Origin: a virus
Lineage: Duplodnaviria; Heunggongvirae; Uroviricota; Caudoviricetes
Length of the DNA stretch: 64,000 nt
Reading direction: 5' to 3' (one strand)
IMG/VR virus record: IMGVR_UViG_3300020049_016248
The notes under the pieces were generated by a model. It worked only from the letters and a program-made list of their open reading frames with translations, was not told the DNA's origin and did not search any database. This document shows, in pieces, positions 1 to 64,000 of this stretch (its first letter is position 1; the number at the start of each line of letters is the position of its first letter). A program made the position numbers and the translations under genes.

Positions 1-2324
1 GTTACGAATTAGAAGTAATTAAAGATAAACAATTTAGTGATTATTTTTTAATTGTAGAAGATTTATTGAAATGGGCACGTCAAGAAGGTATTGGTGTAGG
101 TGTTGGTCGTGGTTCTTGTGGTGGTAGTTTATTAGCATACGCTTTAGATATTATTGCTCTTTCACCTGTTAAGTATGATTTATATTTCGAACGTTTTCTT
201 AACCCACAAAGAGAAAGTGCTGTAGATATCGATTTAGATATTGAAAATGGTGGTAGGGAGAAAATTAGACATTACTTAGAAGATAAGTATGGTAAAGAAT
301 CTGTTTTAGGTGTAGTAACTTTCCATTTATATGGACCTAAATCAGCATTACAAGATGCATCAAGAGGGTTGAAGAGAGATACTTCTTTTGAGTCTACATT
401 AATGAAAGAGGTTACAAAGTTACCTGACTTAGATGAACAAAAAGATTTAGTAACATATTTCCAAAAAGTATATAAAACTTCAACTTCTGAAACAGTTTTA
501 AAGTGGTGTGAAGACAATCAAGATACAATTCTTTACGCTAATAAATTGTTAGGTCAACCTAAAAATCTAGGAACTCATGCTGGTGGAATTTTAATTGCCC
601 CAGGGCCTGTTTATGATTATATCCCTGTTACTAGAGGAGGTGGTGAGGTTGTTACTGCATTTAAAGAAGCAGATGGTTCATCTAAAGATTTATCTGAACT
701 AGGATTATTGAAGTTAGATGTTTTAGGTTTGAGAACATTAAACGTTATAAATAATTGCGTTAAAAAAATTAAAATAGATTTAGGTGTAGATTTAAAACAA
801 GAAATATTAGACTTAGATTTGAGTAACCCTGAATTGTTTGAATTGATTCAAAAAGGTAATTTGTATGGTTTATTTCAATTAGACGGAGGAGCTTCACCTT
901 TGGTTAAGATGATTAAACCAAATCGATTTGAAGATATTGTAGCTATTAACTCTTTAAATCGACCAGGTCCACTAGAAACATTTGGACCTGTTTATGCAAA
1001 GTGGAAAAGACATTATGAAGAAGGGAAACCAGAAAAGTGTAAAGAAGATGAAATTTACCCTAAACTAGACTTTATGTTGAAAGCAACAAAAGAAAGTTAT
1101 GGTGCATTAATTTTCCAAGAACAATTTATGTTTATGGTCAAAGATGCAGCAGGGTTTAATTTAGGTGAAGCAGATAATTTTAGAAGAGCTATTGCTTGGA
1201 CTAAAGATCATCCTAAATATTATACAGTGAAAAAATACTTTGATACATTAGAAACAAAAATGCTTGAAAAAGGTTATTCCCAAGCAGACGTTGATTATTT
1301 TGTTGATTATTGTAGAAAATTCATGGGTTATTCTTTTAATAAATCCCATGCTTTGTTCTATAGTTATACAGGTATGCAATGTGTTTACTTAAAAAAGTAT
1401 TACCCTGCATATTTCTATGCTGAGTTAGCTAATGTAGAAAGTCATGAAAAGATAAGAGAAATTGTAGTTGATGCAATAGCAAATGGAATTAATGTTTTAG
1501 CTCCTTCTGTTACTAAATCACAACATGGATTTTCAGTTGAAAATGAAAAAACTATCAGAATGGGTTTCAATGCTTTAAAAGGTTTTGGTGACAAGGCGTA
1601 TGAAGAATTAGTAACCCTTAAAGTTAGTGATAGTAAAAACATTTATGATATTTTAACTTTACCATTTAAAAAATTAAACGTATCTGCATTTCAATCTTTA
1701 ATAGATGTAGGTGCATTCGATGAGTTTGGTGTTGAGAGAGAAAAGATTGAAAGTATAAGAGCTTTATATAAAGACCCAAAAATAGAAAAATGGTTTACTC
1801 GTAAAAGAAAACCATTAGACTTAACAACTATGCCACCTTCTTTATTAGATTTCCCTGAAGAAGTTGTTATGGGGTTAGCAGAAAAACATAAAGATGATCC
1901 GGATCATTGGAAAAAACTAATTCATGAATTAATTCCTTTCATTAAAGTTAAACCTCTTAAAGAAGAGGTTAAAAATAATCGTGAGGAAAACATATTAGGA
2001 TTTAGTTTAAAACAGGTAAGTAGTTTAGCGGAGTTACTTACTTTAGCAGAAAAATACCCTACCTTAAACTTAAAATCTCTAAGTCTTCATAATAATGAAT
2101 CAGATTTATGTTATTGGAGTTTGGTAAAAAGAACTGTTCTAAAAACAAAAAGGGGAAAAGAATATTTAAACTTAGAAATATCTGACGGTAGTACCACAAT
2201 AAAAGCTAAATGTTGGGATATGCTTGATTTGAAAAAAGGAAAAGCATACGTAAGTAATTTGAAAAAAGATTTATACGGGTATACTATTATTAACAATGGT
2301 TTATTAACAGAGATAGATTTGTAA
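1..2324 (+). CDS. dnaE: DNA polymerase III alpha subunit (DnaE-type, C-family), C-terminal portion; 5' end runs off the window
   Basis: The frame is open from base 3 with no upstream stop, so the M at 66 is not the true start. Motifs GIGVGVGRGSCGGSLLAYALDI, HAGGILIAPGPVYDYIPV and FNKSHALFYSYTGMQCVYLKKYYPAYFYAEL match DnaE palm/fingers signatures (GRGSaaGSLV, HAGGVVI, FNKSHAAAYA..YPAEFMAA). An OB-fold-like C-terminal tail is present. Confidence 0.85.
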   Translation, partial: YELEVIKDKQFSDYFLIVEDLLKWARQEGIGVGVGRGSCGGSLLAYALDIIALSPVKYDLYFERFLNPQRESAVDIDLDIENGGREKIRHYLEDKYGKESVLGVVTFHLYGPKSALQDASRGLKRDTSFESTLMKEVTKLPDLDEQKDLVTYFQKVYKTSTSETVLKWCEDNQDTILYANKLLGQPKNLGTHAGGILIAPGPVYDYIPVTRGGGEVVTAFKEADGSSKDLSELGLLKLDVLGLRTLNVINNCVKKIKIDLGVDLKQEILDLDLSNPELFELIQKGNLYGLFQLDGGASPLVKMIKPNRFEDIVAINSLNRPGPLETFGPVYAKWKRHYEEGKPEKCKEDEIYPKLDFMLKATKESYGALIFQEQFMFMVKDAAGFNLGEADNFRRAIAWTKDHPKYYTVKKYFDTLETKMLEKGYSQADVDYFVDYCRKFMGYSFNKSHALFYSYTGMQCVYLKKYYPAYFYAELANVESHEKIREIVVDAIANGINVLAPSVTKSQHGFSVENEKTIRMGFNALKGFGDKAYEELVTLKVSDSKNIYDILTLPFKKLNVSAFQSLIDVGAFDEFGVEREKIESIRALYKDPKIEKWFTRKRKPLDLTTMPPSLLDFPEEVVMGLAEKHKDDPDHWKKLIHELIPFIKVKPLKEEVKNNREENILGFSLKQVSSLAELLTLAEKYPTLNLKSLSLHNNESDLCYWSLVKRTVLKTKRGKEYLNLEISDGSTTIKAKCWDMLDLKKGKAYVSNLKKDLYGYTIINNGLLTEIDL

Positions 2325-2764
2325 TGTCTTTAGAGGATTTAATAGAAAAAAGCGTTAAAGATGAAAAAAGGATAAGGGAAGAACACTTAGTGTTAGAAAG
2401 CTATCAACGTTCTAACCCTTGGGTCGTAAATTCTTTATTATCTCAACTAGAAGAAGAAGGGTATCCAAAGATCCCTTCTTTTGAAGAAGCAGTTTCCTTA
2501 AGAGAAGAATATCTTTTAACTGATTTAAGTAAAGTATACTCGCAAATAAAAAAACGTAACCCTTTATTGATTGATAGAGGGCAAGAAGAAGTTTATTTTT
2601 ATTCTGTCAAAAAAAATCTATATAAACAACAACAAAAAAAAGGTTTATCTTTAGGGGATAAAGATACTAGTGGAAATTTAGTATCAGGTAGCAATATTGT
2701 CTTAGAAGTAGCTACTGTTAACCTGAAAGATTTTCTATATACTTATTATCAAACAAGAAATTAA
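2324..2764 (+). CDS. hypothetical protein (ATGA start/stop overlap with dnaE)
   Basis: 146-aa ORF, same strand, translationally coupled to the upstream gene. Confidence 0.5.
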   Translation: MSLEDLIEKSVKDEKRIREEHLVLESYQRSNPWVVNSLLSQLEEEGYPKIPSFEEAVSLREEYLLTDLSKVYSQIKKRNPLLIDRGQEEVYFYSVKKNLYKQQQKKGLSLGDKDTSGNLVSGSNIVLEVATVNLKDFLYTYYQTRN

Positions 2765-3744
2765 GAAATCTTATCTTCTAAACTGTCAAATTGTTGTTTA
2801 ATTCTATTTGAATATAAAGTTGAATATTCACCGTTTGAACCAGACACTTTCAAAGCAACTCTTTTAATTTTCTTAGTTACTTCACTTTCAGTAGTATATG
2901 GTACGTATTGATATTCACCAGAAGCGTTAGCATGAATTTTTACTGCTTGTACAGGGATAATAGAATTTGTATTCAAGAATAGATCATCCCAATCCACATT
3001 TGTTGAACGTGTAGCAATAATTTGTTCATTCGCATTAAACGGTGCAGCAGACCAACGTGTTTTATAAGATAAAATTCTACTATTTGAACCAGTATAATTT
3101 AAGATATACTTTATTAATAGAATATAATTACTTCTACCTGTTGTTTGAATTAAACCTCTACCTCTAAATTTGTAAAAATCACATTCTGTTAAAAATGTAG
3201 CAGGTGTTGTTCTAACAGCATCTTGTAAATTTGTAAAACTATCTGTAGGAAAAGTTTCTTTTTGCCATCTAGTGTCTAAAGTGTTTCGAAGTTGTGTTGC
3301 ATAAGACAAAGTTCCATGTGCTGCTTGATAGTTAAGGTCTCTAAACAAATGATATGCATTTATATTACCTGGTAAAGTGTTATAAGATTTTTTTCCACCA
3401 GAATTAAATGCATAAGCAATACCTGGTTTGTTAGGGTTTGAAACACTATTTACACTTTCTGAGAGTGGGGTGAATAAACCTCCAGTTTCATTTATTATAA
3501 TTGTATTCAAAGCTACAAACTCTAATAAGTTAAAACTACCATTGTTATCTGTATAAATAACAGAACCTGCTAGGTCCCAAAACTCTTTCCATTTAGCAGA
3601 GTTTGCTATTCTTCGTGATTCTTTACCACCAAACGCTTCAATGTTTCCATGATTCGTATTAAACCATGACACAAAACTACTTCCAGTTATACTTTTAAAG
3701 TAACTATCTATATCTGTACTGTTTTTAAATGTAACTGTAGCCAT
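2761..3744 (-). CDS. glycoside hydrolase family 19-like lysozyme/chitinase domain protein (endolysin or virion-associated lysin candidate)
   Basis: FYKFRGRGLIQTTGRSNY matches the GH19 catalytic signature (F/Y-x-GRG-x-IQ-L/T-T-G-x-x-NY) seen in phage GH19 endolysins. Confidence 0.65.
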   Translation of the reverse strand: MATVTFKNSTDIDSYFKSITGSSFVSWFNTNHGNIEAFGGKESRRIANSAKWKEFWDLAGSVIYTDNNGSFNLLEFVALNTIIINETGGLFTPLSESVNSVSNPNKPGIAYAFNSGGKKSYNTLPGNINAYHLFRDLNYQAAHGTLSYATQLRNTLDTRWQKETFPTDSFTNLQDAVRTTPATFLTECDFYKFRGRGLIQTTGRSNYILLIKYILNYTGSNSRILSYKTRWSAAPFNANEQIIATRSTNVDWDDLFLNTNSIIPVQAVKIHANASGEYQYVPYTTESEVTKKIKRVALKVSGSNGEYSTLYSNRIKQQFDSLEDKIS

Positions 3745-6593
3745 TATTTAACCTTATCTATTAAACTTTGTTTAACTAAAACAGATGAACTAGAAGCTGT
3801 TGCAGCGGTTGCTTTTGTGTTAACGTTTCTATTTGCAATCTCTCCTAGGTTGTTGTTATCTTGTTTTGTAACCTCTTGAGCAAAGTTGTTTCTACCATCA
3901 GCAGAAGAAAATTTCTTATTATCTTTTTTACCTTCCTTTTCCACATCTTCATTAAGTTTTAATATTCTAGCTCCAATGATTGAAGATGTAAATTTATGAC
4001 CTGATAATTTATGAGTTACTTCTAGTATTTGATATTCTCCATCAAAGAAACCCAAACCTTTAACAAAAATTCTTTTACCTGGACCTAACCAAGGATGAGC
4101 TAAACATTCTATAGTACAGTTTTGAAATTGGGAGAAAACAATTGTTAAATTTCTTTTTTTATCTGCAACTGTAACTGGTTTATTATATTCATCATTGTTG
4201 TTTACTTCATCTAAACTTGCTAAATCAGCAACTTGATTGTTAGCTGCAATAGATGCAGCATTAGGGGTACTTGTTTTTTCTACATTTAACGAAGTAATTA
4301 ACGAACCTTGAAACCTGTAAGAAAACACATCTTTCTCTTCAATAAACGTTTGTATAGTAGCTTGTTTAGGGGAATTACTAAACTCATTATCTCTATTAAT
4401 TTGTTGTTGAGGTTTAGCATATAGTTTATCTGCAGCTAATGTAGTTGCTATAATCCAAGTAGAATTAATACCTGCACCTGAACCAGTAGCTGCAGATAAC
4501 AATTCACATTCATTTTCTTGTAATACAGTTCTCAACCAGCGTAAAATTGTCCATTTATCATCTGAATTTTGCGGTGTGAATAACTGTTTATATTGATCTT
4601 TAGGAATTGTTAGTAAAATTTGGTCTGGGTGAATTTGATCTTGATTACCACCTTGCTCACCTCCAATAATACTTAAAAAATTACTAAAATCTCTTGACGT
4701 TGCTCTTGCTTTAATATTTTGTTCACTATATTGTCTTCTTTTATTTCTTTCTGCTGAATCAGTAATTTGAATTAATTGAGAGTTGTTAACGTCCATCATA
4801 ACATTTAAAATCAATTCACCCAAAGTAATAGTTCTACCTTTCTTTAAAGTGTTTCGTGTAAAGATTGCGAAGTCTAAAGGGTAATTGAAAACTATAGACC
4901 CTGTAGTTCTAAAACTTAAAGCTGCATGTAAAGCTCCTTTATCATCCATCGACAACTCAGGATTTAATAAAGCAATTTTAACATAATTACTCATATCTAA
5001 GTTTGTACGTGAAACTACTACTTGACCATTTTCTTCATTAAATGTAATACCATCATCAAACAAGTTTAATGTACCAGCAGTGTAATTACTTTCTGTATTA
5101 ATAGATTGAGTTAATGTGATTACATTTTTCCCTGGTATTAGTTGATTAGCTATTTTATTTCTAAAACTTCCATTTTCATCATCGAAAACAGCCCAACCAG
5201 GGTGATTCCAAAACTTTACTGAATTTGGATCATCTTTATCGTTCGGACTTGGAACTCTTATTTGCCAACCATATCTAAACCAAAAATCACCACCTACGTT
5301 TCCTGGACGAACATCATAAATGAAAGACCAAGGTGAATTTATATCTGTGAATTTATTACCTTGAACATCAACTAAAGTCATTTTAATTAATGTTAATCCG
5401 TTATCAGCTGTTTTACCAGCTTGAATTTCTAAATCTTGGAAGCCGATAGCTCCTGGTTTCGAAGCAACCCCATCGACAGGTGAAGGTGATAATACTAATT
5501 GACCGAACACTCTAACACCTACTCCTCTTTGAGCAAACACTTTCTTTCCACTTTCTGACTGTTCACCAATAAAATCAATACCTTCTTTAAAAGGGTCTAA
5601 GTTATATAAGTCTGCAATTCCCTTAGAATTGTTTTGAATATCAGCTGTTAAATTAAATCTTTCTTGAGAAAAACCTGGGGCTACTTCGTTTTGATATTTT
5701 GTAGCAGCGTTTTTAATTGAAGATAAGAGATTGCTTTTCTTATTAGAAGATTTACCTGTTGTATTGTCTTGAACATCTTCTGGAGTTTCACCTTCAGAAG
5801 CATAACCAGTAGGGTCTACAGTTATATCAGGAATAAGTTCAATGAAAGGGAAAACACTTTGAGGTGTATATCTAGTTGCGAGATAAAGTAAAAACTGTTT
5901 TAATCCAATCCAATCACTATCTTCATCAGAAGAAGATTTCTTCCCCCATGTTGCAGTAGTATCACTCAACTCTTGATTTCCAATGTTATTTGCAATCTGT
6001 TGAAAAGTATCAGTTAAATCCTGTCCTGCTTGTGTTTCATCAGCAGATGTTTCTTGAGTGTTTTCACCTGTAGAAACGTCACTCGTTGTGTTAGTTTTCT
6101 TTTCATCAGATGTTCTAGTATCTGATTCAGTTTCTCTAGAATAAGTAATCGTTATCGTTTCACTATTTGCTAATGCATTTTGAATTGAATTGAATACAAT
6201 ATTTAACGCTGTTCTAGAGTCACCAATAATATCAGTTCCTTTGGTCATACCAACCAACAAACAACCTTCAGTAGCAGTAGCATTGTTTCCAACGTGAATA
6301 CGAATACCTTCAAACCCTTTAACAGAATTAACTAATGGTAATTGTTTTTGTCCACCAATAACTCTTTCACCAACACCTGTCAATCCAGTAGGTGTTACAG
6401 TTACTCTGTATGAACCTAAAGGTATTGCAGTTTTCTTTGCAATTTTAATATTTTTTATCTCACTAACACTCATACTATTAGTTAAGTCTCTATCTTTATC
6501 TTCTAAAGTGTGACAAATGAACGTTCCATTGATTAACAAATCACCAATAGTAGTATTATTAGTTAAGGTTTTTCTTATTACTCGAATTTCCAT
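3744..6593 (-). CDS. large (949 aa) virion/tail-associated protein: N-terminal putative Cys-His peptidase-like domain, acidic Ser/Thr/Asp-rich linker, beta-rich C-terminal body
   Basis: Long ORF. N-terminus IRIHVGNNATATEGCLLVG resembles the H-x-G...(S/E)-G-C-(I/L) motif of YkuD/L,D-transpeptidase-fold domains. Low-complexity acidic region around aa 150-230. Sits between the LysM and GH19 genes. Confidence 0.5.
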   Translation of the reverse strand: MEIRVIRKTLTNNTTIGDLLINGTFICHTLEDKDRDLTNSMSVSEIKNIKIAKKTAIPLGSYRVTVTPTGLTGVGERVIGGQKQLPLVNSVKGFEGIRIHVGNNATATEGCLLVGMTKGTDIIGDSRTALNIVFNSIQNALANSETITITYSRETESDTRTSDEKKTNTTSDVSTGENTQETSADETQAGQDLTDTFQQIANNIGNQELSDTTATWGKKSSSDEDSDWIGLKQFLLYLATRYTPQSVFPFIELIPDITVDPTGYASEGETPEDVQDNTTGKSSNKKSNLLSSIKNAATKYQNEVAPGFSQERFNLTADIQNNSKGIADLYNLDPFKEGIDFIGEQSESGKKVFAQRGVGVRVFGQLVLSPSPVDGVASKPGAIGFQDLEIQAGKTADNGLTLIKMTLVDVQGNKFTDINSPWSFIYDVRPGNVGGDFWFRYGWQIRVPSPNDKDDPNSVKFWNHPGWAVFDDENGSFRNKIANQLIPGKNVITLTQSINTESNYTAGTLNLFDDGITFNEENGQVVVSRTNLDMSNYVKIALLNPELSMDDKGALHAALSFRTTGSIVFNYPLDFAIFTRNTLKKGRTITLGELILNVMMDVNNSQLIQITDSAERNKRRQYSEQNIKARATSRDFSNFLSIIGGEQGGNQDQIHPDQILLTIPKDQYKQLFTPQNSDDKWTILRWLRTVLQENECELLSAATGSGAGINSTWIIATTLAADKLYAKPQQQINRDNEFSNSPKQATIQTFIEEKDVFSYRFQGSLITSLNVEKTSTPNAASIAANNQVADLASLDEVNNNDEYNKPVTVADKKRNLTIVFSQFQNCTIECLAHPWLGPGKRIFVKGLGFFDGEYQILEVTHKLSGHKFTSSIIGARILKLNEDVEKEGKKDNKKFSSADGRNNFAQEVTKQDNNNLGEIANRNVNTKATAATASSSSVLVKQSLIDKVK

Positions 6594-6596
6594 TTT

Positions 6597-6869
6597 TTAG
6601 ATATCTTGTGATTCACCCCAAAGATCGAATACGCGAGTTAAAGGGAAAGGTATAATTAGTTTTGTTCCTATTGGAATATCAAAACTCATAAAATATTCTG
6701 GATTTGCACACATAATTACATATTCTAATGTAGCATCATTATAATATTTTAATGCTAATTGGTCAATTGTTTCATGAGCAGTTAAAACATGTTCAATATC
6801 AGTGTATGCTGGAGTAATTTTCCTCACTGGTTGAATCATAGTGTACTTATTATATCTATTGTATCCCAT
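6597..6869 (-). CDS. LysM-like small protein (phage tail protein X-like)
   Basis: 90 aa. ETIDQLALKYYNDATLEYVIMCANPEYF...IPIGTKLIIP fits the LysM pattern (DTLwgIA.kYyGd...ianaN.....lypGq.L.IP). Confidence 0.4.
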   Translation of the reverse strand: MGYNRYNKYTMIQPVRKITPAYTDIEHVLTAHETIDQLALKYYNDATLEYVIMCANPEYFMSFDIPIGTKLIIPFPLTRVFDLWGESQDI

Positions 6870-6988
6870 TAGTTTCTTTACTTTAAATAGGTTTATAGTT
6901 ACCTTGTTTAAACTGATAATTTTAAATTTAGTAGATTTTTTACAAATTAATCACAATTTTTAGCTTAATTAATTAGCAAAAATATAAT

Positions 6989-7453
6989 ATGAAAGATAAA
7001 TTATACTGGTTAAATTTAATTAACCCTGGAATGGTTTCTGATAGAACGTTAGAAACTAATTTAAAAGAAGTTGCATCTACAGCATTTCGCTTAAATGATT
7101 TAATCATTTTCACTTCCCCAGAAAAGATTGATGTCATTCACGAAACTTTGAAGAAAGATAAACCAAGTGGGTTGATGTATGTTTTGCTTGATGTAACGGA
7201 AAGTTTAACTTCTGAAACATTCAAAGGGGTGATGAATCCAGCACATTATAAAAATGCAAAACAATTAATGGAGTTAATCAACTCTTATAAAAAGGTTTCA
7301 GAAACAGTTGAAGATGAATTCAAATCTTTATCTTCAAAAGAACAACAAATTTACCTTGATATTATCCTTGATAAAATTTCTGCTAAAGGAATTGAATCTT
7401 TGGATGAGAAAGATAAAAGATTTTTAGAATTTAGCAAAAAAGAAAAAAAATAA
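6989..7453 (+). CDS. hypothetical protein
   Basis: 154-aa ORF; acidic/lysine-rich C-terminus. Confidence 0.5.
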   Translation: MKDKLYWLNLINPGMVSDRTLETNLKEVASTAFRLNDLIIFTSPEKIDVIHETLKKDKPSGLMYVLLDVTESLTSETFKGVMNPAHYKNAKQLMELINSYKKVSETVEDEFKSLSSKEQQIYLDIILDKISAKGIESLDEKDKRFLEFSKKEKK

Positions 7454-7454
7454 T

Positions 7455-7742
7455 ATGAACTTAGTCCCGAAATATATTGCATTAAATGCAGAGCAATATG
7501 CTAAAGTTGAGTCTTTCATTAGCTTAGGGTTCTTTGCGGAAAAAAAACCGCTTTATGTTGTAACCACAAAACCTAAATGTGAAGGGTTAGTGGTTTACGT
7601 AACTGTGGACAGGGTTAAAGCTAAACGTAAATGTTTTACTAAAAGTAAAAAACAAAGAAAAGCTTATTACACTAAGTTTGAATTCAGTAAAATGTTACCT
7701 TTTCATTTAATTGAAGAGTTAAATAAGGAACTAGGTATTTAA
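7455..7742 (+). CDS. hypothetical protein
   Basis: 95-aa ORF directly following the previous gene. Confidence 0.45.
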   Translation: MNLVPKYIALNAEQYAKVESFISLGFFAEKKPLYVVTTKPKCEGLVVYVTVDRVKAKRKCFTKSKKQRKAYYTKFEFSKMLPFHLIEELNKELGI

Positions 7743-7752
7743 TTTTAAGAAA

Positions 7753-8541
7753 ATGAAAAACTTATCAGAAAGTCAATTAGGGAAATTAGATGAAACTGCT
7801 TCAGATTATTATTTGAAACAAGCGCTTTACTATATTACTGAAGCTCATTTTGCAAAAGTTTCAATTCTTGAAAGGGAAAAGAAATCACATGAAGCAGAAG
7901 TTGCTAAACTTGTTCAAAAGCAACAAGCAGAAAATAAAATACAACCTTTTCTTTCCAACGTTCAATATAAACTTTATGAGTTGAAAAAGACATGGAAACC
8001 AGAACATGGTAACACTATCCTTAACGAAACTTATAATGAAGATTTACTTTCAGTTACACTAAACTTGGAAATTCTTACTAAGAATACTGAAATTATAAAC
8101 AACGTAGTAAAAGCATTAGAAATAGTAGGATTAGAAAAAACTACTTACAAATATTTGAGAGCTAATGCTAAAACTAAAACCGCAGTAACATCTGAATGGT
8201 ATTTAGAATTAGTAAATAAGTGTGCTAACCTAAACAACACACGAGGCTATTCAAAAGATGATCTTACTAGAATTTATCACGAACTGTGTCGTATGCATCT
8301 TGATTATCAACAAAGAAAAACTCAAACCGAAAAAGAATTAGAAGTACAAGCTTATAAAGAAGCACAAAGTAAAGAAGCTTTACAAAGAGAAGCTGTTTTA
8401 GTTGCACATGCTTGTCTTAAACATGGTTTTAACCCGTTGGAAATTACAACAAGGGACTTGTTAGATGTTAAGTTACAGGAAAAGGGATTAGTTCCTTCCA
8501 AAGTTTTACAAGATTTAGAATTTGAATTACAACAAAAATAA
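7753..8541 (+). CDS. hypothetical protein (predicted coiled-coil)
   Basis: 262-aa ORF. Confidence 0.5.
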   Translation: MKNLSESQLGKLDETASDYYLKQALYYITEAHFAKVSILEREKKSHEAEVAKLVQKQQAENKIQPFLSNVQYKLYELKKTWKPEHGNTILNETYNEDLLSVTLNLEILTKNTEIINNVVKALEIVGLEKTTYKYLRANAKTKTAVTSEWYLELVNKCANLNNTRGYSKDDLTRIYHELCRMHLDYQQRKTQTEKELEVQAYKEAQSKEALQREAVLVAHACLKHGFNPLEITTRDLLDVKLQEKGLVPSKVLQDLEFELQQK

Positions 8542-8561
8542 TTAATTAAAAAAAAGAAACT

Positions 8562-8948
8562 ATGCATATAAAAGCAGCTAACTTTATAGGACTTGTAATG
8601 ATACATTTTTTTATGAAATGTATCTACGAATTATCTTTAGGAAATTACATATCAAGTCTTGTCGAATTATTTGTTAGTCTTTTGTATTTTTGGCTTTTGA
8701 AAGGTGAACGTGAAATCCCAGTTGATAGAAAAACATTTTCCAGGAATTACAATTTCCCTTATATTTGCTTTGCTCTTTTTGCTATACTTGATTTTATATT
8801 GATCAAAACTACACTTATGTCTTCTGGTGTAATGATTTCTTCTTTACTTTTAAGTATTTATGCTCTTTACATATTAATTGCACCTAAAAAATCAATACTA
8901 GGGTTAGATATGGAAGTTCACAAGTTGTTTGGTAAACTTTTTAAATAA
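8562..8948 (+). CDS. hypothetical membrane protein
   Basis: 128 aa with several hydrophobic segments. Confidence 0.4.
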   Translation: MHIKAANFIGLVMIHFFMKCIYELSLGNYISSLVELFVSLLYFWLLKGEREIPVDRKTFSRNYNFPYICFALFAILDFILIKTTLMSSGVMISSLLLSIYALYILIAPKKSILGLDMEVHKLFGKLFK

Positions 8949-9141
8949 GGAATTTGAACATTTAAGTTCGATGACTAAAAGGGAGATTCGAAATAATAAG
9001 CATGTTGTAATAGTTTATATAATAGATAATAACTAATTTTAACATGTAATTAAGCACAGAAATATATAATATTGACCTAAGGTCTATTAATGCTTAATTA
9101 ATTATTTTCATTGGAATCAATATCTTTTTAATTTTTAACTT

Positions 9142-10668
9142 ATGTTCATTGGTTATATCGTCAACGACTTTCACCCTTGTTTGAAAACAATCAGTGAAAG
9201 TGAAATTGGAAAATATACAAACGATAAACCTATTTTAATTGTAGGTTTCGATAAAGCTTATGAGCTTTACCCTTCAATAACTCTTGAAAGCAAAGTTATT
9301 GACTCTTCTAAACAAATATTTTACTCCTTTTCTTTTCAAGAAGCTGAAGACAAGTATAAAGAAAATTTAAGAAATTTTTTAAATCATTGTTTTCAACTTT
9401 TCATTAATTCCTATAAAGTTATTCCTATTGTAGATGTTTCAGAGTTTAAACATTTGAAAGGGGAAGTTTTCTACTATGAAACTGCAACACTTATTACAGT
9501 TACTACCAGTAATAAGATTTACTACTTCAACAAAGAAATAATTACTTTCTTAAACCCTGATAGTTTAGATTTACTTTTAGATAAGTTGCAAGGTGCAAAT
9601 ATTATTTCTTGGGAAAAGTTTACTTTTATTCAAAGTTATTTAAAAGCTAATAATTGTTACAAGTCTAAAGAACAGATTAGATTAGAATATGCTAATGTTG
9701 GAGATGTCGATTTGTATCTAGGGGCAATGTGTTTAGATAGTTTGGTTAATTTGAATTTAGCAAACAAGTCAATAGATACTTGGCAACGAGCATATGAAAT
9801 TGAAACTTATTTATCTTCAATTAGAATTAAAGTTAACGAAGAGCTTTTGAAAAACTTAGCTTCTGATGAAGAGAACACTGTTGCACAAAGTATTTACAGT
9901 AACTTGAACAAAGGTTACATTGTTCAAAGATATAACGGGACAGACAAGATAACAGGTAGAATTTTTGCAACTAAGTCTGGTTTTTCAGTTCAAACGTTAA
10001 CATCGAATATGAAAAACATTATAGTAGCAGAAAAAGACTGTCTATTAGTAGAGTTTGATTATCAATATTTTGAATACACATTACTATCACAATTATGTAA
10101 GTTTACTCTTGCAGTAGACCCTCATCTAGCTTTATCTCAATTGTTATTTAGTGATACTGCTCATAGAGCAATCGGAAAAGAAATTAACTACAGTTTATTG
10201 TATGGTAAGTCTATAAACACCTTGTTAAAGGATTTATATAAACAGTTTGAAATTCATATCCCTGAACAAGAGTTAAAAGATAAATTGTTAGAGGTGATCA
10301 AACCTATGGAAGAATTAAAACAACGTTTAATTCAAGAGTTTGAATCAAACAAGTTTATATTAAATTACTTTAATAGAAACATTACCCCAGATAAAAGTTA
10401 TAATTGTTTAAATAATTACATTCAATCAACAGCAACTGACTTTTTTATCATTAAGCTTTTGAAAATAAAAAAACTGTTAAGTAAATATTCCTCTTTAAAT
10501 CAAATCGTATTACAAAATCACGATTCAGTTTTATTAAACTTAACAGTTAGTGAAATTGAATCAACAGATTTAGTGAAAGAAATTTTTGCTATTCTAAGAG
10601 AAGAAGAAAATAGTCTAGTAGCAGAGGTAGACATGAAATATGGGAATAGTTGGGGTAATTTAAAGTAA
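9142..10668 (+). CDS. family A (Pol I-like) DNA polymerase, polymerase domain only (no exonuclease domain in this ORF)
   Basis: Motif A LLVEFDYQYFEYTLLSQL (DYSQIELR-like), motif B RAIGKEINYSLLYGKS (RRxAKxxNFGxxYG) and motif C LQNHDSVLL (VHDE) appear in the correct order and spacing. Confidence 0.65.
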   Translation: MFIGYIVNDFHPCLKTISESEIGKYTNDKPILIVGFDKAYELYPSITLESKVIDSSKQIFYSFSFQEAEDKYKENLRNFLNHCFQLFINSYKVIPIVDVSEFKHLKGEVFYYETATLITVTTSNKIYYFNKEIITFLNPDSLDLLLDKLQGANIISWEKFTFIQSYLKANNCYKSKEQIRLEYANVGDVDLYLGAMCLDSLVNLNLANKSIDTWQRAYEIETYLSSIRIKVNEELLKNLASDEENTVAQSIYSNLNKGYIVQRYNGTDKITGRIFATKSGFSVQTLTSNMKNIIVAEKDCLLVEFDYQYFEYTLLSQLCKFTLAVDPHLALSQLLFSDTAHRAIGKEINYSLLYGKSINTLLKDLYKQFEIHIPEQELKDKLLEVIKPMEELKQRLIQEFESNKFILNYFNRNITPDKSYNCLNNYIQSTATDFFIIKLLKIKKLLSKYSSLNQIVLQNHDSVLLNLTVSEIESTDLVKEIFAILREEENSLVAEVDMKYGNSWGNLK

Positions 10669-10702
10669 ATAAAACAATTTTAATAAAACTTAACTATCAA
10701 AC

Positions 10703-11494
10703 ATGGACTTAAATAAAGAAATTTACTTAACTAAACAAGAGTTTTCTTTCACTAGAGAAGAAAATATTTTATTAAACCTATTTATTGACTACCCTCAAGT
10801 TCTTAATATCTTAACAAGGCATAAAGCTTTTATTGTAGGTGGTGCACTTACTTCTGTATTTTCCAATACTAAAATAAACGACTTAGATATATATTTTTTA
10901 TCTGAAGAAGACTTAATACAATGTGAAAAAGAGTTGCTTAATATAAGTAGAAGTAAGTTTCAAACTAAAAATGCAACTACCTTTTTACACTTGATAAATG
11001 TTCCTTTACAAATAATAAAAAAAATAATCAAACCAACTGTTGAAGATATATTTGATGAGTTTGATTTTACAGTTTGCATGGCAAGTTATAGTTTTGAGAA
11101 AAGAGAATTTATCTTCCACTATGACTTCTTTAAACATCTTGCACAAAGAGAATTAACTTTCAACACTAATAGTAAAAACCCAGTTCATGCTTTATTAAGA
11201 GTTGAAAAATATAAATCACGTGGTTTTACTTTCAAACAAAAAGAATTATTTAAAGTAATTGGTAATATTGTTGCTATGAAAATTAATACTAATGAAGAAA
11301 TGGCTTCTTTATTAGAAGGTATGTATGGAGAGAGTACAAAAGAAATTGTTAAAGCTTTAAGAACTCCTACTTTAGATAAAGAAAATTTTGATTTAAGTAA
11401 ATTTTTACAAATATTAGATGATTCATACAATCATGGGTCAATTGCACTCGCAAAGAGTTCTACAATTACTCCTCTTGACGATCTTCCTTTCTAG
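10703..11494 (+). CDS. hypothetical protein, possible nucleotidyltransferase-fold protein
   Basis: FIVGGALTSVFSNTKINDLDIYF resembles the G[GS]...DxD motif of the Pol-beta-like NTase superfamily. Weak. Confidence 0.35.
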   Translation: MDLNKEIYLTKQEFSFTREENILLNLFIDYPQVLNILTRHKAFIVGGALTSVFSNTKINDLDIYFLSEEDLIQCEKELLNISRSKFQTKNATTFLHLINVPLQIIKKIIKPTVEDIFDEFDFTVCMASYSFEKREFIFHYDFFKHLAQRELTFNTNSKNPVHALLRVEKYKSRGFTFKQKELFKVIGNIVAMKINTNEEMASLLEGMYGESTKEIVKALRTPTLDKENFDLSKFLQILDDSYNHGSIALAKSSTITPLDDLPF

Positions 11495-11596
11495 TCACCA
11501 AGGGTATCTATAGATATTTTAATTTTAGTTTTTAGTTGAATAGAATTTATATAATTTGAGGGTGTTAAAAAAATAAACAACCAAATAATATAACGT

Positions 11597-12769
11597 ATGA
11601 CAAAAACAGTAACAAAACCAAAAGACCCTAAAACAGTAGTATTTTCAGGTGTTTTTATGAAACTTGCCGACATGAAAGGTGAAAAGAAATTAATCATCTC
11701 ACCTCAGCAAGAGCCTTTATCTCCAACAGAAGCAATTGTTAAACCAGAAATTCAAGCTCAATTTAATAGCTCTGAATGGTATCAAGGTGATTTACTTCAA
11801 ACTGATGAAGGTTTCACTCCAACAGGAACATTGAAAGCTTTAAAAACAAAACCATCTCAAGATGATTTGAAAGCTGTTCGTTCTCGTGTTGAAGCTGCTT
11901 ATTCTGAAATTGCTGCTTTAAAAACTGCATGGGAAGATTACAAGCAATATGAATTTAAAATTGCATCTGGTATTGCAGAAGTTCCAGCAGGGTTAGAAAT
12001 TGACGACAAAGTATGGAACTTGATTTGTACGTCTGCAAAAATTGACAAATACATTCTTTTATTAGGACCTAAAGGTTGTGGTAAAACAGAAACTGCTAAA
12101 CAATTAGCTGCTGCAACAGGTATGGAACTTGTATCTTTCAATATGGGAGCTGCATTTAAACCAAAACAAATGTTTGCTGGAATGTTACAAGCAGAAAACG
12201 GTGACACTGTGTTTATCGAATCTGAATTCTTGAAAGCTTTCCAATCAGAAACACCAACATTAATTTTCTTGGATGAGTTAACTCGTACTCCACAAGTAGC
12301 TACAAACTATTTGATGACAATCCTTGACCGTAACCAATCTTATATTTACATTGAAGAATTAGGTAAACGTGTTTACCGTGGTTCAGGTGTAAGATTTATC
12401 TGCGCTGGTAACGTAGGGTCACAATATACAGATACACGTACAATTGACGGTGCATTCTGGGATCGTTTTATTAAATTGCCAGTGGATTACTTGTCACAAG
12501 CAAAAGAAGAAAAACTTGTTATGTCTCGTGCACCAAAAGCTAATCCAAAAGCAGTAAAAACTTTGATTGACCGTGCAAAGAAAACTCGCGAAGCTGAAAA
12601 ATCTGGTAAATTAAGTTCAGCAATTTCAACACGTCAGTTGATTGATATGGCTCACTACCTTGAATTAGGGTTTACAGTTGAAGAAGTTTTTGAAAACATT
12701 TTCTTAAATAACTTCATCAATGGAAACAATGATGAGCGTTCAGAAATCAAGGCAATCTGCCAATCATAG
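11597..12769 (+). CDS. cobS: CobS-like MoxR-family AAA+ ATPase
   Basis: Walker A LLLGPKGCGKTETAKQLA, Walker B LIFLDELTR, sensor region. Paired with a downstream vWA protein as in CobS/CobT and CbbQ/CbbO. Confidence 0.8.
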   Translation: MTKTVTKPKDPKTVVFSGVFMKLADMKGEKKLIISPQQEPLSPTEAIVKPEIQAQFNSSEWYQGDLLQTDEGFTPTGTLKALKTKPSQDDLKAVRSRVEAAYSEIAALKTAWEDYKQYEFKIASGIAEVPAGLEIDDKVWNLICTSAKIDKYILLLGPKGCGKTETAKQLAAATGMELVSFNMGAAFKPKQMFAGMLQAENGDTVFIESEFLKAFQSETPTLIFLDELTRTPQVATNYLMTILDRNQSYIYIEELGKRVYRGSGVRFICAGNVGSQYTDTRTIDGAFWDRFIKLPVDYLSQAKEEKLVMSRAPKANPKAVKTLIDRAKKTREAEKSGKLSSAISTRQLIDMAHYLELGFTVEEVFENIFLNNFINGNNDERSEIKAICQS

Positions 12770-12795
12770 TTACCAAGTATTACATTGAAATGTAT

Positions 12796-12827
12796 AAAGC
12801 CGCTAGGTTGTTTACTTTAGCGGCTTT
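12796..12827 (+). terminator. hairpin (aaagccgcta / tagcggcttt) between cobS and cobT, overlapping promoter-like motif copy 1
   Basis: 10-bp perfect inverted repeat with an 11-12 nt loop; the downstream T-run is weak. Confidence 0.35.
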
Positions 12828-12835
12828 ATCTTTAG
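12810..12835 (+). promoter_or_regulatory. promoter-like bipartite motif GTTTAC-N11-TATCTTTAG (copy 1)
   Basis: Exact match to a motif repeated 6 times in the window; ATG at 12860. Confidence 0.5.
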
Positions 12836-12859
12836 TTAAATTTAAAAATCAATACTCAT

Positions 12860-14839
12860 ATGAAAAAAATAGGTTCAGCATCAGGTCCTTCTAAGGCTTC
12901 AAAACATTTAGGAAAAAAAATGTTTTCTCGTGATAAAAAACTTGAAGATAAAAAAATTACTAAACCTTTAGAAGAGGTACATCCAGATGAGAAATTTTAT
13001 AACGTTGACAAAAACGAATTAGAAGAAGTAATGTCTTCTAAAAACCGTACGTCAAGTTACTGGTTGCCAGAAACAGATATTCCTGATTACTTTGTGTTAC
13101 AACGTATGATGAAAAACATTAATACTGTTTGTGGTTTTATCACTGGAAAAGCATTGAGAGTTAATTTCTCTGAGATTGATGGTCCAAGTCATGCAGATTT
13201 TGCTGGTGAAGAAATTACTATTTCTATCGGCTCATTATATGACTACCGTATTCCTTTCCATATGAGATTGAATATTGTTTTAGCTTTAGGTATTCATGAA
13301 TCTTGGCATGTAAAATATACTACTCCTGCTATGGAGAGAATGTTAGTGCAAAATGGTTTAACAAAAAGTAAAATTTCTCGTTTTGGATTTGGTAAAACTC
13401 AAAAAGTTGCAGACTTTAGCCAAAGTGGTAAACTTTTCAAACATAACTTCCAAACATTTTTAGCAAATTGTGTTGAAGATAGACGTATTGAACATTTAGG
13501 GTTAATTGATTACCCTGGGTATGTTTACTACATGGAAGAGTTTCGTAAATACGGGTTGTGGTGTAACATTAATGCTTTGTTAAACCCTGTAACTAAACCA
13601 GATTGGAATAACCCAGACCATTTTTATGGTGCATTAACACAATACATTGCATTTAAAAATGTAGCTCCAGAAATCTTACCAGTATTTGCTTCTTATGGAC
13701 CGAATACAAAAGAATTCAAAGCTTTAACAGATAAAGTAGATGCAATTTGTAAAGACGTTCCATTAACTTACGATGACACAATGTCACAGTCTTTAGAATT
13801 GTTGAAATTGTATCCTGACGAGCAAAAAAACAAACAAGCTAAGGAAAAAAATTGTAACGGAGATGGTAACGGTAAAAATCAAGGACCACAAATGGCAGAA
13901 GGAACTGCTGCTGATGGTAAAACTGTAAAACCAAGTAAAGACGAAAAAGAAGCAATTGGTGACATAAAAGACGATAATCAACCTTATGCTACTTCTGAGC
14001 AAAAAGATATTAAAATTGAAGATCGTTTTGACAAACATGACCAATACAGCCACGTTCATATTGAACCTGCAGCAGAAGGTCGTTTTGACCAAGCTGTTTT
14101 TGACCAAGCAAGTGAAATTGCTCGTCAAATTAGCAAAAATTTATCTTTCTTAGATTCACGTTTCAATCGTGTAACAGAAGCTTTTGAAATGAGAAATGGT
14201 GAATTGGATGAGGATGCAATCTTTGGTTTAAAATTCAACAAGGATATTTTCTACGAAGAAGAAGAAGCTCCAGGTTACTCAATGGATTTTGGAATCTTGA
14301 TTGATGAGTCTGGTTCAATGCACGGTAGCAAAATTCGTGATGCTAAAATTGCTGCATTAGCTTTAGCAATTGCTTTGAAAGATAACCAACATATTAACTT
14401 GTTTGTTTACGGTCACACTGCAAATACAGGAGGTCACCCAATTACAATGTACAAATACTTTGACCAATTAGAAAAAGGTTGCCAAGATATTTCAACATTG
14501 TTTTCAGTAGAAGCAAGATCTAACAATGCAGATGGTTATGCAATTTCTGCAATGGGAGATATCTTAAACAAAGGTAAATCAAGACAAAAAGTTTTAATTG
14601 TTGCATCTGACGGTCAACCACACGCATCAGGTTACGGTGGAAGACAAGCTAACCAACATACTGCTCAAATGGTTCAAAAACTTGAAATGCAAGGAATGTT
14701 TGTTTGTCAAATTGCAATGGAAAACTTTAACTCTGCTGAAATGTTTACAAACTTTGTTCCTTATGACAAAAACAGCTTAGGAGTTAACTTGAAAAAAGTG
14801 TTGTTAAAAAAATTAGTAGAAATCTCAAACTTAGTATAA
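12860..14839 (+). CDS. cobT: CobT-like von Willebrand factor A (vWA) domain protein with N-terminal HExxH-containing region
   Basis: C-terminal MIDAS motif LIDESGSMHG (DxSxS) followed by IVASDGQP. HESWH motif near aa 150. Immediately downstream of the MoxR AAA+ gene. Confidence 0.75.
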   Translation: MKKIGSASGPSKASKHLGKKMFSRDKKLEDKKITKPLEEVHPDEKFYNVDKNELEEVMSSKNRTSSYWLPETDIPDYFVLQRMMKNINTVCGFITGKALRVNFSEIDGPSHADFAGEEITISIGSLYDYRIPFHMRLNIVLALGIHESWHVKYTTPAMERMLVQNGLTKSKISRFGFGKTQKVADFSQSGKLFKHNFQTFLANCVEDRRIEHLGLIDYPGYVYYMEEFRKYGLWCNINALLNPVTKPDWNNPDHFYGALTQYIAFKNVAPEILPVFASYGPNTKEFKALTDKVDAICKDVPLTYDDTMSQSLELLKLYPDEQKNKQAKEKNCNGDGNGKNQGPQMAEGTAADGKTVKPSKDEKEAIGDIKDDNQPYATSEQKDIKIEDRFDKHDQYSHVHIEPAAEGRFDQAVFDQASEIARQISKNLSFLDSRFNRVTEAFEMRNGELDEDAIFGLKFNKDIFYEEEEAPGYSMDFGILIDESGSMHGSKIRDAKIAALALAIALKDNQHINLFVYGHTANTGGHPITMYKYFDQLEKGCQDISTLFSVEARSNNADGYAISAMGDILNKGKSRQKVLIVASDGQPHASGYGGRQANQHTAQMVQKLEMQGMFVCQIAMENFNSAEMFTNFVPYDKNSLGVNLKKVLLKKLVEISNLV

Positions 14840-15477
14840 TGGCTGAAAAAAAAGAAGACGGTAAAGGGAGAAAACTTCCCTTTACTATCAAATACGAAAT
14901 CGAAGAAACTGCAGATGGTGCAGATGTAAACTTTAAGCTTGAAAACAGCGAAGAAGATCGTTTGTTTGCTTACATGGTTACTTTATGGGACCTTAGTCAA
15001 TTACTTGACAGAGCAATGGATGATAAACGTATTCCAACAGAAGTAAAAGCAGATTTCTTAACAGCTGCTAAGATTTTGAAAGATATGACCCAGGCTTGTA
15101 AAATGAAAGTAGAAGAAAAGCTTAAAATGGGAACTGAAACAACTATCATGGAAAGATTACAAAAACTTTTCAAAGATGTAGCAGGTGACATGAATGAAGA
15201 AAATCCTTTCAAAGATTTAAAAGACCTAGGTAAAGATGGAATGAAACCATCTAAGGTAGTCATCGGTGGAGATGTTCCAGAAGAAATTCGACAACAACTT
15301 GAGGATGCTCTCAAAGCACAATTCGGTGAAGATATTGACATCGGTAACATGTCAAAAAAAGAAACTGAAGAACTTATCAGTAAACGAAAATCAAAAGGTG
15401 AAAAGTCTGACGATGAAGTTGACTTTGATGATTTAGATAAAAAATCAAATAAAGATTCATCTGATATTGATATGTAA
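14839..15477 (+). CDS. highly acidic hypothetical protein
   Basis: 212 aa, D/E-rich throughout, with a C-terminal DDEVDFDDLD run. Confidence 0.5.
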   Translation: MAEKKEDGKGRKLPFTIKYEIEETADGADVNFKLENSEEDRLFAYMVTLWDLSQLLDRAMDDKRIPTEVKADFLTAAKILKDMTQACKMKVEEKLKMGTETTIMERLQKLFKDVAGDMNEENPFKDLKDLGKDGMKPSKVVIGGDVPEEIRQQLEDALKAQFGEDIDIGNMSKKETEELISKRKSKGEKSDDEVDFDDLDKKSNKDSSDIDM

Positions 15478-15604
15478 AAAATAACTGAAACTGTAACAAT
15501 TAAAAAAGTATTATGTAGAGTTACAGGGTTGAGGACCGAATAGGGGGGCTACATCTTCAGGAATCGGCTTAGACCTGTTATAGTTTCAGTTTAATTTTAA
15601 AGTT

Positions 15605-15985
15605 ATGAATTTACAAATTTATGCCAAAGGGACTAAGTTAAGGTTAACAAAAGATTGGAATTTCCAATGTCATAAAGATGGTTATGGGCTTATGCCTTAC
15701 TCACCTACAAATAGTTATACTTTACAAGCAGGTACAATCTTATCAATTCATGATATTGATATTCGAGGTAATTGCAAAGTTCCAAGGTCAGTTTGTTTTC
15801 TTATCCCTAAAAAAGGTTGTCCTAGTGATGATTTTTACGAAAGTCAAACTTTTCATGTTGACTTCAATCAATTAGATAATTTAGAGTTTGAGTTAAATTC
15901 AAAAGCTGACTTAAAGTTAAATTCAATCAAGTTGAAAGATATGATAAGTTCAATCAATGAAGAGTTAAACGTTAAAGAAAAATAA
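15605..15985 (+). CDS. hypothetical protein
   Basis: 126-aa ORF. Confidence 0.45.
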   Translation: MNLQIYAKGTKLRLTKDWNFQCHKDGYGLMPYSPTNSYTLQAGTILSIHDIDIRGNCKVPRSVCFLIPKKGCPSDDFYESQTFHVDFNQLDNLEFELNSKADLKLNSIKLKDMISSINEELNVKEK

Positions 15986-15986
15986 A

Positions 15987-16376
15987 ATGAACTTAGAAAG
16001 TATTATCCTTTTTATAAGTATTGTTGTTATACATTTTATTGCTGATTTCATTTTCCAGGATGAGAAATGGGCAGTAGGAAAAAGTCATTCTATAAAACTA
16101 TTAACTTTACATGTTAGTATGTATACAACTGTATGGTTTATGTTTTGTAACTTTTACTGCTATGCAACAGGGAATTATATGATATATTTTTTAGTTCCGA
16201 TAACTTTTGTTTCACATTGGTTAACAGATTACTTTACTTCTAAAGTCACAAGTCGTTTATATGCTGAAAAGAAATTCGGCTCATCTATACCTAATTTAAG
16301 TTTCTTTACAATGATTGGATTTGACCAAGTGTTACATTATATTCAATTATTCTTAACTTTTTATTTTTTAAGTTAG
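15987..16376 (+). CDS. hypothetical membrane protein
   Basis: 129 aa with 3-4 hydrophobic helices. Confidence 0.45.
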   Translation: MNLESIILFISIVVIHFIADFIFQDEKWAVGKSHSIKLLTLHVSMYTTVWFMFCNFYCYATGNYMIYFLVPITFVSHWLTDYFTSKVTSRLYAEKKFGSSIPNLSFFTMIGFDQVLHYIQLFLTFYFLS

Positions 16377-16421
16377 TTTGTAGTTTACAAGGTTTAAAGT
16401 ATCTTAAGGTAAAATTAAAAT

Positions 16422-16700
16422 ATGAAAATCACTACAATCATATCACAAATTGATATCTTATTAGAAGCTTTAAAACAAACACAAACAGTTTATAAGGTTT
16501 CTTACAAAGAACAAGTAGATATCTCTTGTTTAAAACTATTTTTAGACCTCTCTTTACTTAATTTAGATTTACTTTATTCTCTGCAAGAGAAATGTAAAGA
16601 ATTAGGTATTGAAGCTGAAATAACTATCCCAACTCACATTGATGGTGTCGCGGTAAAAGATTTACCTGTTGACAAGCAATGTTTAACAATTCATTTTTAA
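16422..16700 (+). CDS. hypothetical protein
   Basis: 92-aa ORF. Confidence 0.4.
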   Translation: MKITTIISQIDILLEALKQTQTVYKVSYKEQVDISCLKLFLDLSLLNLDLLYSLQEKCKELGIEAEITIPTHIDGVAVKDLPVDKQCLTIHF

Positions 16701-16948
16701 TATGGTTGAAAGAACTAAAACTTTAAGTTCTCGTGAACAGAAAGCACAGAGATTGAAAGAACAAGTATTAAAAACTGAACAAAGTTTAAACGCACTTATA
16801 TACTTATATGAAAAGCGTTACCTATATATTACAACAGTAAGTAAGTAAATAATTGTTTTAATTTATTTTATTTCCTACTTTTACATTAAGCATTAACAGG
16901 TATGCTTAATAATACTCCCTGTTTATAAATCTTATTATTTATTAATTA

Positions 16949-17473
16949 ATGAAAGAAGTAAGATTATGTGCTAATCAAGAGTGTGGTAAAGAGTTCACTG
17001 TTTGGTCTTCACAAAAGAAGAGATATTGTTGTAGAAAGTGCACAATGACTTTAGAAAGGCGAGAGTCAATAAGACAAGAGAAAACTGGAAAACCAAACCC
17101 CAAAGTATCAATTGCACTGAAAAATTCTATTTCAGCTAAAAAATATCAATTTAAAAAGGGAAAAGACAATCCAGCATTTGGACGAAATCAAACAGGTGAA
17201 GCAAATCACAATTGGAAAGGTGGAAAAACAAATAAGAATCAAAAATTAAGAAATAGTCCACAGTATAAAATTTGGCGACAAGCTTGTATGGAACGAGATC
17301 ACTTTCAATGTACTGATTGTGGTGCAAAGGGATATTTACAAGTACATCATATAAAAGAGGTCTCTAACTACCCTGAACTTATTTGGGAACTTGATAACGG
17401 AAAAACAGTTTGCGTGTCGTGTCACGAAAAAATACACGGAAGATTTATAGGAAAATTTAAACAACAAAAATAA
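16949..17473 (+). CDS. HNH homing endonuclease with N-terminal Cys-rich zinc-finger region
   Basis: C-terminal VHHIKEVSNYPELIWELDNGKTVCVSCHEKIH is an HNH motif; CxxC pairs at the N-terminus. Confidence 0.75.
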   Translation: MKEVRLCANQECGKEFTVWSSQKKRYCCRKCTMTLERRESIRQEKTGKPNPKVSIALKNSISAKKYQFKKGKDNPAFGRNQTGEANHNWKGGKTNKNQKLRNSPQYKIWRQACMERDHFQCTDCGAKGYLQVHHIKEVSNYPELIWELDNGKTVCVSCHEKIHGRFIGKFKQQK

Positions 17474-18366
17474 TGGAAAATAAAAAAAAATATGCCTGTA
17501 TAAGTTTATCAGGTGGGATGGACTCTTCTACTTTACTTCTTAAATTGTTAGTTGAAGGTTATAATGTTACTGCTTTATCTTTTAATTACGGTCAAAAACA
17601 CTCTGTAGAATTAGAAAGAGCAACTGAATTAGTGAAATATATTAAATCAGATTCAAAAGGGGCTGGAAAAAGACAATCTGGAACTTTAACTCATCAAATT
17701 ATTAAACTAGATGGTTTAGGACAATTGTTAAATTCAACTTTAGTTGAAGGTGGTTCAGATGTTCCAGAAGGGCATTATGCTGAAGAAAATATGAAAGACA
17801 CGGTTGTGCCAAATCGTAATAAAATATTTTCTTCAATTATTCAAGCAGTTGCTTTATCTATAGCAGAACAAAATAATACTGAATGCGCTATTGCTATGGG
17901 TATTCATGCTGGTGATCATGCTATCTACCCTGATTGTAGACAAGAGTTTAGAGATGCAGATTTTGAAGCTTTCAAACAAGGTAATTGGGGGTCTGAAAAA
18001 GTAATCATCTATACTCCTTATCTTCATACTGATAAATTCGGTATTTTAGAAGATGGGTTAGTTTGTTGTGAAAAGTTAAGTTTAGATTTTAACGAAATAT
18101 ATAAACGTACTAATACAAGTTATAAGCCAATTTTTATCAGAGAAGTTTCTAAACAAACAATAGACGATAAAGACTATTACACCCCTGAAAGTAATGGTAA
18201 ATGGTATTCAGATTATAAGTCAGCAAGTTCGGTAGAACGAATAGAAGCATTTATTAAATTAGGTAAACAAGACCCAGTTGAATATGCTGATGAAACAGGA
18301 CCTGTTTCATGGGAAACAGCAAAAGCTTATGTAGAGAAAGTTCTCGCTGAACATAGTAATAAATAG
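17473..18366 (+). CDS. queC: QueC-like PP-loop ATPase (7-cyano-7-deazaguanine synthase homolog) with divergent C-terminal extension
   Basis: SLSGGMDSST (SGGxDS PP-loop), LSFNYGQKH (FDYGQRH), VPNRNKIF (VPGRNILF) and YPDCRQEF (YPDCRDEF) align with E. coli QueC. The canonical C-terminal Zn-binding CxxC cluster is not evident. Confidence 0.75.
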   Translation: MENKKKYACISLSGGMDSSTLLLKLLVEGYNVTALSFNYGQKHSVELERATELVKYIKSDSKGAGKRQSGTLTHQIIKLDGLGQLLNSTLVEGGSDVPEGHYAEENMKDTVVPNRNKIFSSIIQAVALSIAEQNNTECAIAMGIHAGDHAIYPDCRQEFRDADFEAFKQGNWGSEKVIIYTPYLHTDKFGILEDGLVCCEKLSLDFNEIYKRTNTSYKPIFIREVSKQTIDDKDYYTPESNGKWYSDYKSASSVERIEAFIKLGKQDPVEYADETGPVSWETAKAYVEKVLAEHSNK

Positions 18367-18385
18367 TTAAATTATTTTAAATTAA

Positions 18386-18420
18386 GAACCTACGCTACGC
18401 GTAGGTTCTCCTTGTTTTTA
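18386..18420 (+). terminator. rho-independent terminator-like hairpin (gaacctacgc / gcgtaggttc) followed by a T-rich tract
   Basis: Perfect 10-bp stem with a 3-nt loop, then tccttgttttta. Confidence 0.6.
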
Positions 18421-18446
18421 ACGTTTTTTGTTATTTTCGGTAGGAA

Positions 18447-18472
18447 GTTTACAAGTTTAACCATATCTTTAG
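18447..18472 (+). promoter_or_regulatory. promoter-like motif GTTTAC-N11-TATCTTTAG (copy 2)
   Basis: Exact motif; followed by conserved ATTATAAATTAAAAC and an ATG at 18497. Confidence 0.5.
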
Positions 18473-18496
18473 ATTATAAATTAAAACATATAGCAA

Positions 18497-18834
18497 TGAG
18501 TTATAAAAAATTCAAAATGACTGAAGAAGAGTTTATCGATTATTGCGAATCTCTTACTGAACAAGAATTGAAAAGATTTCAATTAGAGTCAAAAAAGGAT
18601 GATATTCAAAGAGCACACCATTGGCTTTATATTGCATGTATTACAATGGTTTTAGCATCATTTTCTACAAACTGGGCTAAACATGTAGCAGATTCTACAT
18701 TATTATATGTTACTTGCTTTATAATTACAATAGTTTCAATTTTTTTCGTTTTCGGTTTACTTAAAAGAATAAAACAAGAAAAATTAATGTATAAAATGTT
18801 AGAAATTTTCTACAAAGAAAACAATATCCTTTAA
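18497..18834 (+). CDS. hypothetical membrane protein (the ORF-track start at 18412 is probably too early)
   Basis: First ATG downstream of the promoter-like motif; two TM helices. Confidence 0.45.
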
Positions 18835-18836
18835 TC

Positions 18837-19016
18837 ATGGCAAAGAAAAAAGAAATTATCAAATTTGACCCCGAAGAAGTTAGAAAAGGGTTAAAAGGTA
18901 TTCGCAGACAAGAAGAAATTGATAACCAATTGCGAATACCTACTCATACTGTTCAAAAAAGTAAAAAAGAATACACTCGTAAACGTAAACATAAGAAAAA
19001 TTTTGAAGTTGAATAA
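18837..19016 (+). CDS. small basic protein (59 aa)
   Basis: ATG 18837 to TAA 19014-19016. K/R-rich. Below the ORF-track length cutoff. Confidence 0.3.
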   Translation: MAKKKEIIKFDPEEVRKGLKGIRRQEEIDNQLRIPTHTVQKSKKEYTRKRKHKKNFEVE

Positions 19017-19023
19017 TTTTATA

Positions 19024-19032
19024 TATCTTTAG
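19024..19032 (+). promoter_or_regulatory. variant promoter-like -7 box TATCTTTAG (upstream hexamer GTTGAA) ahead of the cassette array
   Basis: Matches the 3' half of the repeated promoter motif. Confidence 0.3.
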
Positions 19033-19066
19033 TAAAAAATAAATTTAAAGTTCTGAACCTCGCATT

Positions 19067-19086
19067 ACATATACACCTTGTTATAC
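19067..19086 (+). repeat. isolated 3' box ACACCTTGTTATAC (core-site-like GTTATAC) at the head of the array; possible attI-like boundary
   Basis: Almost identical to the 3' end of element D (tacaccttgttatatgc) and followed by the same cacggtttattaatg. Confidence 0.35.
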
Positions 19087-19144
19087 ACAGTACGGTTTAT
19101 TAATGTTGAATGCTGATACAAAGAATAATTAAAATTAAAAAAAT

Positions 19145-19477
19145 ATGCACAAACAAAAGGAAGTAAAAATAAATGTTGATGATAAAATACAACCACTAAT
19201 TCAATTTATATTTGATAGATTAACTGGTTTGATACCAATAGCATCTTGTATAGGTGGAGATGAATCACAAAACGAAAGTATGGATTGTTATATACTACTA
19301 ATAGTTAGGAATCATAATCATCTAAATCATCTAATGGATTTATGTTCATCTTGGCATTGTCAGTATATCAAACCAAATGGTGAAACTGGAAATGTACCAA
19401 CATATAGAATAAGTATTTCTAATTTAAACGATGTGTTGGATAAATTGAATTTGATAGATGAAAATTATATTTTTTAA
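19145..19477 (+). CDS. cassette-like small ORF 1, hypothetical
   Basis: 110 aa. Confidence 0.45.
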   Translation: MHKQKEVKINVDDKIQPLIQFIFDRLTGLIPIASCIGGDESQNESMDCYILLIVRNHNHLNHLMDLCSSWHCQYIKPNGETGNVPTYRISISNLNDVLDKLNLIDENYIF

Positions 19478-19591
19478 TTTACACCGAACTTAATTTGATA
19501 CACGAATATAGTATTGTGTATAACGTTCGGGCGGTTGGCGTTCGTTGCCGACTTTGGAACAAGAAACTTTAACTTTAAAAATAAATTTGAT

Positions 19592-19834
19592 ATGGAAAAC
19601 AAAACTTCAACAAGCCACGAAAACGGCAATGACGCTAACCGCTTGTTAGCACCAGTTATTTTTTGGCAACGCTTTGACCAAGTTAAACCACAAGGCGATG
19701 CGGAATATTTGGTGTGCAATACAGATGGCGTTATTCGAGTTAGTTACTTTGATGGCAAAGATTGGGGATATTTAGCTATTGTAAAAGAAAATATTACGCA
19801 TTGGTCAATACTTCCGAGTGTGCCAGTCATATAA
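19592..19834 (+). CDS. cassette-like small ORF 2, hypothetical (start moved to the first ATG)
   Basis: MENKTSTSHENG...; the ORF-track start at 19514 lies within the intergenic repeat. Confidence 0.4.
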   Translation: MENKTSTSHENGNDANRLLAPVIFWQRFDQVKPQGDAEYLVCNTDGVIRVSYFDGKDWGYLAIVKENITHWSILPSVPVI

Positions 19835-19839
19835 TTGGT

Positions 19840-19930
19840 GCTAACGGTTGGCAATATATGTAGTTGCCATGCACGAACTTAAAAATTAAATATAAACCTT
19901 AATAGGCAATTACATATATTGCTTGTTAGC
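19840..19930 (+). repeat. attC-like imperfect palindromic element B (GCTAACGG...GCTTGTTAGC)
   Basis: 5' box GCTAAC and 3' box GTTAGC are complementary. Inner arms ggcaatatatgtagttgcc / ggcaattacatatattgc with a ~37-nt loop. Extrahelical bases lie between the boxes. Confidence 0.55.
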
Positions 19931-19943
19931 AAATCGTAAAATT

Positions 19944-20099
19944 ATGGCATCAGAGAAGAAAAAACGTAAAGCAGATAAAAGACTTCATTGGGGTAGAGGT
20001 AAGAACTTCATGAAGTGGGTTGGTAAAGGCATCAAAGGTCTTTGTTATTTCACATCATCTCAAAGACAAGCAGATAAGAAGTTCGACATTGACGAATAA
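19944..20099 (+). CDS. cassette-like small ORF 3 (51 aa, basic)
   Basis: ATG 19944 to TAA 20097-20099. Not in the ORF track (<60 aa). Confidence 0.35.
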   Translation: MASEKKKRKADKRLHWGRGKNFMKWVGKGIKGLCYFTSSQRQADKKFDIDE

Positions 20100-20109
20100 T
20101 TTTATGTTT

Positions 20110-20201
20110 GCTAACGGTCGGCAATATGAAATGGTTGCCTTGTAAGACGTTTAAAATTTAGTAATAGCCTATCGGCAACTTTTTTATATTGCTTGTTAGG
20201 C
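20110..20201 (+). repeat. attC-like element C (GCTAACGG...GCTTGTTAGGC)
   Basis: Same architecture as element B, with a different stem sequence. Confidence 0.55.
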
Positions 20202-20216
20202 ACAGTAATTTATCAA

Positions 20217-20474
20217 ATGAAAATATATCAAACAAATGCAGCACTTGGTTATAGACAACTTGCATTTCTAATTAGATTAGATAAAAGTGCGAATGGACAC
20301 AACTACCTATGTATAGGCACACAAAATATTAATGACAACGAAATGTATCAAATTGGTAAAATAGTTGAAGATTTAGAAGATTTTTATTTGGAAGATACAA
20401 CTTTCAAAATAACTGATTCTGAATTAAACGGAACTTATCTGTTTGATTACTGGGTTTCTCATTATTGTGCCTAA
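20217..20474 (+). CDS. cassette-like small ORF 4, hypothetical
   Basis: First ATG after element C; the ORF-track TTG start lies inside the repeat. Confidence 0.45.
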   Translation: MKIYQTNAALGYRQLAFLIRLDKSANGHNYLCIGTQNINDNEMYQIGKIVEDLEDFYLEDTTFKITDSELNGTYLFDYWVSHYCA

Positions 20475-20564
20475 CGGTTGGGTGTATGAGAAGGTTTGCT
20501 TAGATGAACTTTCAAATTAATACAAATACATGTAGCAAACTTTCTTATACACCTTGTTATATGC
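20469..20564 (+). repeat. attC-like element D (GCCTAACGG...CCTTGTTATATGC)
   Basis: 5' box overlaps the stop codon of ORF 4. 20-bp stem ggtgtatgagaaggtttgct / agcaaactttcttatacacc with a 33-nt loop. Confidence 0.55.
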
Positions 20565-20579
20565 TTGCACGGTTTATTA

Positions 20580-20930
20580 ATGATAAAATTAATTAAAATG
20601 AAAAAGTTTAAATTTGAAGATTTACAATTAATTAATGTAGGCGATATTTATGCTATTACTTATAACGATAAAATAATTACCCTTGAAGGTAAAACCACAT
20701 TTTCGACAATAAGTAATGCGAAAAATATGCTTCAAAAAGTATTAACTGCTAATTATCATCAAGGACATTATTGGCACAAAGGTAAAGAAAATACCTTTTC
20801 TGATGAAGGTGGGCATATGAGAAACGGGGGTGTTATGGCTGGTTTGGATAAAATATTTAAAAAATTAGGCAAAGAACTAACTGAAGAATTACTTTCTAAT
20901 GGCGTTTTTGTGATTAAAAAAATACAATAG
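20580..20930 (+). CDS. cassette-like small ORF 5, hypothetical
   Basis: The ORF-track start at 20565 is TTG inside the repeat; first ATG at 20580. Confidence 0.45.
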   Translation: MIKLIKMKKFKFEDLQLINVGDIYAITYNDKIITLEGKTTFSTISNAKNMLQKVLTANYHQGHYWHKGKENTFSDEGGHMRNGGVMAGLDKIFKKLGKELTEELLSNGVFVIKKIQ

Positions 20931-20959
20931 TAATTTAGTAGCACGTTTGTAGTGCTTGC

Positions 20960-21052
20960 ATATAACGGCTTGGTGTATGAGAAGGTTTGCTTTGATGAAC
21001 TTCAAATTTACACTGAACTTGATAGCAAACTTTCTCATACACCTTGTTATAG
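20960..21052 (+). repeat. attC-like element E (ATATAACGG...CCTTGTTATAG), close paralog of element D
   Basis: Stem sequence nearly identical to D; loop diverged. Confidence 0.55.
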
Positions 21053-21096
21053 TTAGTTTTATTTTTTATTTTACAAAATTATAAATTTTCATAGAT

Positions 21097-21396
21097 ATGA
21101 CTGAAGAACAAATGAAAGAATATGTAGTAAATGGTGGAAAACTTTTTACTATCACTTTGATTGACACTATTAGAGATGGTGGAACAAAGATTATAAAAAC
21201 AACAAAAGACGATTATTATATCCATAAGGATAGTAAAAAGTTTCATTCTGGTTACACACCAAGTGAAGAAAATTTAATAACAGATTTTTTGTTAATAGAA
21301 TACTTGGTTGAACGAATTGAAACATACATCAAAAGATGTGTGGAAGATGTTGAACGAAACAAAAATCTGTTAATAGAAATTCAAAATAAAAAATAA
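21097..21396 (+). CDS. cassette-like small ORF 6, hypothetical
   Basis: 99 aa. Confidence 0.45.
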   Translation: MTEEQMKEYVVNGGKLFTITLIDTIRDGGTKIIKTTKDDYYIHKDSKKFHSGYTPSEENLITDFLLIEYLVERIETYIKRCVEDVERNKNLLIEIQNKK

Positions 21397-21402
21397 TATT
21401 AA

Positions 21403-21474
21403 CTATAACGGTTCGCAGATAAGCGAAGGCAAAGATTTAGAAACTAAAATTTTAACTTAAAAACAGAATATAAT
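21403..21474 (+). repeat. degenerate or partial attC-like element F (CTATAACGG + short hairpin ttcgc/gcgaa + loop-like motif), no clear 3' box
   Basis: Shares the 5' box and the gaaactaaaattttaacttaaaa loop-like motif with element B. Confidence 0.35.
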
Positions 21475-21723
21475 ATGAAAACGAGAACATCAATTTACCA
21501 CCGCACCTTTGCTTTTGCTTATGTGCTGTTAGTAGCTGTTATTTTTTGCGGTTGCGAAGGTAACGTAGAGCAGAAATCAACACCATATAGGCTTAGTGGC
21601 GGTCTTAATGTAGAAATAGTGATAATTGATAGTTGCGAATACATCATAATAAATGGTGGAAATGCAACTTGGGGAAGCCACAAAGGGAACTGTAAATTTT
21701 GTGCAGAACGTAGCAAAAAATAA
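21475..21723 (+). CDS. cassette-like small ORF 7, putative secreted protein or lipoprotein
   Basis: N-terminal hydrophobic segment ending in CGCEGN. Confidence 0.45.
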   Translation: MKTRTSIYHRTFAFAYVLLVAVIFCGCEGNVEQKSTPYRLSGGLNVEIVIIDSCEYIIINGGNATWGSHKGNCKFCAERSKK

Positions 21724-21726
21724 TTG

Positions 21727-21823
21727 CTACTAACGTTTTGCGTATATACGAGGTACGCCTTAACGAAAATTTCAAATTATAAACAAATGCTTGTAGGCGT
21801 ATCTTGTATATACGCTGTTAGGC
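21727..21823 (+). repeat. attC-like element G (CTACTAACG...CTGTTAGGC)
   Basis: Arms gcgtatatacgaggtacgcc / ggcgtatcttgtatatacgc; 3' box GTTAGGC fits the integron core GTTRRRY. Confidence 0.55.
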
Positions 21824-21835
21824 GAAGTACTTATT

Positions 21836-22075
21836 ATGGATTTTAGAAAAACATTAAAATACCTACGCATTGTGCAAACGGTATCAAACGAAGAAAGGCA
21901 CAAACAAGGATTGAAAAGATTAGGTCGTGGCTATTTCAATGCACACAGATTTAACCCTTACAATCCGCTTAGTTACATAGCACTCATTATTATACTAATT
22001 GTAGGTATATTAATGTTTGGCTTTGTCGGATTTTGGAAAGAAACTACAACGCTCAATCCGTTTCGGTGGGATTAG
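21836..22075 (+). CDS. cassette-like small ORF 8, membrane protein
   Basis: 79 aa with one strong TM helix. Confidence 0.45.
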   Translation: MDFRKTLKYLRIVQTVSNEERHKQGLKRLGRGYFNAHRFNPYNPLSYIALIIILIVGILMFGFVGFWKETTTLNPFRWD

Positions 22076-22081
22076 TATTTC

Positions 22082-22161
22082 GCCTAACGGTATCAAGCTA
22101 AAAGCTGACCGCCTTTATAAGCGGTTTGGTGATGGCGGTTTGATTTTAGGTTGTGTTATAT
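22082..22161 (+). repeat. attC-like element H (GCCTAACGG...GTGTTATAT), more degenerate
   Basis: 5' box GCCTAAC fits the inverse-core RYYYAAC; internal hairpin accgcctttataagcggt. Confidence 0.4.
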
Positions 22162-22183
22162 TTAGGTTTTTAAATTTTTAGCG

Positions 22184-22393
22184 ATGGAAGAAATGATAAA
22201 TTGTAAATGCGAAAAATGCGGAGTTGATTACGAGAAACCTGCAACTTTCAAAAAATGGAATGAAGAAAATACAAACGTGTTTTTTAGATGGAGTTTAGCA
22301 TTTTGCGATATGTGCAGGCGAGAAAAAGAACGTGAAGCATTGAAAGCATTACCAAATGTTTTGAGTGCGTTGGCAGAAAATTTAAAAACTTGA
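22184..22393 (+). CDS. cassette-like small ORF 9, zinc-ribbon-like protein
   Basis: CKCEKCG...CDMCRRE, two CxxC pairs. Confidence 0.45.
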   Translation: MEEMINCKCEKCGVDYEKPATFKKWNEENTNVFFRWSLAFCDMCRREKEREALKALPNVLSALAENLKT

Positions 22394-22455
22394 ATATAAC
22401 ATAAATATATAACAACTGTCTTTTAAAACAGTAATAAAATTAACAGTTTTAAGTC

Positions 22456-23271
22456 ATGGAAACACTCATTGAAAGTAAAGTTAATCGATTTGTTGAAAAG
22501 TTAGAGTTAAAACGTTACTCTAAAAACACAAAAAATATATATCTTTCAAACTTTAAATCTTTTTTAAACTATTTTAAAGGAGATATAGATAATTTAAAAG
22601 ATTCAGATATTTGTAATTATATTTTAACACAATCTAAAAACAAGTCGTACTCTTATCAAAATGTGTTAACAAATACTATTAAATTTTATTACGAAAAGGT
22701 AAATTATAGAAAAAGAAGGTTTTATAAAATAGAAAGACCTAAACAAGAAAGAAAGTTACCACAAGTGATTTCTAAAGAAGAAGTTTTAAAATCTATAGAG
22801 TTAATACCTAATTTAAAACATAAAGCAATAATTTCACTAGCTTTTTCTACTGGAATGAGAGTAAGTGAGATATGTAATTTGAAAATAGTAGATATTGATT
22901 CAAAGAGAATGATTTTAAGAATTTTAGATAGTAAAGGTAAAAAAGATAGAATAGTTCCTTTATCTGAAAGTATACTAACTTTGTTGAGAAGTTATTGGCA
23001 AGAATATAAACCTAAATTTTATTTATTTGAATCCTATAAACCTGGGGTTAAATATTCGACAGCGAGTTGTAGACAAATATGGAATAAATATAAAATAAAT
23101 AAGCAAAGTACTTTTCACACTCTTAGACATAGTTTTGCTACAACTATGTTAGAAAATAAAACTGATATTAGGACAATTCAAAGACTTTTAGGTCATTCTA
23201 ATTTGAAAACAACAGAAATATATACCCACGTTTCTACTGATTATTTGAAAACTTTAAAGTTACCTATATAA
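22456..23271 (+). CDS. tyrosine site-specific recombinase (XerC/XerD-like size, 271 aa)
   Basis: Catalytic residues in order: R (GMRVSE), K, HxxR (HTLRHSFAT), H (LGHSNL), Y (EIYTHV). N-terminal SAM-like core-binding domain. Confidence 0.8.
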   Translation: METLIESKVNRFVEKLELKRYSKNTKNIYLSNFKSFLNYFKGDIDNLKDSDICNYILTQSKNKSYSYQNVLTNTIKFYYEKVNYRKRRFYKIERPKQERKLPQVISKEEVLKSIELIPNLKHKAIISLAFSTGMRVSEICNLKIVDIDSKRMILRILDSKGKKDRIVPLSESILTLLRSYWQEYKPKFYLFESYKPGVKYSTASCRQIWNKYKINKQSTFHTLRHSFATTMLENKTDIRTIQRLLGHSNLKTTEIYTHVSTDYLKTLKLPI

Positions 23272-23297
23272 ACATATTGATTTTATTAAGGTTTGAA

Positions 23298-23323
23298 GTT
23301 TACTAATTATACTGTATCTTTAG
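23298..23323 (+). promoter_or_regulatory. promoter-like motif GTTTAC-N11-TATCTTTAG (copy 3)
   Basis: Exact motif plus the conserved GTTATAAATTTAAAAC extension; ATG at 23347. Confidence 0.5.
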
Positions 23324-23346
23324 GTTATAAATTTAAAACCAATAAA

Positions 23347-23913
23347 ATGAATAAATCAGTAAACAAATCAGCAAAAGAAGAAGTTGCAGACTTCTTAGAA
23401 GGTAAACCATTCTTGAATTCAAGACAAGCTTATCGTGCATTTAAAACTGCTAACCCAACATCAAAAGTAAGCCAAGGGTATTTCTACACCTTATTTACAA
23501 CTTTCGGTGACAAGGAAACTAAAGCATCAAAAGTAATTGATTTTATCAAACCAGAAATCTACGGTAATTGCTCTAAAGCTTACAAAGCTTATTGTGCTGA
23601 CACTGAAGAAGGTAAGAGAGTTGTATTTGCATACTTCTTAACTAACTGGAAGAAAGAATTAGGTATTGTTGGTTCAGCAAAAATCAAAAAAGAAAAAGTA
23701 GCTAAAAAAGAGAAAGTTGTTAAAGCAAAACAACCAAAAATTACACGTGCGGTTGTTGAAGTTAAAAACTTATCAGCTAAACAAATTTTAGCTAAAATTG
23801 CAGAACACGACAAAGCTTCTAAAATTTTAAATTTCAACGTGAAAAACAAAGCACGTATTTTAAAAGAAGCAATTTCTTTCTTTCAAACAAAAGGATTTGA
23901 AGTAATTGCTTAA
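23347..23913 (+). CDS. lysine-rich histone H1-like / DNA-binding protein (start adjusted)
   Basis: KKEKVAKKEKVVKAKQPK low-complexity basic region; the ORF-track start at 23293 overlaps the promoter motif. Confidence 0.45.
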   Translation: MNKSVNKSAKEEVADFLEGKPFLNSRQAYRAFKTANPTSKVSQGYFYTLFTTFGDKETKASKVIDFIKPEIYGNCSKAYKAYCADTEEGKRVVFAYFLTNWKKELGIVGSAKIKKEKVAKKEKVVKAKQPKITRAVVEVKNLSAKQILAKIAEHDKASKILNFNVKNKARILKEAISFFQTKGFEVIA

Positions 23914-23977
23914 AGCATTACCCAGGAAGTCGAAAAGGGGTATACTAGAGTAGACAATTACAAATATTTTTAAGAAT

Positions 23978-24256
23978 ATGTGGAAAGTAATAACTTTTGA
24001 ATTAATTCCGTTTCTTTTAATTATTTTATTTATTACTGAGATTGCAATCCCATTACTTTTCGGGAAACCACTTTTTGGTTCTTTTCGCAAAACAAAAAAA
24101 GAACCAAAAGATGAAAGTTCAATTGATTCTAAAATTGAAACGACTTCAAGTGAGTATGAAAAGGTAAAGGAAAAAGCAAAAGAAGTAAAGAGTGAAATTC
24201 AAAAAGAATCAGAAAGAGTGAAAGACTGGGAACAAAAAGCGAATGACCTACCGTAA
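23978..24256 (+). CDS. small membrane-anchored acidic protein
   Basis: N-terminal TM helix, then an E/K-rich tail. Confidence 0.4.
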   Translation: MWKVITFELIPFLLIILFITEIAIPLLFGKPLFGSFRKTKKEPKDESSIDSKIETTSSEYEKVKEKAKEVKSEIQKESERVKDWEQKANDLP

Positions 24257-24357
24257 CCAGTTAAAGTAAAAAAAAGGTATTAGTTGAATGTCTTTTTAAT
24301 ACATTTAGGTCTAAATTAAAAGTGAAAATAATTATTAACTAAAAACAAAAAGCAAAG

Positions 24358-25551
24358 ATGAAAAATCTTAATCTAAAAAAAGTATTGTTCCTCGCAATTG
24401 GAATTATCGGCTTAGTTTTCTTGATTGGATACGCAGGTTCCATTGGAGAAGAAGTAAAAGCTGGTGAAATTGTTGTAATTCAAAAACCAGTATCTGGTGA
24501 ATTATCTGTACACACAAAACCAGGTTGGGTGTGGCAACATTTTGGTATTGCTACTCATTACAAAAAATCTTTCCAATTCTGGTTTACCAAACCAACTGAA
24601 AAAGATGGAGTAGATAACTCTATAAAAGTTCGTTTTAACGATGGTGGTTATGCTAACATTTCTGGTTCAGTTCGTGTTGACCTTCCACTTGACCAGGTTG
24701 CAATATTGAATTTACATACGAAGTTTGGTTCTCAAGAAGCTATTGAACACCAGCTTGTAAAAACAGTATTAGAAAAATCTATCTATATGACAGGTCCACT
24801 AATGAGCTCTGCTGAATCTTATGCTGAGAAACGTAATAGTTTACTAAGTTATATTGAAGACCAAGCAACACAAGGTGTGTATAAAACGGTAACGAAGACA
24901 ATTAAAACTATCGACCCTATATCAGGAGCTGAAAAAACTACTTCTGTCGTTGAAATTGTTGTAAATAATAACATGCCGCAGCGTCAAGAAAAATCACCAA
25001 TATCAGAAACTCATATTAAATTATCTGGTCTTGCTTTGAATAGTATTGATTATGATGCAACTGTTGAAAAACAAATTTCCGCTCAGCAACAAGCTGTTAT
25101 GCAAGTTCAAACTGCTATTGCTAACTCAAAAAGAGCTGAACAAGATGCCTTAACTGCTGCTAAACAAGGTGAAGCTTCTGCTGCTAAAGCTAAGTGGGAC
25201 CAAGAAGTTATCAAAGCTAAAGTATTAACTGAAGCTCAACAAGAATTAGAAAAACAAAAACTTGCCACTCAACAAGCTGTACTTTACAAGCAACAATTAA
25301 TACTTGAAGGTGAAGGTGAAGCTACTAAACAAAAGTTGATTATGCAAGCGAATGGTGCCTTAGATCAAAAACTTGAAGCTTATAAAACAGTTCAAAAATA
25401 TTGGGCAGATGCATTCTCTAAATACCCAGGAGCTATAGTGCCAATGATCCAAACAGGTGGTAATTCATCAGGAAATGGAGCATTGAATTTTGCAGAACTC
25501 ATGTCAATGAAAGCAGCAAAAGATTTAGCTCTTGATTTAAAAAATAAATAA
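24358..25551 (+). CDS. SPFH/band-7 (flotillin/YqiK-like) membrane protein
   Basis: N-terminal TM helix; SPFH-like core (GEIVVIQKPVSGELSVHTKPGWVW); Ala/Gln-rich C-terminal coiled coil. Confidence 0.5.
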   Translation: MKNLNLKKVLFLAIGIIGLVFLIGYAGSIGEEVKAGEIVVIQKPVSGELSVHTKPGWVWQHFGIATHYKKSFQFWFTKPTEKDGVDNSIKVRFNDGGYANISGSVRVDLPLDQVAILNLHTKFGSQEAIEHQLVKTVLEKSIYMTGPLMSSAESYAEKRNSLLSYIEDQATQGVYKTVTKTIKTIDPISGAEKTTSVVEIVVNNNMPQRQEKSPISETHIKLSGLALNSIDYDATVEKQISAQQQAVMQVQTAIANSKRAEQDALTAAKQGEASAAKAKWDQEVIKAKVLTEAQQELEKQKLATQQAVLYKQQLILEGEGEATKQKLIMQANGALDQKLEAYKTVQKYWADAFSKYPGAIVPMIQTGGNSSGNGALNFAELMSMKAAKDLALDLKNK

Positions 25552-25571
25552 AAAGTACATAAATAAAAAAA

Positions 25572-25600
25572 CCTTGAGAACACTCTCAAGGTTTTTTTTT
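25572..25600 (+). terminator. rho-independent terminator (ccttgaga-acac-tctcaagg + T9)
   Basis: 8-bp perfect stem and 4-nt loop immediately followed by nine T. Confidence 0.8.
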
Positions 25601-25608
25601 AATCTATT

Positions 25609-25944
25609 ATGAAAAAAATAACTTTCACAAACGTTTATATAAAACGAGTTTTCGATTCGACTTGCAGTATGTATTATATTGTGAAAGGTCAAGGATTACA
25701 TCATAATGGGTTAGTTTATCATCAAGAGTCTCGTTCTTGTCTAGAAACTTATTTTATTGCTAATATAAGTTACAACATTGATACAAAGACTTATCAACTT
25801 GAATCGAAAGATTCAGTTTTACCACCTACAATAGTACAAATTGCAGAATCAGGAGCTCGAGTTGCTGACCTTTTAAGAAAAGAAGGGTTTTACAGAGCAG
25901 AATATAGTTTACAAGGTTTCACTTTTTCAAACTTAAATAACTAA
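25609..25944 (+). CDS. hypothetical protein
   Basis: 111 aa. Confidence 0.45.
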   Translation: MKKITFTNVYIKRVFDSTCSMYYIVKGQGLHHNGLVYHQESRSCLETYFIANISYNIDTKTYQLESKDSVLPPTIVQIAESGARVADLLRKEGFYRAEYSLQGFTFSNLNN

Positions 25945-26459
25945 TGATAAAACCTAAGGTACCGTCTTTTTTTAAAGTGATAGCAATATCTATTATCTTT
26001 TCTTATTTCTTTGGAAAGCTTCAAAACAAAACAATTAATGTTTTAGAGTACCCTGTAAAGAAAGAAACTAATCTTTTTATTGAAAAAGAACTTACACCTT
26101 ATTTAGATACTTTTCTTCTTGAGTCTAAGTATTATAATTATTCCCCTTCTAGAGTTTTCTACCTAGATACAATCCAATACGGTGTTTTACCTGATGGTGT
26201 TGCTGGTCAAACTTCTCTTTCAATACGAAGAGATACATTGCATGGTGTAATAACAATCAGTAGTGAGTATAGTAAAGACCTTATAAACAGTCGGCAGATA
26301 TTTTACCATGAAGTAGGGCATTGGTTAGGTTTAGAACATGAACAAAACATTATTATGATAGAAGGTTACGATTTCACTGATACTTCTTGGGTTAATATGT
26401 TTGGAAGAAACTGGGAAACTTTAACATACCAATATTTTAAATCTCTCAAAGCTCTATAA
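25944..26459 (+). CDS. membrane-anchored zinc metalloprotease (metzincin-like HExxHxxGxxH)
   Basis: FYHEVGHWLGLEHEQN, with an N-terminal hydrophobic anchor. Confidence 0.65.
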   Translation: MIKPKVPSFFKVIAISIIFSYFFGKLQNKTINVLEYPVKKETNLFIEKELTPYLDTFLLESKYYNYSPSRVFYLDTIQYGVLPDGVAGQTSLSIRRDTLHGVITISSEYSKDLINSRQIFYHEVGHWLGLEHEQNIIMIEGYDFTDTSWVNMFGRNWETLTYQYFKSLKAL

Positions 26460-26515
26460 CTTACGCTGCGCGTAGATTTCTCTTATTTTCATTTTTTTGT
26501 TATTTTTAGTAGGAA

Positions 26516-26541
26516 GTTTACTAATTTAACTGTATCTTTAG
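26516..26541 (+). promoter_or_regulatory. promoter-like motif GTTTAC-N11-TATCTTTAG (copy 4)
   Basis: Exact motif; preceded by the short palindrome tacgc-tgc-gcgta; ATG at 26579. Confidence 0.5.
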
Positions 26542-26578
26542 GTATCTTAATTAATCAAACAACCTAAACTTACAATTT

Positions 26579-27607
26579 ATGACAAAAGGTGAACAAATCG
26601 AAAACTTTTTAAAAACAAATACAATTGTTGATAAAAAATTAGCTTACGAAACGTTTATTAAAGAAACAAAAATAGAAGTTTCTTTTGCCCGTTTTGATTA
26701 TATCTGGAAAACAAAAGGAAACAATGCATCTCAAGTTATTTTAACACCTGCTATACCTCAAGTTAGAGAAAAGGTAAAACTTGTTAAAATTAGTGATATT
26801 CATTATCCAGATTCGATTTTAATTCCTTTCAAATCCAATACCCCATTAGATATTTTAGCCTCTGAACAGGGTGGAGTTCTACCAGCTACAATTACTGTAT
26901 CACCAGGTAAATCTGGTGTAGGTAAATCAACTATTTGGTTAGAACATTTAGGTAATGTTAAAAAGCAACATAAAAAAGCTCGTTTATTATTTATTTCAAC
27001 TGAGATGAATGATATCCATTTATACAAATATTCAAAACGTATTAAATTTGATGGTGTTGAGATTATGTTGTTAGGGGATTATGAAAACCCTGCTTACGCT
27101 TTAGAAGATGTTTTAAAAGAGGGTTGGGATATTATATTGTTAGATTCATTTCAAGATTGTGTTGATAAATTAGTTGCATCAGGGTTATTTCGTTCTACTC
27201 AAGCTGAATCTTGGTTGTTAACAACAATGGATAAAACAAGAAAAGGTGAAAATGATTTAAAACTTTACACTTCATTTATTTGTATTCAACATATGACAAA
27301 AGGTGGTGAGTATGCAGGGTCATCAAAATTGAAACATATGACTGATGCTATGGTAATGTTTGATTTTGATGAATTAGAAGAACCTTTTATTGAATATCAA
27401 AAGAATCGTGATGGTGCAATAAAGAAAAAACTTTACTTTAAAATTATCAATGGACAAGGTACTGTTTACAATGAACACCGTTTCCAACAAGATGAGGAAA
27501 ACAAACAGGAAGTAAGTAAAGTACGTAACCAAATATCACAAAAAAATACTGACTTCGATGATTTCTTCAATATCTCTGCACAACCTAAAGTTGAAGAAAC
27601 AGCGTAA
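26579..27607 (+). CDS. DnaB-C-terminal/RecA-superfamily P-loop ATPase
   Basis: Walker A SPGKSGVGKST, LLFISTEMN (DnaB-like SLEMs), Walker B ILLDSFQD. Confidence 0.55.
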   Translation: MTKGEQIENFLKTNTIVDKKLAYETFIKETKIEVSFARFDYIWKTKGNNASQVILTPAIPQVREKVKLVKISDIHYPDSILIPFKSNTPLDILASEQGGVLPATITVSPGKSGVGKSTIWLEHLGNVKKQHKKARLLFISTEMNDIHLYKYSKRIKFDGVEIMLLGDYENPAYALEDVLKEGWDIILLDSFQDCVDKLVASGLFRSTQAESWLLTTMDKTRKGENDLKLYTSFICIQHMTKGGEYAGSSKLKHMTDAMVMFDFDELEEPFIEYQKNRDGAIKKKLYFKIINGQGTVYNEHRFQQDEENKQEVSKVRNQISQKNTDFDDFFNISAQPKVEETA

Positions 27608-27617
27608 ATTGTTGGAA

Positions 27618-27643
27618 GTTTACAAGTTAATGCATATCTTTAG
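27618..27643 (+). promoter_or_regulatory. promoter-like motif GTTTAC-N11-TATCTTTAG (copy 5)
   Basis: Exact motif plus ATTATAAATTTAAAAC; ATG at 27670. Confidence 0.5.
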
Positions 27644-27669
27644 ATTATAAATTTAAAACATATACACCT

Positions 27670-28740
27670 ATGAAAACACAAGCTCAATTCGATTCATTCA
27701 AAACAATTTCGTTAAAAAATGAACCATTAACTCGTGAAGTATTACTTTCAGACTTACAAATTGTAAGCGAGAATGCTATTGCTTATCGCGGTAAAGAATT
27801 TAAGTGCACTGAACAGGCAATTAATGATATTGCTGACATTGTAGGTGTACCTAAAACTTTTGCTACCAGTTTTGGTAAATCATTTGGAACTGTAGGTAAA
27901 CAAAAACTTGTTGAATTACAAAAAAGTGCTCGCATTGCTAGTGGAAAAGGTATTACAGTTACTTTAGCTGCTAATAAAGTTTTCGGGATTGTGGAACGCG
28001 TTTATAAAGGAAGTCAAATTTTACCATACGCAACGTATTTTGATACATTTGAAAGATTAATGAACAGTCATAAACTTGACATTGTTGATTTCGGTCAAAC
28101 ACCAACAGGTGTATTCGTTTCAACAAAATCAGTTGAAGATGAGTTTAAAATTGGAAATTTTGGGAATGAAGTATTTCACCCAGGGTTTACATTAACGAAC
28201 AACCTTTCAAACGGTTTAGTTTTAGATTCTTATTTATATCGTTTGATTTGTACGAATGGAATGGTTGGTCAAAGTTTTGGACACTCTATTAAATACAATC
28301 CAGAGTCGATGACAGATTTCTTCAAATCTCTTATTGAATTTAAAAATTCAGGATTGATTCCTTTAGGGTTCAGAGACAAAGTAACACAAGCTATTCATAC
28401 GAAAGCATCTTATGCAGAAGTTCATTCAGCTGCAAAAATTATTACAAACAATTCTAAACTAACAATTGATTTAGTTGACCGTTTTGTTCCAGTAAATGAT
28501 ATTCGTAGAAAATTTGCATTGAAAGGAGCAGATACTGTAAAATGGAACTCTGCACAAGAAAAAAATGCAATCACTAATGTTAGTGTTTGGGATGTTGTAA
28601 ATGGTTTAACAGACTTTGCTTCTCATGATTATGGTTTTGATGTAAAAGAGTCTGACCGTTTATCAATGCAAAAACAAGCTGGTGATTTGTTAGGTAAACC
28701 AGCTTTTGATACTCAAAATTTAGTTCACGTTAGTTTATAA
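27670..28740 (+). CDS. hypothetical protein
   Basis: 356 aa. Confidence 0.5.
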   Translation: MKTQAQFDSFKTISLKNEPLTREVLLSDLQIVSENAIAYRGKEFKCTEQAINDIADIVGVPKTFATSFGKSFGTVGKQKLVELQKSARIASGKGITVTLAANKVFGIVERVYKGSQILPYATYFDTFERLMNSHKLDIVDFGQTPTGVFVSTKSVEDEFKIGNFGNEVFHPGFTLTNNLSNGLVLDSYLYRLICTNGMVGQSFGHSIKYNPESMTDFFKSLIEFKNSGLIPLGFRDKVTQAIHTKASYAEVHSAAKIITNNSKLTIDLVDRFVPVNDIRRKFALKGADTVKWNSAQEKNAITNVSVWDVVNGLTDFASHDYGFDVKESDRLSMQKQAGDLLGKPAFDTQNLVHVSL

Positions 28741-28743
28741 AAT

Positions 28744-29055
28744 ATGCTAAAACAAGTTTTTTTAAAAGCACAAATAGTTAAAGGGGAGTTAGTACTAACT
28801 CCCCTTAATTATCAAGGGTTAGTTAACGACTGTAAAGTCAAAACAACTAAACAGTTAACATTAGGTAAGTACTATCAAGCTGATTTAGTATTGGTAAATA
28901 AAGAATTCATTGTAGATGAAAAAACTTTATCTGAATTATCAAGTGCTCCTATGAAAGGATTTGTTTACGGTAAAACAGATAAACTGCAAAAAGCTCTGAA
29001 GGAGAACAAAGTTATCTTAGGGAGAAGTAACGATAATTATTTAATTCAACTATAA
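28744..29055 (+). CDS. hypothetical protein
   Basis: 103 aa. Confidence 0.45.
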   Translation: MLKQVFLKAQIVKGELVLTPLNYQGLVNDCKVKTTKQLTLGKYYQADLVLVNKEFIVDEKTLSELSSAPMKGFVYGKTDKLQKALKENKVILGRSNDNYLIQL

Positions 29056-29341
29056 TAAGAAAAGTAACTAACCTAGTTAAACAAATAAATTAAATAAAAA
29101 GTTGGTTCTAAACAAATAAGTTTCCAAATTTAGGTCATATTTAAAAGATGTATTAACAGAATTAAGATTACTAACAGCAATTTTATTTTATTCGGAAAAA
29201 AAAAAGATAGTAATCTGTAATATAAAACAACAATGAAAAATATTAATAAATATAACGGCAATTATTTTAGAGGGTTTAAAAACCTTTCTACCGCCAAGGT
29301 ATTTGTTAATTAACAAAACATAAGTTGTTTTAACATTTAAA

Positions 29342-29372
29342 AACCTTGGTAGAAATATCAAGGTTTTTTTAT
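29342..29372 (+). terminator. rho-independent terminator (aaccttg ... caaggtt + T7) upstream of the tRNA cluster
   Basis: 7-bp stem with a 10-nt loop, followed by seven T. Confidence 0.6.
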
Positions 29373-29379
29373 TTTTAAT

Positions 29380-29451
29380 GCGTTCTTAGCTGAGGTGGTT
29401 TAGCATTTGGTTGAAGCCCAAAAGACACTGGTTCGACTCCAGTAGATCGCA
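29380..29451 (+). tRNA. tRNA-Phe (anticodon GAA)
   Basis: Hand-folded cloverleaf: acceptor gcgttct/agatcgc (one T-T mismatch), D-arm gctg-aggtggtt-tagc, anticodon arm tttgg-ttGAAgc-ccaaa, T-arm actgg-ttcgact-ccagt. Confidence 0.6.
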
Positions 29452-29457
29452 CAATAT

Positions 29458-29531
29458 GATTCTGTAGCTCAGTTGAATAGAGCAATTGCCTTCTAAGCAA
29501 TAGGTCAAAGGTTTGAATCCTTTCAGAATCA
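29458..29531 (+). tRNA. tRNA-Arg (anticodon TCT)
   Basis: Acceptor gattctg/cagaatc perfect; D-arm gctc-agttgaata-gagc; anticodon arm attgc-ctTCTaa-gcaat; T-arm aaagg-tttgaat-ccttt. Confidence 0.8.
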
Positions 29532-29543
29532 CTTAAAATAAAT

Positions 29544-29625
29544 GCCGACGCGCTAACGTTGGAGGGTTAGGACAGTCTGTAAAACTGTTACATAAGTCTA
29601 GTAGGTTCGAATCCTATCGGCGGCA
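29544..29625 (+). tRNA. tRNA-Tyr (anticodon GTA), class II with long variable arm
   Basis: Acceptor gccgacg/cggcggc (one mismatch); anticodon arm acagt-ctGTAaa-actgt; 12-nt variable region; T-arm gtagg-ttcgaat-cctat. Confidence 0.65.
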
Positions 29626-29707
29626 CTAGCAGAACACAACTGCTGAAACAAATAGGTGATTCAGTTATCGGTGAGCAAGTCTGAACTAAAACAAAATGTT
29701 GCTTAAT

Positions 29708-29784
29708 GGACATATAGCTCAGCTGGTAGTAGCAAATGATTGTTAATCATTAGGTCGTAGGTTCGAACCCTACTATGTCCGCCA
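29708..29784 (+). tRNA. tRNA-Asn (anticodon GTT), CCA encoded
   Basis: Acceptor ggacata/tatgtcc perfect; anticodon arm aatga-ttGTTaa-tcatt; T-arm gtagg-ttcgaac-cctac; followed by gcca. Confidence 0.8.
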
Positions 29785-29793
29785 AGTAAACAA

Positions 29794-29879
29794 GCGAGTG
29801 TCGCATAGAGCCCGATTGCACCTGACTTCCAATCAGGAAAGATAAAATCACAACGCAGGTTGAAATCCTGTCGCTCGCT
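29794..29879 (+). tRNA. atypical tRNA-like gene (anticodon loop reads TCC = Gly, but 17-nt variable region, 3-bp D-stem and non-canonical T-loop ttgaaat)
   Basis: Acceptor gcgagtg/cgctcgc with a G-U pair; anticodon arm cctga-ctTCCaa-tcagg; unusual for a Gly tRNA. Possibly a pseudo-tRNA or non-canonical tRNA. Confidence 0.35.
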
Positions 29880-29923
29880 CTCAGCCAGTTGTTAAATCTG
29901 GTGAAAATTAAAACTTAACAAAC

Positions 29924-29996
29924 GCAAAAATAGCTCAATTGGTAGAGCGTTGCCTTGCCAAGGCAAAGGTTGTGAGTTCGAGACTCATTTTTTGCT
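29924..29996 (+). tRNA. tRNA-Gly (anticodon GCC)
   Basis: Acceptor gcaaaaa/tttttgc perfect; D-arm gctc-aattggtag-agc; anticodon arm ttgcc-ttGCCaa-ggcaa; T-arm gtgag-ttcgaga-ctcat. Confidence 0.75.
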
Positions 29997-29997
29997 C

Positions 29998-30114
29998 TGT
30001 GATATAGCTCAGCTGGCAGAGCGGCCCCGTGTAAAGGGGAAGGTCGTGGAATAAGTGAAAACTTGTTGCTTCTATATACGTATAGAATTGGGTGTTCGAA
30101 TCCCACTGTCACAA
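29998..30114 (+). pseudogene. tRNA-like gene interrupted by a ~45-nt insertion carrying a palindrome (ttctatatacgtatagaa) between the variable region and the T-loop; anticodon loop reads GTA
   Basis: Canonical 5' half tgtgata-ta-gctcagctggcagagc-g-gcccc-gtGTAaa-gggga-aggtc. Canonical 3' end ttcgaatcccac-tgtcaca pairs with the 5' acceptor including a G-U. The T-stem 5' strand is displaced by the inserted sequence. Confidence 0.4.
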
Positions 30115-30129
30115 CTAAAAAATAAAATT

Positions 30130-30324
30130 ATGTGGTCTGAAGATCAAGTGAAAGAATTCGTTCACAAGAGAGTTAAAGAGTTGTCAACAAACCCTTCTGC
30201 AATTGCTTTAGGGTCTTATTACAAAGGTTGTGATTGGCGCTTTGATAAGTTAAGAGCTTTTTGTGAACAGGAAGTAAAAAATTATACGCAAGAACTATTA
30301 AGAAAGAAACAACAAAAAACATGA
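30130..30324 (+). CDS. hypothetical protein (start adjusted to the first ATG after the tRNA-like gene)
   Basis: MWSEDQVKEF...; the ORF-track start at 30055 lies inside the tRNA-like sequence. Confidence 0.4.
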   Translation: MWSEDQVKEFVHKRVKELSTNPSAIALGSYYKGCDWRFDKLRAFCEQEVKNYTQELLRKKQQKT

Positions 30325-30542
30325 GTAACGTTTATAGTAAATTAGATAGGTTAAATCAATTGGAAGATGAAAATATAAAAAGTTTTGTTAAATTAGCAAG
30401 ACGTGTTTTAAAAACTAAAAATCCAAGTAGAGATGTGCCTGAATATTTTCAGAAAGATAAAAAAGTAAAAAAAGAAATTAAAAAAATGAGAACAAAAGCA
30501 ATAATAAAGAAATCTAAGAAACCTGACGAACAGGGCACTTAA
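30321..30542 (+). CDS. small basic hypothetical protein
   Basis: 73 aa, K-rich, overlaps the previous stop. Confidence 0.4.
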   Translation: MSNVYSKLDRLNQLEDENIKSFVKLARRVLKTKNPSRDVPEYFQKDKKVKKEIKKMRTKAIIKKSKKPDEQGT

Positions 30543-30567
30543 CTATTGTTTAAATTCTAAACGAATA

Positions 30568-30602
30568 ACCCAAGTGTCTTAGTTGATAACTTGGGTTTTC
30601 TT
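30568..30602 (+). terminator. rho-independent terminator (acccaagt ... acttgggt + TTTT)
   Basis: 8-bp perfect stem with a 13-nt loop, followed by ttttctt. Confidence 0.6.
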
Positions 30603-30704
30603 ATGCTTCTATGGCGAGAAGGGCGCGCAATATACTTTTTATCAAAGGGAATATTTCTAACTTGAACTATATTTAATAGAAAACAACTTAAACGTAGTTC
30701 GATA

Positions 30705-31316
30705 ATGAAATGTCAAAGTGTAAAATGTGAAAAAGAGCATGATGGTAAATATGGGAGCGGGAAATATTGCTCAAGACAATGTGCTAATAGTAGAACTTGG
30801 TCAGAGGAAGATAAGTTAAAAAAATCCAATTCTGCTAAAAATAGCAAAAAAGTTTTAACTCGAAGTTGTGAATGTTTATATAAATTAAAAGCTGCAGCGT
30901 TAAAAAAAAGTGAAAAAGCAAAGGAGGAAATTTTAATAGCGAATTGGGAAGATCTATCTTTTGAACGATTAAGAAAAAGAGTTATTTGGGAACAAAACGA
31001 ATGTTGTGCAACTTGTGGGATAAGTGAGTGGAGAGGAAAAAAAATTTCACTAGAATTAGAACATAAAGATGGAAACCATTCGAATAACGCAAAGGAAAAC
31101 TTAGAAGCATTATGTCCAAACTGTCATAGTTTAACAACTACTTGGAGAGGGAGAAATAAATCAAGAAAAGTAAAAAAAATCTCAGATGAAGATCTATTAA
31201 TATCTTTAATTGAAAACAATTGGAATATGAGACAAGCTTTACTTAATCTTAATTTAGCTGCAAAAGGAAGTAATTATAAAAGATGTCATAGGGTAAAAAG
31301 AATGATAGATTCTTAA
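30705..31316 (+). CDS. HNH homing endonuclease inserted in the tRNA region
   Basis: N-terminal CxxC zinc finger; C-terminal LELEHKDGNHSNNAKENLEALCPNCH is an HNH motif. Confidence 0.75.
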   Translation: MKCQSVKCEKEHDGKYGSGKYCSRQCANSRTWSEEDKLKKSNSAKNSKKVLTRSCECLYKLKAAALKKSEKAKEEILIANWEDLSFERLRKRVIWEQNECCATCGISEWRGKKISLELEHKDGNHSNNAKENLEALCPNCHSLTTTWRGRNKSRKVKKISDEDLLISLIENNWNMRQALLNLNLAAKGSNYKRCHRVKRMIDS

Positions 31317-31326
31317 TAAAACACAT

Positions 31327-31355
31327 GGGTGATGGTTCGATTCCATCTAGGAGCA
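31327..31355 (+). pseudogene. orphan tRNA 3' fragment (T-arm gatgg-ttcgatt-ccatc + acceptor 3' strand taggagc + a)
   Basis: Perfect T-arm and 7-nt acceptor strand 11 nt after the HNH stop codon. No matching 5' half was found within 160 bp upstream of the HNH gene. Confidence 0.5.
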
Positions 31356-31434
31356 CTCAGGTTTGAACTTTGATTATTTGAGCATTGACAAGGTCAATTA
31401 GACCTAACAAGATAGCTGAGTAAATAATCATTAT

Positions 31435-31507
31435 GACCTCGTAGCTCAATTGGCGGAGCACTATACTTTTAATATAGGGGTTATGGGTTCAAGTCCCATC
31501 GGGGTCA
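31435..31507 (+). tRNA. tRNA-Lys (anticodon TTT)
   Basis: Acceptor gacctcg/cggggtc with one G-U; D-arm gctc-aattggcgg-agc; anticodon arm ctata-ctTTTaa-tatag; T-arm atggg-ttcaagt-cccat. Confidence 0.8.
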
Positions 31508-31561
31508 CAATTATTTTTATTTCTTACCTAGGGTTATATTCCTATAACTTATGGGTTTTTA

Positions 31562-31587
31562 GTTTACTTATTAAGTGCTATCTTTAG
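31562..31587 (+). promoter_or_regulatory. promoter-like motif GTTTAC-N11-TATCTTTAG (copy 6)
   Basis: Exact motif; ATG at 31607. Confidence 0.5.
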
Positions 31588-31606
31588 TTATAAGAAAATT
31601 GAAAAC

Positions 31607-31873
31607 ATGTCGAGTTCAGAACAACTTATCACCGCTTTGAAGAGTAATAAAATTTTAGTTAAAACTCATTTTGAGTTTGAATCAGAATTTTTGTTTTTAG
31701 ACCATGGTGTTATAGAAAAAAGAGGTTGGAATACAGCATATGGTGTCGTTGGTGACAGATTAGCTGACATTGTTCTACATCCTGAAAATTGGCGTATACA
31801 TGAAAGAACTTTAACTGATGGTTATCCTTACCCATGGTCAGCAACTTACAAAACCCCAAAGTCACAAGCTTAG
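31607..31873 (+). CDS. hypothetical protein
   Basis: 88 aa. Confidence 0.45.
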   Translation: MSSSEQLITALKSNKILVKTHFEFESEFLFLDHGVIEKRGWNTAYGVVGDRLADIVLHPENWRIHERTLTDGYPYPWSATYKTPKSQA

Positions 31874-31881
31874 TCTTTATA

Positions 31882-32214
31882 ATGCAAATTCGAGTCTTCA
31901 AAGATGAAGACCGCACTAGGGCTTTACTTGATTTTTTATTTAGTAAAGGGGTAACATGGAACTCTGGTTCAAAAGCTTATCATTACGAAGCTGAATATTA
32001 TAATTTGAAAATAGCGTGGTTACCATTACAGCAATGGAGAACAACTTTATCTTTTAGTGAGAGTGCTTCAAGTTATTGTGAAAGTATAGAGTTTTCACTT
32101 CAAACTCCAGAAGTTACTTTTGAAATTATAGATAAATTTCTTGAAGATAATTATAACATAATTTGGTTACAAACTATAATTCAACAAACTGACGAAGAAC
32201 TAACACAATCTTAA
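31882..32214 (+). CDS. hypothetical protein (start adjusted to avoid a 40-nt overlap)
   Basis: In-frame ATG at 31882 (MQIRVFKDED). Confidence 0.4.
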   Translation: MQIRVFKDEDRTRALLDFLFSKGVTWNSGSKAYHYEAEYYNLKIAWLPLQQWRTTLSFSESASSYCESIEFSLQTPEVTFEIIDKFLEDNYNIIWLQTIIQQTDEELTQS

Positions 32215-32215
32215 T

Positions 32216-33442
32216 ATGAAATCACAACTTTTTATCCCTAAAAAATGTAAAGTAGGTTTTAACCTACGCCAAGATACTTACACTGGTAAGTTAGGTTATA
32301 TCATTATGCATGATGGTAAAGTATGGAGAAAAGAAAATTCTTGGGAAGGGTGGAGAGAAAAAGAAGCTACTGAAGAATTAAAAAATAAATATTTAGAAAA
32401 TTACGAGTTACAATATCATAAAAGAAACCCTGAGCATTACCCTGTTATTACTTCATTTGAAGAATTACCTCGTTGGTGTAAAGGTAAAATTGCTGAAGGT
32501 GTAGTTCCGATAGAATTTGATAATACTCCTACAGAAGGTTTTGTTTTAAATAGAAAAGCTGGTGGAGAGAATTGGGGTTGGAATCCAAGACAAACTTATT
32601 GTAGAGTTTATGACCCAAGAGGTTTTGAGTTTGAAATCACAATTCAAAATTTACTTTTCATTTTACAAGAAACAAACTCTATTAAAGGAAAAGGACTTGA
32701 AGGTCAATTCGTTTATTCTTGGGATAAAAAAGATCTTGTTTTATTACCAGTAGGTTGTCAAGAGTATAAATCATCTTCTGGATTTACTTCTTTGCAAGAT
32801 AAAAAAATTGAATTGAAAACCCTTATTGAAGGAGCAGTTTACAAAACAAAAAAAGAAGAATCAGTTATTTATTTAGGTAAATTTGATTGGTGGGAATGGA
32901 AACGTATAACGACAAACACATCAACTAAAGGTTTATTTTCTCATCACTTCTCTGAAACTTTCTCAACTAGAGATAAGAAAAAGAAATTAATTTTCTTCGA
33001 CTTAAAAGCAAACACATTTGTTTCTTACGATAAAGTAGACAAGTTAGCAGAATGTATTAACGATACACCAGTTTCTAATTATGCTGAATTAGTAAGTAAT
33101 TACTTGAAGAGCAAACATGGAATGGTTATTGAAGAGTTAGTTGTAGAACCTTTGAAAGAACCTTTGAAAATAGGTTCTTATAATCAAGTTGCTTTAAAGA
33201 AAGGTGAAGACTTGTTTTGGGGTTATTTACATACTCATTATGGTCTAAATTCAAGTGGGTGTTACCAAGCTTCCTTATCAACTAAAGTTATCTTAGAAAA
33301 AAATAAAATTATACAAAGAGAAAACTATAACGAAATTGTTACTGTTCCTAAAGATGAATTAGAAACTTCAGCTGGTAAGTTTGTTACAATTGTTGCAGTA
33401 AACAGTCAAGGTGAAAGATACATTTTCAACGAATTACGTTAA
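32216..33442 (+). CDS. hypothetical protein, paralog A of a two-member family (with 33991..35226)
   Basis: Shares the N-terminal motif KVGF..R.DTYTGKLGY.I....KVWRKE.SW.GWR and the central CRVYD.RGFEFEITI.NL.FIL with paralog B. Confidence 0.55.
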   Translation: MKSQLFIPKKCKVGFNLRQDTYTGKLGYIIMHDGKVWRKENSWEGWREKEATEELKNKYLENYELQYHKRNPEHYPVITSFEELPRWCKGKIAEGVVPIEFDNTPTEGFVLNRKAGGENWGWNPRQTYCRVYDPRGFEFEITIQNLLFILQETNSIKGKGLEGQFVYSWDKKDLVLLPVGCQEYKSSSGFTSLQDKKIELKTLIEGAVYKTKKEESVIYLGKFDWWEWKRITTNTSTKGLFSHHFSETFSTRDKKKKLIFFDLKANTFVSYDKVDKLAECINDTPVSNYAELVSNYLKSKHGMVIEELVVEPLKEPLKIGSYNQVALKKGEDLFWGYLHTHYGLNSSGCYQASLSTKVILEKNKIIQRENYNEIVTVPKDELETSAGKFVTIVAVNSQGERYIFNELR

Positions 33443-33445
33443 GAC

Positions 33446-33985
33446 ATGTTAAGTAAGACAAAAAACTGGTGGCAAGAGTGCTTGAAGGACTCAGAAAAAT
33501 TAGAAATGTGGCTTGTTTCATTATACAATAATGAAAAAGATGCTGAAGAAAGATTTCGAGACTTTGCAGCAAAATATTGTCAAGAAGATGAAGAAGCTTT
33601 GATAACGTTTCTTACATTAGCAGAACAAGAACACAAACATGCACAGTTAGTAGAATTGATTCTAATCAATAGAGGTTTAACTAAGTATAAAAAATCTTCT
33701 AAAGACGGTAGATATTGGCGAAATACATTACCTTGCATCAATGACAAACAAACTGCAGCAGCAATTGGAGCATTTGCAGAAAGTTTATCTTTAAAACGTA
33801 TGAGAGTTATCATCAAAGACCCTAATACTCCAAAAGATTTAGTTGCTCTTTTTGAAGTAATAGAACCAGAAGAAGCTTATCATGCTAAAGCTTTAACTGC
33901 AATAGCTACTAAACATGGTATGAGTAAAGTGAAAGATTGTCACGATAAAGGTTTAGAAGAACTTGGATTAAAAATAAAAAAATAA
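33446..33985 (+). CDS. ferritin-like (diiron-carboxylate fold) protein
   Basis: Two E..H pairs on predicted helices (LAEQEHKHAQL and EPEEAYHAKAL). Confidence 0.4.
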   Translation: MLSKTKNWWQECLKDSEKLEMWLVSLYNNEKDAEERFRDFAAKYCQEDEEALITFLTLAEQEHKHAQLVELILINRGLTKYKKSSKDGRYWRNTLPCINDKQTAAAIGAFAESLSLKRMRVIIKDPNTPKDLVALFEVIEPEEAYHAKALTAIATKHGMSKVKDCHDKGLEELGLKIKK

Positions 33986-33990
33986 AAAAT

Positions 33991-35226
33991 ATGAACACAA
34001 AATTGTACATCCCACAACTTATTAAAGTTGGTTTTCAAAAAAGAGACGACACTTATACAGGTAAGTTAGGTTATGTTATCTATCGTGATGATAAAAAGGT
34101 TTGGAGGAAGGAAAAATCATGGAATGGTTGGAGAGATGAAAAGGTAAAACCCGTTGAGTTAGAAAACGTTCCTCATTCTGGATTTCATCTTAACAAAGGT
34201 GTAGAAAGATATGGATATTGGGGAAGTGGTCGAAGTATGTGTCGTGTTTATGATGACCGTGGATTTGAATTCGAAATTACAATTGATAACCTTATGTTTA
34301 TTTTAATGGGTTCAGATTGTTCAAAGAGAGAATTAGCTGGTGAATTTGTTTACTCATGGAATGGGATGGAACTTGTTTTATTACCAGTAAACTCTCAAGA
34401 ATATGAAGAGTCTAAAAAGTTTACTTCTTTACAAGGTGGAAAAGTAAATACGAAAGACCTTATTGAAGGTGCGACATATGTTACAAAAAAGGGAAGTAAA
34501 TTAATTTACTTAGGTAAGTTTAATGTAAATTCTTTTAAGCAAATATACTCTTCTCATCATAGATCAAGTAAAAAGATTGCAAGTTTTGCAATGAAATATG
34601 TTTTCCACACAGCAGAAAGAGCTGAAAGTGATTATGAACTTGAAAGTTATATATTTGACCATACTTTCCAATATAAAGATACAAAGTTTATTTTCTTTAA
34701 TGATTTAGACAAGTTAGCTAATTGTATTGTAGAAGAACCTACAGAGAATTATTCTAAATATGTAGATGAATTTTTAAAAACATCATGGGGTTCTAAAATT
34801 ACAAATGTAGAAACTCAAACAATTACAGGTGAAGAAATATTACATTCTTCAAAAAGTAGCAAACCGTATTATCATTCTTCAAGAGAAGAAAGTGGGTATA
34901 ACCTTAAAGATAGAAAAGATTTTATAGGGGAAGCGTTTGAATATGTTAGTGAAAATACATATAGACATATTCAAATTCATGTTCTCAAAGTATTTGTCAA
35001 AGATGATGTAAGTTATTCTTACGGTAAGATGAAACAGACAGGTTACGCATTAACTTCAACAAAAATTGTTAATTTTAATGGAACTGAAATTAACGTCAAA
35101 AACAATTCAAAGAAAGATGACAAAGTGTACACAGAAAAGGAAATAAATTCTTTGTTGTTGCATAAATTAAATCTATCTTTAGAATGCAATTCAAAACACC
35201 CATTAAGTTTTATAAATAAATTTTAA
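33991..35226 (+). CDS. hypothetical protein, paralog B of 32216..33442
   Basis: Conserved blocks as listed for paralog A; C-terminal half diverged. Confidence 0.55.
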   Translation: MNTKLYIPQLIKVGFQKRDDTYTGKLGYVIYRDDKKVWRKEKSWNGWRDEKVKPVELENVPHSGFHLNKGVERYGYWGSGRSMCRVYDDRGFEFEITIDNLMFILMGSDCSKRELAGEFVYSWNGMELVLLPVNSQEYEESKKFTSLQGGKVNTKDLIEGATYVTKKGSKLIYLGKFNVNSFKQIYSSHHRSSKKIASFAMKYVFHTAERAESDYELESYIFDHTFQYKDTKFIFFNDLDKLANCIVEEPTENYSKYVDEFLKTSWGSKITNVETQTITGEEILHSSKSSKPYYHSSREESGYNLKDRKDFIGEAFEYVSENTYRHIQIHVLKVFVKDDVSYSYGKMKQTGYALTSTKIVNFNGTEINVKNNSKKDDKVYTEKEINSLLLHKLNLSLECNSKHPLSFINKF

Positions 35227-35240
35227 AAACAAATAAAAAC

Positions 35241-35675
35241 ATGGCAAACGATAAACAAAAATTAGTTGATGAGCTTTTTAACTTATTAGAAAAGAAAAAA
35301 GCTGAAATTAATCAAGCTGAAAAACCAAACTGGGTGACGAATTGTTCATTCCCTTTGAGTAAAAACAACAGCGACAGATTAAATATTCAAGTAGTCTCTG
35401 AACCAAATCAACTTGTAGAAGCTTTATCTTCTTTACTTGAAAAGCAAGCTTCTTTTGAAAAAGCAAACACTATTTTAGGTGAAAAAGCAACATTCAAATG
35501 GGGTGGGTTCACCGTAGAAGAATGGACAGTTGATTTCAAAACTCGTCTTGGTAAAATTAACATTGCTAACAAGAAAAAAGAATTAGCTGATTTAGAAGCA
35601 CGTTTAAGTAAACACATTTCTCAAGATAAAAAAGATGAAATGGATCTTGCTGATATTGCTAAAAAACTTTCATAA
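35241..35675 (+). CDS. hypothetical protein
   Basis: 144 aa. Confidence 0.45.
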   Translation: MANDKQKLVDELFNLLEKKKAEINQAEKPNWVTNCSFPLSKNNSDRLNIQVVSEPNQLVEALSSLLEKQASFEKANTILGEKATFKWGGFTVEEWTVDFKTRLGKINIANKKKELADLEARLSKHISQDKKDEMDLADIAKKLS

Positions 35676-35878
35676 TGAAAATCGTCTTACCTGCAAACTT
35701 CATTGAAGTTTTAAGTTTTTTACCAGAAACTGGTATGGGTTATCAAATTGTTGACATCACTATGAAAGATGGAACCGTTTTAACGAAAACAGTTTTTAAT
35801 AGTTCTTTAGTTGAAGTTGATTCAGCAGATGAAATTGATTTAGGTAAAATTCAAAGTGTAACACTTCATAAAAAATAA
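35675..35878 (+). CDS. hypothetical protein
   Basis: 67 aa, ATGA overlap. Confidence 0.4.
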   Translation: MKIVLPANFIEVLSFLPETGMGYQIVDITMKDGTVLTKTVFNSSLVEVDSADEIDLGKIQSVTLHKK

Positions 35879-35882
35879 ACAA

Positions 35883-36341
35883 ATGAAAAGAAATTCAACT
35901 ACTGTAATAATTTTTCTACTATTTTTAGTATTAGGCTTGTTTTTAGCAAGTTGTGGTAACGGGGTCCGTGAGGAAAGTAAAGTAGGTAAACTTTTAATTG
36001 GTGAACACCCTTTGAATGAGTTACATTTTGAAAACTTAAATAAGAATGAAGGGGAAAGTGACATTAAACCTAATAAACCAACTTACTTCATGTTTTCAAA
36101 CACATCGATAACATTTAATGTTACCCTTAATGATAGTAATATTGTAACTATGAATTTACCTATTTCTAGAGTAAGGTTTCGATATGATGAAATGATAACT
36201 CAACCTTATGTGAAGTTCAAATGGGTTAAAGGGGATACAGATTGGAGTGTTGCAGATCTTGAAAGTCATATTCTTTATATAGTTCTTTTTGTAAATAAGG
36301 AAGATGTTATTTACAACCCTCAAGTAGTACAAGTAAGATGA
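35883..36341 (+). CDS. putative lipoprotein
   Basis: Signal peptide followed by a lipobox-like LASC. Confidence 0.45.
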   Translation: MKRNSTTVIIFLLFLVLGLFLASCGNGVREESKVGKLLIGEHPLNELHFENLNKNEGESDIKPNKPTYFMFSNTSITFNVTLNDSNIVTMNLPISRVRFRYDEMITQPYVKFKWVKGDTDWSVADLESHILYIVLFVNKEDVIYNPQVVQVR

Positions 36342-36688
36342 AAGCTTTCGACCTTGTAGTTGCTCTTATCTCTTCAGAACCAACAGTTCGTTTGGGAATT
36401 GTGCAAACTCCTTCCTTTAAAGCAAATCATGTTTACAGAGTTCAGGGAGTAAAACACAATATTGTTTACATAGAGCGCGATGAAAGAGGGAGTGGAACAA
36501 ATGGTTGGTCAGAGCAAAATTTTAGATTACTTACAGATCAAGAGTATCTTGATTTATGTAGTTATTATGGTATAGCGTTTTCACTTCCTTGTGAGTTCCC
36601 GCCAAACCCTATAACTTTAGTAATAAACGAAATAAACAACGAATTGAATAATGAAAATATTGATTTCTCGACCAGATTTCAATTTTAG
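36338..36688 (+). CDS. small protein, member 1 of a three-member paralog family
   Basis: Shares NGW.E.NFR..T..E and the C-terminal C.FP.N..TLVINEIN.ELN motif with 36719..37015 and (C-terminal only) 39022..39432. Confidence 0.5.
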   Translation: MKAFDLVVALISSEPTVRLGIVQTPSFKANHVYRVQGVKHNIVYIERDERGSGTNGWSEQNFRLLTDQEYLDLCSYYGIAFSLPCEFPPNPITLVINEINNELNNENIDFSTRFQF

Positions 36689-36718
36689 AAACATTGCAAC
36701 CCTTAAGTAAATTTTTTT

Positions 36719-37015
36719 ATGAAAAAAGAAAACCACTTTGCTTCAGGGATGTTAGTAGTTTGCACAAAAAGTAGTACTGGTGGTTTTCGTGAAGGGCATA
36801 TTTACAAAGTTGTCGAGGACTATGGGGACTCTCTTACTGTAGAATGTGACTCAGAAGGGGATGCAAACGGTTGGAATAAAGAAAATTTTAGACACATCAC
36901 AATGGATGAGTTAGAATGTTTAATACTAAGTTGTAAAAAGGTTCCATGTGAATTACCTGGTAATAGATTAACTGTAATTATAAATAATATTAATCGCGAA
37001 TTAAATCAATATTAA
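36719..37015 (+). CDS. small protein, member 2 of the paralog family
   Basis: NGWNKENFRHITMDEL and VPCELPGNRLTVIINNINRELNQY. Confidence 0.5.
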   Translation: MKKENHFASGMLVVCTKSSTGGFREGHIYKVVEDYGDSLTVECDSEGDANGWNKENFRHITMDELECLILSCKKVPCELPGNRLTVIINNINRELNQY

Positions 37016-37016
37016 A

Positions 37017-38600
37017 ATGTATACAACAAACGAAAAAGGAGCTAAAACCTTAGCTACAAGTGGGAAAAACAGTTTAGATTACTTTGCAAACATTGGAACT
37101 TATCGCAATCGTAATGTAAAACAAGTAGCTGCAGATATGGCTAAAGCTTGGAAAGAAGATCCTATGTTAGCTTTATCAATATTGTTTTATGCTCGTATGA
37201 TTACTCGTAAAACAAAAGGAGCGTTTGTTTCTGATAAAGTACAAAAAGGTCAAGGTATTAAAGATGAATTTATAAAAGGTTTACAATACCTTGAAGCAAA
37301 TCACCCTTCAGTATTAGAGAAAAATTTATGGATTGTTCCTCTAGTAGGATCTTGGAAAGATTTATGGTATGACTCTGCATGCACAGGGCACTATCACTAT
37401 ATTATGCCTGAAAAAGTTTACGAGTTAATTAGACAAAGTATTCTTACAGATGAATACAATGGAGCTTTAATTGCAAAATACTTACCTCGTATTCGTTCAG
37501 CAAAACAAATAAAGAATGACAGACATAAACGTATGAATAAATGGGCGTTAGGTCTATGTTCATACTTAGGTTGGAATCAAAAACATTATCGTCAGTTTAA
37601 AGCAGATCCAGCTAAAATTGCTCATTCATGGCAAAGAAAAATGAGTGCTAAAAATTGGGATGAAATTGACTTTAGCAAAATCCCAGGTCGTGCTTTATTT
37701 CAAATGGTAAACAACACAGGGAAAGACGGAAAAACTTTATTACAAAGACATGGTTTAGAAGCTAAGTATGAAGCTTGGTTAGATACTCAACCTACAGCTA
37801 AATTTACAGGTTATGTTTACGAGTTGTTTTTACAAACAAAGCAACATAAAATATCTGCAGTGAAAAGAAAAACTTTAGACAAGCAATTTGATGGTTTATT
37901 GGCTTTAGCTAAAGCAGACGGTGTTGAAGGATTGAAAGGAAACGTTTGGTGTGCATTAGATACATCTAGTTCAATGGAATGTGGAGCAGTTGGTGAAAAC
38001 GGGGTTACAGCGTATGATGTGTGTATATCTTTAGGACTTTACTTTTCATCTTTAAACGAAGGTGCATTTAAAGATCATGTTGTAATGTTTGATGAAAAAT
38101 CTAAAGTTTTAAAATTATCAGGAGGTTTTGTTGAAAAAGCAAAACAAATAAGAATGGCATCAACAGCATGGGGTAGCACTAATTTTCAATCTGTAGTTGA
38201 TGAAATTGTACGTGTACGAAAAGCTAACCCTGCAATTCCAATTTCAGAATTCCCAGAAACTTTATTAGTAGTTTCAGATATGCAATTTGATAAAGCTGGA
38301 AAAAACACAAAAACTAATTACGAAGTTATGATGAAAAAATTATCTAATGTTGGATTAGGTAATATAAAAGTAATCTGGTGGCAAGTAAGTGGTAGAAGTG
38401 AAAAGAACGTTCCAAGCAAGTTTGATGATGACGGAGTGACACTAATTTCTGGTTTTGATCCTGCTATTATTTCCTTAATTTTAGGAGGTGAGAAGAGCAA
38501 AGTGGATGAAGTTACTGGTAAAACAAGAGCTTTAACACCATATGAAAATATGATGAAAGCTTTAGACCAAGAGGTTTTAAAACAATTAAAGATTGATTAA
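37017..38600 (+). CDS. vWA (MIDAS) domain protein
   Basis: VWCALDTSSSMEC (DxSxS) followed by a predicted Rossmann-like segment and VVSDMQFDKAG. Confidence 0.55.
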   Translation: MYTTNEKGAKTLATSGKNSLDYFANIGTYRNRNVKQVAADMAKAWKEDPMLALSILFYARMITRKTKGAFVSDKVQKGQGIKDEFIKGLQYLEANHPSVLEKNLWIVPLVGSWKDLWYDSACTGHYHYIMPEKVYELIRQSILTDEYNGALIAKYLPRIRSAKQIKNDRHKRMNKWALGLCSYLGWNQKHYRQFKADPAKIAHSWQRKMSAKNWDEIDFSKIPGRALFQMVNNTGKDGKTLLQRHGLEAKYEAWLDTQPTAKFTGYVYELFLQTKQHKISAVKRKTLDKQFDGLLALAKADGVEGLKGNVWCALDTSSSMECGAVGENGVTAYDVCISLGLYFSSLNEGAFKDHVVMFDEKSKVLKLSGGFVEKAKQIRMASTAWGSTNFQSVVDEIVRVRKANPAIPISEFPETLLVVSDMQFDKAGKNTKTNYEVMMKKLSNVGLGNIKVIWWQVSGRSEKNVPSKFDDDGVTLISGFDPAIISLILGGEKSKVDEVTGKTRALTPYENMMKALDQEVLKQLKID

Positions 38601-38801
38601 ACTTAATTTAATCTAAGTTCTTTACTAATTTATATTTATTGACATTATAACTTTCTGAAAAGAATCCCTATAAAAGCAGATACAGTACGGGGACATGCGG
38701 TTATTCTTATTAAAAACGCTAACAGCAATTTTTTAACTTCAATCTACAGAAAACAAAAAACAGCGTTTTGTATTATTTAGTGTGGGTGGACTTGGTTTTT
38801 C

Positions 38802-39011
38802 ATGTTTACCAAGTCTTTAAAAAGGTTAGGTAAATCTAACCTTTTTTATTTTTTTATTATGAAAGACAAAGATATAGAACATTTATTTGAACAACAAGTT
38901 CAATTTCACAAAAAACAAGCAGCATCTGCAAAGCGAGGGGCTTCAGTTTGGTTAGCACTTACAATCATATGGGTAGTAGCTATGCTTATAGCCTGTGCTA
39001 CACTAATTTAA
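38802..39011 (+). CDS. small membrane protein
   Basis: 69 aa, C-terminal TM helix. Confidence 0.35.
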   Translation: MFTKSLKRLGKSNLFYFFIMKDKDIEHLFEQQVQFHKKQAASAKRGASVWLALTIIWVVAMLIACATLI

Positions 39012-39021
39012 TATTTAGGAA

Positions 39022-39432
39022 ATGAGTGATTTTTTAAAAGAAATGAAAGTTCATGACGTAGCTTATGTTCACATAAACAAGATAATAGTTAGTTTATCAG
39101 GATCGCCAGACATTGAAATATTCATGATTAATACAATTGATGGTGAATCTTTTTTTGCTTCTGATTTAATTGGTGACTATGACTTGTCTGATGATTATAA
39201 CGTTGGTTATTCTTTCTTCAATGTAAAAGAATATCTTACTGCTGATTATGATGAGATCCAATTTTATGATTATATTGCAAAAACTCAACTTAACAATGTT
39301 CGTCCATTTTATCTCTCATACTTAGAAGCTTATAAAATTGCAAAAGAATATAACTTAAGAATAACTCCAAGTCCTACTATCAATGAAGTTGATTTATTGA
39401 TTACTGATATCAATGAAGAGTTACTTAGTTAA
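39022..39432 (+). CDS. small protein, member 3 of the paralog family (C-terminal motif only)
   Basis: C-terminus ITPSPTINEVDLLITDINEELLS resembles the TLVINEINxELN tail. Confidence 0.4.
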   Translation: MSDFLKEMKVHDVAYVHINKIIVSLSGSPDIEIFMINTIDGESFFASDLIGDYDLSDDYNVGYSFFNVKEYLTADYDEIQFYDYIAKTQLNNVRPFYLSYLEAYKIAKEYNLRITPSPTINEVDLLITDINEELLS

Positions 39433-39487
39433 AAAGACTTTTCAATTATTATAAATCTCTTCAAAGAATTAAATATTTAGTTAAACA

Positions 39488-39775
39488 ATGACTAAGTATT
39501 CTAAAATCTCTCGAGTTATCCAGGAAGCAACTAACAAACAACAGTTGCAAGAGTATAACACACCGCAGAAGCAAGATTTACTATTAATAATCAATAAAAT
39601 TATCTTGAATAAAAGTAATTCATCAAATCCAGATGAATTAAAGAAAAAATTAGATGATTTATTAAACTTTTATCGCTTTTATCAAAACAAGTTTCCAATT
39701 GAAGATAAGCTCGTGTATGAAGAGTTCAAGAAAAAATTACAAGTCTTAGCACAGAAATATAATATTTCTTTATAA
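39488..39775 (+). CDS. hypothetical protein
   Basis: 95 aa. Confidence 0.4.
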   Translation: MTKYSKISRVIQEATNKQQLQEYNTPQKQDLLLIINKIILNKSNSSNPDELKKKLDDLLNFYRFYQNKFPIEDKLVYEEFKKKLQVLAQKYNISL

Positions 39776-39836
39776 AGATTAAAAAAACCTTCTTTCCCTT
39801 TTACTATTTAGAGTTAAAAAGAACAAATTTAACTCA

Positions 39837-41153
39837 ATGTATATTCGCATATATCCCCAAAAAAATAATACAATCTTCAAAAGAACAGCTGGTGGTGTTA
39901 ATGAAGTATTAGGATTAGTTAATACAGGTAAAAATCCAATATTTGAATTAACTTCTGGGAATACCCAATCAACAATTCTAATGAATTTTGATATTTCTCC
40001 AATTTTAACATTATTAGAGAATTATTCTTATGAATGTAATCTTAAATTATGGGATGCAGGTATTCTTTTTGAACCTTCTATTTCACTAGATACTATTGAT
40101 TTAGTATATTTTAGAGAAGAGTTTATAGAAGGTGATGGTTTTCAGTTTATAGGAAGTAAAGCTTTAACAGGAGCTTCTAACTGGTTAGAAAGAGTGACTG
40201 GAACACCATGGTCACCAGCTCAACCGAATACATTTTCTTTAGGACAATTTCCAGCATATCAATTGAATGATGCTAATGAAGATTTATTGATAGAAAATTT
40301 AGCATCATTTATTGATGATGCAATAACTAATAGTGTAAATCCAAACTTTGGTATAAAGATTTCAACTAATACTGTTAGTGATCAAACTTATACGAAATTT
40401 ATACATTCAAGACATACTAAAACTATTTTCAAACCTTATTTAGAGTTTTATATTGACGATTCTATTGTTGATAAAAGACAAAGTGCAATTGCTACTCAAA
40501 CAAGTAAGATCTATTTATTAAACCAAACAGGGGTAAATTTCGTAGGGACTGCTGTAACTTGTGAAGTTAAAAACGCTGAAGGAACTGTTCTTTTCACTCC
40601 TGTAGTAAACAATCCTTCAAATGGTATATATTACATAGAAATAACACCAACTATAGATACAAGTAACACAACTTTATTTGACATTTGGTCTATAGATAGT
40701 GTAGAGTTAACAAAAGGTTTGATAACAGTTCAATCCCCAAACCAAATAGCTTCTAAAAAATTAGATGGATTGTTCTTTTACCCTGTTACAAGTTATGCTC
40801 ATCCATCTATCAGACAAAACGATGTAGTTTTATTTGAAGTTATTTCACAAATAAGAGGAAAAGGATTAGTTTTATTACCTGGGTATGAATATAGAGTTGT
40901 AAGTACTAGTGGGTTTGAAATGCAACCTTGGACACAAGTAAACATTTATGATAACAAATTGTTTTTTCATATAGATACTTCATATTATTTCCCAGGTTTA
41001 GAGTACGAAGTGTTCGTAAGATTAAATCATAACAATTCCATTAAAACGTCAAATATGACGTATAAATTTAGATTAACAGAAGATGCAGCAACTCATTTGA
41101 GAAGTTTAAATGCATCACCTTATAATAACAGAGATTATTTATTTTATCAATAA
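39837..41153 (+). CDS. putative virion structural protein
   Basis: 438 aa, beta-rich, first gene of a long co-directional structural block. Confidence 0.45.
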   Translation: MYIRIYPQKNNTIFKRTAGGVNEVLGLVNTGKNPIFELTSGNTQSTILMNFDISPILTLLENYSYECNLKLWDAGILFEPSISLDTIDLVYFREEFIEGDGFQFIGSKALTGASNWLERVTGTPWSPAQPNTFSLGQFPAYQLNDANEDLLIENLASFIDDAITNSVNPNFGIKISTNTVSDQTYTKFIHSRHTKTIFKPYLEFYIDDSIVDKRQSAIATQTSKIYLLNQTGVNFVGTAVTCEVKNAEGTVLFTPVVNNPSNGIYYIEITPTIDTSNTTLFDIWSIDSVELTKGLITVQSPNQIASKKLDGLFFYPVTSYAHPSIRQNDVVLFEVISQIRGKGLVLLPGYEYRVVSTSGFEMQPWTQVNIYDNKLFFHIDTSYYFPGLEYEVFVRLNHNNSIKTSNMTYKFRLTEDAATHLRSLNASPYNNRDYLFYQ

Positions 41154-42283
41154 TGCAAACATACGAATTACAAGACAATACAGTTGATAATTATATCCCC
41201 ATAACACCAACAAAACCACAAATTGGTTATATTGCAAAAGAGGAAAGTCAACAACTTTCTTCAAGGGAGTATAACTATGATGGTGTTAGTAATGTTGAAA
41301 ACACTTCAACATCTAATACTTTAGGTGAATTAAGTGTTAGGCAAGGTTTAGCTTCTGACGTGAAAGATATTGCAGTTAACTGTGGAAACTCAGCTACTGA
41401 TTATATAGGGGCAATTAAATACGATGTTCCTTATATTATTAATCCTGACTTTGCTGATTTTCTTTTATTAGATATACAAGCGAACCCTTTTACGACATTA
41501 GCTAATGCTAACATTGAAAGTTTAGCTGTTTCATTATACGAAACAGGTGATACAAATTCAAAAGTAATCAATATGTTTAATGGAATGCAAGGTTTAAGAA
41601 TTCCATTGAATAAATTTAATACTATAGTAAGTGGACAAACAACAAAAAACTTTGGTAAGTATTATATAAAAGTTGCACCTAAATATGTAGATGTACCTGT
41701 AACTCAAATAATTCCAAAGAAACATGTTGAATGGCAACTTGTAAACGGTGCTGATGCTGAAGGTAGAAGACAAGTTGTTCGATTTGACAATAGTAATTTT
41801 AGAAATACTCCATGGTTGTTTGAAAACAATCCACTACAAAGAGGTCGTTTACATGGTTCAGTGGTTGAAATTTGGAATGCAAGTAAAACAGAAAAAAAAC
41901 AAACAAAAATTTTAGTTGAAGAAGGTATAGATTTGAATACAGCATCTGGTATTTTTGTTTTAACACCAGATAACATGGGGTATGATTCAGCAAATGAAGT
42001 ATTAGGTCTAGGTGATATTCTAAGAGTATATCCAAGAGAAACATACTTCAATCCAATTTATATTGAAGTTTCTTATACTAATAAAGATAATGATTTGTTA
42101 TCTCTAATCCAATTTATGAAAAATGATGCAGTTAGAGATTTAATATCAAATGTAATAGAGGTTTATGATGAAAATGGGGTAGGTACTGATGCAAATGGAA
42201 ACTTAACAGGAACTATAATACAATCTTATCAAATTTCTAAAGAAAATAATAAAGAAATTCGTAGACAGATTAATCTAGATTAA
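41153..42283 (+). CDS. putative virion structural protein
   Basis: 376 aa, ATGA-coupled to neighbours. Confidence 0.45.
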   Translation: MQTYELQDNTVDNYIPITPTKPQIGYIAKEESQQLSSREYNYDGVSNVENTSTSNTLGELSVRQGLASDVKDIAVNCGNSATDYIGAIKYDVPYIINPDFADFLLLDIQANPFTTLANANIESLAVSLYETGDTNSKVINMFNGMQGLRIPLNKFNTIVSGQTTKNFGKYYIKVAPKYVDVPVTQIIPKKHVEWQLVNGADAEGRRQVVRFDNSNFRNTPWLFENNPLQRGRLHGSVVEIWNASKTEKKQTKILVEEGIDLNTASGIFVLTPDNMGYDSANEVLGLGDILRVYPRETYFNPIYIEVSYTNKDNDLLSLIQFMKNDAVRDLISNVIEVYDENGVGTDANGNLTGTIIQSYQISKENNKEIRRQINLD

Positions 42284-45200
42284 TGGCAGAAGATAATAAT
42301 TTAATACCACTAAACCCTGCTGGTAATGATGCAATTAAGGGTAATATTTTCTTTGGAAATAATTTAACTCCAGGAGGAACATTTTCTAATATACCACAAA
42401 CTGTAACATCTCCACTTGCAACACAAGAACAACAAGCTAAGATTACTTTAACATTAGCTCAAATTCAAGAAGAGTTAAGAAGAAATGCTCAAGAGCAAGA
42501 AGGGACAACAGAAGATGTTTTATCTGATCAAGCAATTAATGTTTTTTTACAAAACTATGTAAAACTATTAATTGATTATTCTGACTTAAGAAATTTTGTA
42601 TTTTTTGGTTCAGCGTACACTGAATTAGTTTATCATGTTAATTTTTTAATAAAAAACTATCCTTATTTAGGTTATTTTGCTAAAAATGTTGGATCTACAG
42701 CTGTAGATCCATTGAATACAATACAGTTAACTTCTTTACCTGGAAATGAAACACAAGTGACGTTTCAATACCCAAACTTATTACAAAAAGGTCAATATGT
42801 TTATGATAATAGCGGTGAAACAATTTGGACAGATTACGAATTGGTAGATGTAAACGAAAATAGGTTCCCTATTACTCAAGTTGATTTTACACAACCTACT
42901 TTATCAATTGTTAATGCAACCAATACAAGCCCTATAGTTATTCAAACTTCTCAAGCTCATGGTTTAAGTGCAGGTGAGAAAATAACTATACAAAATGTGT
43001 TAGGAAACACAGCAGCAAATGGTGAGTGGAAAATTTTAATATCACCAATTTCAGCAAGTCCTACAGCATTAACTATTGGTGTAGAATATAGAGTTTTATC
43101 TAGCTCTATTGTTCACAACTCTATTACTTATTATAAGGGACAAGTGTTTACTGCAGTGAATACAACGTTTAGCACTGGAAATGTTGCTTTAGCAAATGAA
43201 TTTGCTTTACAAAACTCTCACGGGGACGTTACATTAACAAATGGGGTTTATACACCTGCTTCTGGTGAAGTAGTTTTACCTTATATTGCAATAAGTGACG
43301 CTTCTGCTACAAGCCCTATAACAATAACTACAATCACACCACATAACCTGAACAATGGTGATATTGTTAAAATTGAAGGTGTATTAGGGAACACAGCAGC
43401 TAACGGTGAATGGACTATCAATAGTTTAGCACCTAATACTTTTGAATTGGTTAATTCAACTTACAATGGTACTTATTTAGGTTCTGGTTTGTTTATTAAC
43501 AAACTTATCTCTTATACTGTTGAAGGTAATATCACTGTAAATAACCTAATTGAATATATACCTACTACAGGTGTATTGTTTAGAGGGTTGTTTGTTTCTC
43601 CTAAATTACAAGTAATTAACGATTTCTATGTAAACTTAGAATCAATTCAAAAAGAATTATTAAAACCAACAAATATTACCCCTTGGCCAAGAGATATCAT
43701 TACTAATAATATCTTATTTGAAGGAGCTGAGTTTGAAGCATGGGTAAATAATCCTTCTACTATGGTTTCTGATTATCAAGCAGAAGACTTAGGGGTTATA
43801 TCTACTGATTTTAGTGAAAGTTTAAATCTAACTGGAGCTATAACATTAGATGAAACTAAAACAAATCAATTGATAAGAAGAGCTATACCTCATAGAGTTG
43901 TTGATGAATTAAGAGATACAGATGATAAGTTATTTTCTCGTTTTGTATTATTAGCAGGTAAAATGTTTGATTTAATAAAAGTTTATATAGATTTCTTGAA
44001 ATATACTAAATCATTAAACTATACACCTTTTAATCAATTGTCACCTGATTTTTATAAATTATATGCTGAACATTATGGGTTTGACTTGTTTGATGATGAC
44101 ACTGTAAGTTTAGCACAAGCTATTATTATAACAGAACCTGGGTTAGCATATGATCAACAGAACAATGCTACTTTTTCTGACCAAAACACTGCACAAACTA
44201 AGCAAGATTTACAATACGAAAAACAAAAACGTTTATTACTTAACTTATTTTATCTTTATCAAACTAAAGGTACTATTGTTTGTATAGAAAAGCTAGTGAA
44301 CTTACTTGGTTCACCAGAAGGGTTAGTGTTGTTAAAAGAATATTCTTTCAACAATACAACAGGTGCAAAGATTGTTGATAACGATAAAATTAAAGTACCT
44401 AAAATAGAGTATGAAATTGACCCAGATTATTTAATTGATTCAACAAACATTAATAACCCTGTTAATTTACCATATGTATATAGGCTTAAGTTAGATAATG
44501 AATCTATTGTAAATTTAAGAGAGTTTGAAATGTACACAGACCCTCAAAGTGCTATTCAAACTCAAGTTATTAATTATGGACAAACAACATATCCATATGG
44601 TAATTTTAAAACTGGGGCGTTCGCAAACTTACAAAATATAAATAGTTCAACTGGAGAATATGCACTTTTACCGTTGACTTTTCCAGACAAGTATTGTGGT
44701 ATTACTGTTGAATACATGATCCCACGTAGCGGTTATATTAAAGGTGTAGGTCAAGGTTTTGATGAAACTTCAATTCACTTAGCTAGCTTATATGAAGTTG
44801 ATGATATTGTTTATAATGGAAACGAACCAGTATTCATCCCAACATCTACACAATTTGCACCACTTACACCTGTTCCTTTTGAAGATAATCTTCAATCAGA
44901 CATTGTGCCTTTAAGTCTTAGAGCTAAAACATCTTTTATTCTTCAAAACCTAGGTCCTAACACAGATCTATTAGAAGTATATGTGAACACAATACCTATT
45001 GGAGGTATTTTATGGCAAAGTGACTTGAAACAAACTGCATTAGCATTGGTTAACGCTATTAATTTTAGTCAAACTGCTGTAGATTTTGTTGCATTATATC
45101 AAGAAAACTATGATAGTACTTTTACTATCACTATAGAAACTCGATATAATAATGATACTTTAAATGGGTCATTAGTAGAAGTTATGTCTAATGCAACATT

Positions 45201-47445
45201 AGCAACATCTTATGTGGACAATTCACAATTATCTATGAGTAATGATGTTAATCCTGGATTAACTAATTATAATCAATTTATTATAGCAAGATTAGAAGGG
45301 AAAGATTTAGTTGTAAGAGCTTATTTGAGATCTGAAACAAGTACAATCCACCCTTTAGCTACAAATTACATTGCTAAGTTAAATGATGTGTTTTCTGCTG
45401 ATGGTTTGAATCATACTTTACGTTTAGTTTATAGACCTGAGGGGATAGAAGTTTATCAAGACTATAAATATATTAGTTTAATGCTTTGGAGAGATGTCTC
45501 TACACATCCAAGTGGAGTGTATACATCTTTAAATTGCCCTCATAGTGAAATTGAAAATTGTACAGTTACAAATATTGATCATTTATTTGCTTACCCAGAC
45601 AATGACCCTACAAGTGGTGTTAGTAATGTTTCTGGTGAAGGAAATTTAACGATTACAAATGTAAACGGAACAATTAACAATATCGTAGTTTACGTTGGTG
45701 GTTTCCCTCAAAATGCCCCATTTAACTTTATCGGAACAGATGTTGCATTATTAGCAGCTGATATTGAAACAGCAATAAATAGTTTTTCAACAGATTTTAC
45801 TGCTAGTGTTATACCTGGTGATAATAAAGTTACAATAACTCAAAATACCCCAGATGTATTAGGAAATGGGCAAGTTATTACAATGAGTTTTGACAATAGT
45901 TCTGGTAATGATATAGATTTTATTTCTTATAATATAGAAGGAGCAGTTGATAACAACTCAGGAACAAACCCTTTTATAGATAAACCAAGATGGTGGGATT
46001 TATTAATAGGTTTACCTGTAAATATTGATATGTATTTCAAGAAAGTAGCTGTTTTCGAAGCACCTTCTATTGATCACCCAGACTCTCTAGATTTTGGTGT
46101 TGATGTTTCAGGGTTTGATTCTGAAAAATTTTCTTTCAATTTTGCAAATCAAATTACAGATACAAATAATGTATATTTGTCTGATAGAATTTCTGTACAA
46201 TGTCAGTTTAGAGCTCAGTTCCCTTACCCTGCAGGAGCTACAAGTAATACATCTAGGTTAGATTTATTCTTTTCAGCTTATCCAACAGACTTAGTTTCAG
46301 ATATAACATTAGTTAATCAGACTTACAAGGGAGGAAAAGTTTTATTTACAGAAGATATTCAAAACTTTTTTGTTCTACCTAATAATGAAACTGTAACAAT
46401 TGATAGTTTATTTACTTGGAACGGATGGTCTCCATCTATTCATCAAGATTATAATTACGACAATTATAATAAAGTGTATGAAAACTATCAATTATTTTCT
46501 GAGCAAGTATTAACATATTTATCTCTTTTACCATTCATTGAATTGATAGAAAGTAAATTTAAAGTTTTAGTATCTCAATTTATACCTATTGTGATAAACA
46601 TTTCACAAACAGGAAGATTAATTAGAGCATTAGAGAGAAATAAAGTTAGATATACAAATGTTCATAAAATTTGTGAAGGTACACAGATTGAAAGCCCTGC
46701 AATAGGAACTTTAAGAATAACTAACGGAACAAATAATAATTTTTCTTCGACAAATAATAATATAACTGTTTCCTTAGTTTTAAGAAGTTCTATTTTAAGT
46801 GCAAGTAATACTCCTATTATCACAATTCAAACAACAGAGACTCATAATTTAACTACTGGAAACACAGTTATAATACAAAATGTGTTAGGTAATACAGCAG
46901 CTAATGGAACGTGGGTTATTACAGTTACAGGTTTAGATACATTTACAATCCCAATTGCAGGAAACGGTACTCATATCCCTGAAACAGGTGATACAGAATA
47001 TGAAATTTTAACATCTAATACTATTGATTGGAATTTTACAAACTCTTACACTGCTTCACAATTAGCTGCAGATATCAACAGTGCTTATTCCCCATTAATC
47101 ACTTGTAACTCAGGTGATAATGATTTAGTTTTACAAGGGGATTACATATTATTTGAATCAACTTATGGTTATGATATTAATAAGACAGAATTGAAAGTAA
47201 TTGTTAATGGGAATGTTAGAGTAGATAGTGTAAGTGGATTTAGTGGTGGTGTTCCAGGTATATCTGGAACAGGAACATGTTTTACAGTACAATTTGTACC
47301 AGTTTTAGGTGAAAATCTTCCTGTAGGTGACATAGACCAATTAATTTATTATAGTTCTGAACAAGGTCCAGAATCTTATATTTATTATCAGTCAGAGATG
47401 TTAGACCCAATTTATATTTATTATGATATCGAAGAAACAATATAA
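42283..47445 (+). CDS. giant (1720 aa) tail fibre / baseplate-like structural protein with three copies of a GNTAANGEW module
   Basis: The repeat I..V.GNTAANGEW.I is encoded around nt 42990, 43380 and 46880. S/T/N-rich beta composition. Confidence 0.55.
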   Translation: MAEDNNLIPLNPAGNDAIKGNIFFGNNLTPGGTFSNIPQTVTSPLATQEQQAKITLTLAQIQEELRRNAQEQEGTTEDVLSDQAINVFLQNYVKLLIDYSDLRNFVFFGSAYTELVYHVNFLIKNYPYLGYFAKNVGSTAVDPLNTIQLTSLPGNETQVTFQYPNLLQKGQYVYDNSGETIWTDYELVDVNENRFPITQVDFTQPTLSIVNATNTSPIVIQTSQAHGLSAGEKITIQNVLGNTAANGEWKILISPISASPTALTIGVEYRVLSSSIVHNSITYYKGQVFTAVNTTFSTGNVALANEFALQNSHGDVTLTNGVYTPASGEVVLPYIAISDASATSPITITTITPHNLNNGDIVKIEGVLGNTAANGEWTINSLAPNTFELVNSTYNGTYLGSGLFINKLISYTVEGNITVNNLIEYIPTTGVLFRGLFVSPKLQVINDFYVNLESIQKELLKPTNITPWPRDIITNNILFEGAEFEAWVNNPSTMVSDYQAEDLGVISTDFSESLNLTGAITLDETKTNQLIRRAIPHRVVDELRDTDDKLFSRFVLLAGKMFDLIKVYIDFLKYTKSLNYTPFNQLSPDFYKLYAEHYGFDLFDDDTVSLAQAIIITEPGLAYDQQNNATFSDQNTAQTKQDLQYEKQKRLLLNLFYLYQTKGTIVCIEKLVNLLGSPEGLVLLKEYSFNNTTGAKIVDNDKIKVPKIEYEIDPDYLIDSTNINNPVNLPYVYRLKLDNESIVNLREFEMYTDPQSAIQTQVINYGQTTYPYGNFKTGAFANLQNINSSTGEYALLPLTFPDKYCGITVEYMIPRSGYIKGVGQGFDETSIHLASLYEVDDIVYNGNEPVFIPTSTQFAPLTPVPFEDNLQSDIVPLSLRAKTSFILQNLGPNTDLLEVYVNTIPIGGILWQSDLKQTALALVNAINFSQTAVDFVALYQENYDSTFTITIETRYNNDTLNGSLVEVMSNATLATSYVDNSQLSMSNDVNPGLTNYNQFIIARLEGKDLVVRAYLRSETSTIHPLATNYIAKLNDVFSADGLNHTLRLVYRPEGIEVYQDYKYISLMLWRDVSTHPSGVYTSLNCPHSEIENCTVTNIDHLFAYPDNDPTSGVSNVSGEGNLTITNVNGTINNIVVYVGGFPQNAPFNFIGTDVALLAADIETAINSFSTDFTASVIPGDNKVTITQNTPDVLGNGQVITMSFDNSSGNDIDFISYNIEGAVDNNSGTNPFIDKPRWWDLLIGLPVNIDMYFKKVAVFEAPSIDHPDSLDFGVDVSGFDSEKFSFNFANQITDTNNVYLSDRISVQCQFRAQFPYPAGATSNTSRLDLFFSAYPTDLVSDITLVNQTYKGGKVLFTEDIQNFFVLPNNETVTIDSLFTWNGWSPSIHQDYNYDNYNKVYENYQLFSEQVLTYLSLLPFIELIESKFKVLVSQFIPIVINISQTGRLIRALERNKVRYTNVHKICEGTQIESPAIGTLRITNGTNNNFSSTNNNITVSLVLRSSILSASNTPIITIQTTETHNLTTGNTVIIQNVLGNTAANGTWVITVTGLDTFTIPIAGNGTHIPETGDTEYEILTSNTIDWNFTNSYTASQLAADINSAYSPLITCNSGDNDLVLQGDYILFESTYGYDINKTELKVIVNGNVRVDSVSGFSGGVPGISGTGTCFTVQFVPVLGENLPVGDIDQLIYYSSEQGPESYIYYQSEMLDPIYIYYDIEETI

Positions 47446-47451
47446 AATCAA

Positions 47452-48438
47452 ATGAAAAAATTAAATTTAGCAACAGGTGGGCATCCTTTAAGACTTGATG
47501 ATATAGTTCATCTACAAGATGGTGTTATTGATGCTTTGAAAGGTGTTGTAGACGGTTTAGGTGCAAATAATCAAAACCTAATTTTACAAGGTTGCGTAAC
47601 TTCAGGTATATTTCCTGTATCTCTTTCAGCAGGTTACATTTATTATAGTGGTGAAGTTTACCCTGTAGATGCTCAAACTTTACCTGCGTTAGCTATAGGT
47701 CAAGTTTATTATTTCCAAGTAGAAGAGGTTGTAGTTTCACCCTCACCAGTATCTTATCAAAATTCTACACCGCAAAATGTGCATGTTAGAAGAAGAATGA
47801 AAGTAGTTGCAGCATCTAGTGCTCCAGTAAATTCATTCTTAATGAGTAGTGCAGTTAGATTAAATCAAGTATTAGGTTTAACTCCACAACGAGGAATTAT
47901 TATGTATTCAGGACCGGTTACAAACTTTGAATCAACAGGTAAAGGTAAAAGTGGAACGCAACTTGATGGTTGGGCACTTTGTAACGGTGGAACATTTAGT
48001 GTTCCAGGAGGAGGTTCTTTAACAACACCAGACTTGAGAGGTAAGTTTCTTGTTGGTTATGATAATAGAGCTTCTGACCCTTCAAATAGCATTTGGGATG
48101 CAACATATAACACTGTAGATGGTAGTAATATACCTAATGGAACAGGTGGTGAAAAAGAACATATTTTAACAAAAGATGAATTACCACCACATGAGCACGG
48201 TTTATCACCTGACTGGATTGCAGTAGCAGGTATGTATCCAAGTGGTTCAGGTTCACCTCAAGGAAGACCATCAATTGCTTCAGGAACTGATGCAAGTGTT
48301 ACTGTAGGAGGTTTTAGTGAATACCCTTTATCAAGCACTCACTTGTCTGAAGATGGTACTATTGACGGTTTAGTTTCTAATCCGCATGAAAATAGACCAC
48401 CGTACTTTACAGTGTGTTTCATTATGAAATTAATATAA
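47452..48438 (+). CDS. tail fibre protein with phage tail-collar domain
   Basis: DGWALCNGGTFSVPGGGSLTTPDLRGKFLVGYD matches the tail-collar motif (W..C.G........P.LRG.F). Confidence 0.6.
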   Translation: MKKLNLATGGHPLRLDDIVHLQDGVIDALKGVVDGLGANNQNLILQGCVTSGIFPVSLSAGYIYYSGEVYPVDAQTLPALAIGQVYYFQVEEVVVSPSPVSYQNSTPQNVHVRRRMKVVAASSAPVNSFLMSSAVRLNQVLGLTPQRGIIMYSGPVTNFESTGKGKSGTQLDGWALCNGGTFSVPGGGSLTTPDLRGKFLVGYDNRASDPSNSIWDATYNTVDGSNIPNGTGGEKEHILTKDELPPHEHGLSPDWIAVAGMYPSGSGSPQGRPSIASGTDASVTVGGFSEYPLSSTHLSEDGTIDGLVSNPHENRPPYFTVCFIMKLI

Positions 48439-48441
48439 TAA

Positions 48442-49110
48442 ATGGCAACTACTTTTAATAATATACAACTTGCGCTAGATGTAAAAGCACAAGATCGATT
48501 AAGAAAATGGTTTGCAGACAGAGGTTCAGCTGCAAATTTAATAATAACTTCAGTAGGGTTAGGTGATAGTGATGTTGATTATGAATTATCACAACAATAT
48601 ACTCGTATAAAAGTATTAAATGCACCTTATAATGTTGGGAAAATAAAACATCACTTAATTTACGAAGGACCTATTGAAAACATTACAGGTGATATTACTA
48701 TGTTTTTAAGAAGAGTAAATGATTCTGGGGTTGTAGAAAGTTTATACAATTATCCTCCAGATAATATTAATTTTGCTGCTGGTATTGCTCCACCTACATT
48801 AAATACTGGTTATGATTTTAGTACGATAAACTTTAACACGTTAAATTCAAATAAAGAAGGTTTTATAGTTTATTTTCAAACTTTACCTACTGGTTATTTA
48901 GATAGTAGTAATGTGCAACAAAGATTATCAGAACAATACGATTTTACATTTTTAAACTTTCCAGGAAGTTGGGAGATTATATTAGATCAAGAAAATAGTT
49001 CTTTTTTAATTGCAAAACCTGCAGCTTATGTATTTACAGGGAACACAGCATTAATTAAATTAAAAGGACAAACTTCAAGTATACAAAGAACTATAGGAGT
49101 AAATATATAA
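48442..49110 (+). CDS. putative structural protein
   Basis: 222 aa. Confidence 0.45.
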   Translation: MATTFNNIQLALDVKAQDRLRKWFADRGSAANLIITSVGLGDSDVDYELSQQYTRIKVLNAPYNVGKIKHHLIYEGPIENITGDITMFLRRVNDSGVVESLYNYPPDNINFAAGIAPPTLNTGYDFSTINFNTLNSNKEGFIVYFQTLPTGYLDSSNVQQRLSEQYDFTFLNFPGSWEIILDQENSSFLIAKPAAYVFTGNTALIKLKGQTSSIQRTIGVNI

Positions 49111-50405
49111 TGGCATGGAATACGTTAACAACAACAAATCAAGCTCTACAAAAAGATTATCTTTATGATTTTTCTAGTGGTAATTTTGTTTTACCGTTTA
49201 GTTTAAATTTATTTGACGGAATTGAAACTATAGGTTTCGGAACTAGTGGGATACATACTTTTGATTCTTGGAGACCTTCAACAGCTGGAACTTCTAGCCC
49301 TGGTTTAGTACAAAGTCCTGGTATGGGTTACTCTGTATTAATGAGAGCTTCAGGTAATCTAACTACTAATACTGATATTGATGGTTTAACCAAAAATATT
49401 ACAGTTTCTGGGGAATGGATGACTAGAACTCACGTTTTAGCAGCAGGTGGATATGGTACTTATGGTGGTACTTTAGAAGGTCCATATGAATTAACTTATA
49501 ACAGTGAAGGTTCCAAAACAGTTGATTTAAACTTATATACTCTTTATAATAACACTTGGCAACCTCCTTATACTACACCTCCAAGTCCACCGTTACCTTC
49601 AATCGTAAGACAGGCAATTAAAAGTTTTACTTTCAATGTTTTTCAACAAGCAGTTGCAGTTACTAAAATTAATAACTCTGCAGGAGCTACTTTAGCTGAC
49701 GGTACAACTTTGAATGACATGGAATACGGTGACACTTTAACTCTAAATAAATCAAATAATAGAGGTAGTAGTGTTTCATCTCAATGGACTATCTATAAAC
49801 AAGATTCTAATGGTATATATCAAATTGCAAGTAGTGGGGTTGATTATACTTTATTAAGTGGAACTTTAACTTCTGATACAATTCAAGTACGTTGGGAAAC
49901 AGATGGTTATTTTAAAATTGTCAACAGAGCAGAAGGTCAATCTAGTGTAAGTTCAGGGGTTAATTATGATGAGTCTAATTTAATTATACCAGTAGGTATT
50001 TCTGTAGTAGAAACTATTACTTTACCTTTAGTAGAAACTAACATTACACCACAAGTAGTATATACAAACACTATAGTAAGTACAGACCCATTAGTTGGTG
50101 TAGATACTTTTACAATAGATGTTAGTGCTACTGTAGATACGAGTCAAGCAGAATGGAGTCAAACAATAAACAGTACTACTACAATTATTCCTATGACACA
50201 ATCAACATGGACTAGTGAATTATTAGCTAGATGTAATATTAAGTGTCAAGTTAAAAGTGGTAATACAATAGTACAACAAGCTAACGGTTTAGGTCCACAT
50301 CAATTTACTTTAAATGCTGGAGAATATAATGTCGGTTATTTAATAACTCCTAAATCAGGTTATTTAGTGTTTACAAATTTAGTAACAGTAGGAGCAATTC
50401 GTTAA
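49110..50405 (+). CDS. putative structural protein (S/T-rich)
   Basis: 431 aa. Confidence 0.45.
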   Translation: MAWNTLTTTNQALQKDYLYDFSSGNFVLPFSLNLFDGIETIGFGTSGIHTFDSWRPSTAGTSSPGLVQSPGMGYSVLMRASGNLTTNTDIDGLTKNITVSGEWMTRTHVLAAGGYGTYGGTLEGPYELTYNSEGSKTVDLNLYTLYNNTWQPPYTTPPSPPLPSIVRQAIKSFTFNVFQQAVAVTKINNSAGATLADGTTLNDMEYGDTLTLNKSNNRGSSVSSQWTIYKQDSNGIYQIASSGVDYTLLSGTLTSDTIQVRWETDGYFKIVNRAEGQSSVSSGVNYDESNLIIPVGISVVETITLPLVETNITPQVVYTNTIVSTDPLVGVDTFTIDVSATVDTSQAEWSQTINSTTTIIPMTQSTWTSELLARCNIKCQVKSGNTIVQQANGLGPHQFTLNAGEYNVGYLITPKSGYLVFTNLVTVGAIR

Positions 50406-50415
50406 AAAAAAATAA

Positions 50416-53058
50416 ATGTCAACTACAATAAACAATACAACTCAAAGCAATTTTTTACCAGTTACAGTAAATCCAATTCCTGTAGCTACACCAGAAGATT
50501 TAATATATACTTTAGGTGGAACAGCAGATACAATTAACGGAATACCAGGAACAATTTTTCCAAGTATAGTTTTAGATCAAACGACACCTGGAGCTTGGTA
50601 TCATGGTGGTAATCCATTAATTGCTACAGACGCTATTAAAATTCATGGTGTTAATATTGCTTCTATTTCCAATTCAGAAGTTGAAGTAGTATCTGACTAT
50701 GTTCAAAAAGGTATTTTCGAATTGAGAAAAGATTTACCTTCAACAATTACTAGTGCAATTTCTTCTGGAACACGTACTATTATAACTGTTGCAGGTTCTT
50801 TAACTTTACCTATAAGTAGTTATGTAGAAATAGTTAACGTTACTAATCTACCTGATGGGTATTATAAAATTGTAGCTATTTCAGGTCCGATAACTGGATA
50901 TAGTAGTTTTGAAATTGAATTTGATTCTAGTTTATTAAGTTTAACAGTTTTATCTACAGCAACAGTTACAAGTCATCAATATTACTGGGATGAGGTTTAT
51001 ACAACTCCATTAGGTTTATATGCAGCAAGAGATACATCTATGGGTAACCCTAATTTTTATGAATTTATCGTTACAGGAAACAATTCTGAGTTTTTAAGTG
51101 TTTATATTGATGATCCAAACATTATACCTAAAACTGGTGATTCTTTGGTAATACAAAGGTTCTTTCAGACTGTAAATAGTTTTACCAATACATCTACTAC
51201 AGATGGGATAAACAATGTACCTGCTTACTCTGAAAGTGAAACTTATACGTTTACTATTCAAAATGTAACATCAACAGCATTTCCTGCTGCTACACCAGTT
51301 CCATATACTGAGTATCAATTAACATTAGATAAAAGTTTTGCTCCAATTATTTCTGGCCCAGGTATGTTGACAGAAAAATATATGTTAGTTTTACTAAACA
51401 GAGCAGGAACATCACCTAATAAAGAATTGATTACAGATACTTGGACTATGACAGAAGTTCATAGAGAACAATTATTAGGTGACCCTTATACTTATAGTGG
51501 TGTTACTTTACCTTCAGGTAGAAAAAATTACTTAAATTATAGTGGAGCTGAAAGATTAGGTTTTAAACAGTTATTATCAGGTATTATATCTGATAGCGAT
51601 ACCCCTTTTATTGTATTGCATTATGATGATAATGTAAAAGATAGAATTTATAAAGGAGTTGGTGATGTAGAAGTTCACTTCCCAACAGTTATGATTCAAG
51701 ATGAAAAAGGACCAGTTGTATTATCAAATAGAAATGCATTAAATTTAATTAATTCAACCTTTACAGACTCTAACGGTATTGGTGATTATAGTGCTTTATA
51801 TATGAAATACTCATCAAATGCAACACCAGTGAGATACGGTTGGGTTTTTTATGATTTACGTATTATTGTAATCGATCATGCAGAATTAGCTTTTGCATTG
51901 AGTTATAATAGTAATAGAAACTATACATTACCACAACCTGTAGTAGCGACTGCTAATACTCAAGTTCACCCTACATTATCTAATCCGTTAACTATTACAG
52001 CTGTTAGTGGAAACACTACACCTTTACCTATTACAATTACTTCTACTGGTAATCATAATTTTAAAAACGGGGATGAAGTATTCATTGAAGGTGTATTAGG
52101 TAACACTGCTGCAAATACTGTAAGTAGTATTCCTTATTATGTTCAAGTTGTAGATGCAATTAGTTTTAAAATTTATCAAGACAGTTTATTAACAACACCT
52201 ATTATGAGTAACGGTATTTATACTGGTGGTGGTCTTTTATATGGTACAAGATTAGCTTATGAATATTTTATTACTTATAGATTAAGAGGTAGTCATTATA
52301 AAACTGCTCCATATGCACAAGTAATTCCTTTCAATTTTGAAATAGGAGGTTTAGTAAGTACAGATCCATTATCAAATGTAAGTGTTAGTTTTAATCCATT
52401 AACTCATTTAGTAGATTATGACAGTACTACTAACACTTCTGGTATCCAAGAAGGTTTTGAAGCAAACGATTATGAAGTTATTATCGGGAAATACAAACAA
52501 AGTTTAGTTAACTTAGAAGAAAGTGATGGTATAGAAGATGTTGTTTTAATACAACCTGTAGAGTCTTTAAAAAATCTATTATTACCACCTTATACTTTAA
52601 ATGCTCAAAATACATCTCATAGTGTATCTTATACGAAAACATTATATGATGCTACAGTAGCTAGTATACCTGGACCACCTGATCAAAGTTATGATTTATT
52701 AAATAATTCAGATGAATATATTTACAACTTATCTAGTTCATTACCAGAAACATTATTTACTGCTGAGAACATTTGGAATATTGGATTAATTAAATATAAA
52801 CAATCTGTAACTCAATATAAATTAACTTTTGAAGTAATAGTTCCTGCAGATAAATGGAATAGTACACAAAATCCTTCTTATGAAACAGGAAATTTATTAA
52901 TGACAAGTAAATTTATTTCAGAGATTGAATTTTTGATTGAAGATGCAAACAATTTAGGTGATGTAATAGATTCACCTTATGTATATGCAAAAATATCACC
53001 AGTTTTAAGAAAAACTAACGATAGTAATATTGTATTGAGAATAGAATTAGATTTTTAA
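50416..53058 (+). CDS. large (880 aa) fibre-like structural protein carrying one GNTAAN module
   Basis: FIEGVLGNTAANTVSSIPYYV around nt 52090 is homologous to the repeats in the 1720-aa protein. Confidence 0.5.
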   Translation: MSTTINNTTQSNFLPVTVNPIPVATPEDLIYTLGGTADTINGIPGTIFPSIVLDQTTPGAWYHGGNPLIATDAIKIHGVNIASISNSEVEVVSDYVQKGIFELRKDLPSTITSAISSGTRTIITVAGSLTLPISSYVEIVNVTNLPDGYYKIVAISGPITGYSSFEIEFDSSLLSLTVLSTATVTSHQYYWDEVYTTPLGLYAARDTSMGNPNFYEFIVTGNNSEFLSVYIDDPNIIPKTGDSLVIQRFFQTVNSFTNTSTTDGINNVPAYSESETYTFTIQNVTSTAFPAATPVPYTEYQLTLDKSFAPIISGPGMLTEKYMLVLLNRAGTSPNKELITDTWTMTEVHREQLLGDPYTYSGVTLPSGRKNYLNYSGAERLGFKQLLSGIISDSDTPFIVLHYDDNVKDRIYKGVGDVEVHFPTVMIQDEKGPVVLSNRNALNLINSTFTDSNGIGDYSALYMKYSSNATPVRYGWVFYDLRIIVIDHAELAFALSYNSNRNYTLPQPVVATANTQVHPTLSNPLTITAVSGNTTPLPITITSTGNHNFKNGDEVFIEGVLGNTAANTVSSIPYYVQVVDAISFKIYQDSLLTTPIMSNGIYTGGGLLYGTRLAYEYFITYRLRGSHYKTAPYAQVIPFNFEIGGLVSTDPLSNVSVSFNPLTHLVDYDSTTNTSGIQEGFEANDYEVIIGKYKQSLVNLEESDGIEDVVLIQPVESLKNLLLPPYTLNAQNTSHSVSYTKTLYDATVASIPGPPDQSYDLLNNSDEYIYNLSSSLPETLFTAENIWNIGLIKYKQSVTQYKLTFEVIVPADKWNSTQNPSYETGNLLMTSKFISEIEFLIEDANNLGDVIDSPYVYAKISPVLRKTNDSNIVLRIELDF

Positions 53059-53363
53059 TGACTAAAGAAGAAACAATTCAACTTTTACAAGAAAACGGGT
53101 ATGTATTACATCCCGTTTTCAACATTTATATTATACCTAGTAATGCTTTAAGTATATATTTTAAATTTAACAATGATAATGAAGTAATCGTAGGGAAATT
53201 AAAATGGAATCAAGTATCTTTAAAAGATTATAAAACTATAAAGTTAGCATACTTCAACCCACATCATTACAATCTAAAGACTCAGTTAGATCGAAAGATT
53301 GAGCAAGAAGCAAAAATTAAGAAAGCGAAAATGAGAGAAGCAATGCTTCAGAAAAAATATTAA
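53058..53363 (+). CDS. hypothetical protein
   Basis: 101 aa, ATGA overlap. Confidence 0.4.
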   Translation: MTKEETIQLLQENGYVLHPVFNIYIIPSNALSIYFKFNNDNEVIVGKLKWNQVSLKDYKTIKLAYFNPHHYNLKTQLDRKIEQEAKIKKAKMREAMLQKKY

Positions 53364-53366
53364 AAA

Positions 53367-53708
53367 TTACTTTTTATATTTTTTTACTTTTTTCAATAAG
53401 TCCTTTTCTGACTTAGCAAAAATTCGAACATTATTATTATCGTCTTTATACCCTATATACTCACCGTGAGTAGTATATGAAACATTTCCTTGAAACATAG
53501 GAGAGACCATATAAAAGGATTTAGGTAATTTACCATCTGTTGTTTGAGAAGATTCAGACGGTTCTTTTTTCTTTTCACCATCCCAATTTTCATTCAAAGC
53601 TCCAATTTTATCTAAAGTTAAAATTATTTCATACAAATCACTGTCTGCTATGTTTGAAATAGATTCTTTAATTTTTTCTTTTAAAATTAATTTATTTACA
53701 GGGTTCAT
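53367..53708 (-). CDS. hypothetical protein (lone minus-strand gene)
   Basis: 113-aa ORF in an otherwise gene-free gap. Confidence 0.4.
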   Translation of the reverse strand: MNPVNKLILKEKIKESISNIADSDLYEIILTLDKIGALNENWDGEKKKEPSESSQTTDGKLPKSFYMVSPMFQGNVSYTTHGEYIGYKDDNNNVRIFAKSEKDLLKKVKKYKK

Positions 53709-53751
53709 TCTTTTTTTTTAATAAATTTAAGAGTATTTATAGTAAAACACA

Positions 53752-54117
53752 ATGCCATTTCCAAAAAAAGATAAAATACGTAAAATGTGCGGTAATTGTT
53801 TCCAAGATTACTGGGTGAGACCTTGGAAAGCAAAAAGAGGTACAAAGTTTTGTTCTAAGAAGTGTAAGAGTGAGTTTCACAGTAAAGGTAGAAAACATTG
53901 GTATCGACAACAACAGTTGTGGAAGAAGTGTGAAAACCCTTTCTGTAAATCAGGTACATGGACTTTAAAATGGGAAAGAGATAGAGGGATGTATAAGTAT
54001 TGCTCTAGAACTTGTGTATTATATTGTAAATCACATCAGTTTAAATTAGACTTTAAACAATTACAGGAAAAGAAACAAGATGATATGAGAAGAAATATCT
54101 GGAGATTAAACTTTTAA
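53752..54117 (+). CDS. Cys-rich zinc-ribbon protein
   Basis: Four CxxC pairs (CGNCF, CSKKC, CENPFC, CSRTC). Confidence 0.45.
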   Translation: MPFPKKDKIRKMCGNCFQDYWVRPWKAKRGTKFCSKKCKSEFHSKGRKHWYRQQQLWKKCENPFCKSGTWTLKWERDRGMYKYCSRTCVLYCKSHQFKLDFKQLQEKKQDDMRRNIWRLNF

Positions 54118-54119
54118 CA

Positions 54120-54578
54120 ATGAAGAAAAATATAGTTAAAGAACCACAACGTTTTATTACAGCAGACTTACAAGAAGGGGAACAAGCTGTAATCTATTGT
54201 TTAAACCCTAAACAAAGATTTGTTAACATGAAATTTCAATATGATGAAAAGCATAACTATTACAAACCTATAATATCTGCAGATAATGCAGTTGAAGTTG
54301 AGTTGAATGAAAAGTACAAAGAACAACTCGTAGAATTACAAGCTAAAATTATTATATTAGAGAACTTACACACAACTTATAATTACCTCTTTACTATCAT
54401 TAATCATGAGTTTTACTTGGTATCTGTCTCTTTACATAATATGTCTCTAGGTTATGATATCACCTTGGAGATTGCAGATCAATTGAATATAAAAACTCTA
54501 ACCCCTGTATGGAAAGGTACATACACGAGTTTTGTAGTAAATGCTTTCACAGAAGACATTTTTATACAAAGAAAATAA
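54120..54578 (+). CDS. hypothetical protein
   Basis: 152 aa. Confidence 0.45.
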   Translation: MKKNIVKEPQRFITADLQEGEQAVIYCLNPKQRFVNMKFQYDEKHNYYKPIISADNAVEVELNEKYKEQLVELQAKIIILENLHTTYNYLFTIINHEFYLVSVSLHNMSLGYDITLEIADQLNIKTLTPVWKGTYTSFVVNAFTEDIFIQRK

Positions 54579-54692
54579 AAAAACATTGAAAAAACTTAAA
54601 AAAATAACTATTTATAGTTGAAGTGTTGATAGATTATGCTCACTTTTACTTTGTATTAAAAATAACTTTATAAACTTTTTATTTATCTTTTT

Positions 54693-54953
54693 ATGACTCT
54701 TTTAAACTTTTCTCTCGAAGAACAAATTTCTAGCTTAACTCTTCAATTAAGTGATTTAAAATCACGAGCACGCGTTGTAAATTACAAAAACGCTCTTCCC
54801 AAATTACCTAAAGTTCCAAACTCTGCAACTTTAATAGGTTTCAAAAAAAGATTATCTAACTGGAAAAAAGGATTACTTTCTTTAGAAAGTGAACGTCTTC
54901 ATCAATCTATCAAAAATGACCCAAACTTGTTACAAAATTACGTAACTCGTTAA
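54693..54953 (+). CDS. hypothetical protein
   Basis: 86 aa. Confidence 0.4.
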   Translation: MTLLNFSLEEQISSLTLQLSDLKSRARVVNYKNALPKLPKVPNSATLIGFKKRLSNWKKGLLSLESERLHQSIKNDPNLLQNYVTR

Positions 54954-55002
54954 TCATTATATTTCACAATTCTTTATTTATTAATTTTTAATTTTTATTT
55001 CA

Positions 55003-55776
55003 ATGTCAGCAGCAAACAACTTGCAAAAAACTCTAGAGCGTTTAGCACGCATGAACTCAGCAAACAAAACAACAACAACTACAACAAAATCAACAGTTAA
55101 GTACTTCAAAGCAAAACCTGGAAAGAACAACTTATTAGTATTACCAACACCGTTTGGTTCTAATGATCCGTTTTTAGAATGGGGAACACACAAAAATTTA
55201 TTAGATCAAGCTTGGAAAGATGTAGCATGTATTCAACACAACCGTGGAGAAGAATGTGTAATCTGTCAAGTTGTAGAAGATTTAAAAAAACAAGATTGGA
55301 AAGGTAATTACAATTTATGGAAACCTTTAGAATTAAAAATTCGTTATTATTCACCAGTTATTAACTTAGATGAGGTTGACGCAGGTGTACAATGGTGGGG
55401 TTATGGTAAATCAGTATTATCTCAATTTGAAAACTGGTTGTTAAACCTAGAAGAAGATGAAGCTCCTTTCTATTCAACAGAAAGACCAGAAAAAATTATC
55501 GTATCTTACAATGATCAAGCTGCCCCAACAGATATGTATAAGTTAGATAAAAAACTTATTGCTAAAGCATATTCAGCTTCTCAAAATGCTGAATGGGCAG
55601 AACAAATCAAACCTTTAAACGAAGTTATGACGTATGAAATGCCACAAGAGAAAGTCTTAGAAGCATTAGAAGGTTATTTAGATCGTAGAAAAGATGAATT
55701 AGACGCTACATCAGTAGACGAGGAAGACGAAAACAACGGTCCGTCAAATAAAAAACTTGACAGTCTAAAAAAATAA
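55003..55776 (+). CDS. T4 gp32-like single-stranded DNA-binding protein
   Basis: N-terminus LERLARMNSANK...KYFKAKPGKNNLLVLPTP resembles gp32 (LAAQMAKLNGNKGF...GQAVIRFLPS). Putative Zn site H..C....C..C in HNRGEECVICQ. Acidic C-terminus DEEDENNG. Confidence 0.55.
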   Translation: MSAANNLQKTLERLARMNSANKTTTTTTKSTVKYFKAKPGKNNLLVLPTPFGSNDPFLEWGTHKNLLDQAWKDVACIQHNRGEECVICQVVEDLKKQDWKGNYNLWKPLELKIRYYSPVINLDEVDAGVQWWGYGKSVLSQFENWLLNLEEDEAPFYSTERPEKIIVSYNDQAAPTDMYKLDKKLIAKAYSASQNAEWAEQIKPLNEVMTYEMPQEKVLEALEGYLDRRKDELDATSVDEEDENNGPSNKKLDSLKK

Positions 55777-55867
55777 TAAACAAATAAAAATAAAAAAGGG
55801 TTGAAATATACCCTTTTTATTTCTCAACTAGTTAATCAATAAGTTTAACATATAATCTCTTTGTCTA

Positions 55868-57094
55868 ATGGCGAAAAAAGAAAAAGAAGTATCAAAAGTC
55901 GATGATATTTTCTCACAATTAATTACAGAACAAAACAATTTATTTACTGGAGCTGCTGCTTCTGGTGCTGATATGTTTTCAGACGTTAAAATGTATATCT
56001 CAACAGGTTCAGCAATTTTCGACACTGTTATTTCTAATAAAGAAGTAGGTGGTTGGCCTTGTGGTAGAATCGTAGAAGTCTTCGGTGAAGAAGCAATAGG
56101 AAAATCAACTTTAGCTTTCCAAGCAATGGCTAATTGTCAAAAAATGGGAGGTATTCCTATTTACTTTGACGTTGAGCAAGCAGGTTCTAGAGAAATGATG
56201 AAAGCTTGTGGTGTTGATTTGAATCGTTTAATTATCTCTGGTTTAACTTCAATTGAAGAAGTATTCGGAGCAATGGAACAAAATCTAACTACAATTATCA
56301 ACAACAAAGCATATAAAGATAAACCAATCTTTATTGTTATCGATTCTTTAGCTCAAATGACTACAGATGCTGAAGTTGAAGCAGATTATGACAATAACAT
56401 GATGCTTAATACCCTTAAAGCTAAACAAATCGGTAAAGCTTTAAGAAAAATTTCTCCTTTCTTGAGAAAAGCAAATGCTTGTTTATATATTGTAAATCAA
56501 ACAAGATCTAAAATTGGTGTTATGTTTGGAGACCCTACTACTACAACTTCTGGTAAAGCTTTACCATTTGCAGCATCATTACGAATTAAATTGTTAGGAA
56601 AATCTCCAGTAGTTATTCCAGACCCTTTTGTTGAACAAGAGTGGGAGAAAATGTTGAAGCAATACGAATTTGAAGTTAAAGAGTGGCAAGATAGAGGTAA
56701 ATTAGGTTCTAAACCTGAAAAACCTAAAAAACCAAAAGGTGATGAGGTAATCATTGGTTATCAAGTAACTGCAAGAACAGAAAAGAATAAAATCGGACCT
56801 CCAAAAAGAGAAGCTGAATTTACAATTATTTTCTCACAAGGAATCATGGAAGAAGATGCATGGTTAGATTATGGTGTTAAGTATAACGTTATCAGACAAC
56901 TTTCTTCTACTGAATTTGAATTCATCAATCATCCAGAAGTGGGTAAATTTAAACGTAAAGAGTTTAAAGGTATTTTAGCTGATGTTGAATTGCATGATGA
57001 AATTAAAAAAGAATTAGTTTCTAAGTTAGTAAGAGCTCCTCTTGCTACTGAAATCAATGACGAAGAAGAAGAGGAAGAATTAACTGAAAACTAA
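55868..57094 (+). CDS. uvsX: UvsX/RecA-family recombinase
   Basis: Walker A GEEAIGKST (RecA GPESSGKTT), IVIDSLAQM (RecA IVVDSVAAL), acidic C-terminal tail. Confidence 0.8.
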   Translation: MAKKEKEVSKVDDIFSQLITEQNNLFTGAAASGADMFSDVKMYISTGSAIFDTVISNKEVGGWPCGRIVEVFGEEAIGKSTLAFQAMANCQKMGGIPIYFDVEQAGSREMMKACGVDLNRLIISGLTSIEEVFGAMEQNLTTIINNKAYKDKPIFIVIDSLAQMTTDAEVEADYDNNMMLNTLKAKQIGKALRKISPFLRKANACLYIVNQTRSKIGVMFGDPTTTTSGKALPFAASLRIKLLGKSPVVIPDPFVEQEWEKMLKQYEFEVKEWQDRGKLGSKPEKPKKPKGDEVIIGYQVTARTEKNKIGPPKREAEFTIIFSQGIMEEDAWLDYGVKYNVIRQLSSTEFEFINHPEVGKFKRKEFKGILADVELHDEIKKELVSKLVRAPLATEINDEEEEEELTEN

Positions 57095-57184
57095 AACTTA
57101 TGGAAAATAAAGACTACAAAGTACTTTATATAGATGCTTTTAATCTCTAACTTTTACTAATTTTCTTATATTTACTATAAAGTA

Positions 57185-58159
57185 ATGGGGAAAATTACAA
57201 CAGAAGAGTATATTAAACGTTCAAAGGAAATTCATGGAAACAAATATAACTACTCAAAAACAGTTTACAAAAACCAAAAAACAAAAGTGATAATAATATG
57301 CCCGTTACACGGGGAATATTTACAGTGGCCTCAAAGTCATTGGCACAATGGTGGTTGTAAAAAATGTGGCAGTTTAACTAGTGGGGTAAGTCGAACAGGT
57401 CGTGGTCGCGGAGTAACAACTGAAAGTTTTATAAAAAAAGCTAACAAAACACACAACAATAAATACGACTATTCAAAAACTATATATAAAACTGTACATG
57501 ATAAAATCACTATTACTTGCCTAGAACACGGTGAATTTATACAAGCTCCTTCTAGACATTTATATGGAAGATCTGGTTGTAGTAAATGTGGAAACAAAAG
57601 AAAAGGTAAACTAGGACAAGGTCAAACTACAGAAGAGTTTGTAAAACTATTAAAAGAAAAGTATAAAGATAGATATGACTATTCAAAAACTATTTACACA
57701 GGATTAAGTAAAGATGATAAAATCACTATTATTTGCCCAGAACACGGGGAGTTTATACAACGAACAACTAATCATTTTTACTCTGGTGCTGGTTGTCCAA
57801 GGTGTAAAAGTTCTATCGGGGAGAGATTAGTTGAAGATTATTTAAAAAAAAATAATATAAATTACTTATCAGAATATAGTTTTAAAGATTGTAAATATAA
57901 AAGACAACTACGTTTTGATTTTTATTTACCTGATTATAATATATGTATTGAATTTGACGGAGCACAACATTCAAACTCAAAAACCTATATGAATGGTGAA
58001 CAATTAAAAGGACAAGATTTTAAAACTTTAAAAAAACGAGATAGGATTAAAAACAAATATTGTAAAAAAAACAACATTAAACTGATTAGAATACCGTTTA
58101 CAAAAATGAAAAACATACAAACAATTTTAAATAAAAAAATACATGGAACCGACATATAG
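57185..58159 (+). CDS. putative homing endonuclease: three tandem Cys/His zinc-module repeats plus a C-terminal PD-(D/E)xK (Vsr/DUF559-like) nuclease motif
   Basis: Three ~50-aa repeats (YNYSKTVYK...IICPLHGEY, YDYSKTIYK...ITCLEHGEF, YDYSKTIYT...IICPEHGEF), then RFDFYLPDYNICIEFDGAQH. Confidence 0.5.
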   Translation: MGKITTEEYIKRSKEIHGNKYNYSKTVYKNQKTKVIIICPLHGEYLQWPQSHWHNGGCKKCGSLTSGVSRTGRGRGVTTESFIKKANKTHNNKYDYSKTIYKTVHDKITITCLEHGEFIQAPSRHLYGRSGCSKCGNKRKGKLGQGQTTEEFVKLLKEKYKDRYDYSKTIYTGLSKDDKITIICPEHGEFIQRTTNHFYSGAGCPRCKSSIGERLVEDYLKKNNINYLSEYSFKDCKYKRQLRFDFYLPDYNICIEFDGAQHSNSKTYMNGEQLKGQDFKTLKKRDRIKNKYCKKNNIKLIRIPFTKMKNIQTILNKKIHGTDI

Positions 58160-59126
58160 GGTATTATACATTGACGCTTTCAACCTGTTTTATCGTATGT
58201 TCTCTGCTTTTGATGCAAGTGATTCAAACGGAGAACCAGTAGGTGGTTTTGTCGGCTCTGTTGTAAACATACAAAAACTTATTGAAAAATTTAAAGTTCA
58301 AGAAGTAATTGTATGTTTTGACGGACCTGATGCAGGGATGAGAAGAAGAAGTGTATATAAAGAATATAAAGGAAAAAGAGGTAGAAAGAAACGCTTTTCT
58401 GTTGTTAAAATTGGTGATGATAAAGAACTAGTAGACAATGAACAGGAACAATTAAGACTATTATATAGCTTCTTAAAACATTTACCTATAAAAGTAGTTG
58501 TTATCCCTTATTATGAAGCTGATGATGTTATTGGGTATCTTGTTAGTAAAAATCAACAATATACAAACATTATTGTTTCAGCAGATAAAGATTATTTACA
58601 ATTAGTTAACAGTAAAACTTTCGTATGGTCCCCTCAAAAGAAAATTTTGTATACACCAGAAGTTTTAACAGCAGAATGGAAAACAGCTCCAGAAAACATA
58701 ACTTATGTAAGAGCTTTAGTTGGAGATACTTCTGATAAATTATCAGGTGTAAAAGGTATAGGGCAAGATACAGTTTTTAAACTTTTACCTCAACTTCACA
58801 CAGAGATTTATGAAAGTTTTGATCAATTTTGGGGTCAAGTTGAAAACTTAGAAGAAGGTAAATCAAAAACAATTAAGAGTTTAAAAGAGAATAAAGAACA
58901 AGCTAAAACAATGTATAAGTTAATGAAACTTGACTATACTTGTTTAAATCAAAAAGCTATTGAAATGTTAGACGTTCAGTTAACTGAACAAGAAAACAAA
59001 GATTTCTCTAAAGTATCTTTTAAACTATTTTGTGTAAAACAAAAACTAGAATCTTATATTAAGAATTTTGATTTATGGATTCGTCCTTTTCTTTTCTTAA
59101 AAAAAGATGTTAAATTAAAAGTATAA
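58143..59126 (+). CDS. rnh: 5'-3' exonuclease / flap endonuclease (T4 RNase H-like)
   Basis: VLYIDAFNLFYRMF, VCFDGPDAGMRRRSVYKEYKGKR and IPYYEADDVIGYL match FEN/Pol I 5'-nuclease motifs. Confidence 0.75.
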   Translation: MEPTYRVLYIDAFNLFYRMFSAFDASDSNGEPVGGFVGSVVNIQKLIEKFKVQEVIVCFDGPDAGMRRRSVYKEYKGKRGRKKRFSVVKIGDDKELVDNEQEQLRLLYSFLKHLPIKVVVIPYYEADDVIGYLVSKNQQYTNIIVSADKDYLQLVNSKTFVWSPQKKILYTPEVLTAEWKTAPENITYVRALVGDTSDKLSGVKGIGQDTVFKLLPQLHTEIYESFDQFWGQVENLEEGKSKTIKSLKENKEQAKTMYKLMKLDYTCLNQKAIEMLDVQLTEQENKDFSKVSFKLFCVKQKLESYIKNFDLWIRPFLFLKKDVKLKV

Positions 59127-59130
59127 CAAA

Positions 59131-60522
59131 ATGACAAGTGTATTAGAACAAAATATAACAGATGCGTTAGCTAAAGATTTTAGTAAATTCGGTCAAAAGT
59201 TTCAATTAGCTACATTGTCCCTTTTTATACAAGATAGAGTGTTTGCTAATAAAATTAAAAGTATCATTAAACCAGAATATTTTGATAATGTGTATTGTCA
59301 AAGATTATGTGAAATAACTTTAAACTTTATTAACACTTTTCATACACAACCCGACTTTGATACTTTAAAAACTATTATTGAGACTGATGAAACCTTAACA
59401 AGCACAAAACTTTACTTGTTAACTTTAGAAAACATTAAAAATGTAGAATTGTCCAAGAAAGATTTTGTTGGACAGGAAGTGGAAAAGTTTTGTTTTACTA
59501 GATTTGCTTTAACTAAACTAGAAGAAGAAAAAAACAATATTCTTTTAGGTAAGTTTGAAATTGCTAGAGAAACAGGTATGAGTAAGTACAAGGTTGTAAA
59601 TCATCAAGTTAAAGAGTATACTTTAAAACAAGATTTTACAACTATCTTAGACAATAAAAACTATAAACCTGTTGCAACAAATTTACCTTCAGTAAATCTA
59701 GTAACGCAAGGTGGACCAGGTGGAGGTAATTTATGTGTTATAGTAGCTCAAAGTAATTTTGGTAAGTCTAATGCTTTAGTTGCATTAGCTAGACAAGTAG
59801 CTTTAGATGGAAAGAAAGCATTATATATCAGTTTAGAAACTGACGGGATACAATTAATACAAAGAGCTTTAGCTGGATTAACAAACTTAACACAAGAAAC
59901 ATTAAAAGAGCACCCTGGATTGATTACTCAAAAAGTAAAAGATGTTAAAGGTGATATTAAATTCATAGAATTAAAAGCAACGCAAGCTTTTATGGATAAG
60001 ATAGCTATGCAAATAGATCAAGTTAAAGGTCAAGGTTTCTTTCCAGATTTAATTATGATAGATGGTTTAAATCAAGTAAAACCATCTCAAGGAATGAGAT
60101 TTTCAAACTCTAATGATAAATTTGAATATATAGCTGAAGAAATGAGAGATTTAGCTAAAGAGTTAGATTTACCAATTTATACTTGTTTTCAAAGTAATAG
60201 AGGTGGTTTTAATACAGAAATGGCTGATGAACAAAATATTGGAAAGGCAATTGAAGTTTATCAAGTTTGTGATTTCATGTTAATGTTTACTCAATCTATT
60301 CCACAACAAGAAACAAGTGAATGTCATGTTCAAGTTTTAAAAAATAGATTAGGACCTAAAGGTTTGACGTTAAAATTACAATATGATCCAAACAAATGTG
60401 TATTTACAGAAGTTGAAACAGTTCAAAGATCTTTATTATATGATAGAAAACTAAGAACTGAAATCACAAAAGGTTTAGATACTATGCAAGATAGAATTGA
60501 TAAAGCAAAAGGTAAAAGATAA
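59131..60522 (+). CDS. DnaB-family replicative DNA helicase (T4 gp41-like)
   Basis: Walker A VAQSNFGKSNALVAL, YISLETD (SLEM), Walker B LIMIDGLNQ, arginine-finger region. Confidence 0.75.
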   Translation: MTSVLEQNITDALAKDFSKFGQKFQLATLSLFIQDRVFANKIKSIIKPEYFDNVYCQRLCEITLNFINTFHTQPDFDTLKTIIETDETLTSTKLYLLTLENIKNVELSKKDFVGQEVEKFCFTRFALTKLEEEKNNILLGKFEIARETGMSKYKVVNHQVKEYTLKQDFTTILDNKNYKPVATNLPSVNLVTQGGPGGGNLCVIVAQSNFGKSNALVALARQVALDGKKALYISLETDGIQLIQRALAGLTNLTQETLKEHPGLITQKVKDVKGDIKFIELKATQAFMDKIAMQIDQVKGQGFFPDLIMIDGLNQVKPSQGMRFSNSNDKFEYIAEEMRDLAKELDLPIYTCFQSNRGGFNTEMADEQNIGKAIEVYQVCDFMLMFTQSIPQQETSECHVQVLKNRLGPKGLTLKLQYDPNKCVFTEVETVQRSLLYDRKLRTEITKGLDTMQDRIDKAKGKR

Positions 60523-60700
60523 AAAAATAAACTTTTTTATATATATGATTTTTTATCAATTCTCCCCATAAAAAGTTTGTAAAAATAAAACTTTTTTGTT
60601 TCTTTTTTCTTACAAAAAATGTATTTAATTTTACAGAAATTATTTCTACTTAAGCTTATTTTCAAGCTTAATTTTATTAACTAAAATATTATCAAAAAAA

Positions 60701-62977
60701 ATGAACGAGGCGCAAAACAGTGCAGGAGAATCTACCCCTCAAGGTCAAGGGAAACAAATTGCAAGTGGATCTAAAGTATTATCAGATTTGAAATTTTATA
60801 ACGGTTATTCACGTTATAACCCATTCTTAGAAAGAAAAGAAACATGGGAAGAGAGTGTAATGCGTGTAATGGATATGCATAAGTATAATCCAAAGTTTAA
60901 AAACGCATTTAAAAACGAAGAGTTTAAAGAATTATTTAACTATGCAACAGAAGCATATAAAGAAAAGTTAGTATTAGCATCTCAAAGAACTTTACAATTT
61001 GGTGGTGATTCAATTATGAAGCATAATGCAAGATTGTATAACTGTTTAACTTCTTATTGTGATAGAACAGAGTTTTTTCAAGAATGTTTATATTGGTTAT
61101 TATGCGGCTGTGGTGTAGGTTTTTCAGTTCAAACTAAACATATAAGCAAATTGCCTTCTGTAGCTAAAAGAACAAAAGGTACAAAAACATTTACAATCCC
61201 TGACTCAATGGAAGGTTGGGCTGATGCTATTGGGGTATTAATGTCTTCTTATTTTGTTACTGATTCTACATTTCCTGAATTTCAAGGTTATGAAATTAAA
61301 TTTGATTATAGTCAAATTAGACCAGAAGGTGCATTAATTAGTGGTGGGTTTAAAGCACCAGGACCAGAAGGTTTAAGAAAAAGTTTAATTAAAATTGAAG
61401 AATTATTAGAGAAATCATTAATAGAAAACGGTAATCGTTTAAAACCTATTATAGCTTATGATATTGTGATGCATTTGTCAGATGCAGTATTATCTGGTGG
61501 AGTAAGACGCTCTGCTACAATTTGTTTATTTTCACCAGAAGATAAAGAAATGTTAAATGCTAAAACAGGAAATTGGTTTTACAATAATCCTCAAAGAGCA
61601 CGTTCAAATAATTCAGTTCTTTTACTTAAAGATAAAACAACAAGAGAACAATTTGCTGATATTATGAATTCTGTTAAGTCTTTTGGCGAACCAGGTTTCA
61701 TTTTTTCAGACAGTGAAGATATCATTTACAACCCTTGTGTGGAAATTGGAATGAGACCACAAACAGAAGATGGAAGATCTGGTTGGCAAGGTTGTAATTT
61801 GACAGAAATCAATGGTTCTCAATGTGTTTCTAAAGAAGCATTTTTAAGAGCTTGTAAAGCAAGTGCAATTATAGGAACTTTACAAGCTGCTTATACAGAT
61901 TTTAAATATGTTAATTCAGTAGCTAAGGAAATCTTTGATAGAGAAGCTTTATTAGGTTGTTCAATCACTGGTTTTGCTAATAACCCTAAAATTTTATTCG
62001 ATGGGGAGATTTTAAAAGAAGGTGCTGAGTTAATTAAAGCTGTTAATAAACAAGTAGCTGATATTATTGGAATTAGACAAGCAGCAAGAACAACTTGCGT
62101 TAAACCTTCTGGTAACGCTTCAGTTTTATTAGAAACTGCTTCTGGTATTCACGGAGAACATTCTGAAATGTACTTCAGAATTATGCAAATGAATAAAAAC
62201 GATGAAGTTGCTAAACATATTGCAGCTGAGTTTCCAGAATTAATTGAAGAATCTGTATGGTCAGCAACGAAAAGTGACTATGCAGTTTATATTCCTATCA
62301 AAACAAAAAAAGGATCATTATATAAAGAACAATTACTAGGAGTAAAACAATTAGAATATGTTAGATTAGTTCAACAAACATGGGTAGAATTTGGAACTAA
62401 TACAGATTTGTGTATTGACCCGAAAACAAGACATAATGTATCTAACACTATTCAAGTAGATAACTGGGATGAGGTAGAAGAGTATATTTATGAAAATAGA
62501 AAATTCTTTGCTGGTATTAGTTTATTACCTTATAGTGGTGATAAGATTTATTCTCAAGCTCCTTTCACAGCTGTTCTCAAACCAGAGCAAATTTTAGAAA
62601 AATATGGTCAAGCTTGTTTATTTGCTTCAGGGTTAATCGTTGACGCTTTACATTGTTTTGAAGATAATTTATGGACAGCATGTGATCATGCATTGCGTAG
62701 AGATTTACCTTTAGATGGTACAAGAACTCAAGTTCTTTTAAAGAAAGATTGGGTTAGAAGAGCAAAGCAATTTGCAAAACGTTATTTTAAAAATAACTTA
62801 GAAGAAATGACTTTCTGTTTAAAAGATATTCACTTGTATCACAAATGGTTAGAAGTATCTAGAGCAATTAAAGGTTTAGACATTACTCAAGTAGATTTAA
62901 AACCAGAATTTACAGCAATCGATACTTTAGGTGCTATTGCTTGTAGTGGAGCAGGTTGCGAAGTTGTATCTATTTAA
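60701..62977 (+). CDS. nrdJ: ribonucleotide reductase catalytic subunit, most consistent with class II (adenosylcobalamin-dependent, NrdJ-like)
   Basis: Active-site loop IYNPCVEIGM (NPCxE), GEPGFIFSD, C-terminal Cys pair CSGAGCEVVSI. No ATP-cone and no R2 gene visible in the window. Class assignment is an inference. Confidence 0.6.
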   Translation: MNEAQNSAGESTPQGQGKQIASGSKVLSDLKFYNGYSRYNPFLERKETWEESVMRVMDMHKYNPKFKNAFKNEEFKELFNYATEAYKEKLVLASQRTLQFGGDSIMKHNARLYNCLTSYCDRTEFFQECLYWLLCGCGVGFSVQTKHISKLPSVAKRTKGTKTFTIPDSMEGWADAIGVLMSSYFVTDSTFPEFQGYEIKFDYSQIRPEGALISGGFKAPGPEGLRKSLIKIEELLEKSLIENGNRLKPIIAYDIVMHLSDAVLSGGVRRSATICLFSPEDKEMLNAKTGNWFYNNPQRARSNNSVLLLKDKTTREQFADIMNSVKSFGEPGFIFSDSEDIIYNPCVEIGMRPQTEDGRSGWQGCNLTEINGSQCVSKEAFLRACKASAIIGTLQAAYTDFKYVNSVAKEIFDREALLGCSITGFANNPKILFDGEILKEGAELIKAVNKQVADIIGIRQAARTTCVKPSGNASVLLETASGIHGEHSEMYFRIMQMNKNDEVAKHIAAEFPELIEESVWSATKSDYAVYIPIKTKKGSLYKEQLLGVKQLEYVRLVQQTWVEFGTNTDLCIDPKTRHNVSNTIQVDNWDEVEEYIYENRKFFAGISLLPYSGDKIYSQAPFTAVLKPEQILEKYGQACLFASGLIVDALHCFEDNLWTACDHALRRDLPLDGTRTQVLLKKDWVRRAKQFAKRYFKNNLEEMTFCLKDIHLYHKWLEVSRAIKGLDITQVDLKPEFTAIDTLGAIACSGAGCEVVSI

Positions 62978-63052
62978 TACTTACTTAATTTTAATTAAAG
63001 AGGTTCTACTAAAAATAGAACCTCTTTTTGTATATTTAATATTAAACATTTA

Positions 63053-63853
63053 ATGATAGAAAATAACTTTTTCCCTTTACTTTTTGCGATATCACCTGTA
63101 GTTTTATATTGCATACTTATTTATGTTTTCATTCCTAAAGAAATGGTTTGTTTAAACAGAGCTAAGAGATACTTAATTTACGGTTCACTATCACCTTTTT
63201 TAGTGTTCTTATTTCACTTTTTATTCCCATCGTGGTCTACTTTAAGTGATAGATCACTCATCCCTATGTTTACCTATGCTGTAATTCAAATTGGATTATT
63301 AGAAGAAATAGTTAAATTTGTAACGTTTAAATATGTTAATACACAAAGAAAAAACTTAAAACAAGATTTACCTATTGCAACTATGTTTTATTATATGACT
63401 GTTTCTGCTGGGTTTGCTCTAACAGAAAATATTATATATCTAATGAACTATGGAAATATAGTTTTACTACCAAGAGCAACAAGTGCTATCGTTTTACATT
63501 TAATTTGCGGTGTGTTTGCTGGCTATTTTATTTCTAAAGCTTATAGTTTGAAAGACCCATATTTAAACCCACAAGGACAATTTGAAAAGCTTGTAAATGA
63601 TTATATTATAATAGGTAAATATTTTTATTATATTTTAGGTATATTTTTTGCGACTGCATTACATGGTATTTATGATTATAACTTGTCAATACCAGAAATA
63701 CTACCTTATACAACTTTACTTAAAAATATTACTTTAATCTCTGGATTAATTATAGGTTACTTCATAATAAGAGAATTAATTCAATTAAGTAGAGAACATA
63801 GAAAAAATTATTTTAATGGAACCTCTTCAAAAGAAATATCCTCAAAAAATTAA
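63053..63853 (+). CDS. PrsW-family intramembrane metalloprotease-like membrane protein
   Basis: Multi-TM protein with LEEIVKF (EExxK), FALTENIIY (FxxxE) and HGIYDYN (HxxxD/N) in the canonical order. Confidence 0.55.
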   Translation: MIENNFFPLLFAISPVVLYCILIYVFIPKEMVCLNRAKRYLIYGSLSPFLVFLFHFLFPSWSTLSDRSLIPMFTYAVIQIGLLEEIVKFVTFKYVNTQRKNLKQDLPIATMFYYMTVSAGFALTENIIYLMNYGNIVLLPRATSAIVLHLICGVFAGYFISKAYSLKDPYLNPQGQFEKLVNDYIIIGKYFYYILGIFFATALHGIYDYNLSIPEILPYTTLLKNITLISGLIIGYFIIRELIQLSREHRKNYFNGTSSKEISSKN

Positions 63854-64000
63854 CATTTACAATTTAAAGTATTTTTTTAACTTTAAACCTATACCTGTAA
63901 GTCAAATCTTACCTGGAATGTTAATTCAATTTAATTATCGTTCCCCTGAAGGTGTTCACGATGTTAAACCTTTGATTTACGTTTTAGAAGTTGAACAAGA

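What the first reader, a model, noticed from the sequence alone, without database searches (positions are those of the whole stretch)
19020..22400. Integron-like array: nine small unrelated ORFs each followed by an attC-like imperfect palindrome (RYYYAAC ... GTTRRRY)
Between 19.0 and 22.4 kb every short ORF (50-120 aa, no similarity to one another) is followed by an 80-100 bp element. Each element starts with GCTAACGG / GCCTAACGG / ATATAACGG / CTACTAACG and ends with CTTGTTAGC / CTTGTTAGGC / CTTGTTATAKGC / CTGTTAGGC.

The 5' box fits the integron inverse-core RYYYAAC and the 3' box fits the core GTTRRRY, and the two boxes are mutually complementary. Inside them sits a second complementary pair of 15-20 nt whose sequence differs between copies but stays self-complementary (B ggcaatatatgtagttgcc / ggcaattacatatattgc; D ggtgtatgagaaggtttgct / agcaaactttcttatacacc; G gcgtatatacgaggtacgcc / ggcgtatcttgtatatacgc). 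These are compensatory changes that preserve a hairpin. Unpaired extrahelical bases lie between the outer and inner boxes (for example aacc versus tt in B). That is the R''-L''...L'-R' architecture of attC recombination sites.

Elements D/E and B/C form subfamilies, F is a degenerate half-site, and an isolated 3' box ACACCTTGTTATAC sits at 19067-19086 just after a promoter-like TATCTTTAG box, which would be attI-like. Several ORF-track starts (TTG at 20193 and 20565) fall inside the repeats, so the true cassettes are ORF plus downstream repeat. A cassette array of this kind inside a large phage genome packed with replication, tRNA and structural genes would be unusual and could be a reservoir of swappable accessory or anti-defence genes.
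Basis: partly seen in the sequence, partly recalled or inferred. Interest (0 to 1): 0.85.

Follow-up and report, generated by a model that had tools for sequence, protein, structure and literature searches.

The report
Integron-like gene-cassette array in phage
A large Bacteroidota phage carries a gene-capture platform that looks and behaves like a bacterial integron (hairpin recombination sites, one small gene per cassette, an insertion site next to a recombinase gene), but it is built on a Xer-type recombinase that lacks the domain thought to define integron integrases; related platforms occur in many other phages and some bacteria.

Summary
The repeats are real. Window 19.0-22.4 kb holds nine one-ORF units separated by eight hairpin elements (A-H) plus a decayed one at the left end. 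All lie on the + strand and end at a tyrosine recombinase gene (22456-23271).

A covariance model built from five elements finds nothing else in the 64 kb. In 77 unrelated phage contigs that carry a homologous recombinase, it finds about 200 copies, all upstream of that gene and on its strand.

Each unit's first bases are the reverse complement of its last bases in 75-88% of 143 neighbouring pairs, against 3% for controls. This is the circular-cassette signature of integrons.

Near-identical genomes carry different cassettes joined exactly at TAAC|ATAAATATATAAC, 56 nt before the recombinase start codon. This is an attI-like site conserved across the family.

A cassette is a hairpin plus the downstream ORF, the crossover is in the 5' TAAC box, and the attI-like site is at the right end, not the left.

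The recombinase is XerA-like and lacks the integron-integrase insertion, so this is not a canonical integron. I found no description of such a platform in the library searched. One member site was previously called an attC in Polaribacter phage P12002L, and IntI1 failed to recombine it.

The parts
19014..19083 (+). Decayed distal hairpin at the left end of the array. It consists of the stop codon plus T (TAAT instead of TAAC, 19014-19017), an attI-core-like TTTTATATATCTTTAG, a loop remnant, an intact 3' arm CATTACATATACACC (19063-19077) and TTGTTA (19078-19083).
   Evidence: Read directly from the sequence. The 3' arm and the following 5' UTR match those of element D (families D6 and D7). The y flank TACACA pairs with the x flank TGTGTA at 19515-19520.
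19084..19520 (+). Cassette 1 body: ORF 19145-19477 (110 aa, no family hit). It ends in x flank ATTGTGTA before TAAC.
   Evidence: gene call in identical contig L080. Flank complementarity GTTATACACA / TGTGTATAAC.
19521..19841 (+). Cassette 2: long hairpin A (19521-19648) with the ATG of its ORF in the loop. ORF 19592-19834 (80 aa, weak DUF551).
   Evidence: Detector result, 14/14 stem pairs. The same cassette is in Flavobacterium phage 11b, with homology running from TAAC to the next TAAC.
19842..20111 (+). Cassette 3: hairpin B (19842-19928) plus ORF 19944-20099 (51 aa, basic).
   Evidence: ORF DNA is 83.8% identical to Leptolyngbya phage Lbo-JY46.
20112..20471 (+). Cassette 4: hairpin C (20112-20198) plus ORF 20217-20474 (85 aa). 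Its TAA stop codon is the TAA of the next TAAC box.
20472..20962 (+). Cassette 5: hairpin D (20472-20559) plus ORF 20598-20930 (110 aa).
   Evidence: (109.6 bits).
20963..21405 (+). Cassette 6: hairpin E (20963-21049) plus ORF 21097-21396 (99 aa).
21406..21730 (+). Cassette 7: long hairpin F (21406-21531) with the ATG in the loop. ORF 21475-21723 (82 aa) has a lipoprotein-like N-terminus partly encoded by the 3' arm.
   Evidence: Detector result, 13/14 pairs. R1 hit of 22.1 bits. Inverted repeat I7, 22 nt, links the cassette start to its end.
21731..22084 (+). Cassette 8: hairpin G (21731-21820) plus ORF 21836-22075 (79 aa, one predicted transmembrane stretch).
   Evidence: Inverted repeat I19 links the cassette start to its end.
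22085..22396 (+). Cassette 9, proximal to the attI-like site: degenerate hairpin H (22085-22158) plus ORF 22184-22393 (69 aa, CxxC...CxxC).
   Evidence: R1 hit of 28.9 bits, E 5.6e-4. Inverted repeat I2, 28 nt and 89% complementary, links the start to the end. This cassette is replaced by other cassettes in L088 and L089.
22397..22455 (+). attI-like site: TAAC followed by the fixed sequence ATAAATATATAACAACTGTCTTTTAAAACAGTAATAAAATTAACAG, ending at the recombinase ATG.
   Evidence: Three different cassettes are joined exactly here in genomes with 99.4-100% identical flanks. The consensus TAAC-TAnTATATATAA is found 40-110 nt before the recombinase gene in about 58 of 68 loci.
22456..23271 (+). 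Tyrosine recombinase, 271 aa, Xer/XerA-like. The catalytic R, K, H-x-x-R, H and Y residues are conserved. It has no IntI-specific insertion.
   Evidence: Pfam PF00589, E 2.6e-38. NF040815 206.7 bits and TIGR02249 167.8 bits (cutoff 265), the latter in two stretches. PDB XerA 4a8e, E 3.7e-40, collinear. Against IntI 2a3v, 31 query residues span 77 IntI residues. Model pLDDT 89.3, best fold match XerA 5hxy.

Best explanation
This is a site-specific gene-cassette platform that works like an integron but is built on a different recombinase.

**Cassette structure.** Each cassette has four parts:
- a hairpin site of about 50, 88 or 125 nt
- a short 5' UTR
- one small ORF
- an end flank

On the + strand the site reads 5'-ATTR-nnn-M-TAAC-G-(3-4 nt bulge)-stem-loop-stem-(T)-T-GTTA-K-nnn-YAGT-3'.

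**Proposed mechanism.** The adjacent Xer-like tyrosine recombinase is proposed to bind the folded + strand of the site, as IntI binds the attC bottom strand and as XerCD binds the folded CTX-phage attP. It would cut in the 5' TAAC box.

Recombination between two hairpins would excise a circular cassette, in which the cassette's own end flank and start flank pair to rebuild the outer stem. Recombination between a hairpin and the double-stranded attI-like site (TAAC-TAnTATATATAA, just upstream of the recombinase gene) would insert a cassette next to the recombinase.

All ORFs point toward the recombinase gene, so the array and the recombinase can be co-transcribed.

**Shown here:**
- the anatomy of the sites and cassettes
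- the exclusive linkage and orientation relative to the recombinase
- the circular-permutation signature of the flanks
- the conserved attI-like site
- cassette replacement at exactly that junction
- a cassette shared with an unrelated phage, bounded by TAAC boxes

**Inferred, not shown:**
- that this recombinase does the catalysis
- that the substrate is single-stranded + strand DNA
- the exact cleaved phosphodiester within TAAC
- resolution of the junction by replication
For: **1. Linkage to the recombinase.**
- R1 hits in 77 IMG/VR loci that encode a 45-61% identical recombinase are all upstream of it and on its strand.
- An independent pattern detector found 203 upstream/+ elements, against 3 downstream/+, 7 upstream/- and 0 downstream/-, in 427 kb upstream and 570 kb downstream. 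A relaxed run gave 238 against 5, 7 and 1.
- 58 of 65 loci with at least 500 nt of upstream sequence have an element.
- None of seven genes flanking the window's module recurs near the recombinase in those loci, so the linkage is not inherited synteny.

**2. Circular-cassette signature.**
- The 6 nt after GTTA of element k-1 are complementary (at least 5 of 6) to the 6 nt before TAAC of element k in 107 of 143 pairs, and in 99 of 113 when the gap is under 700 nt.
- The same test gives 6 of 198 for an element's own flanks and 3% for random pairs.
- All nine window cassettes show it over 9-10 nt or more.

**3. Insertion site.**
- Contigs L088 and L089 are 99.4-99.5% identical to the window through the recombinase gene but carry different last cassettes. 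Homology starts at window 22396/22397, at the TAAC.
- The attI-like consensus is conserved family-wide.

**4. The unit is the hairpin plus the downstream ORF.**
- The ORF starts in the loop in 48 of 82 long elements, against 2 of 52 medium and 3 of 19 short.
- The median distance from stop codon to the next TAAC is 9 nt.
- The + strand ORF is longer than the - strand ORF in 162 of 166 units.
- Shared cassettes keep the upstream hairpin: 81% against 59% identity, and the phage 11b case.

**5. Structure is selected on the + strand.**
- With a strand-symmetric detector, stems hold 349 G.T against 48 A.C oppositions.
- The 5' spacer is 2-4 nt longer than the 3' spacer in 196 of 197 elements.
- The + strand is more stable in 195 of 218 elements.
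- Covariation supports the fold.

**6. Cargo resembles a mobile accessory pool.**
- Only 2 of 166 units share more than 50% of an ORF with a unit in another locus.
- Few of 149 ORFs match any Pfam family. The hits are DNA methyltransferases, Mom, GNAT acetyltransferases, an ADP-ribosyltransferase and YopX.

**7. The recombinase looks active.** Catalytic residues are invariant in 41 homologues.
Against: - There is no direct evidence of recombination: no circular junction and no experiment.
- Cassette replacement at the attI-like site rests on two short contigs (1.2 and 1.4 kb) from metagenome assemblies.
- The G.T excess and the start codons in loops fit an RNA-level role of the hairpins equally well, since the + strand is the sense strand.
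- The extra bases lie on the arm next to the cleaved box. In attC the extrahelical bases lie on the opposite arm.
- The recombinase lacks the I2 helix that IntI uses to read those bases.
- The conserved loop motifs (GAACTTTCAAATTA in medium elements, TCGTTTTAATG in short ones) are unexplained.
- The conserved TATATATAA of the attI-like site could be partly or wholly the recombinase promoter.
- The recombinase could have another main job, such as dimer resolution or integration.
Confidence: 0.78

Rival explanations
1. It is a canonical integron (IntI-type) captured by, or native to, a phage.
For: The sites have AAC/GTT boxes, imperfect palindromes of 50-130 nt, and an array next to a tyrosine recombinase. 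TIGR02249 'integron integrase' gives a partial hit. One family member, P12002L_attC1, was called an attC by IntegronFinder/HattCI in Qi et al. 2023 (PMC9892861).
Against: - TIGR02249 scores 167.8 bits against a cutoff of 265, and NF011946 scores 107 against 435, both in two stretches that skip the insertion.
- Against VchIntIA, 31 residues replace 77.
- The fold model has no extra helix and best matches XerA.
- The ORFs are on the opposite strand relative to site polarity.
- IntI1 did not recombine P12002L_attC1, the only failure among six sites tested.
Confidence: 0.03
2. The hairpins are RNA-level or transcription-level elements (translation-initiation platforms, processing or stability sites, attenuators) that precede each small gene. 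The recombinase next door is unrelated to them.
For: The + strand is the sense strand. The G.U-type bias is 349 to 48. Start codons sit in the loops of long elements. Loop motifs are conserved.
Against: - It does not explain why each ORF's two outer flanks are mutually complementary while an element's own flanks are not.
- It does not explain why elements occur only upstream of this recombinase family in otherwise unrelated genomes.
- It does not explain the invariant TAAC/GTTA shared with the attI-like site.
- It does not explain cassette swaps exactly at TAAC.
- There is no T-tract, and only one terminator-like hit in the region, fewer than the 1.6 seen in shuffles.
- There is no Rfam match.
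- A secondary RNA role is not excluded.
Confidence: 0.07
3. The elements are selfish miniature repeats (MITE or REP-like), or recombination hot spots used by homologous recombination (like the PeSL promoter/stem-loop modules of T4-type phages). They shuffle small genes without a dedicated site-specific enzyme.
For: They are repeated intergenic palindromes between small variable ORFs in a phage hyperplastic region. Subfamilies such as D/E and B/C are 88-97% alike.
Against: - The orientation is single, and elements are confined to one array per genome, ending at a conserved site next to the recombinase.
- Inner stems differ in sequence but keep pairing, unlike copies of one MITE.
- Boundaries are exact at TAAC rather than spread through the repeat.
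- Flank complementarity has no role in homologous exchange.
- No HUH/RAYT or transposase gene is present in the region.
Confidence: 0.05
4. The recombinase is the phage's lysogeny integrase or dimer-resolution enzyme, and the TAAC-TATATATAA site is its attP or dif-like site. The array is a moron accretion zone where secondary sites have accumulated.
For: The recombinase is Xer-like. Its site lies next to its gene, as attP does. Cellulophaga phage Ingeline carries a 40% identical copy in addition to another integrase.
Against: - Homologues sit in contigs of 100-640 kb, and in this phage (longest contig with the identical protein 219,579 bp), which carries tRNA genes and looks like a virulent jumbo phage.
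- This rival still needs the same hairpin x site recombination to explain the flank signature, so it is a variant of the main explanation rather than an alternative.
- No prophage junctions were seen.
Confidence: 0.07

Closest known systems
Integrons (IntI integrase, attI, attC cassette arrays)
   Same: - An array of one-gene cassettes, each with an imperfect-palindrome site of about 50-130 nt bounded by AAC...GTT.
- A crossover in one outer box, so that the two halves of that box belong to neighbouring cassettes.
- A simple insertion site next to the recombinase gene.
- One strand folds better than the other.
- Huge cassette diversity, mostly ORFans.
- Both recombinase orientations occur (co-directional with the cassette ORFs in this and the IMG/VR phage loci, convergent in L113 and L098).
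   Different: - The recombinase has no I2 / additional domain and is closest to archaeal XerA.
- Cassette ORFs lie on the strand equivalent to the attC bottom strand, with the site upstream of the ORF and often containing its start codon.
- There is no outward Pc logic.
- The extra bases form a 3-4 nt bulge on the arm carrying the cleaved box.
- The R box is 12 bp (ATTRnnnMTAAC) with conserved G.T wobbles.
- Hosts are Bacteroidota phages, in a phylum where IntegronFinder 2.0 reported a complete integron only in Salinibacter (PMC9024848).
CALINs in virulent phages (Qi et al. 2023, PMC9892861), especially Polaribacter phage P12002L
   Same: P12002L_attC1 is a short-class member of this family. 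It is L171 30000-30063 with loop TCGTTTTAATG, identical to the published oligo. R2 finds three more members between the methyltransferase and Mom genes of that phage.
   Different: That study saw two 'attC' sites in divergent directions and no integrase, and interpreted them as integron components that IntI1 can use. attC1 was the one site IntI1 did not recombine. The cognate recombinase, the attI-like site, the cassette polarity and the large family were not described.
XerCD-mediated integration of folded single-stranded CTX-phage DNA (from my own knowledge: Val et al. 2005)
   Same: A Xer-family recombinase without an I2 domain acts on a hairpin formed by one DNA strand that mimics a duplex core site. 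One pair of strand exchanges is made and the product is fixed by replication. This is a precedent that the proposed chemistry is feasible for Xer-type enzymes.
   Different: That case is a single attP hairpin for whole-genome integration at dif, using host enzymes. It involves no cassette array and no dedicated phage-encoded recombinase.
pdif modules (Xer-dependent gene modules on Acinetobacter plasmids; from my own knowledge)
   Same: Small gene modules bounded by sites for Xer-type recombinases, found in different contexts.
   Different: pdif sites are ordinary 28-bp duplex dif-like sites in alternating orientation. They have no hairpin, no array next to a dedicated recombinase, and no circular-permutation flank signature.
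PeSL modules of T4-type phages (from my own knowledge: Arbiol et al. 2010)
   Same: Stem-loop-containing intergenic repeats that flank small variable ORFs in phage hyperplastic regions.
   Different: PeSLs are promoter plus stem-loop units thought to act through homologous recombination. They have no linked recombinase, no conserved crossover box and no attI-like site.

Membership tests
Integron (sensu stricto) | Integrase of the IntI clade: a tyrosine recombinase with the IntI-specific additional domain (I2 helix) between the beta-strands of the catalytic domain. | tested here: not met
   TIGR02249 scores 167.8 bits (cutoff 265) and NF011946 scores 107.3 bits (cutoff 435), both split around the insertion. 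Query residues 179-209 correspond to VchIntIA 179-255. The AF2 model (pLDDT 89.3) has no extra helix, and the best fold match is XerA. The same is true of bacterial homologues.
Integron (sensu stricto) | attC sites: imperfect palindromes with conserved AAC...GTT in the outer (R) boxes, an inner (L) box, an unpaired spacer or extrahelical bases, a variable terminal structure, and a length of about 57-141 nt. | tested here: inconclusive
   Met:
- AAC/GTT invariant
- size classes of about 50, 88 and 125 nt
- asymmetric spacer in 196 of 197 elements
- variable inner stem with covariation

Different: the extra bases lie on the arm with the cleaved box.

The IntegronFinder and HattCI attC models could not be run here. 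One member was called attC by them in PMC9892861.
Integron (sensu stricto) | attI insertion site adjacent to the integrase gene. | tested here: met
   A conserved TAAC-TAnTATATATAA lies 40-110 nt upstream of the gene in about 58 of 68 loci. Three different cassettes are joined at that TAAC in near-identical genomes.
Integron (sensu stricto) | Cassettes are circularisable units. The crossover splits the outer box, so the start of a cassette complements the box at its own site. | tested here: met
   107 of 143 neighbouring pairs have at least 5 of 6 complementary positions, against 3% in controls. All nine window cassettes show it. Circles themselves were not observed.
Integron (sensu stricto) | Promoterless cassettes with the attC 3' of the ORF, expressed from Pc in the platform and reading away from attI. 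| tested here: not met
   The site is 5' of its ORF and often contains the start codon. All ORFs read toward the attI-like site and the recombinase.
Integron (sensu stricto) | Recombination of the folded bottom strand of attC by the integrase. | not testable with these tools
   There is only indirect evidence: the strand carrying the cleaved box at its 5' end (the + strand) is the better folder. IntI1 failed on the one member tested by others.
Xer/dif chromosome- or plasmid-dimer resolution | A single ~28-bp duplex site with two inverted 11-bp arms around a 6-8 bp centre. | tested here: not met
   The protein is Xer-like: NF040815 scores 206.7 bits against a cutoff of 220, and XerC/D models score far below their cutoffs. 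The associated DNA, however, is an array of 50-130 nt hairpin sites plus one simple site.
Intrinsic terminators / known RNA families | A GC-rich short-loop hairpin plus a T-tract, or a match to an Rfam model. | tested here: not met
   One terminator-like hit, not in an element, against 1.6 expected. No Rfam hit reaches any gathering score; the best has E = 0.69.
MITE / REP-RAYT repeats | Near-identical copies dispersed over the genome in both orientations, with target-site duplications or a linked HUH (RAYT) transposase. | tested here: not met
   There is one array, one orientation and nothing elsewhere in 64 kb. Stems differ and covary. No transposase was found.

The most novel reading that the evidence does not exclude
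An integron-type gene-capture machine has arisen (or survives in ancestral form) on an I2-less Xer/XerA-like recombinase. It is native to many large, apparently virulent Bacteroidota phages and to some Bacteroidota chromosomes. It trades single-gene cassettes (methyltransferases, Mom, ADP-ribosyltransferases and hundreds of ORFans) between unrelated phages.

It would use the coding strand as the folded substrate, so that transcription of the array could itself expose the sites. This would mean that hairpin-site cassette recombination does not require the IntI innovation, and that phages own a dedicated, swappable accessory or anti-defence gene bank.
Probability: 0.55. Interest if true: 0.92.

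Novelty: new variant of a known kind. Interest (0 to 1): 0.88.

Why it matters
**Challenge to the current view of integrons.** Integrons are regarded as a bacterial invention whose key step was the acquisition of the I2 helix by a Xer-like ancestor. That step is thought to have allowed recombination of folded single-stranded attC sites (abstract of PMC7790495, seen). Here a recombinase family without that helix is tied, across dozens of unrelated phage genomes, to arrays that carry every DNA-level hallmark of cassette capture.

**If the enzyme is shown to work:**
- It gives a second, independent solution to hairpin-site recombination, or a living intermediate of integron evolution.
- It explains how small accessory genes move between unrelated phages: a jumbo phage and the 36-kb siphovirus 11b share one cassette with exact boundaries.
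- It marks out a large catalogue of phage cassettes, a few of which match DNA-modification or ADP-ribosylation families, that can be mined for anti-defence functions.
- It offers a new recombinase/site pair for genome engineering in Bacteroidota.

**Consequence for existing surveys.** 'CALINs' reported in phages may be the arrays of unrecognised non-IntI platforms rather than debris of bacterial integrons.

Tried and rejected
- **First pattern search:** a TAACG...CTTGTTA search with a 40-70 nt gap found nothing because the gap was set too short. It was repeated with 60-90 nt.
- **Single boxes:** these are only weakly enriched in the window and are not useful alone.
- **INPHARED DNA search:** the only phage with detectable DNA similarity around the region is a distant relative, Flavobacterium phage immuto, matching in QueC alone. 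No syntenic genome was available for a cassette gain/loss comparison.
- **Searches for the fixed attI-like sequence:** the metagenome scan returned only a contig already held, and the IMG/VR scan returned none. The population sample therefore stays at three variants.
- **All-against-all comparison of cassette bodies:** few shared cassettes were found, so the test of whether the upstream or the downstream hairpin travels with the ORF rests on two clean cases plus the start-codon statistics.
- **Folding energies:** the first run with DNA parameters gave meaningless absolute values and was redone.
- **Other scans:** Rfam, terminator and sigma-70 promoter scans gave nothing. The attI-core-like motif is not a general promoter motif of this phage.
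- **Rejected idea:** that the 69-aa Zn-ribbon-like ORF before the recombinase is a fixed accessory factor. It is just the last cassette and is replaced in L088 and L089.
- **Rejected idea:** that the bacterial ~357-376-aa homologues are true IntI. Their extra ~100 residues are N-terminal.
- **Literature:** nine searches found no description of this platform. The nearest is PMC9892861.

Full report
**1. What is in the sequence**

Between 19.0 and 22.4 kb all ORFs of any length lie on the + strand. They are small: 110, 80, 51, 85, 110, 99, 82, 79 and 69 aa.

Between them lie imperfect palindromes bounded by TAAC(G) on the left and (T)GTTA on the right. Five are of medium size:
- B 19842-19928
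- C 20112-20198
- D 20472-20559
- E 20963-21049
- G 21731-21820

As single-stranded DNA each folds into an outer stem TAACG(G)/(C)TTGTTA, a 3-4 nt bulge on the 5' arm only, an 18-21 bp inner stem and a ~35 nt A+T-rich loop. Folding z-scores run from -2.0 to -6.2. The inner stems differ in sequence but stay paired: 15 of 27 pairs show double compensatory changes among just these five copies.

Two further elements are long forms, A (19521-19648) and F (21406-21531), with ~75 nt loops. H (22085-22158) is a degenerate copy, scoring 28.9 bits with the model. At the left end only a 3' arm plus TTGTTA survives (19063-19083), preceded by what looks like a decayed 5' half.

A covariance model built from the five clear copies finds nothing else in the 64 kb window. 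After H and F, the next hit has E = 0.77. The region has no Rfam match and no terminator-like signal in the elements.

**2. The neighbour**

Directly after the array, on the same strand, lies a 271-aa tyrosine recombinase gene (22456-23271). Pfam PF00589 matches with E 2.6e-38.

It is Xer-like, not IntI-like:
- Its best NCBIfam model is XerA_Arch (206.7 bits).
- The integron-integrase models score far below their cutoffs, and they match in two pieces that skip the IntI-specific insertion.
- Against the crystal-structure sequence of VchIntIA, 31 residues stand where IntI has 77. The alignment to archaeal XerA is collinear.
- An AlphaFold model (pLDDT 89.3) shows no extra helix and is closest to XerA.
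- The catalytic residues are invariant in 41 homologues.

**3. The association is general**

A search of IMG/VR with the recombinase returned 77 loci of 45-61% identity, many on contigs of 100-640 kb. The window-derived model found about 200 elements in them. Every + strand hit lies upstream of the recombinase gene.

A simple detector written independently looks for TAAC...GTTA plus a 14-nt stem. It counted 203 elements upstream on the recombinase strand, against 3 downstream, 7 upstream on the other strand and 0 downstream on the other strand. A relaxed run that also catches short elements gave 238 against 5, 7 and 1.

In that relaxed run, 58 of 65 loci with enough upstream sequence have at least one element. 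43 have two or more, and one has up to 18 in 8 kb.

None of seven genes that flank the module in the window has a homologue near the recombinase in those loci. The linkage is therefore functional, not a relic of common descent of the whole region.

The elements fall into three discrete size classes, about 50, 88 and 125 nt. The short class has a nearly invariant loop, TCGTTTTAATG. Across 62 members, 95.8% of pair cells are paired and 20 of 27 pairs carry double changes. The covariation score is 0.60, against 0.16 in shuffles and at most 0.13 when partners are slid. That alignment was fitted to the model.

**4. Cassette logic**

In the window, the bases that follow GTTA of one element are the reverse complement of the bases that precede TAAC of the next element:

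| After GTTA of previous element | Before TAAC of next element |
|---|---|
| GTTATACACA | TGTGTATAAC |
| GTTAGCACCA | TGGTGCTAAC |
| GTTAGCAAA | TTTGCTAAC |
| GTTAGGCACA | TGTGCCTAAC |
| GTTATATGC | GCATATAAC |
| GTTATAGTTA | TAACTATAAC |
| GTTAGTAGC... | ...GCTACTAAC (22 nt) |
| GTTAGGCGAA | TTCGCCTAAC |
| GTTATATTTAGG... | ...GAATATAAC (28 nt) |

These are read.

Over all loci, 107 of 143 neighbouring pairs match in at least 5 of 6 positions, and 99 of 113 when the gap is under 700 nt. For an element's own two flanks the figure is 6 of 198, and for random pairs it is 3%.

So the two ends of each ORF-containing unit pair with one another, while the two flanks of a hairpin in the array do not. 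This is what is expected if the units circularise and if the crossover lies in one outer box. It is the logic that defines integron cassettes.

The full outer box is 12 bp: ATTR-nnn-M-TAAC pairing with GTTA-K-nnn-YAGT.

**5. Which box is cut, and where cassettes enter**

Contigs from other samples that encode the identical recombinase were fetched. Most are colinear with the window at 99.9% or more.

Two are 99.4-99.5% identical from window position 22396/22397 onward and unrelated before it. Read out, the three junctions are:
- window: ...GAATATAAC|ATAAATATATAAC...
- L088: ...TACGCCTAAC|ATAAATATATAAC...
- L089: ...TTGGTCATAAC|ATAAATATATAAC...

Each cassette's own start flank matches its own end flank. 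The end of the L089 cassette resembles the attI-proximal cassette of another phage, L076.

The fixed sequence after this TAAC is conserved throughout the family as TAAC-TAnTATATATAA. It lies 40-110 nt before the recombinase gene in about 58 of 68 loci. This is the attI equivalent, and the crossover lies in the 5' TAAC box.

Four lines of evidence then agree that a cassette is the hairpin plus the ORF downstream of it:
- In 48 of 82 long elements the longest downstream ORF starts inside the loop, against 2 of 52 medium and 3 of 19 short elements.
- The stop codon lies a median of 9 nt before the next TAAC, and it is often the TAA of that box.
- The one cassette shared in full between two arrays (L021 and L039) keeps its upstream hairpin (81% identity) and not the downstream one (59%, different size class).
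- Cassette A of the window recurs in the unrelated 36-kb Flavobacterium phage 11b. Homology runs from TAAC to the next TAAC, the flanks are identical, the upstream hairpin is related, and the neighbours are different.

Contigs L082 and L083 end their homology in the loop of element C. This truncated distal end resembles the window's own left end.

**6. Which strand**

With a detector that treats G.T and A.C oppositions alike, stems contain 349 G.T against 48 A.C on the + strand. The 5' spacer exceeds the 3' spacer by 2-4 nt in 196 of 197 elements.

The + strand is the more stable one in 195 of 218 elements. Mean folding energies are -13.65 against -11.70 kcal/mol with DNA parameters.

The + strand carries the cut box at its 5' end, as the recombinogenic bottom strand of attC does. 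This fits a folded-strand substrate.

It fits RNA structure equally well, because the + strand is also the sense strand. The flank signature, the shared TAAC with the attI-like site and the swaps at the junction cannot be explained by RNA alone. A second role in the transcript is possible.

**7. Cargo**

Of 149 cassette ORFs (median 92 aa), only a handful match any Pfam family:
- three DNA methyltransferases
- a Mom-like protein
- GNAT acetyltransferases
- an ADP-ribosyltransferase
- YopX
- a phosphatase
- several DUFs

None of the window's nine ORFs has a significant hit.

Only 2 of 166 units share more than half of an ORF with a unit in another locus. The pool is very diverse, as in chromosomal integrons.

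**8. Beyond these phages**

A broader model (R2) finds arrays in other places:
- on the strand opposite to the recombinase in bacterial or MAG contigs: Croceivirga radicis L098, and L113, L103, L093 and L121
- in the phage-like arrangement in L128 and L094

L113 has at least 9 elements with the flank signature, ending in TACACATAAC|TTATATATAG about 1 kb beyond the recombinase stop codon.

The Flavobacteriaceae homologues sampled (P0089, 357 aa; P0075, 376 aa) carry an N-terminal extension and also lack the IntI insertion.

R2 also finds four elements between methyltransferase and Mom genes of Polaribacter phage P12002L, which has no annotated recombinase.

**9. What is known**

Qi et al. 2023 (PMC9892861) screened 10,705 phage genomes with IntegronFinder and HattCI. 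They reported IntI integrons only in temperate phages, and 17 'CALINs', among them P12002L.

Their oligonucleotide P12002L_attC1 is exactly the short-class element at L171 30000-30063. It was the only one of six tested sites that IntI1 failed to recombine. That result fits a site meant for a different enzyme.

IntegronFinder 2.0 reported a complete integron in Bacteroidetes only for Salinibacter.

Nine full-text searches found no description of a Xer-type recombinase with an attC-like array, in phages or in Bacteroidota. The library is incomplete, so prior description elsewhere cannot be excluded.

From my own knowledge, the closest mechanistic precedent for a Xer enzyme acting on a folded strand is CTX-phage integration by XerCD.

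**10. Verdict**

The finding is real. It is best explained as an integron-like cassette platform (confidence about 0.78 for the general mechanism) that fails two defining tests of integron membership: the IntI insertion and the cassette/promoter polarity.

Not shown: catalysis by this protein, the single-stranded nature of the substrate, the exact cleaved bond, and circular intermediates.

Noticed in passing
window 19944-20099: The 51-aa basic ORF of cassette 3 is 83.8% identical at the DNA level (over 111 nt) to a small ORF of Leptolyngbya (cyanobacterial) phage Lbo-JY46. No hairpin element was detected there. This is striking conservation of a tiny gene across phages of different host phyla.
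   Followed up: partly
window 19014-19040: The array's left boundary has TAAT instead of TAAC (overlapping the stop of the 59-aa ORF 18837-19016), followed by TTTTATATATCTTTAG. This resembles the attI-like core and is one of only three + strand matches of WTATATATMWW in 64 kb. It could be a decayed hairpin arm, a promoter for the array, or a relic second attI-like site.
   Followed up: partly
window 20472-20474; L088 about 252-254: The stop codon of a cassette ORF is often the TAA of the next TAAC box, so the recombination box and the end of the gene overlap. The median distance from stop codon to TAAC is 9 nt.
   Followed up: yes
loops of medium elements (e.g. window 20508-20521) and of short elements (e.g. 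L029 1470-1480): Loop sequences are conserved within each size class across unrelated phages: GAACTTTCAAATTA-like in medium elements and TCGTTTTAATG in short ones. Their role is unexplained. It could be a binding site for an accessory factor, a promoter, or a structural feature.
   Followed up: no
L082 1-175 and L083 1-160 (homology begins at window 20154): Two contigs with an otherwise identical array lose homology with the window in the middle of the loop of element C and continue leftward into unrelated sequence. This is either a differently truncated array in a variant genome or an assembly chimera.
   Followed up: partly
L170 (Cellulophaga phage Ingeline_1) 8959-9750: This 42.6-kb phage carries two integrase genes. 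One is 40% identical to the window recombinase and is preceded by small ORFs. No element reached E 0.01 with R2.
   Followed up: partly
L098 (Croceivirga radicis HSG9) 12049-19421; L113 12455-20261: Arrays of the same elements lie on the strand opposite to the recombinase gene in a cultured Flavobacteriaceae genome and in a 180-kb contig binned as Akkermansia. This suggests a bacterial or other non-phage version with a convergent arrangement.
   Followed up: partly
window 29380-31508 and 17473-18366: There is a cluster of seven tRNA genes (Phe, Arg, Tyr, Asn, Gly x2, Lys) and a QueC-like 7-cyano-7-deazaguanine synthase gene. The latter is 69.5% identical at the DNA level to that of Flavobacterium phage immuto. 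This is consistent with a large phage that modifies its DNA.
   Followed up: no
window 23293-23913: The gene after the recombinase comes in two forms among near-identical contigs, called as 206 aa and as 188 aa. This may only reflect different start-codon calls.
   Followed up: no

What the first reader, a model, noticed from the sequence alone, without database searches (positions are those of the whole stretch)
22456..23271. Tyrosine recombinase gene closing the cassette array in an otherwise virulent-looking phage
A 271-aa tyrosine recombinase with a complete R-K-HxxR-H-Y catalytic set lies immediately after the last cassette-like ORF, on the same strand. No other lysogeny functions are visible and the surrounding content (tRNAs, homing endonucleases, T4-like replisome) is typical of lytic phages. 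Its placement suggests it services the repeat array (cassette integrase) and not prophage integration. Its XerD-like size, without the ~20-aa insertion typical of IntI, would make it a non-canonical cassette recombinase if so.
Basis: partly seen in the sequence, partly recalled or inferred. Interest (0 to 1): 0.6.

Follow-up and report, generated by a model that had tools for sequence, protein, structure and literature searches.

The report
Phage integron with Xer-like integrase
A small Xer-type recombinase gene in a large lytic-style phage closes a row of hairpin-flanked mini-genes, and comparison with about 80 related phages indicates that it swaps these mini-genes in and out as a bacterial integron does, although it lacks the protein segment regarded as essential for integron integrases.

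Summary
The ORF 22456-23271 (+) is real. It encodes a 271-aa tyrosine recombinase with a full catalytic set. It is colinear with archaeal XerA and lacks the ~46-aa IntI-specific insertion.

Upstream on the same strand lie eight attC-like imperfect palindromes (19.5-22.2 kb), one per small ORF. They occur nowhere else in the 64 kb.

In 77 related viral contigs, all 202 covariance-model hits lie upstream of the recombinase gene and 200 are on its strand. No flanking gene is shared with the window. Stems covary: 17 of 23 pairs show compensatory changes.

A conserved attI-like motif (TAAC-TAT-TATATATAAA; window 22397) sits about 55 nt before the start codon. Near-identical phages carry different last cassettes joined exactly at this TAAC. 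In 10 of 10 close pairs, homology running from int stops 0-11 nt from it. The same cassette is attI-adjacent in one phage and internal in another.

The layout differs from integrons: [hairpin-ORF]n, then attI, then int, all co-directional, with crossover at R'' and a top-strand folding bias.

Flavobacteriaceae chromosomes carry a homologous system in another layout. Published phage "CALINs" (P12002L) have the same sites without the enzyme. No description was found in the searched literature, and nothing has been tested experimentally.

The parts
18385..18409 (+). Intrinsic-terminator-like hairpin with a T-run. It ends the preceding QueC-like gene and marks the upstream limit of the transcription unit that holds the array.
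   Evidence: 11-bp stem, 6 GC pairs, T-rich tail
18420..18486 (+). Promoter-like intergenic element (TTTACA-N16-TAGATT at 18448-18475). It is the putative promoter for the array plus int. A paralogous copy lies right after int.
   Evidence: (repeats D2/D4). Function is inferred only.
18496..19016 (+). Two leader ORFs (112 aa membrane-like, 59 aa) with no detectable site between them. Whether they are cassettes is unknown.
19066..19086 (+). Lone right half-site (ATACACCTTGTTATAC). It is identical to the right arms of sites S4 and S5, and the left arm is missing.
   Evidence: (D13)
19145..19477 (+). Small ORF, 110 aa, no known family
19521..19648 (+). Site S1, long class (128 nt), weak. The start codon of the next ORF (19592) lies in its loop.
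   Evidence: (22.9 bits, E=0.06)
19592..19834 (+). Cassette ORF, 80 aa
19842..19928 (+). Site S2 (87 nt): TAAC-GGTTG-stem...stem-TT-GTTA
   Evidence: z=-4.3; 88.8 bits
19944..20099 (+). Cassette ORF, 51 aa
20112..20198 (+). Site S3 (87 nt)
   Evidence: 77.1 bits
20217..20474 (+). Cassette ORF, 85 aa
20472..20559 (+). Site S4 (88 nt)
   Evidence: 100.4 bits
20598..20930 (+). Cassette ORF, 110 aa
20963..21049 (+). Site S5 (87 nt)
   Evidence: z=-6.6; 91.3 bits
21097..21396 (+). Cassette ORF, 99 aa
21406..21531 (+). Site S6, long class (126 nt), not in the CM training set. Its loop and right arm encode the start and signal peptide of the next ORF.
   Evidence: (30.4 bits, E=0.002)
21475..21723 (+). 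Cassette ORF, 82 aa, lipoprotein-like (phrog_19356)
21731..21820 (+). Site S7 (90 nt)
   Evidence: 89.4 bits
21836..22075 (+). Cassette ORF, 79 aa, with one TM segment
22085..22158 (+). Site S8, short and degenerate (74 nt), not in the CM training set
   Evidence: 36.4 bits, E=1.4e-4
22184..22393 (+). Last cassette ORF, 69 aa, Zn-ribbon-like. Other sequences take its place in the otherwise 99.4-99.5% identical contigs L167 and L168.
22397..22455 (+). attI-like fixed site: TAAC-ATAAA-TATATAAC, then the palindrome ACTGTcTTTT/AAAACAGT and a third ACAGT. The cassette junction is at TAAC 22397-22400.
22456..23271 (+). int: 271-aa Xer-like tyrosine recombinase (R135 K160 H221 R224 H247 Y256) without the IntI insertion
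23271..23337 (+). Second copy of the promoter-like intergenic element. It starts the next transcription unit and so marks the downstream limit of the module.
   Evidence: D2, 72% identity to 18420-18486

Best explanation
The gene encodes the dedicated site-specific recombinase of a phage-borne, integron-like cassette platform.

The platform is one co-directional unit: promoter, then [hairpin site + small ORF] x n, then a fixed attI-like site (TAAC-TAT-TATATATAAA type), then int.

Each mobile unit runs from the C of one R'' box (xTAA|C) through the hairpin and its ORF to the ATTGnnnn-TAA that precedes the next site. When circularised it would rebuild a complete site.

Int is proposed to bind the R box (TAAC/GTTA) and the L box (TAT/ATA-containing stem) of the folded site, cleave at TAA|C, and exchange strands with the attI-like site or with another hairpin site. 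This would insert, excise and replace cassettes next to its own gene.

Shown by computation: the linkage of int and sites, the structural conservation of the sites, the attI-like motif, and cassette-replacement junctions exactly at TAAC.

Inferred only: that Int is the catalyst; that the substrate is the folded top (ORF-sense) strand as ssDNA; that resolution is replicative as in integrons; and that the cargo gives the phage accessory or counter-defence functions.
For: - Window: the CM finds 8 sites only at 19.5-22.2 kb, all on +, one per small ORF. Three of them were not in the training set.
- Linkage: in 77 viral loci encoding 42-62% identical Ints, all 202 CM hits (E<=1e-3) are upstream of int and 200 are on the same strand. 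An independent detector gives 189 upstream same-strand sites against 2 downstream, with 0-5 in shuffles. Of 55 loci with at least 1.5 kb upstream, 49 have sites, and density rises toward int.
- No shared context: none of 13 window flanking genes occurs within 10 kb of int in any of the 77 loci.
- Structure: 17 of 23 pairs show compensatory changes, including pairs outside the detector's requirement.
- Strand bias: G.T wobbles are conserved, and the top strand is more stable in 167 of 182 sites. The same polarity bias holds in bacterial arrays where sites are antisense to the ORFs, 27 against 4.
- attI-like motif: present in nearly all loci, with its TAAC about 55 nt before the ATG.
- Junctions: the window, L167 and L168 have three different last cassettes joined at TAAC 22397. 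One cassette is attI-adjacent in L070 but followed by a hairpin in L008, and L047/L060 show the same pattern. In 10 of 10 close pairs, homology from int ends 0-11 nt from TAAC and the arrays beyond differ.
- Cassette transfer: a cassette protein is 95% identical between phages whose Ints are 60% identical.
- Phylogeny: array-linked viral Ints form one NJ clade.
- Published data: Qi et al.'s P12002L_attC1 belongs to this site family and was the one phage site of six that IntI1 failed to recombine.
Against: - There is no experimental or read-level evidence of circles or recombination products. All inference comes from assembled contigs.
- Loci were retrieved through Int similarity, so the association was measured from the Int side only. 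P12002L has sites of the family but no tyrosine recombinase. The sites can therefore persist without a cis-encoded enzyme, or may have another role.
- One variant pair (L161/L162) breaks in the loop of S3 and not at TAAC.
- In L021/L039, homology continues through the next hairpin to just past its GTTA.
- In phages the top strand is also the mRNA strand, so part of the folding bias could act at RNA level.
- The IntI insertion is reported as essential for integron recombination, so attC-type recombination without it is unproven.
- The NJ tree has no support values.
- The viral status of the IMG/VR contigs was checked for only a few loci.
Confidence: 0.78

Rival explanations
1. Ordinary lysogeny integrase. 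Int integrates the phage into a host attB (for example a tRNA gene), and the TAAC site is attP.
For: PHROGs and GenBank annotations call relatives 'integrase'. Simple arm-less tyrosine integrases such as Brujita exist. Host Flavobacteriaceae chromosomes carry homologous sites that could in principle serve as attB.
Against: The sequences left of the TAAC junction in L167, L168, L008 and L070 are themselves cassettes (hairpin plus small ORF) and not host DNA. There is no arm-binding domain and no tRNA fragment of 12 nt or more. Replication and recombination genes are of the lytic T4 type. The closest array-less phage relative, Ingeline, has a separate 398-aa integrase next to an HTH regulator for lysogeny.
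Confidence: 0.04
2. Xer/Cre-like resolvase. Int resolves phage genome multimers at a single dif/lox-like site. The hairpins are unrelated regulatory elements (terminators or mRNA stabilisers, comparable to the PeSL regulatory cassettes of T4-type phages) that are shuffled by homologous recombination.
For: The protein is Xer-like and colinear with XerA. The int-proximal region holds a palindrome (ACTGTcTTTT/AAAACAGT). In phages the hairpins are on the mRNA-sense strand with G.U-compatible wobbles. UvsX-type recombination is available. P12002L has the sites but no Int.
Against: This does not explain why sites occur only upstream and on the same strand in 202 of 202 cases while all other neighbouring genes differ. 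Junctions fall at a 4-nt core between otherwise unrelated sequences (attI against hairpin), which homologous recombination cannot produce. The folding bias follows site polarity even where sites are antisense to the ORFs. The hairpins lack terminator T-runs.
Confidence: 0.1
3. Decaying or inactive remnant. The array and int were captured from a bacterial integron-like element and no longer function in phages.
For: A homologous chromosomal system exists in Flavobacteriaceae and Ignavibacteriota. Some window sites (S1, S8) are degenerate, and a half-site remains at 19066.
Against: Catalytic residues are invariant in an alignment of the window protein with 15 homologues (5 phage-type, 10 bacterial), and full-length int ORFs of 265-273 aa recur in the viral loci. 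The phage layout, attI motif and TAAC cores form a coherent phage-specific variant. Nearly identical phages differ in their terminal cassette, which indicates recent activity.
Confidence: 0.05

Closest known systems
Integrons (IntI + attI + attC cassette arrays; e.g. class 1 and the Vibrio chromosomal integron, VchIntIA structure 2A3V)
   Same: A tyrosine recombinase of the Xer/IntI branch lies next to a fixed insertion site and an array of single-ORF cassettes. The cassettes are separated by imperfect palindromes whose structure, not sequence, is conserved. The R boxes share the invariant AAC/GTT (TAAC...GTTA(G/T) against RYYYAAC...GTTRRRY), there is an unpaired central spacer, and folding is strand-biased. 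The cargo is extremely diverse and mostly ORFan.
   Different: Int lacks the IntI additional domain. int lies at the promoter-distal end and is co-oriented with the cassettes. The hairpin precedes its ORF, and long sites contain the ORF's start codon. Crossover maps to R'' (top-strand TAA|C) and not to R'. The ORF-sense strand folds better. The spacer is a 5 x 2-nt asymmetric loop with conserved G.T wobbles in place of extrahelical bases. The host replicon is a lytic-type jumbo phage.
CALINs (attC clusters lacking an integrase) in virulent phages, Qi et al. 2023, Front Microbiol, PMC9892861
   Same: Polaribacter phage P12002L carries 5-6 sites of this same family, and their 'P12002L_attC1' is one of them. 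The paper established that attC-like sites occur in lytic phages.
   Different: That paper treats the sites as orphan integron components able to interact with bacterial IntI1. It never mentions Xer, and P12002L has no annotated tyrosine recombinase. P12002L_attC1 was the one site IntI1 did not recombine. Here a dedicated phage recombinase and an attI-like site are identified.
XerA / XerC-XerD chromosome-dimer resolvases acting at dif
   Same: These are the best sequence and structure matches (XerA 4A8E at 141 bits, 5HXY as Foldseek top hit). They share the size, the two-domain architecture and the RKHRHY active site.
   Different: The protein scores below the curated cut-offs of XerA, XerC and XerD. 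It is linked to multi-site arrays and not to one dif. It is encoded by a phage.
Flavobacteriaceae / Ignavibacteriota chromosomal int -> [ORF-site]n arrays found here (L108 Algibacter, L080 Winogradskyella, L129). The layout resembles the reverse-orientation integrase integrons reported for Spirochaetota.
   Same: The Ints are homologous (37-51% identity) and also lack the insertion. The site architecture is homologous, including the flank motif, 5-nt spacer, TAT/ATA L box and G.T wobbles. Site polarity points toward int in both.
   Different: In bacteria int is upstream with its 3' end facing the array, the ORFs precede their sites, and the cores are mostly CAAC/GTTG. The Ints have a ~100-aa N-terminal extension. 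No cassette was shared with the phage arrays in this sample. I found no publication describing this bacterial system either.
PeSL 'mobile regulatory cassettes' of T4-type phage hyperplastic regions (own knowledge: Arbiol et al. 2010, not checked here)
   Same: Small novel ORFs in a large lytic phage are each flanked by a repeated promoter/stem-loop motif thought to promote modular shuffling.
   Different: PeSL shuffling is attributed to homologous recombination with no dedicated recombinase. Here a site-specific recombinase, an attI-like site and exact 4-nt junctions are present.

Membership tests
Integron (sensu IntegronFinder / Mazel) | Integrase is a tyrosine recombinase carrying the IntI-specific additional domain (I2 helix region around patch III) | tested here: not met
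   Query 178-210 aligns to IntI4 178-256, so about 46 aa are missing. TIGR02249 scores 167.8, below the cut-off of 265, and matches in two stretches. The model has no extra helix. Foldseek needs 304 columns for IntI4 against 270 for XerA.
Integron (sensu IntegronFinder / Mazel) | attC sites: imperfect palindromes with R''/L''/L'/R' boxes, conserved AAC...GTT, and structure conserved more than sequence | tested here: met
   TAAC...GTTA cores are present, and 17 of 23 pairs show compensatory changes. The CM is specific to the array. IntegronFinder's own attC model could not be run.
Integron (sensu IntegronFinder / Mazel) | attI site adjacent to the integrase gene where cassettes are inserted | tested here: met
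   A conserved TAAC-TAT-TATATATAAA motif lies 5' of int. Cassette-replacement junctions fall at its TAAC. Insertion activity itself is inferred.
Integron (sensu IntegronFinder / Mazel) | Pc promoter in intI/attI reading into the cassettes; each cassette is an ORF followed by attC; intI is usually divergent | tested here: not met
   Cassette ORFs point toward int. The hairpin precedes its ORF, and the ORF start lies inside the long sites. The promoter-like element is at the far end, 18448.
Integron (sensu IntegronFinder / Mazel) | The bottom strand (relative to the ORFs) is the folded recombinogenic strand, marked by extrahelical bases, with crossover at R' G|TT | tested here: not met
   The top strand is more stable in 167 of 182 sites. 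Junctions are at R'' TAAC. Asymmetry comes from a 5 x 2 loop and G.T wobbles. Which strand is actually used cannot be tested here.
XerA / XerC / XerD dimer resolvases | Score at or above the curated equivalog cut-off (NCBIfam NF040815, TIGR02224, TIGR02225) | tested here: not met
   206.7 against 220; 166.1 against 335; 162.5 against 330
XerA / XerC / XerD dimer resolvases | Simple two-domain tyrosine recombinase with an R-K-H-R-H-Y active site | tested here: met
XerA / XerC / XerD dimer resolvases | Acts at one dif-like site per replicon to resolve multimers | not testable with these tools
   The context (multi-site array, variable junction) argues otherwise.
Phage attP/attB integrases (lambda-like, heterobivalent) | N-terminal arm-binding domain; attP with a core shared with host attB (often a tRNA 3' end); an adjacent lysogeny module | tested here: not met
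   Only SAM-like and catalytic domains are present in 271 aa. The longest tRNA match near int is 11 nt. No repressor or excisionase was seen in the surveyed ORFs. The rest of the genome outside the window is not available.
CALIN (cluster of attC sites lacking integron-integrase) | At least 2 attC sites detected by the IntegronFinder model, with no IntI within 4 kb | not testable with these tools
   IntegronFinder and HattCI are not available. HattCI did call a family member in P12002L.

The most novel reading that the evidence does not exclude
A previously unrecognised class of integron operates in virulent, mostly jumbo, phages of Bacteroidota, with a sister version in Flavobacteriaceae and Ignavibacteriota chromosomes. 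It is run by a minimal Xer-like recombinase without the IntI domain. It recombines hairpins folded from the ORF-sense strand at R'' with an attI-like site placed just before its own gene. It would be a general engine by which lytic phages acquire, lose and exchange small accessory genes, possibly counter-defence genes such as the methyltransferases in P12002L, and it might trade cassettes with host arrays.
Probability: 0.6. Interest if true: 0.92.

Novelty: new variant of a known kind. Interest (0 to 1): 0.86.

Why it matters
Integrons are viewed as bacterial (recently also archaeal) devices defined by IntI and its extra domain.

A widespread phage-encoded analogue run by a plain Xer-like enzyme would show three things:
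- Structure-specific cassette recombination does not need that domain, or it arose more than once from Xer.
- The hypervariable small-gene regions of large lytic phages have a concrete, testable mechanism.
- The orphan attC clusters already reported in virulent phages have a missing enzyme.

It would also define a compact recombinase/site pair (271 aa; sites of ~87 nt) that could serve as a tool. And it would offer a way to mine phage cassettes for anti-defence genes.

Tried and rejected
- Near-identity DNA search of the region against deposited phages found nothing. The best deposited protein relative is only 40% identical (Cellulophaga phage Ingeline) and has no sites.
- My first simple detector reported no sites in the Flavobacteriaceae chromosomal loci. 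The covariance model overturned this, so the early idea that bacterial homologues are array-less Xer proteins was dropped.
- A first breakpoint analysis using all HSPs was dominated by site-to-site similarity and was uninformative. Restricting to long HSPs left few informative pairs.
- A metagenome scan for the window's exact attI sequence only re-found a known contig.
- The exact consensus attI motif in viral contigs was mostly chance AT-rich matches. Among the 91 loci held from that scan, 10 lay directly upstream of an int homologue.
- Cassette ORFs gave no Pfam or PHROG function.
- No cassette was shared between the phage and bacterial arrays sampled.
- Rfam has no family for the hairpins.
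- ViennaRNA energies were wrong in two runs because empty sequences were included. This was fixed.
- No tRNA or attP signature was found.
- Six literature searches found no description of a Xer-like integrase paired with attC-like arrays in phages or Flavobacteriaceae.
Full report
OBSERVATION

The ORF 22456-23271 (+) exists as described. It encodes a 271-aa protein with Pfam Phage_integrase (E=2.6e-38) and an N-terminal SAM-like domain.

In an alignment with 15 homologues, R135, K160, H221, R224, H247 and Y256 are invariant.

NCBIfam places it nearest the XerA-type model 'site-specific tyrosine recombinase/integron integrase' (206.7 bits, cut-off 220). The integron-integrase model scores 167.8 (cut-off 265, two stretches), XerC 166 and XerD 162. 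All are below cut-off.

Against solved structures it aligns end to end with archaeal XerA (4A8E, 141 bits). Against VchIntIA (2A3V) the alignment breaks: query 178-210 corresponds to IntI 178-256, so about 46 residues of the IntI-specific region are missing.

An AlphaFold model (pLDDT 87) shows no extra helix there. Foldseek ranks XerA first, colinear, and IntI4 second with extra gap columns.

The surroundings are those of a large lytic-style phage: T4-like DNA polymerase, UvsX-like recombinase, DnaB-like helicase, RNR, HNH endonuclease, a QueC-like gene and seven tRNAs. The identical protein is recorded on contigs up to 219.6 kb.

THE ARRAY IN THE WINDOW

Reading the sequence shows that the small + strand ORFs upstream are separated by imperfect palindromes of the form ATTGnnnn(C/A)TAAC-G(G/T)Tnn-[stem]-loop-[stem]-T(T)-GTTA(G/T).

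As single strands they fold into four elements: a 5-7 bp base stem, an asymmetric internal loop (5 nt against 2 nt), a 12-bp stem followed by further pairs, and a ~34-nt loop.

A covariance model built from 46 non-identical sites was run with filters off over the whole 64 kb and both strands. It finds sites only between 19523 and 22166, all on +. These are the five training sites plus three independent ones: 22077-22166 (36.4 bits), 21407-21530 (30.4 bits) and 19523-19646 (22.9 bits). That makes one site per small ORF.

In the two long sites, the start codon of the following ORF lies in the loop and the right arm encodes its N-terminus.

The cassette ORFs are ORFans in Pfam and PHROGs.

A strong terminator (18385-18409) and a promoter-like element (18448-18475) precede the region. 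A paralogue of that element follows int directly. Array and int therefore look like one transcription unit, which is an inference.

LINKAGE OF int AND SITES

A scan of IMG/VR gave 77 loci encoding relatives at 42-62% identity.

A simple structural detector found 189 sites upstream on the int strand against 2 downstream, with 0-5 in shuffled upstream DNA. Of 55 loci with at least 1.5 kb upstream, 49 had sites, and density increased toward int.

The CM gave 202 hits at E<=1e-3. All are upstream of int and 200 are on its strand.

None of 13 genes flanking the module in the window has a homologue within 10 kb of int in any of these loci. The only things that travel together are int and the sites.

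Other loci carry phage replication genes nearby.

In a neighbour-joining tree, all array-linked viral Ints (265-273 aa) form one clade apart from 80 bacterial and archaeal homologues. Ingeline's array-less protein falls just outside. The tree has no support values, and the viral sampling was by similarity to the query.

THE SITES ARE STRUCTURE-CONSERVED

In the 46-site alignment, RNAalifold predicts 23 pairs and 17 of them show double compensatory changes. These include pairs beyond the 11 bp that my detector had required, for example columns 33/87 with UA 25 and GC 20.

Positions outside the search pattern are also conserved:
- T at -7 of R'' in 96% of sites.
- G after TAAC in 93%.
- T before GTTA in 97%.
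- ATA in L' in 94%.

Site lengths are bimodal, about 87 and about 124 nt.

Two G.T wobbles are nearly invariant on the top strand (45/46 and 44/46). With a strand-symmetric detector, the top strand is more stable in 167 of 182 sites under DNA parameters (p~1e-28).

AN attI-LIKE SITE AND EXACT JUNCTIONS

The 130 nt before the start codon carry a conserved motif in nearly all loci: xTAAC-(T/A)A(T/C)-TATAT(A/G)TAAA. The window version is TAAC-ATAAA-TATATAAC at 22397.

The identical Int occurs on 13 contigs from several samples. L167 and L168 are 99.4-99.5% identical to the window from 22396/7 rightward but have unrelated sequence to the left. The join is exactly at TAAC, and the left part of L167 is itself a hairpin right arm plus a small ORF.

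In another lineage, a 1-kb block ending ...GAGTGATAAC is followed by the attI-like sequence and int in L070. In L008 the same block is followed by a hairpin and three more cassettes, and L008's own attI is the same as L070's. L047/L060 show the same pattern.

Among nine closely related loci, in 10 of 10 pairs homology running from int stops 0-11 nt left of the T of this TAAC, and in 7 pairs within 0-1 nt. The arrays beyond share nothing at 85% identity apart from that one block.

A 64-aa cassette protein is 95% identical between phages whose Ints are 60% identical, and the shared block starts at its R''.

The mobile unit is therefore [C-hairpin-ORF-...ATTGnnnnTAA], with crossover in or next to TAAC of R''.

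MECHANISM

By analogy with integrons, Int would bind the R and L boxes of the folded site and the attI-like site, cleave at TAA|C and exchange one strand pair.

The geometry relative to int and attI matches integrons if the locus is flipped: crossover is at the int-distal R box. The ORFs, however, are inverted. They read toward int, and the hairpin is 5' of its ORF.

For a hairpin substrate, a tyrosine recombinase cleaves 5'-arm|spacer. Crossover at R'' therefore implies the top strand, which fits the wobble bias. This step is inferred.

An RNA-level explanation of the bias is weakened by the bacterial arrays. There the sites are antisense to the ORFs, yet the strand with the same polarity toward int is still the more stable one, 27 against 4. 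The caveat is that the CM partly chose the orientation.

RELATIVES AND PRIOR KNOWLEDGE

The CM showed that Flavobacteriaceae chromosomes (Algibacter L108, Winogradskyella L080, L078, L081, Gilvibacter L105) and an Ignavibacteriota MAG (L129) carry int -> [ORF-site]n arrays. Their sites are homologous (mostly CAAC/GTTG cores), and their Ints also lack the insertion.

Integron surveys report almost nothing in Bacteroidetes.

The tyrosine-recombinase classification notes an 'integron-like subgroup' in which the insertion is 'not fully conserved ... but essential for integron function'. Archaeal integrons were defined by that domain.

Qi et al. 2023 reported attC clusters without an integrase in virulent phages, including Polaribacter phage P12002L, and never mention a Xer-like partner. 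I find that P12002L has 5-6 sites of this family, each 5' of a same-strand gene, several of them DNA methyltransferases, and no tyrosine recombinase. Their P12002L_attC1 is one of these sites. It was the only one of six phage sites that IntI1 did not recombine.

Six full-text searches found no description of the system. The library covers open-access papers and bioRxiv only.

RIVALS AND CAVEATS

Prophage integration is unlikely. The junction partners are cassettes, there is no arm-binding domain, and there is no tRNA fragment.

A Xer-type resolvase with unrelated regulatory hairpins does not explain the one-sided, same-strand linkage or the 4-nt junctions between unrelated sequences.

Unexplained items remain:
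- The L161/L162 breakpoint lies in the loop of S3.
- In L021/L039, homology runs on through the next hairpin.
- A lone half-site sits at 19066.
- It is not known what bounds the arrays on the promoter side.
- P12002L keeps the sites without Int.

Nothing here is experimental.

VERDICT

The element works like an integron but fails several defining features: the IntI domain, the cassette polarity, the crossover box and the folded strand. I therefore file it as a new variant of a known kind. Interest is high.

Noticed in passing
window 18420-18486, 23271-23337, 16382-16408, 25905-25919, 26458-26554: A promoter-like intergenic repeat (AGTTTACAAG...TATCTTTAGATTATAAAT) recurs at several gene-cluster starts. 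Two copies bracket the array plus int unit.
   Followed up: partly
L108 9656-20526; also L078, L080, L081, L105, L129, L151: Flavobacteriaceae and Ignavibacteriota chromosomes carry a ~316-379-aa insertion-less Int followed by co-directional ORF-site arrays with homologous hairpins (CAAC/GTTG cores). This is an apparently undescribed chromosomal integron-like system.
   Followed up: partly
L274 (Polaribacter phage P12002L, NC_028924) 30000-30064, 30901-30963, 32215-32289, 38027-38098, 38871-38944, 39123-39244, minus strand: An isolated virulent phage has 5-6 sites of the same family, each 5' of a gene (several are DNA methyltransferases), but no tyrosine recombinase. One of the sites is Qi et al.'s P12002L_attC1, which IntI1 failed to recombine.
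   Followed up: yes
L161 1-175 and L162 1-159, against window 20154: Two independent assemblies of the same phage diverge from the window inside the loop of site S3 and keep only its right half. The crossover model does not explain this.
   Followed up: partly
window 19066-19105: A lone right half-site (ATACACCTTGTTATAC) is followed by ACGGTTTATTAATG, the same sequence as after site S4. It looks like a remnant of a duplicated cassette 5' end.
   Followed up: no
window 66-2324 and 9142-10668: The DNA polymerase appears fragmented. ORF 66-2324 matches only positions 391-1035 of the PHROG polymerase profile, and a second ORF 7 kb away has a weak polymerase match. HNH endonuclease genes are nearby.
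   Followed up: no
window 32216-33442 and 33991-35226: Two tandem paralogous genes of ~410 aa belong to the same unknown-function PHROG (phrog_2475).
   Followed up: no
window 29380-31508: A cluster of seven tRNA genes: Phe, Arg, Tyr, Asn, Gly x2, Lys.
   Followed up: no
window 23920-23956: A weak sub-threshold Rfam match to the DUF805b RNA motif (22.5 bits against 35.6 gathering).
   Followed up: no
L158 (Cellulophaga phage Ingeline) 1-181 and 8959-9750: Ingeline has two integrases. One is a 398-aa integrase beside an HTH regulator (lysogeny-type). The second is a 263-aa Xer-like protein, the closest deposited relative of the window protein, with no hairpin sites nearby.
   Followed up: partly
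L094 769-909 and 5068-5208 (Calditrichales chromosome): Two CM hits lie upstream of the int homologue on its own strand. This is the phage-like polarity, found in a bacterial chromosome, and could be a prophage or a different layout.
   Followed up: no
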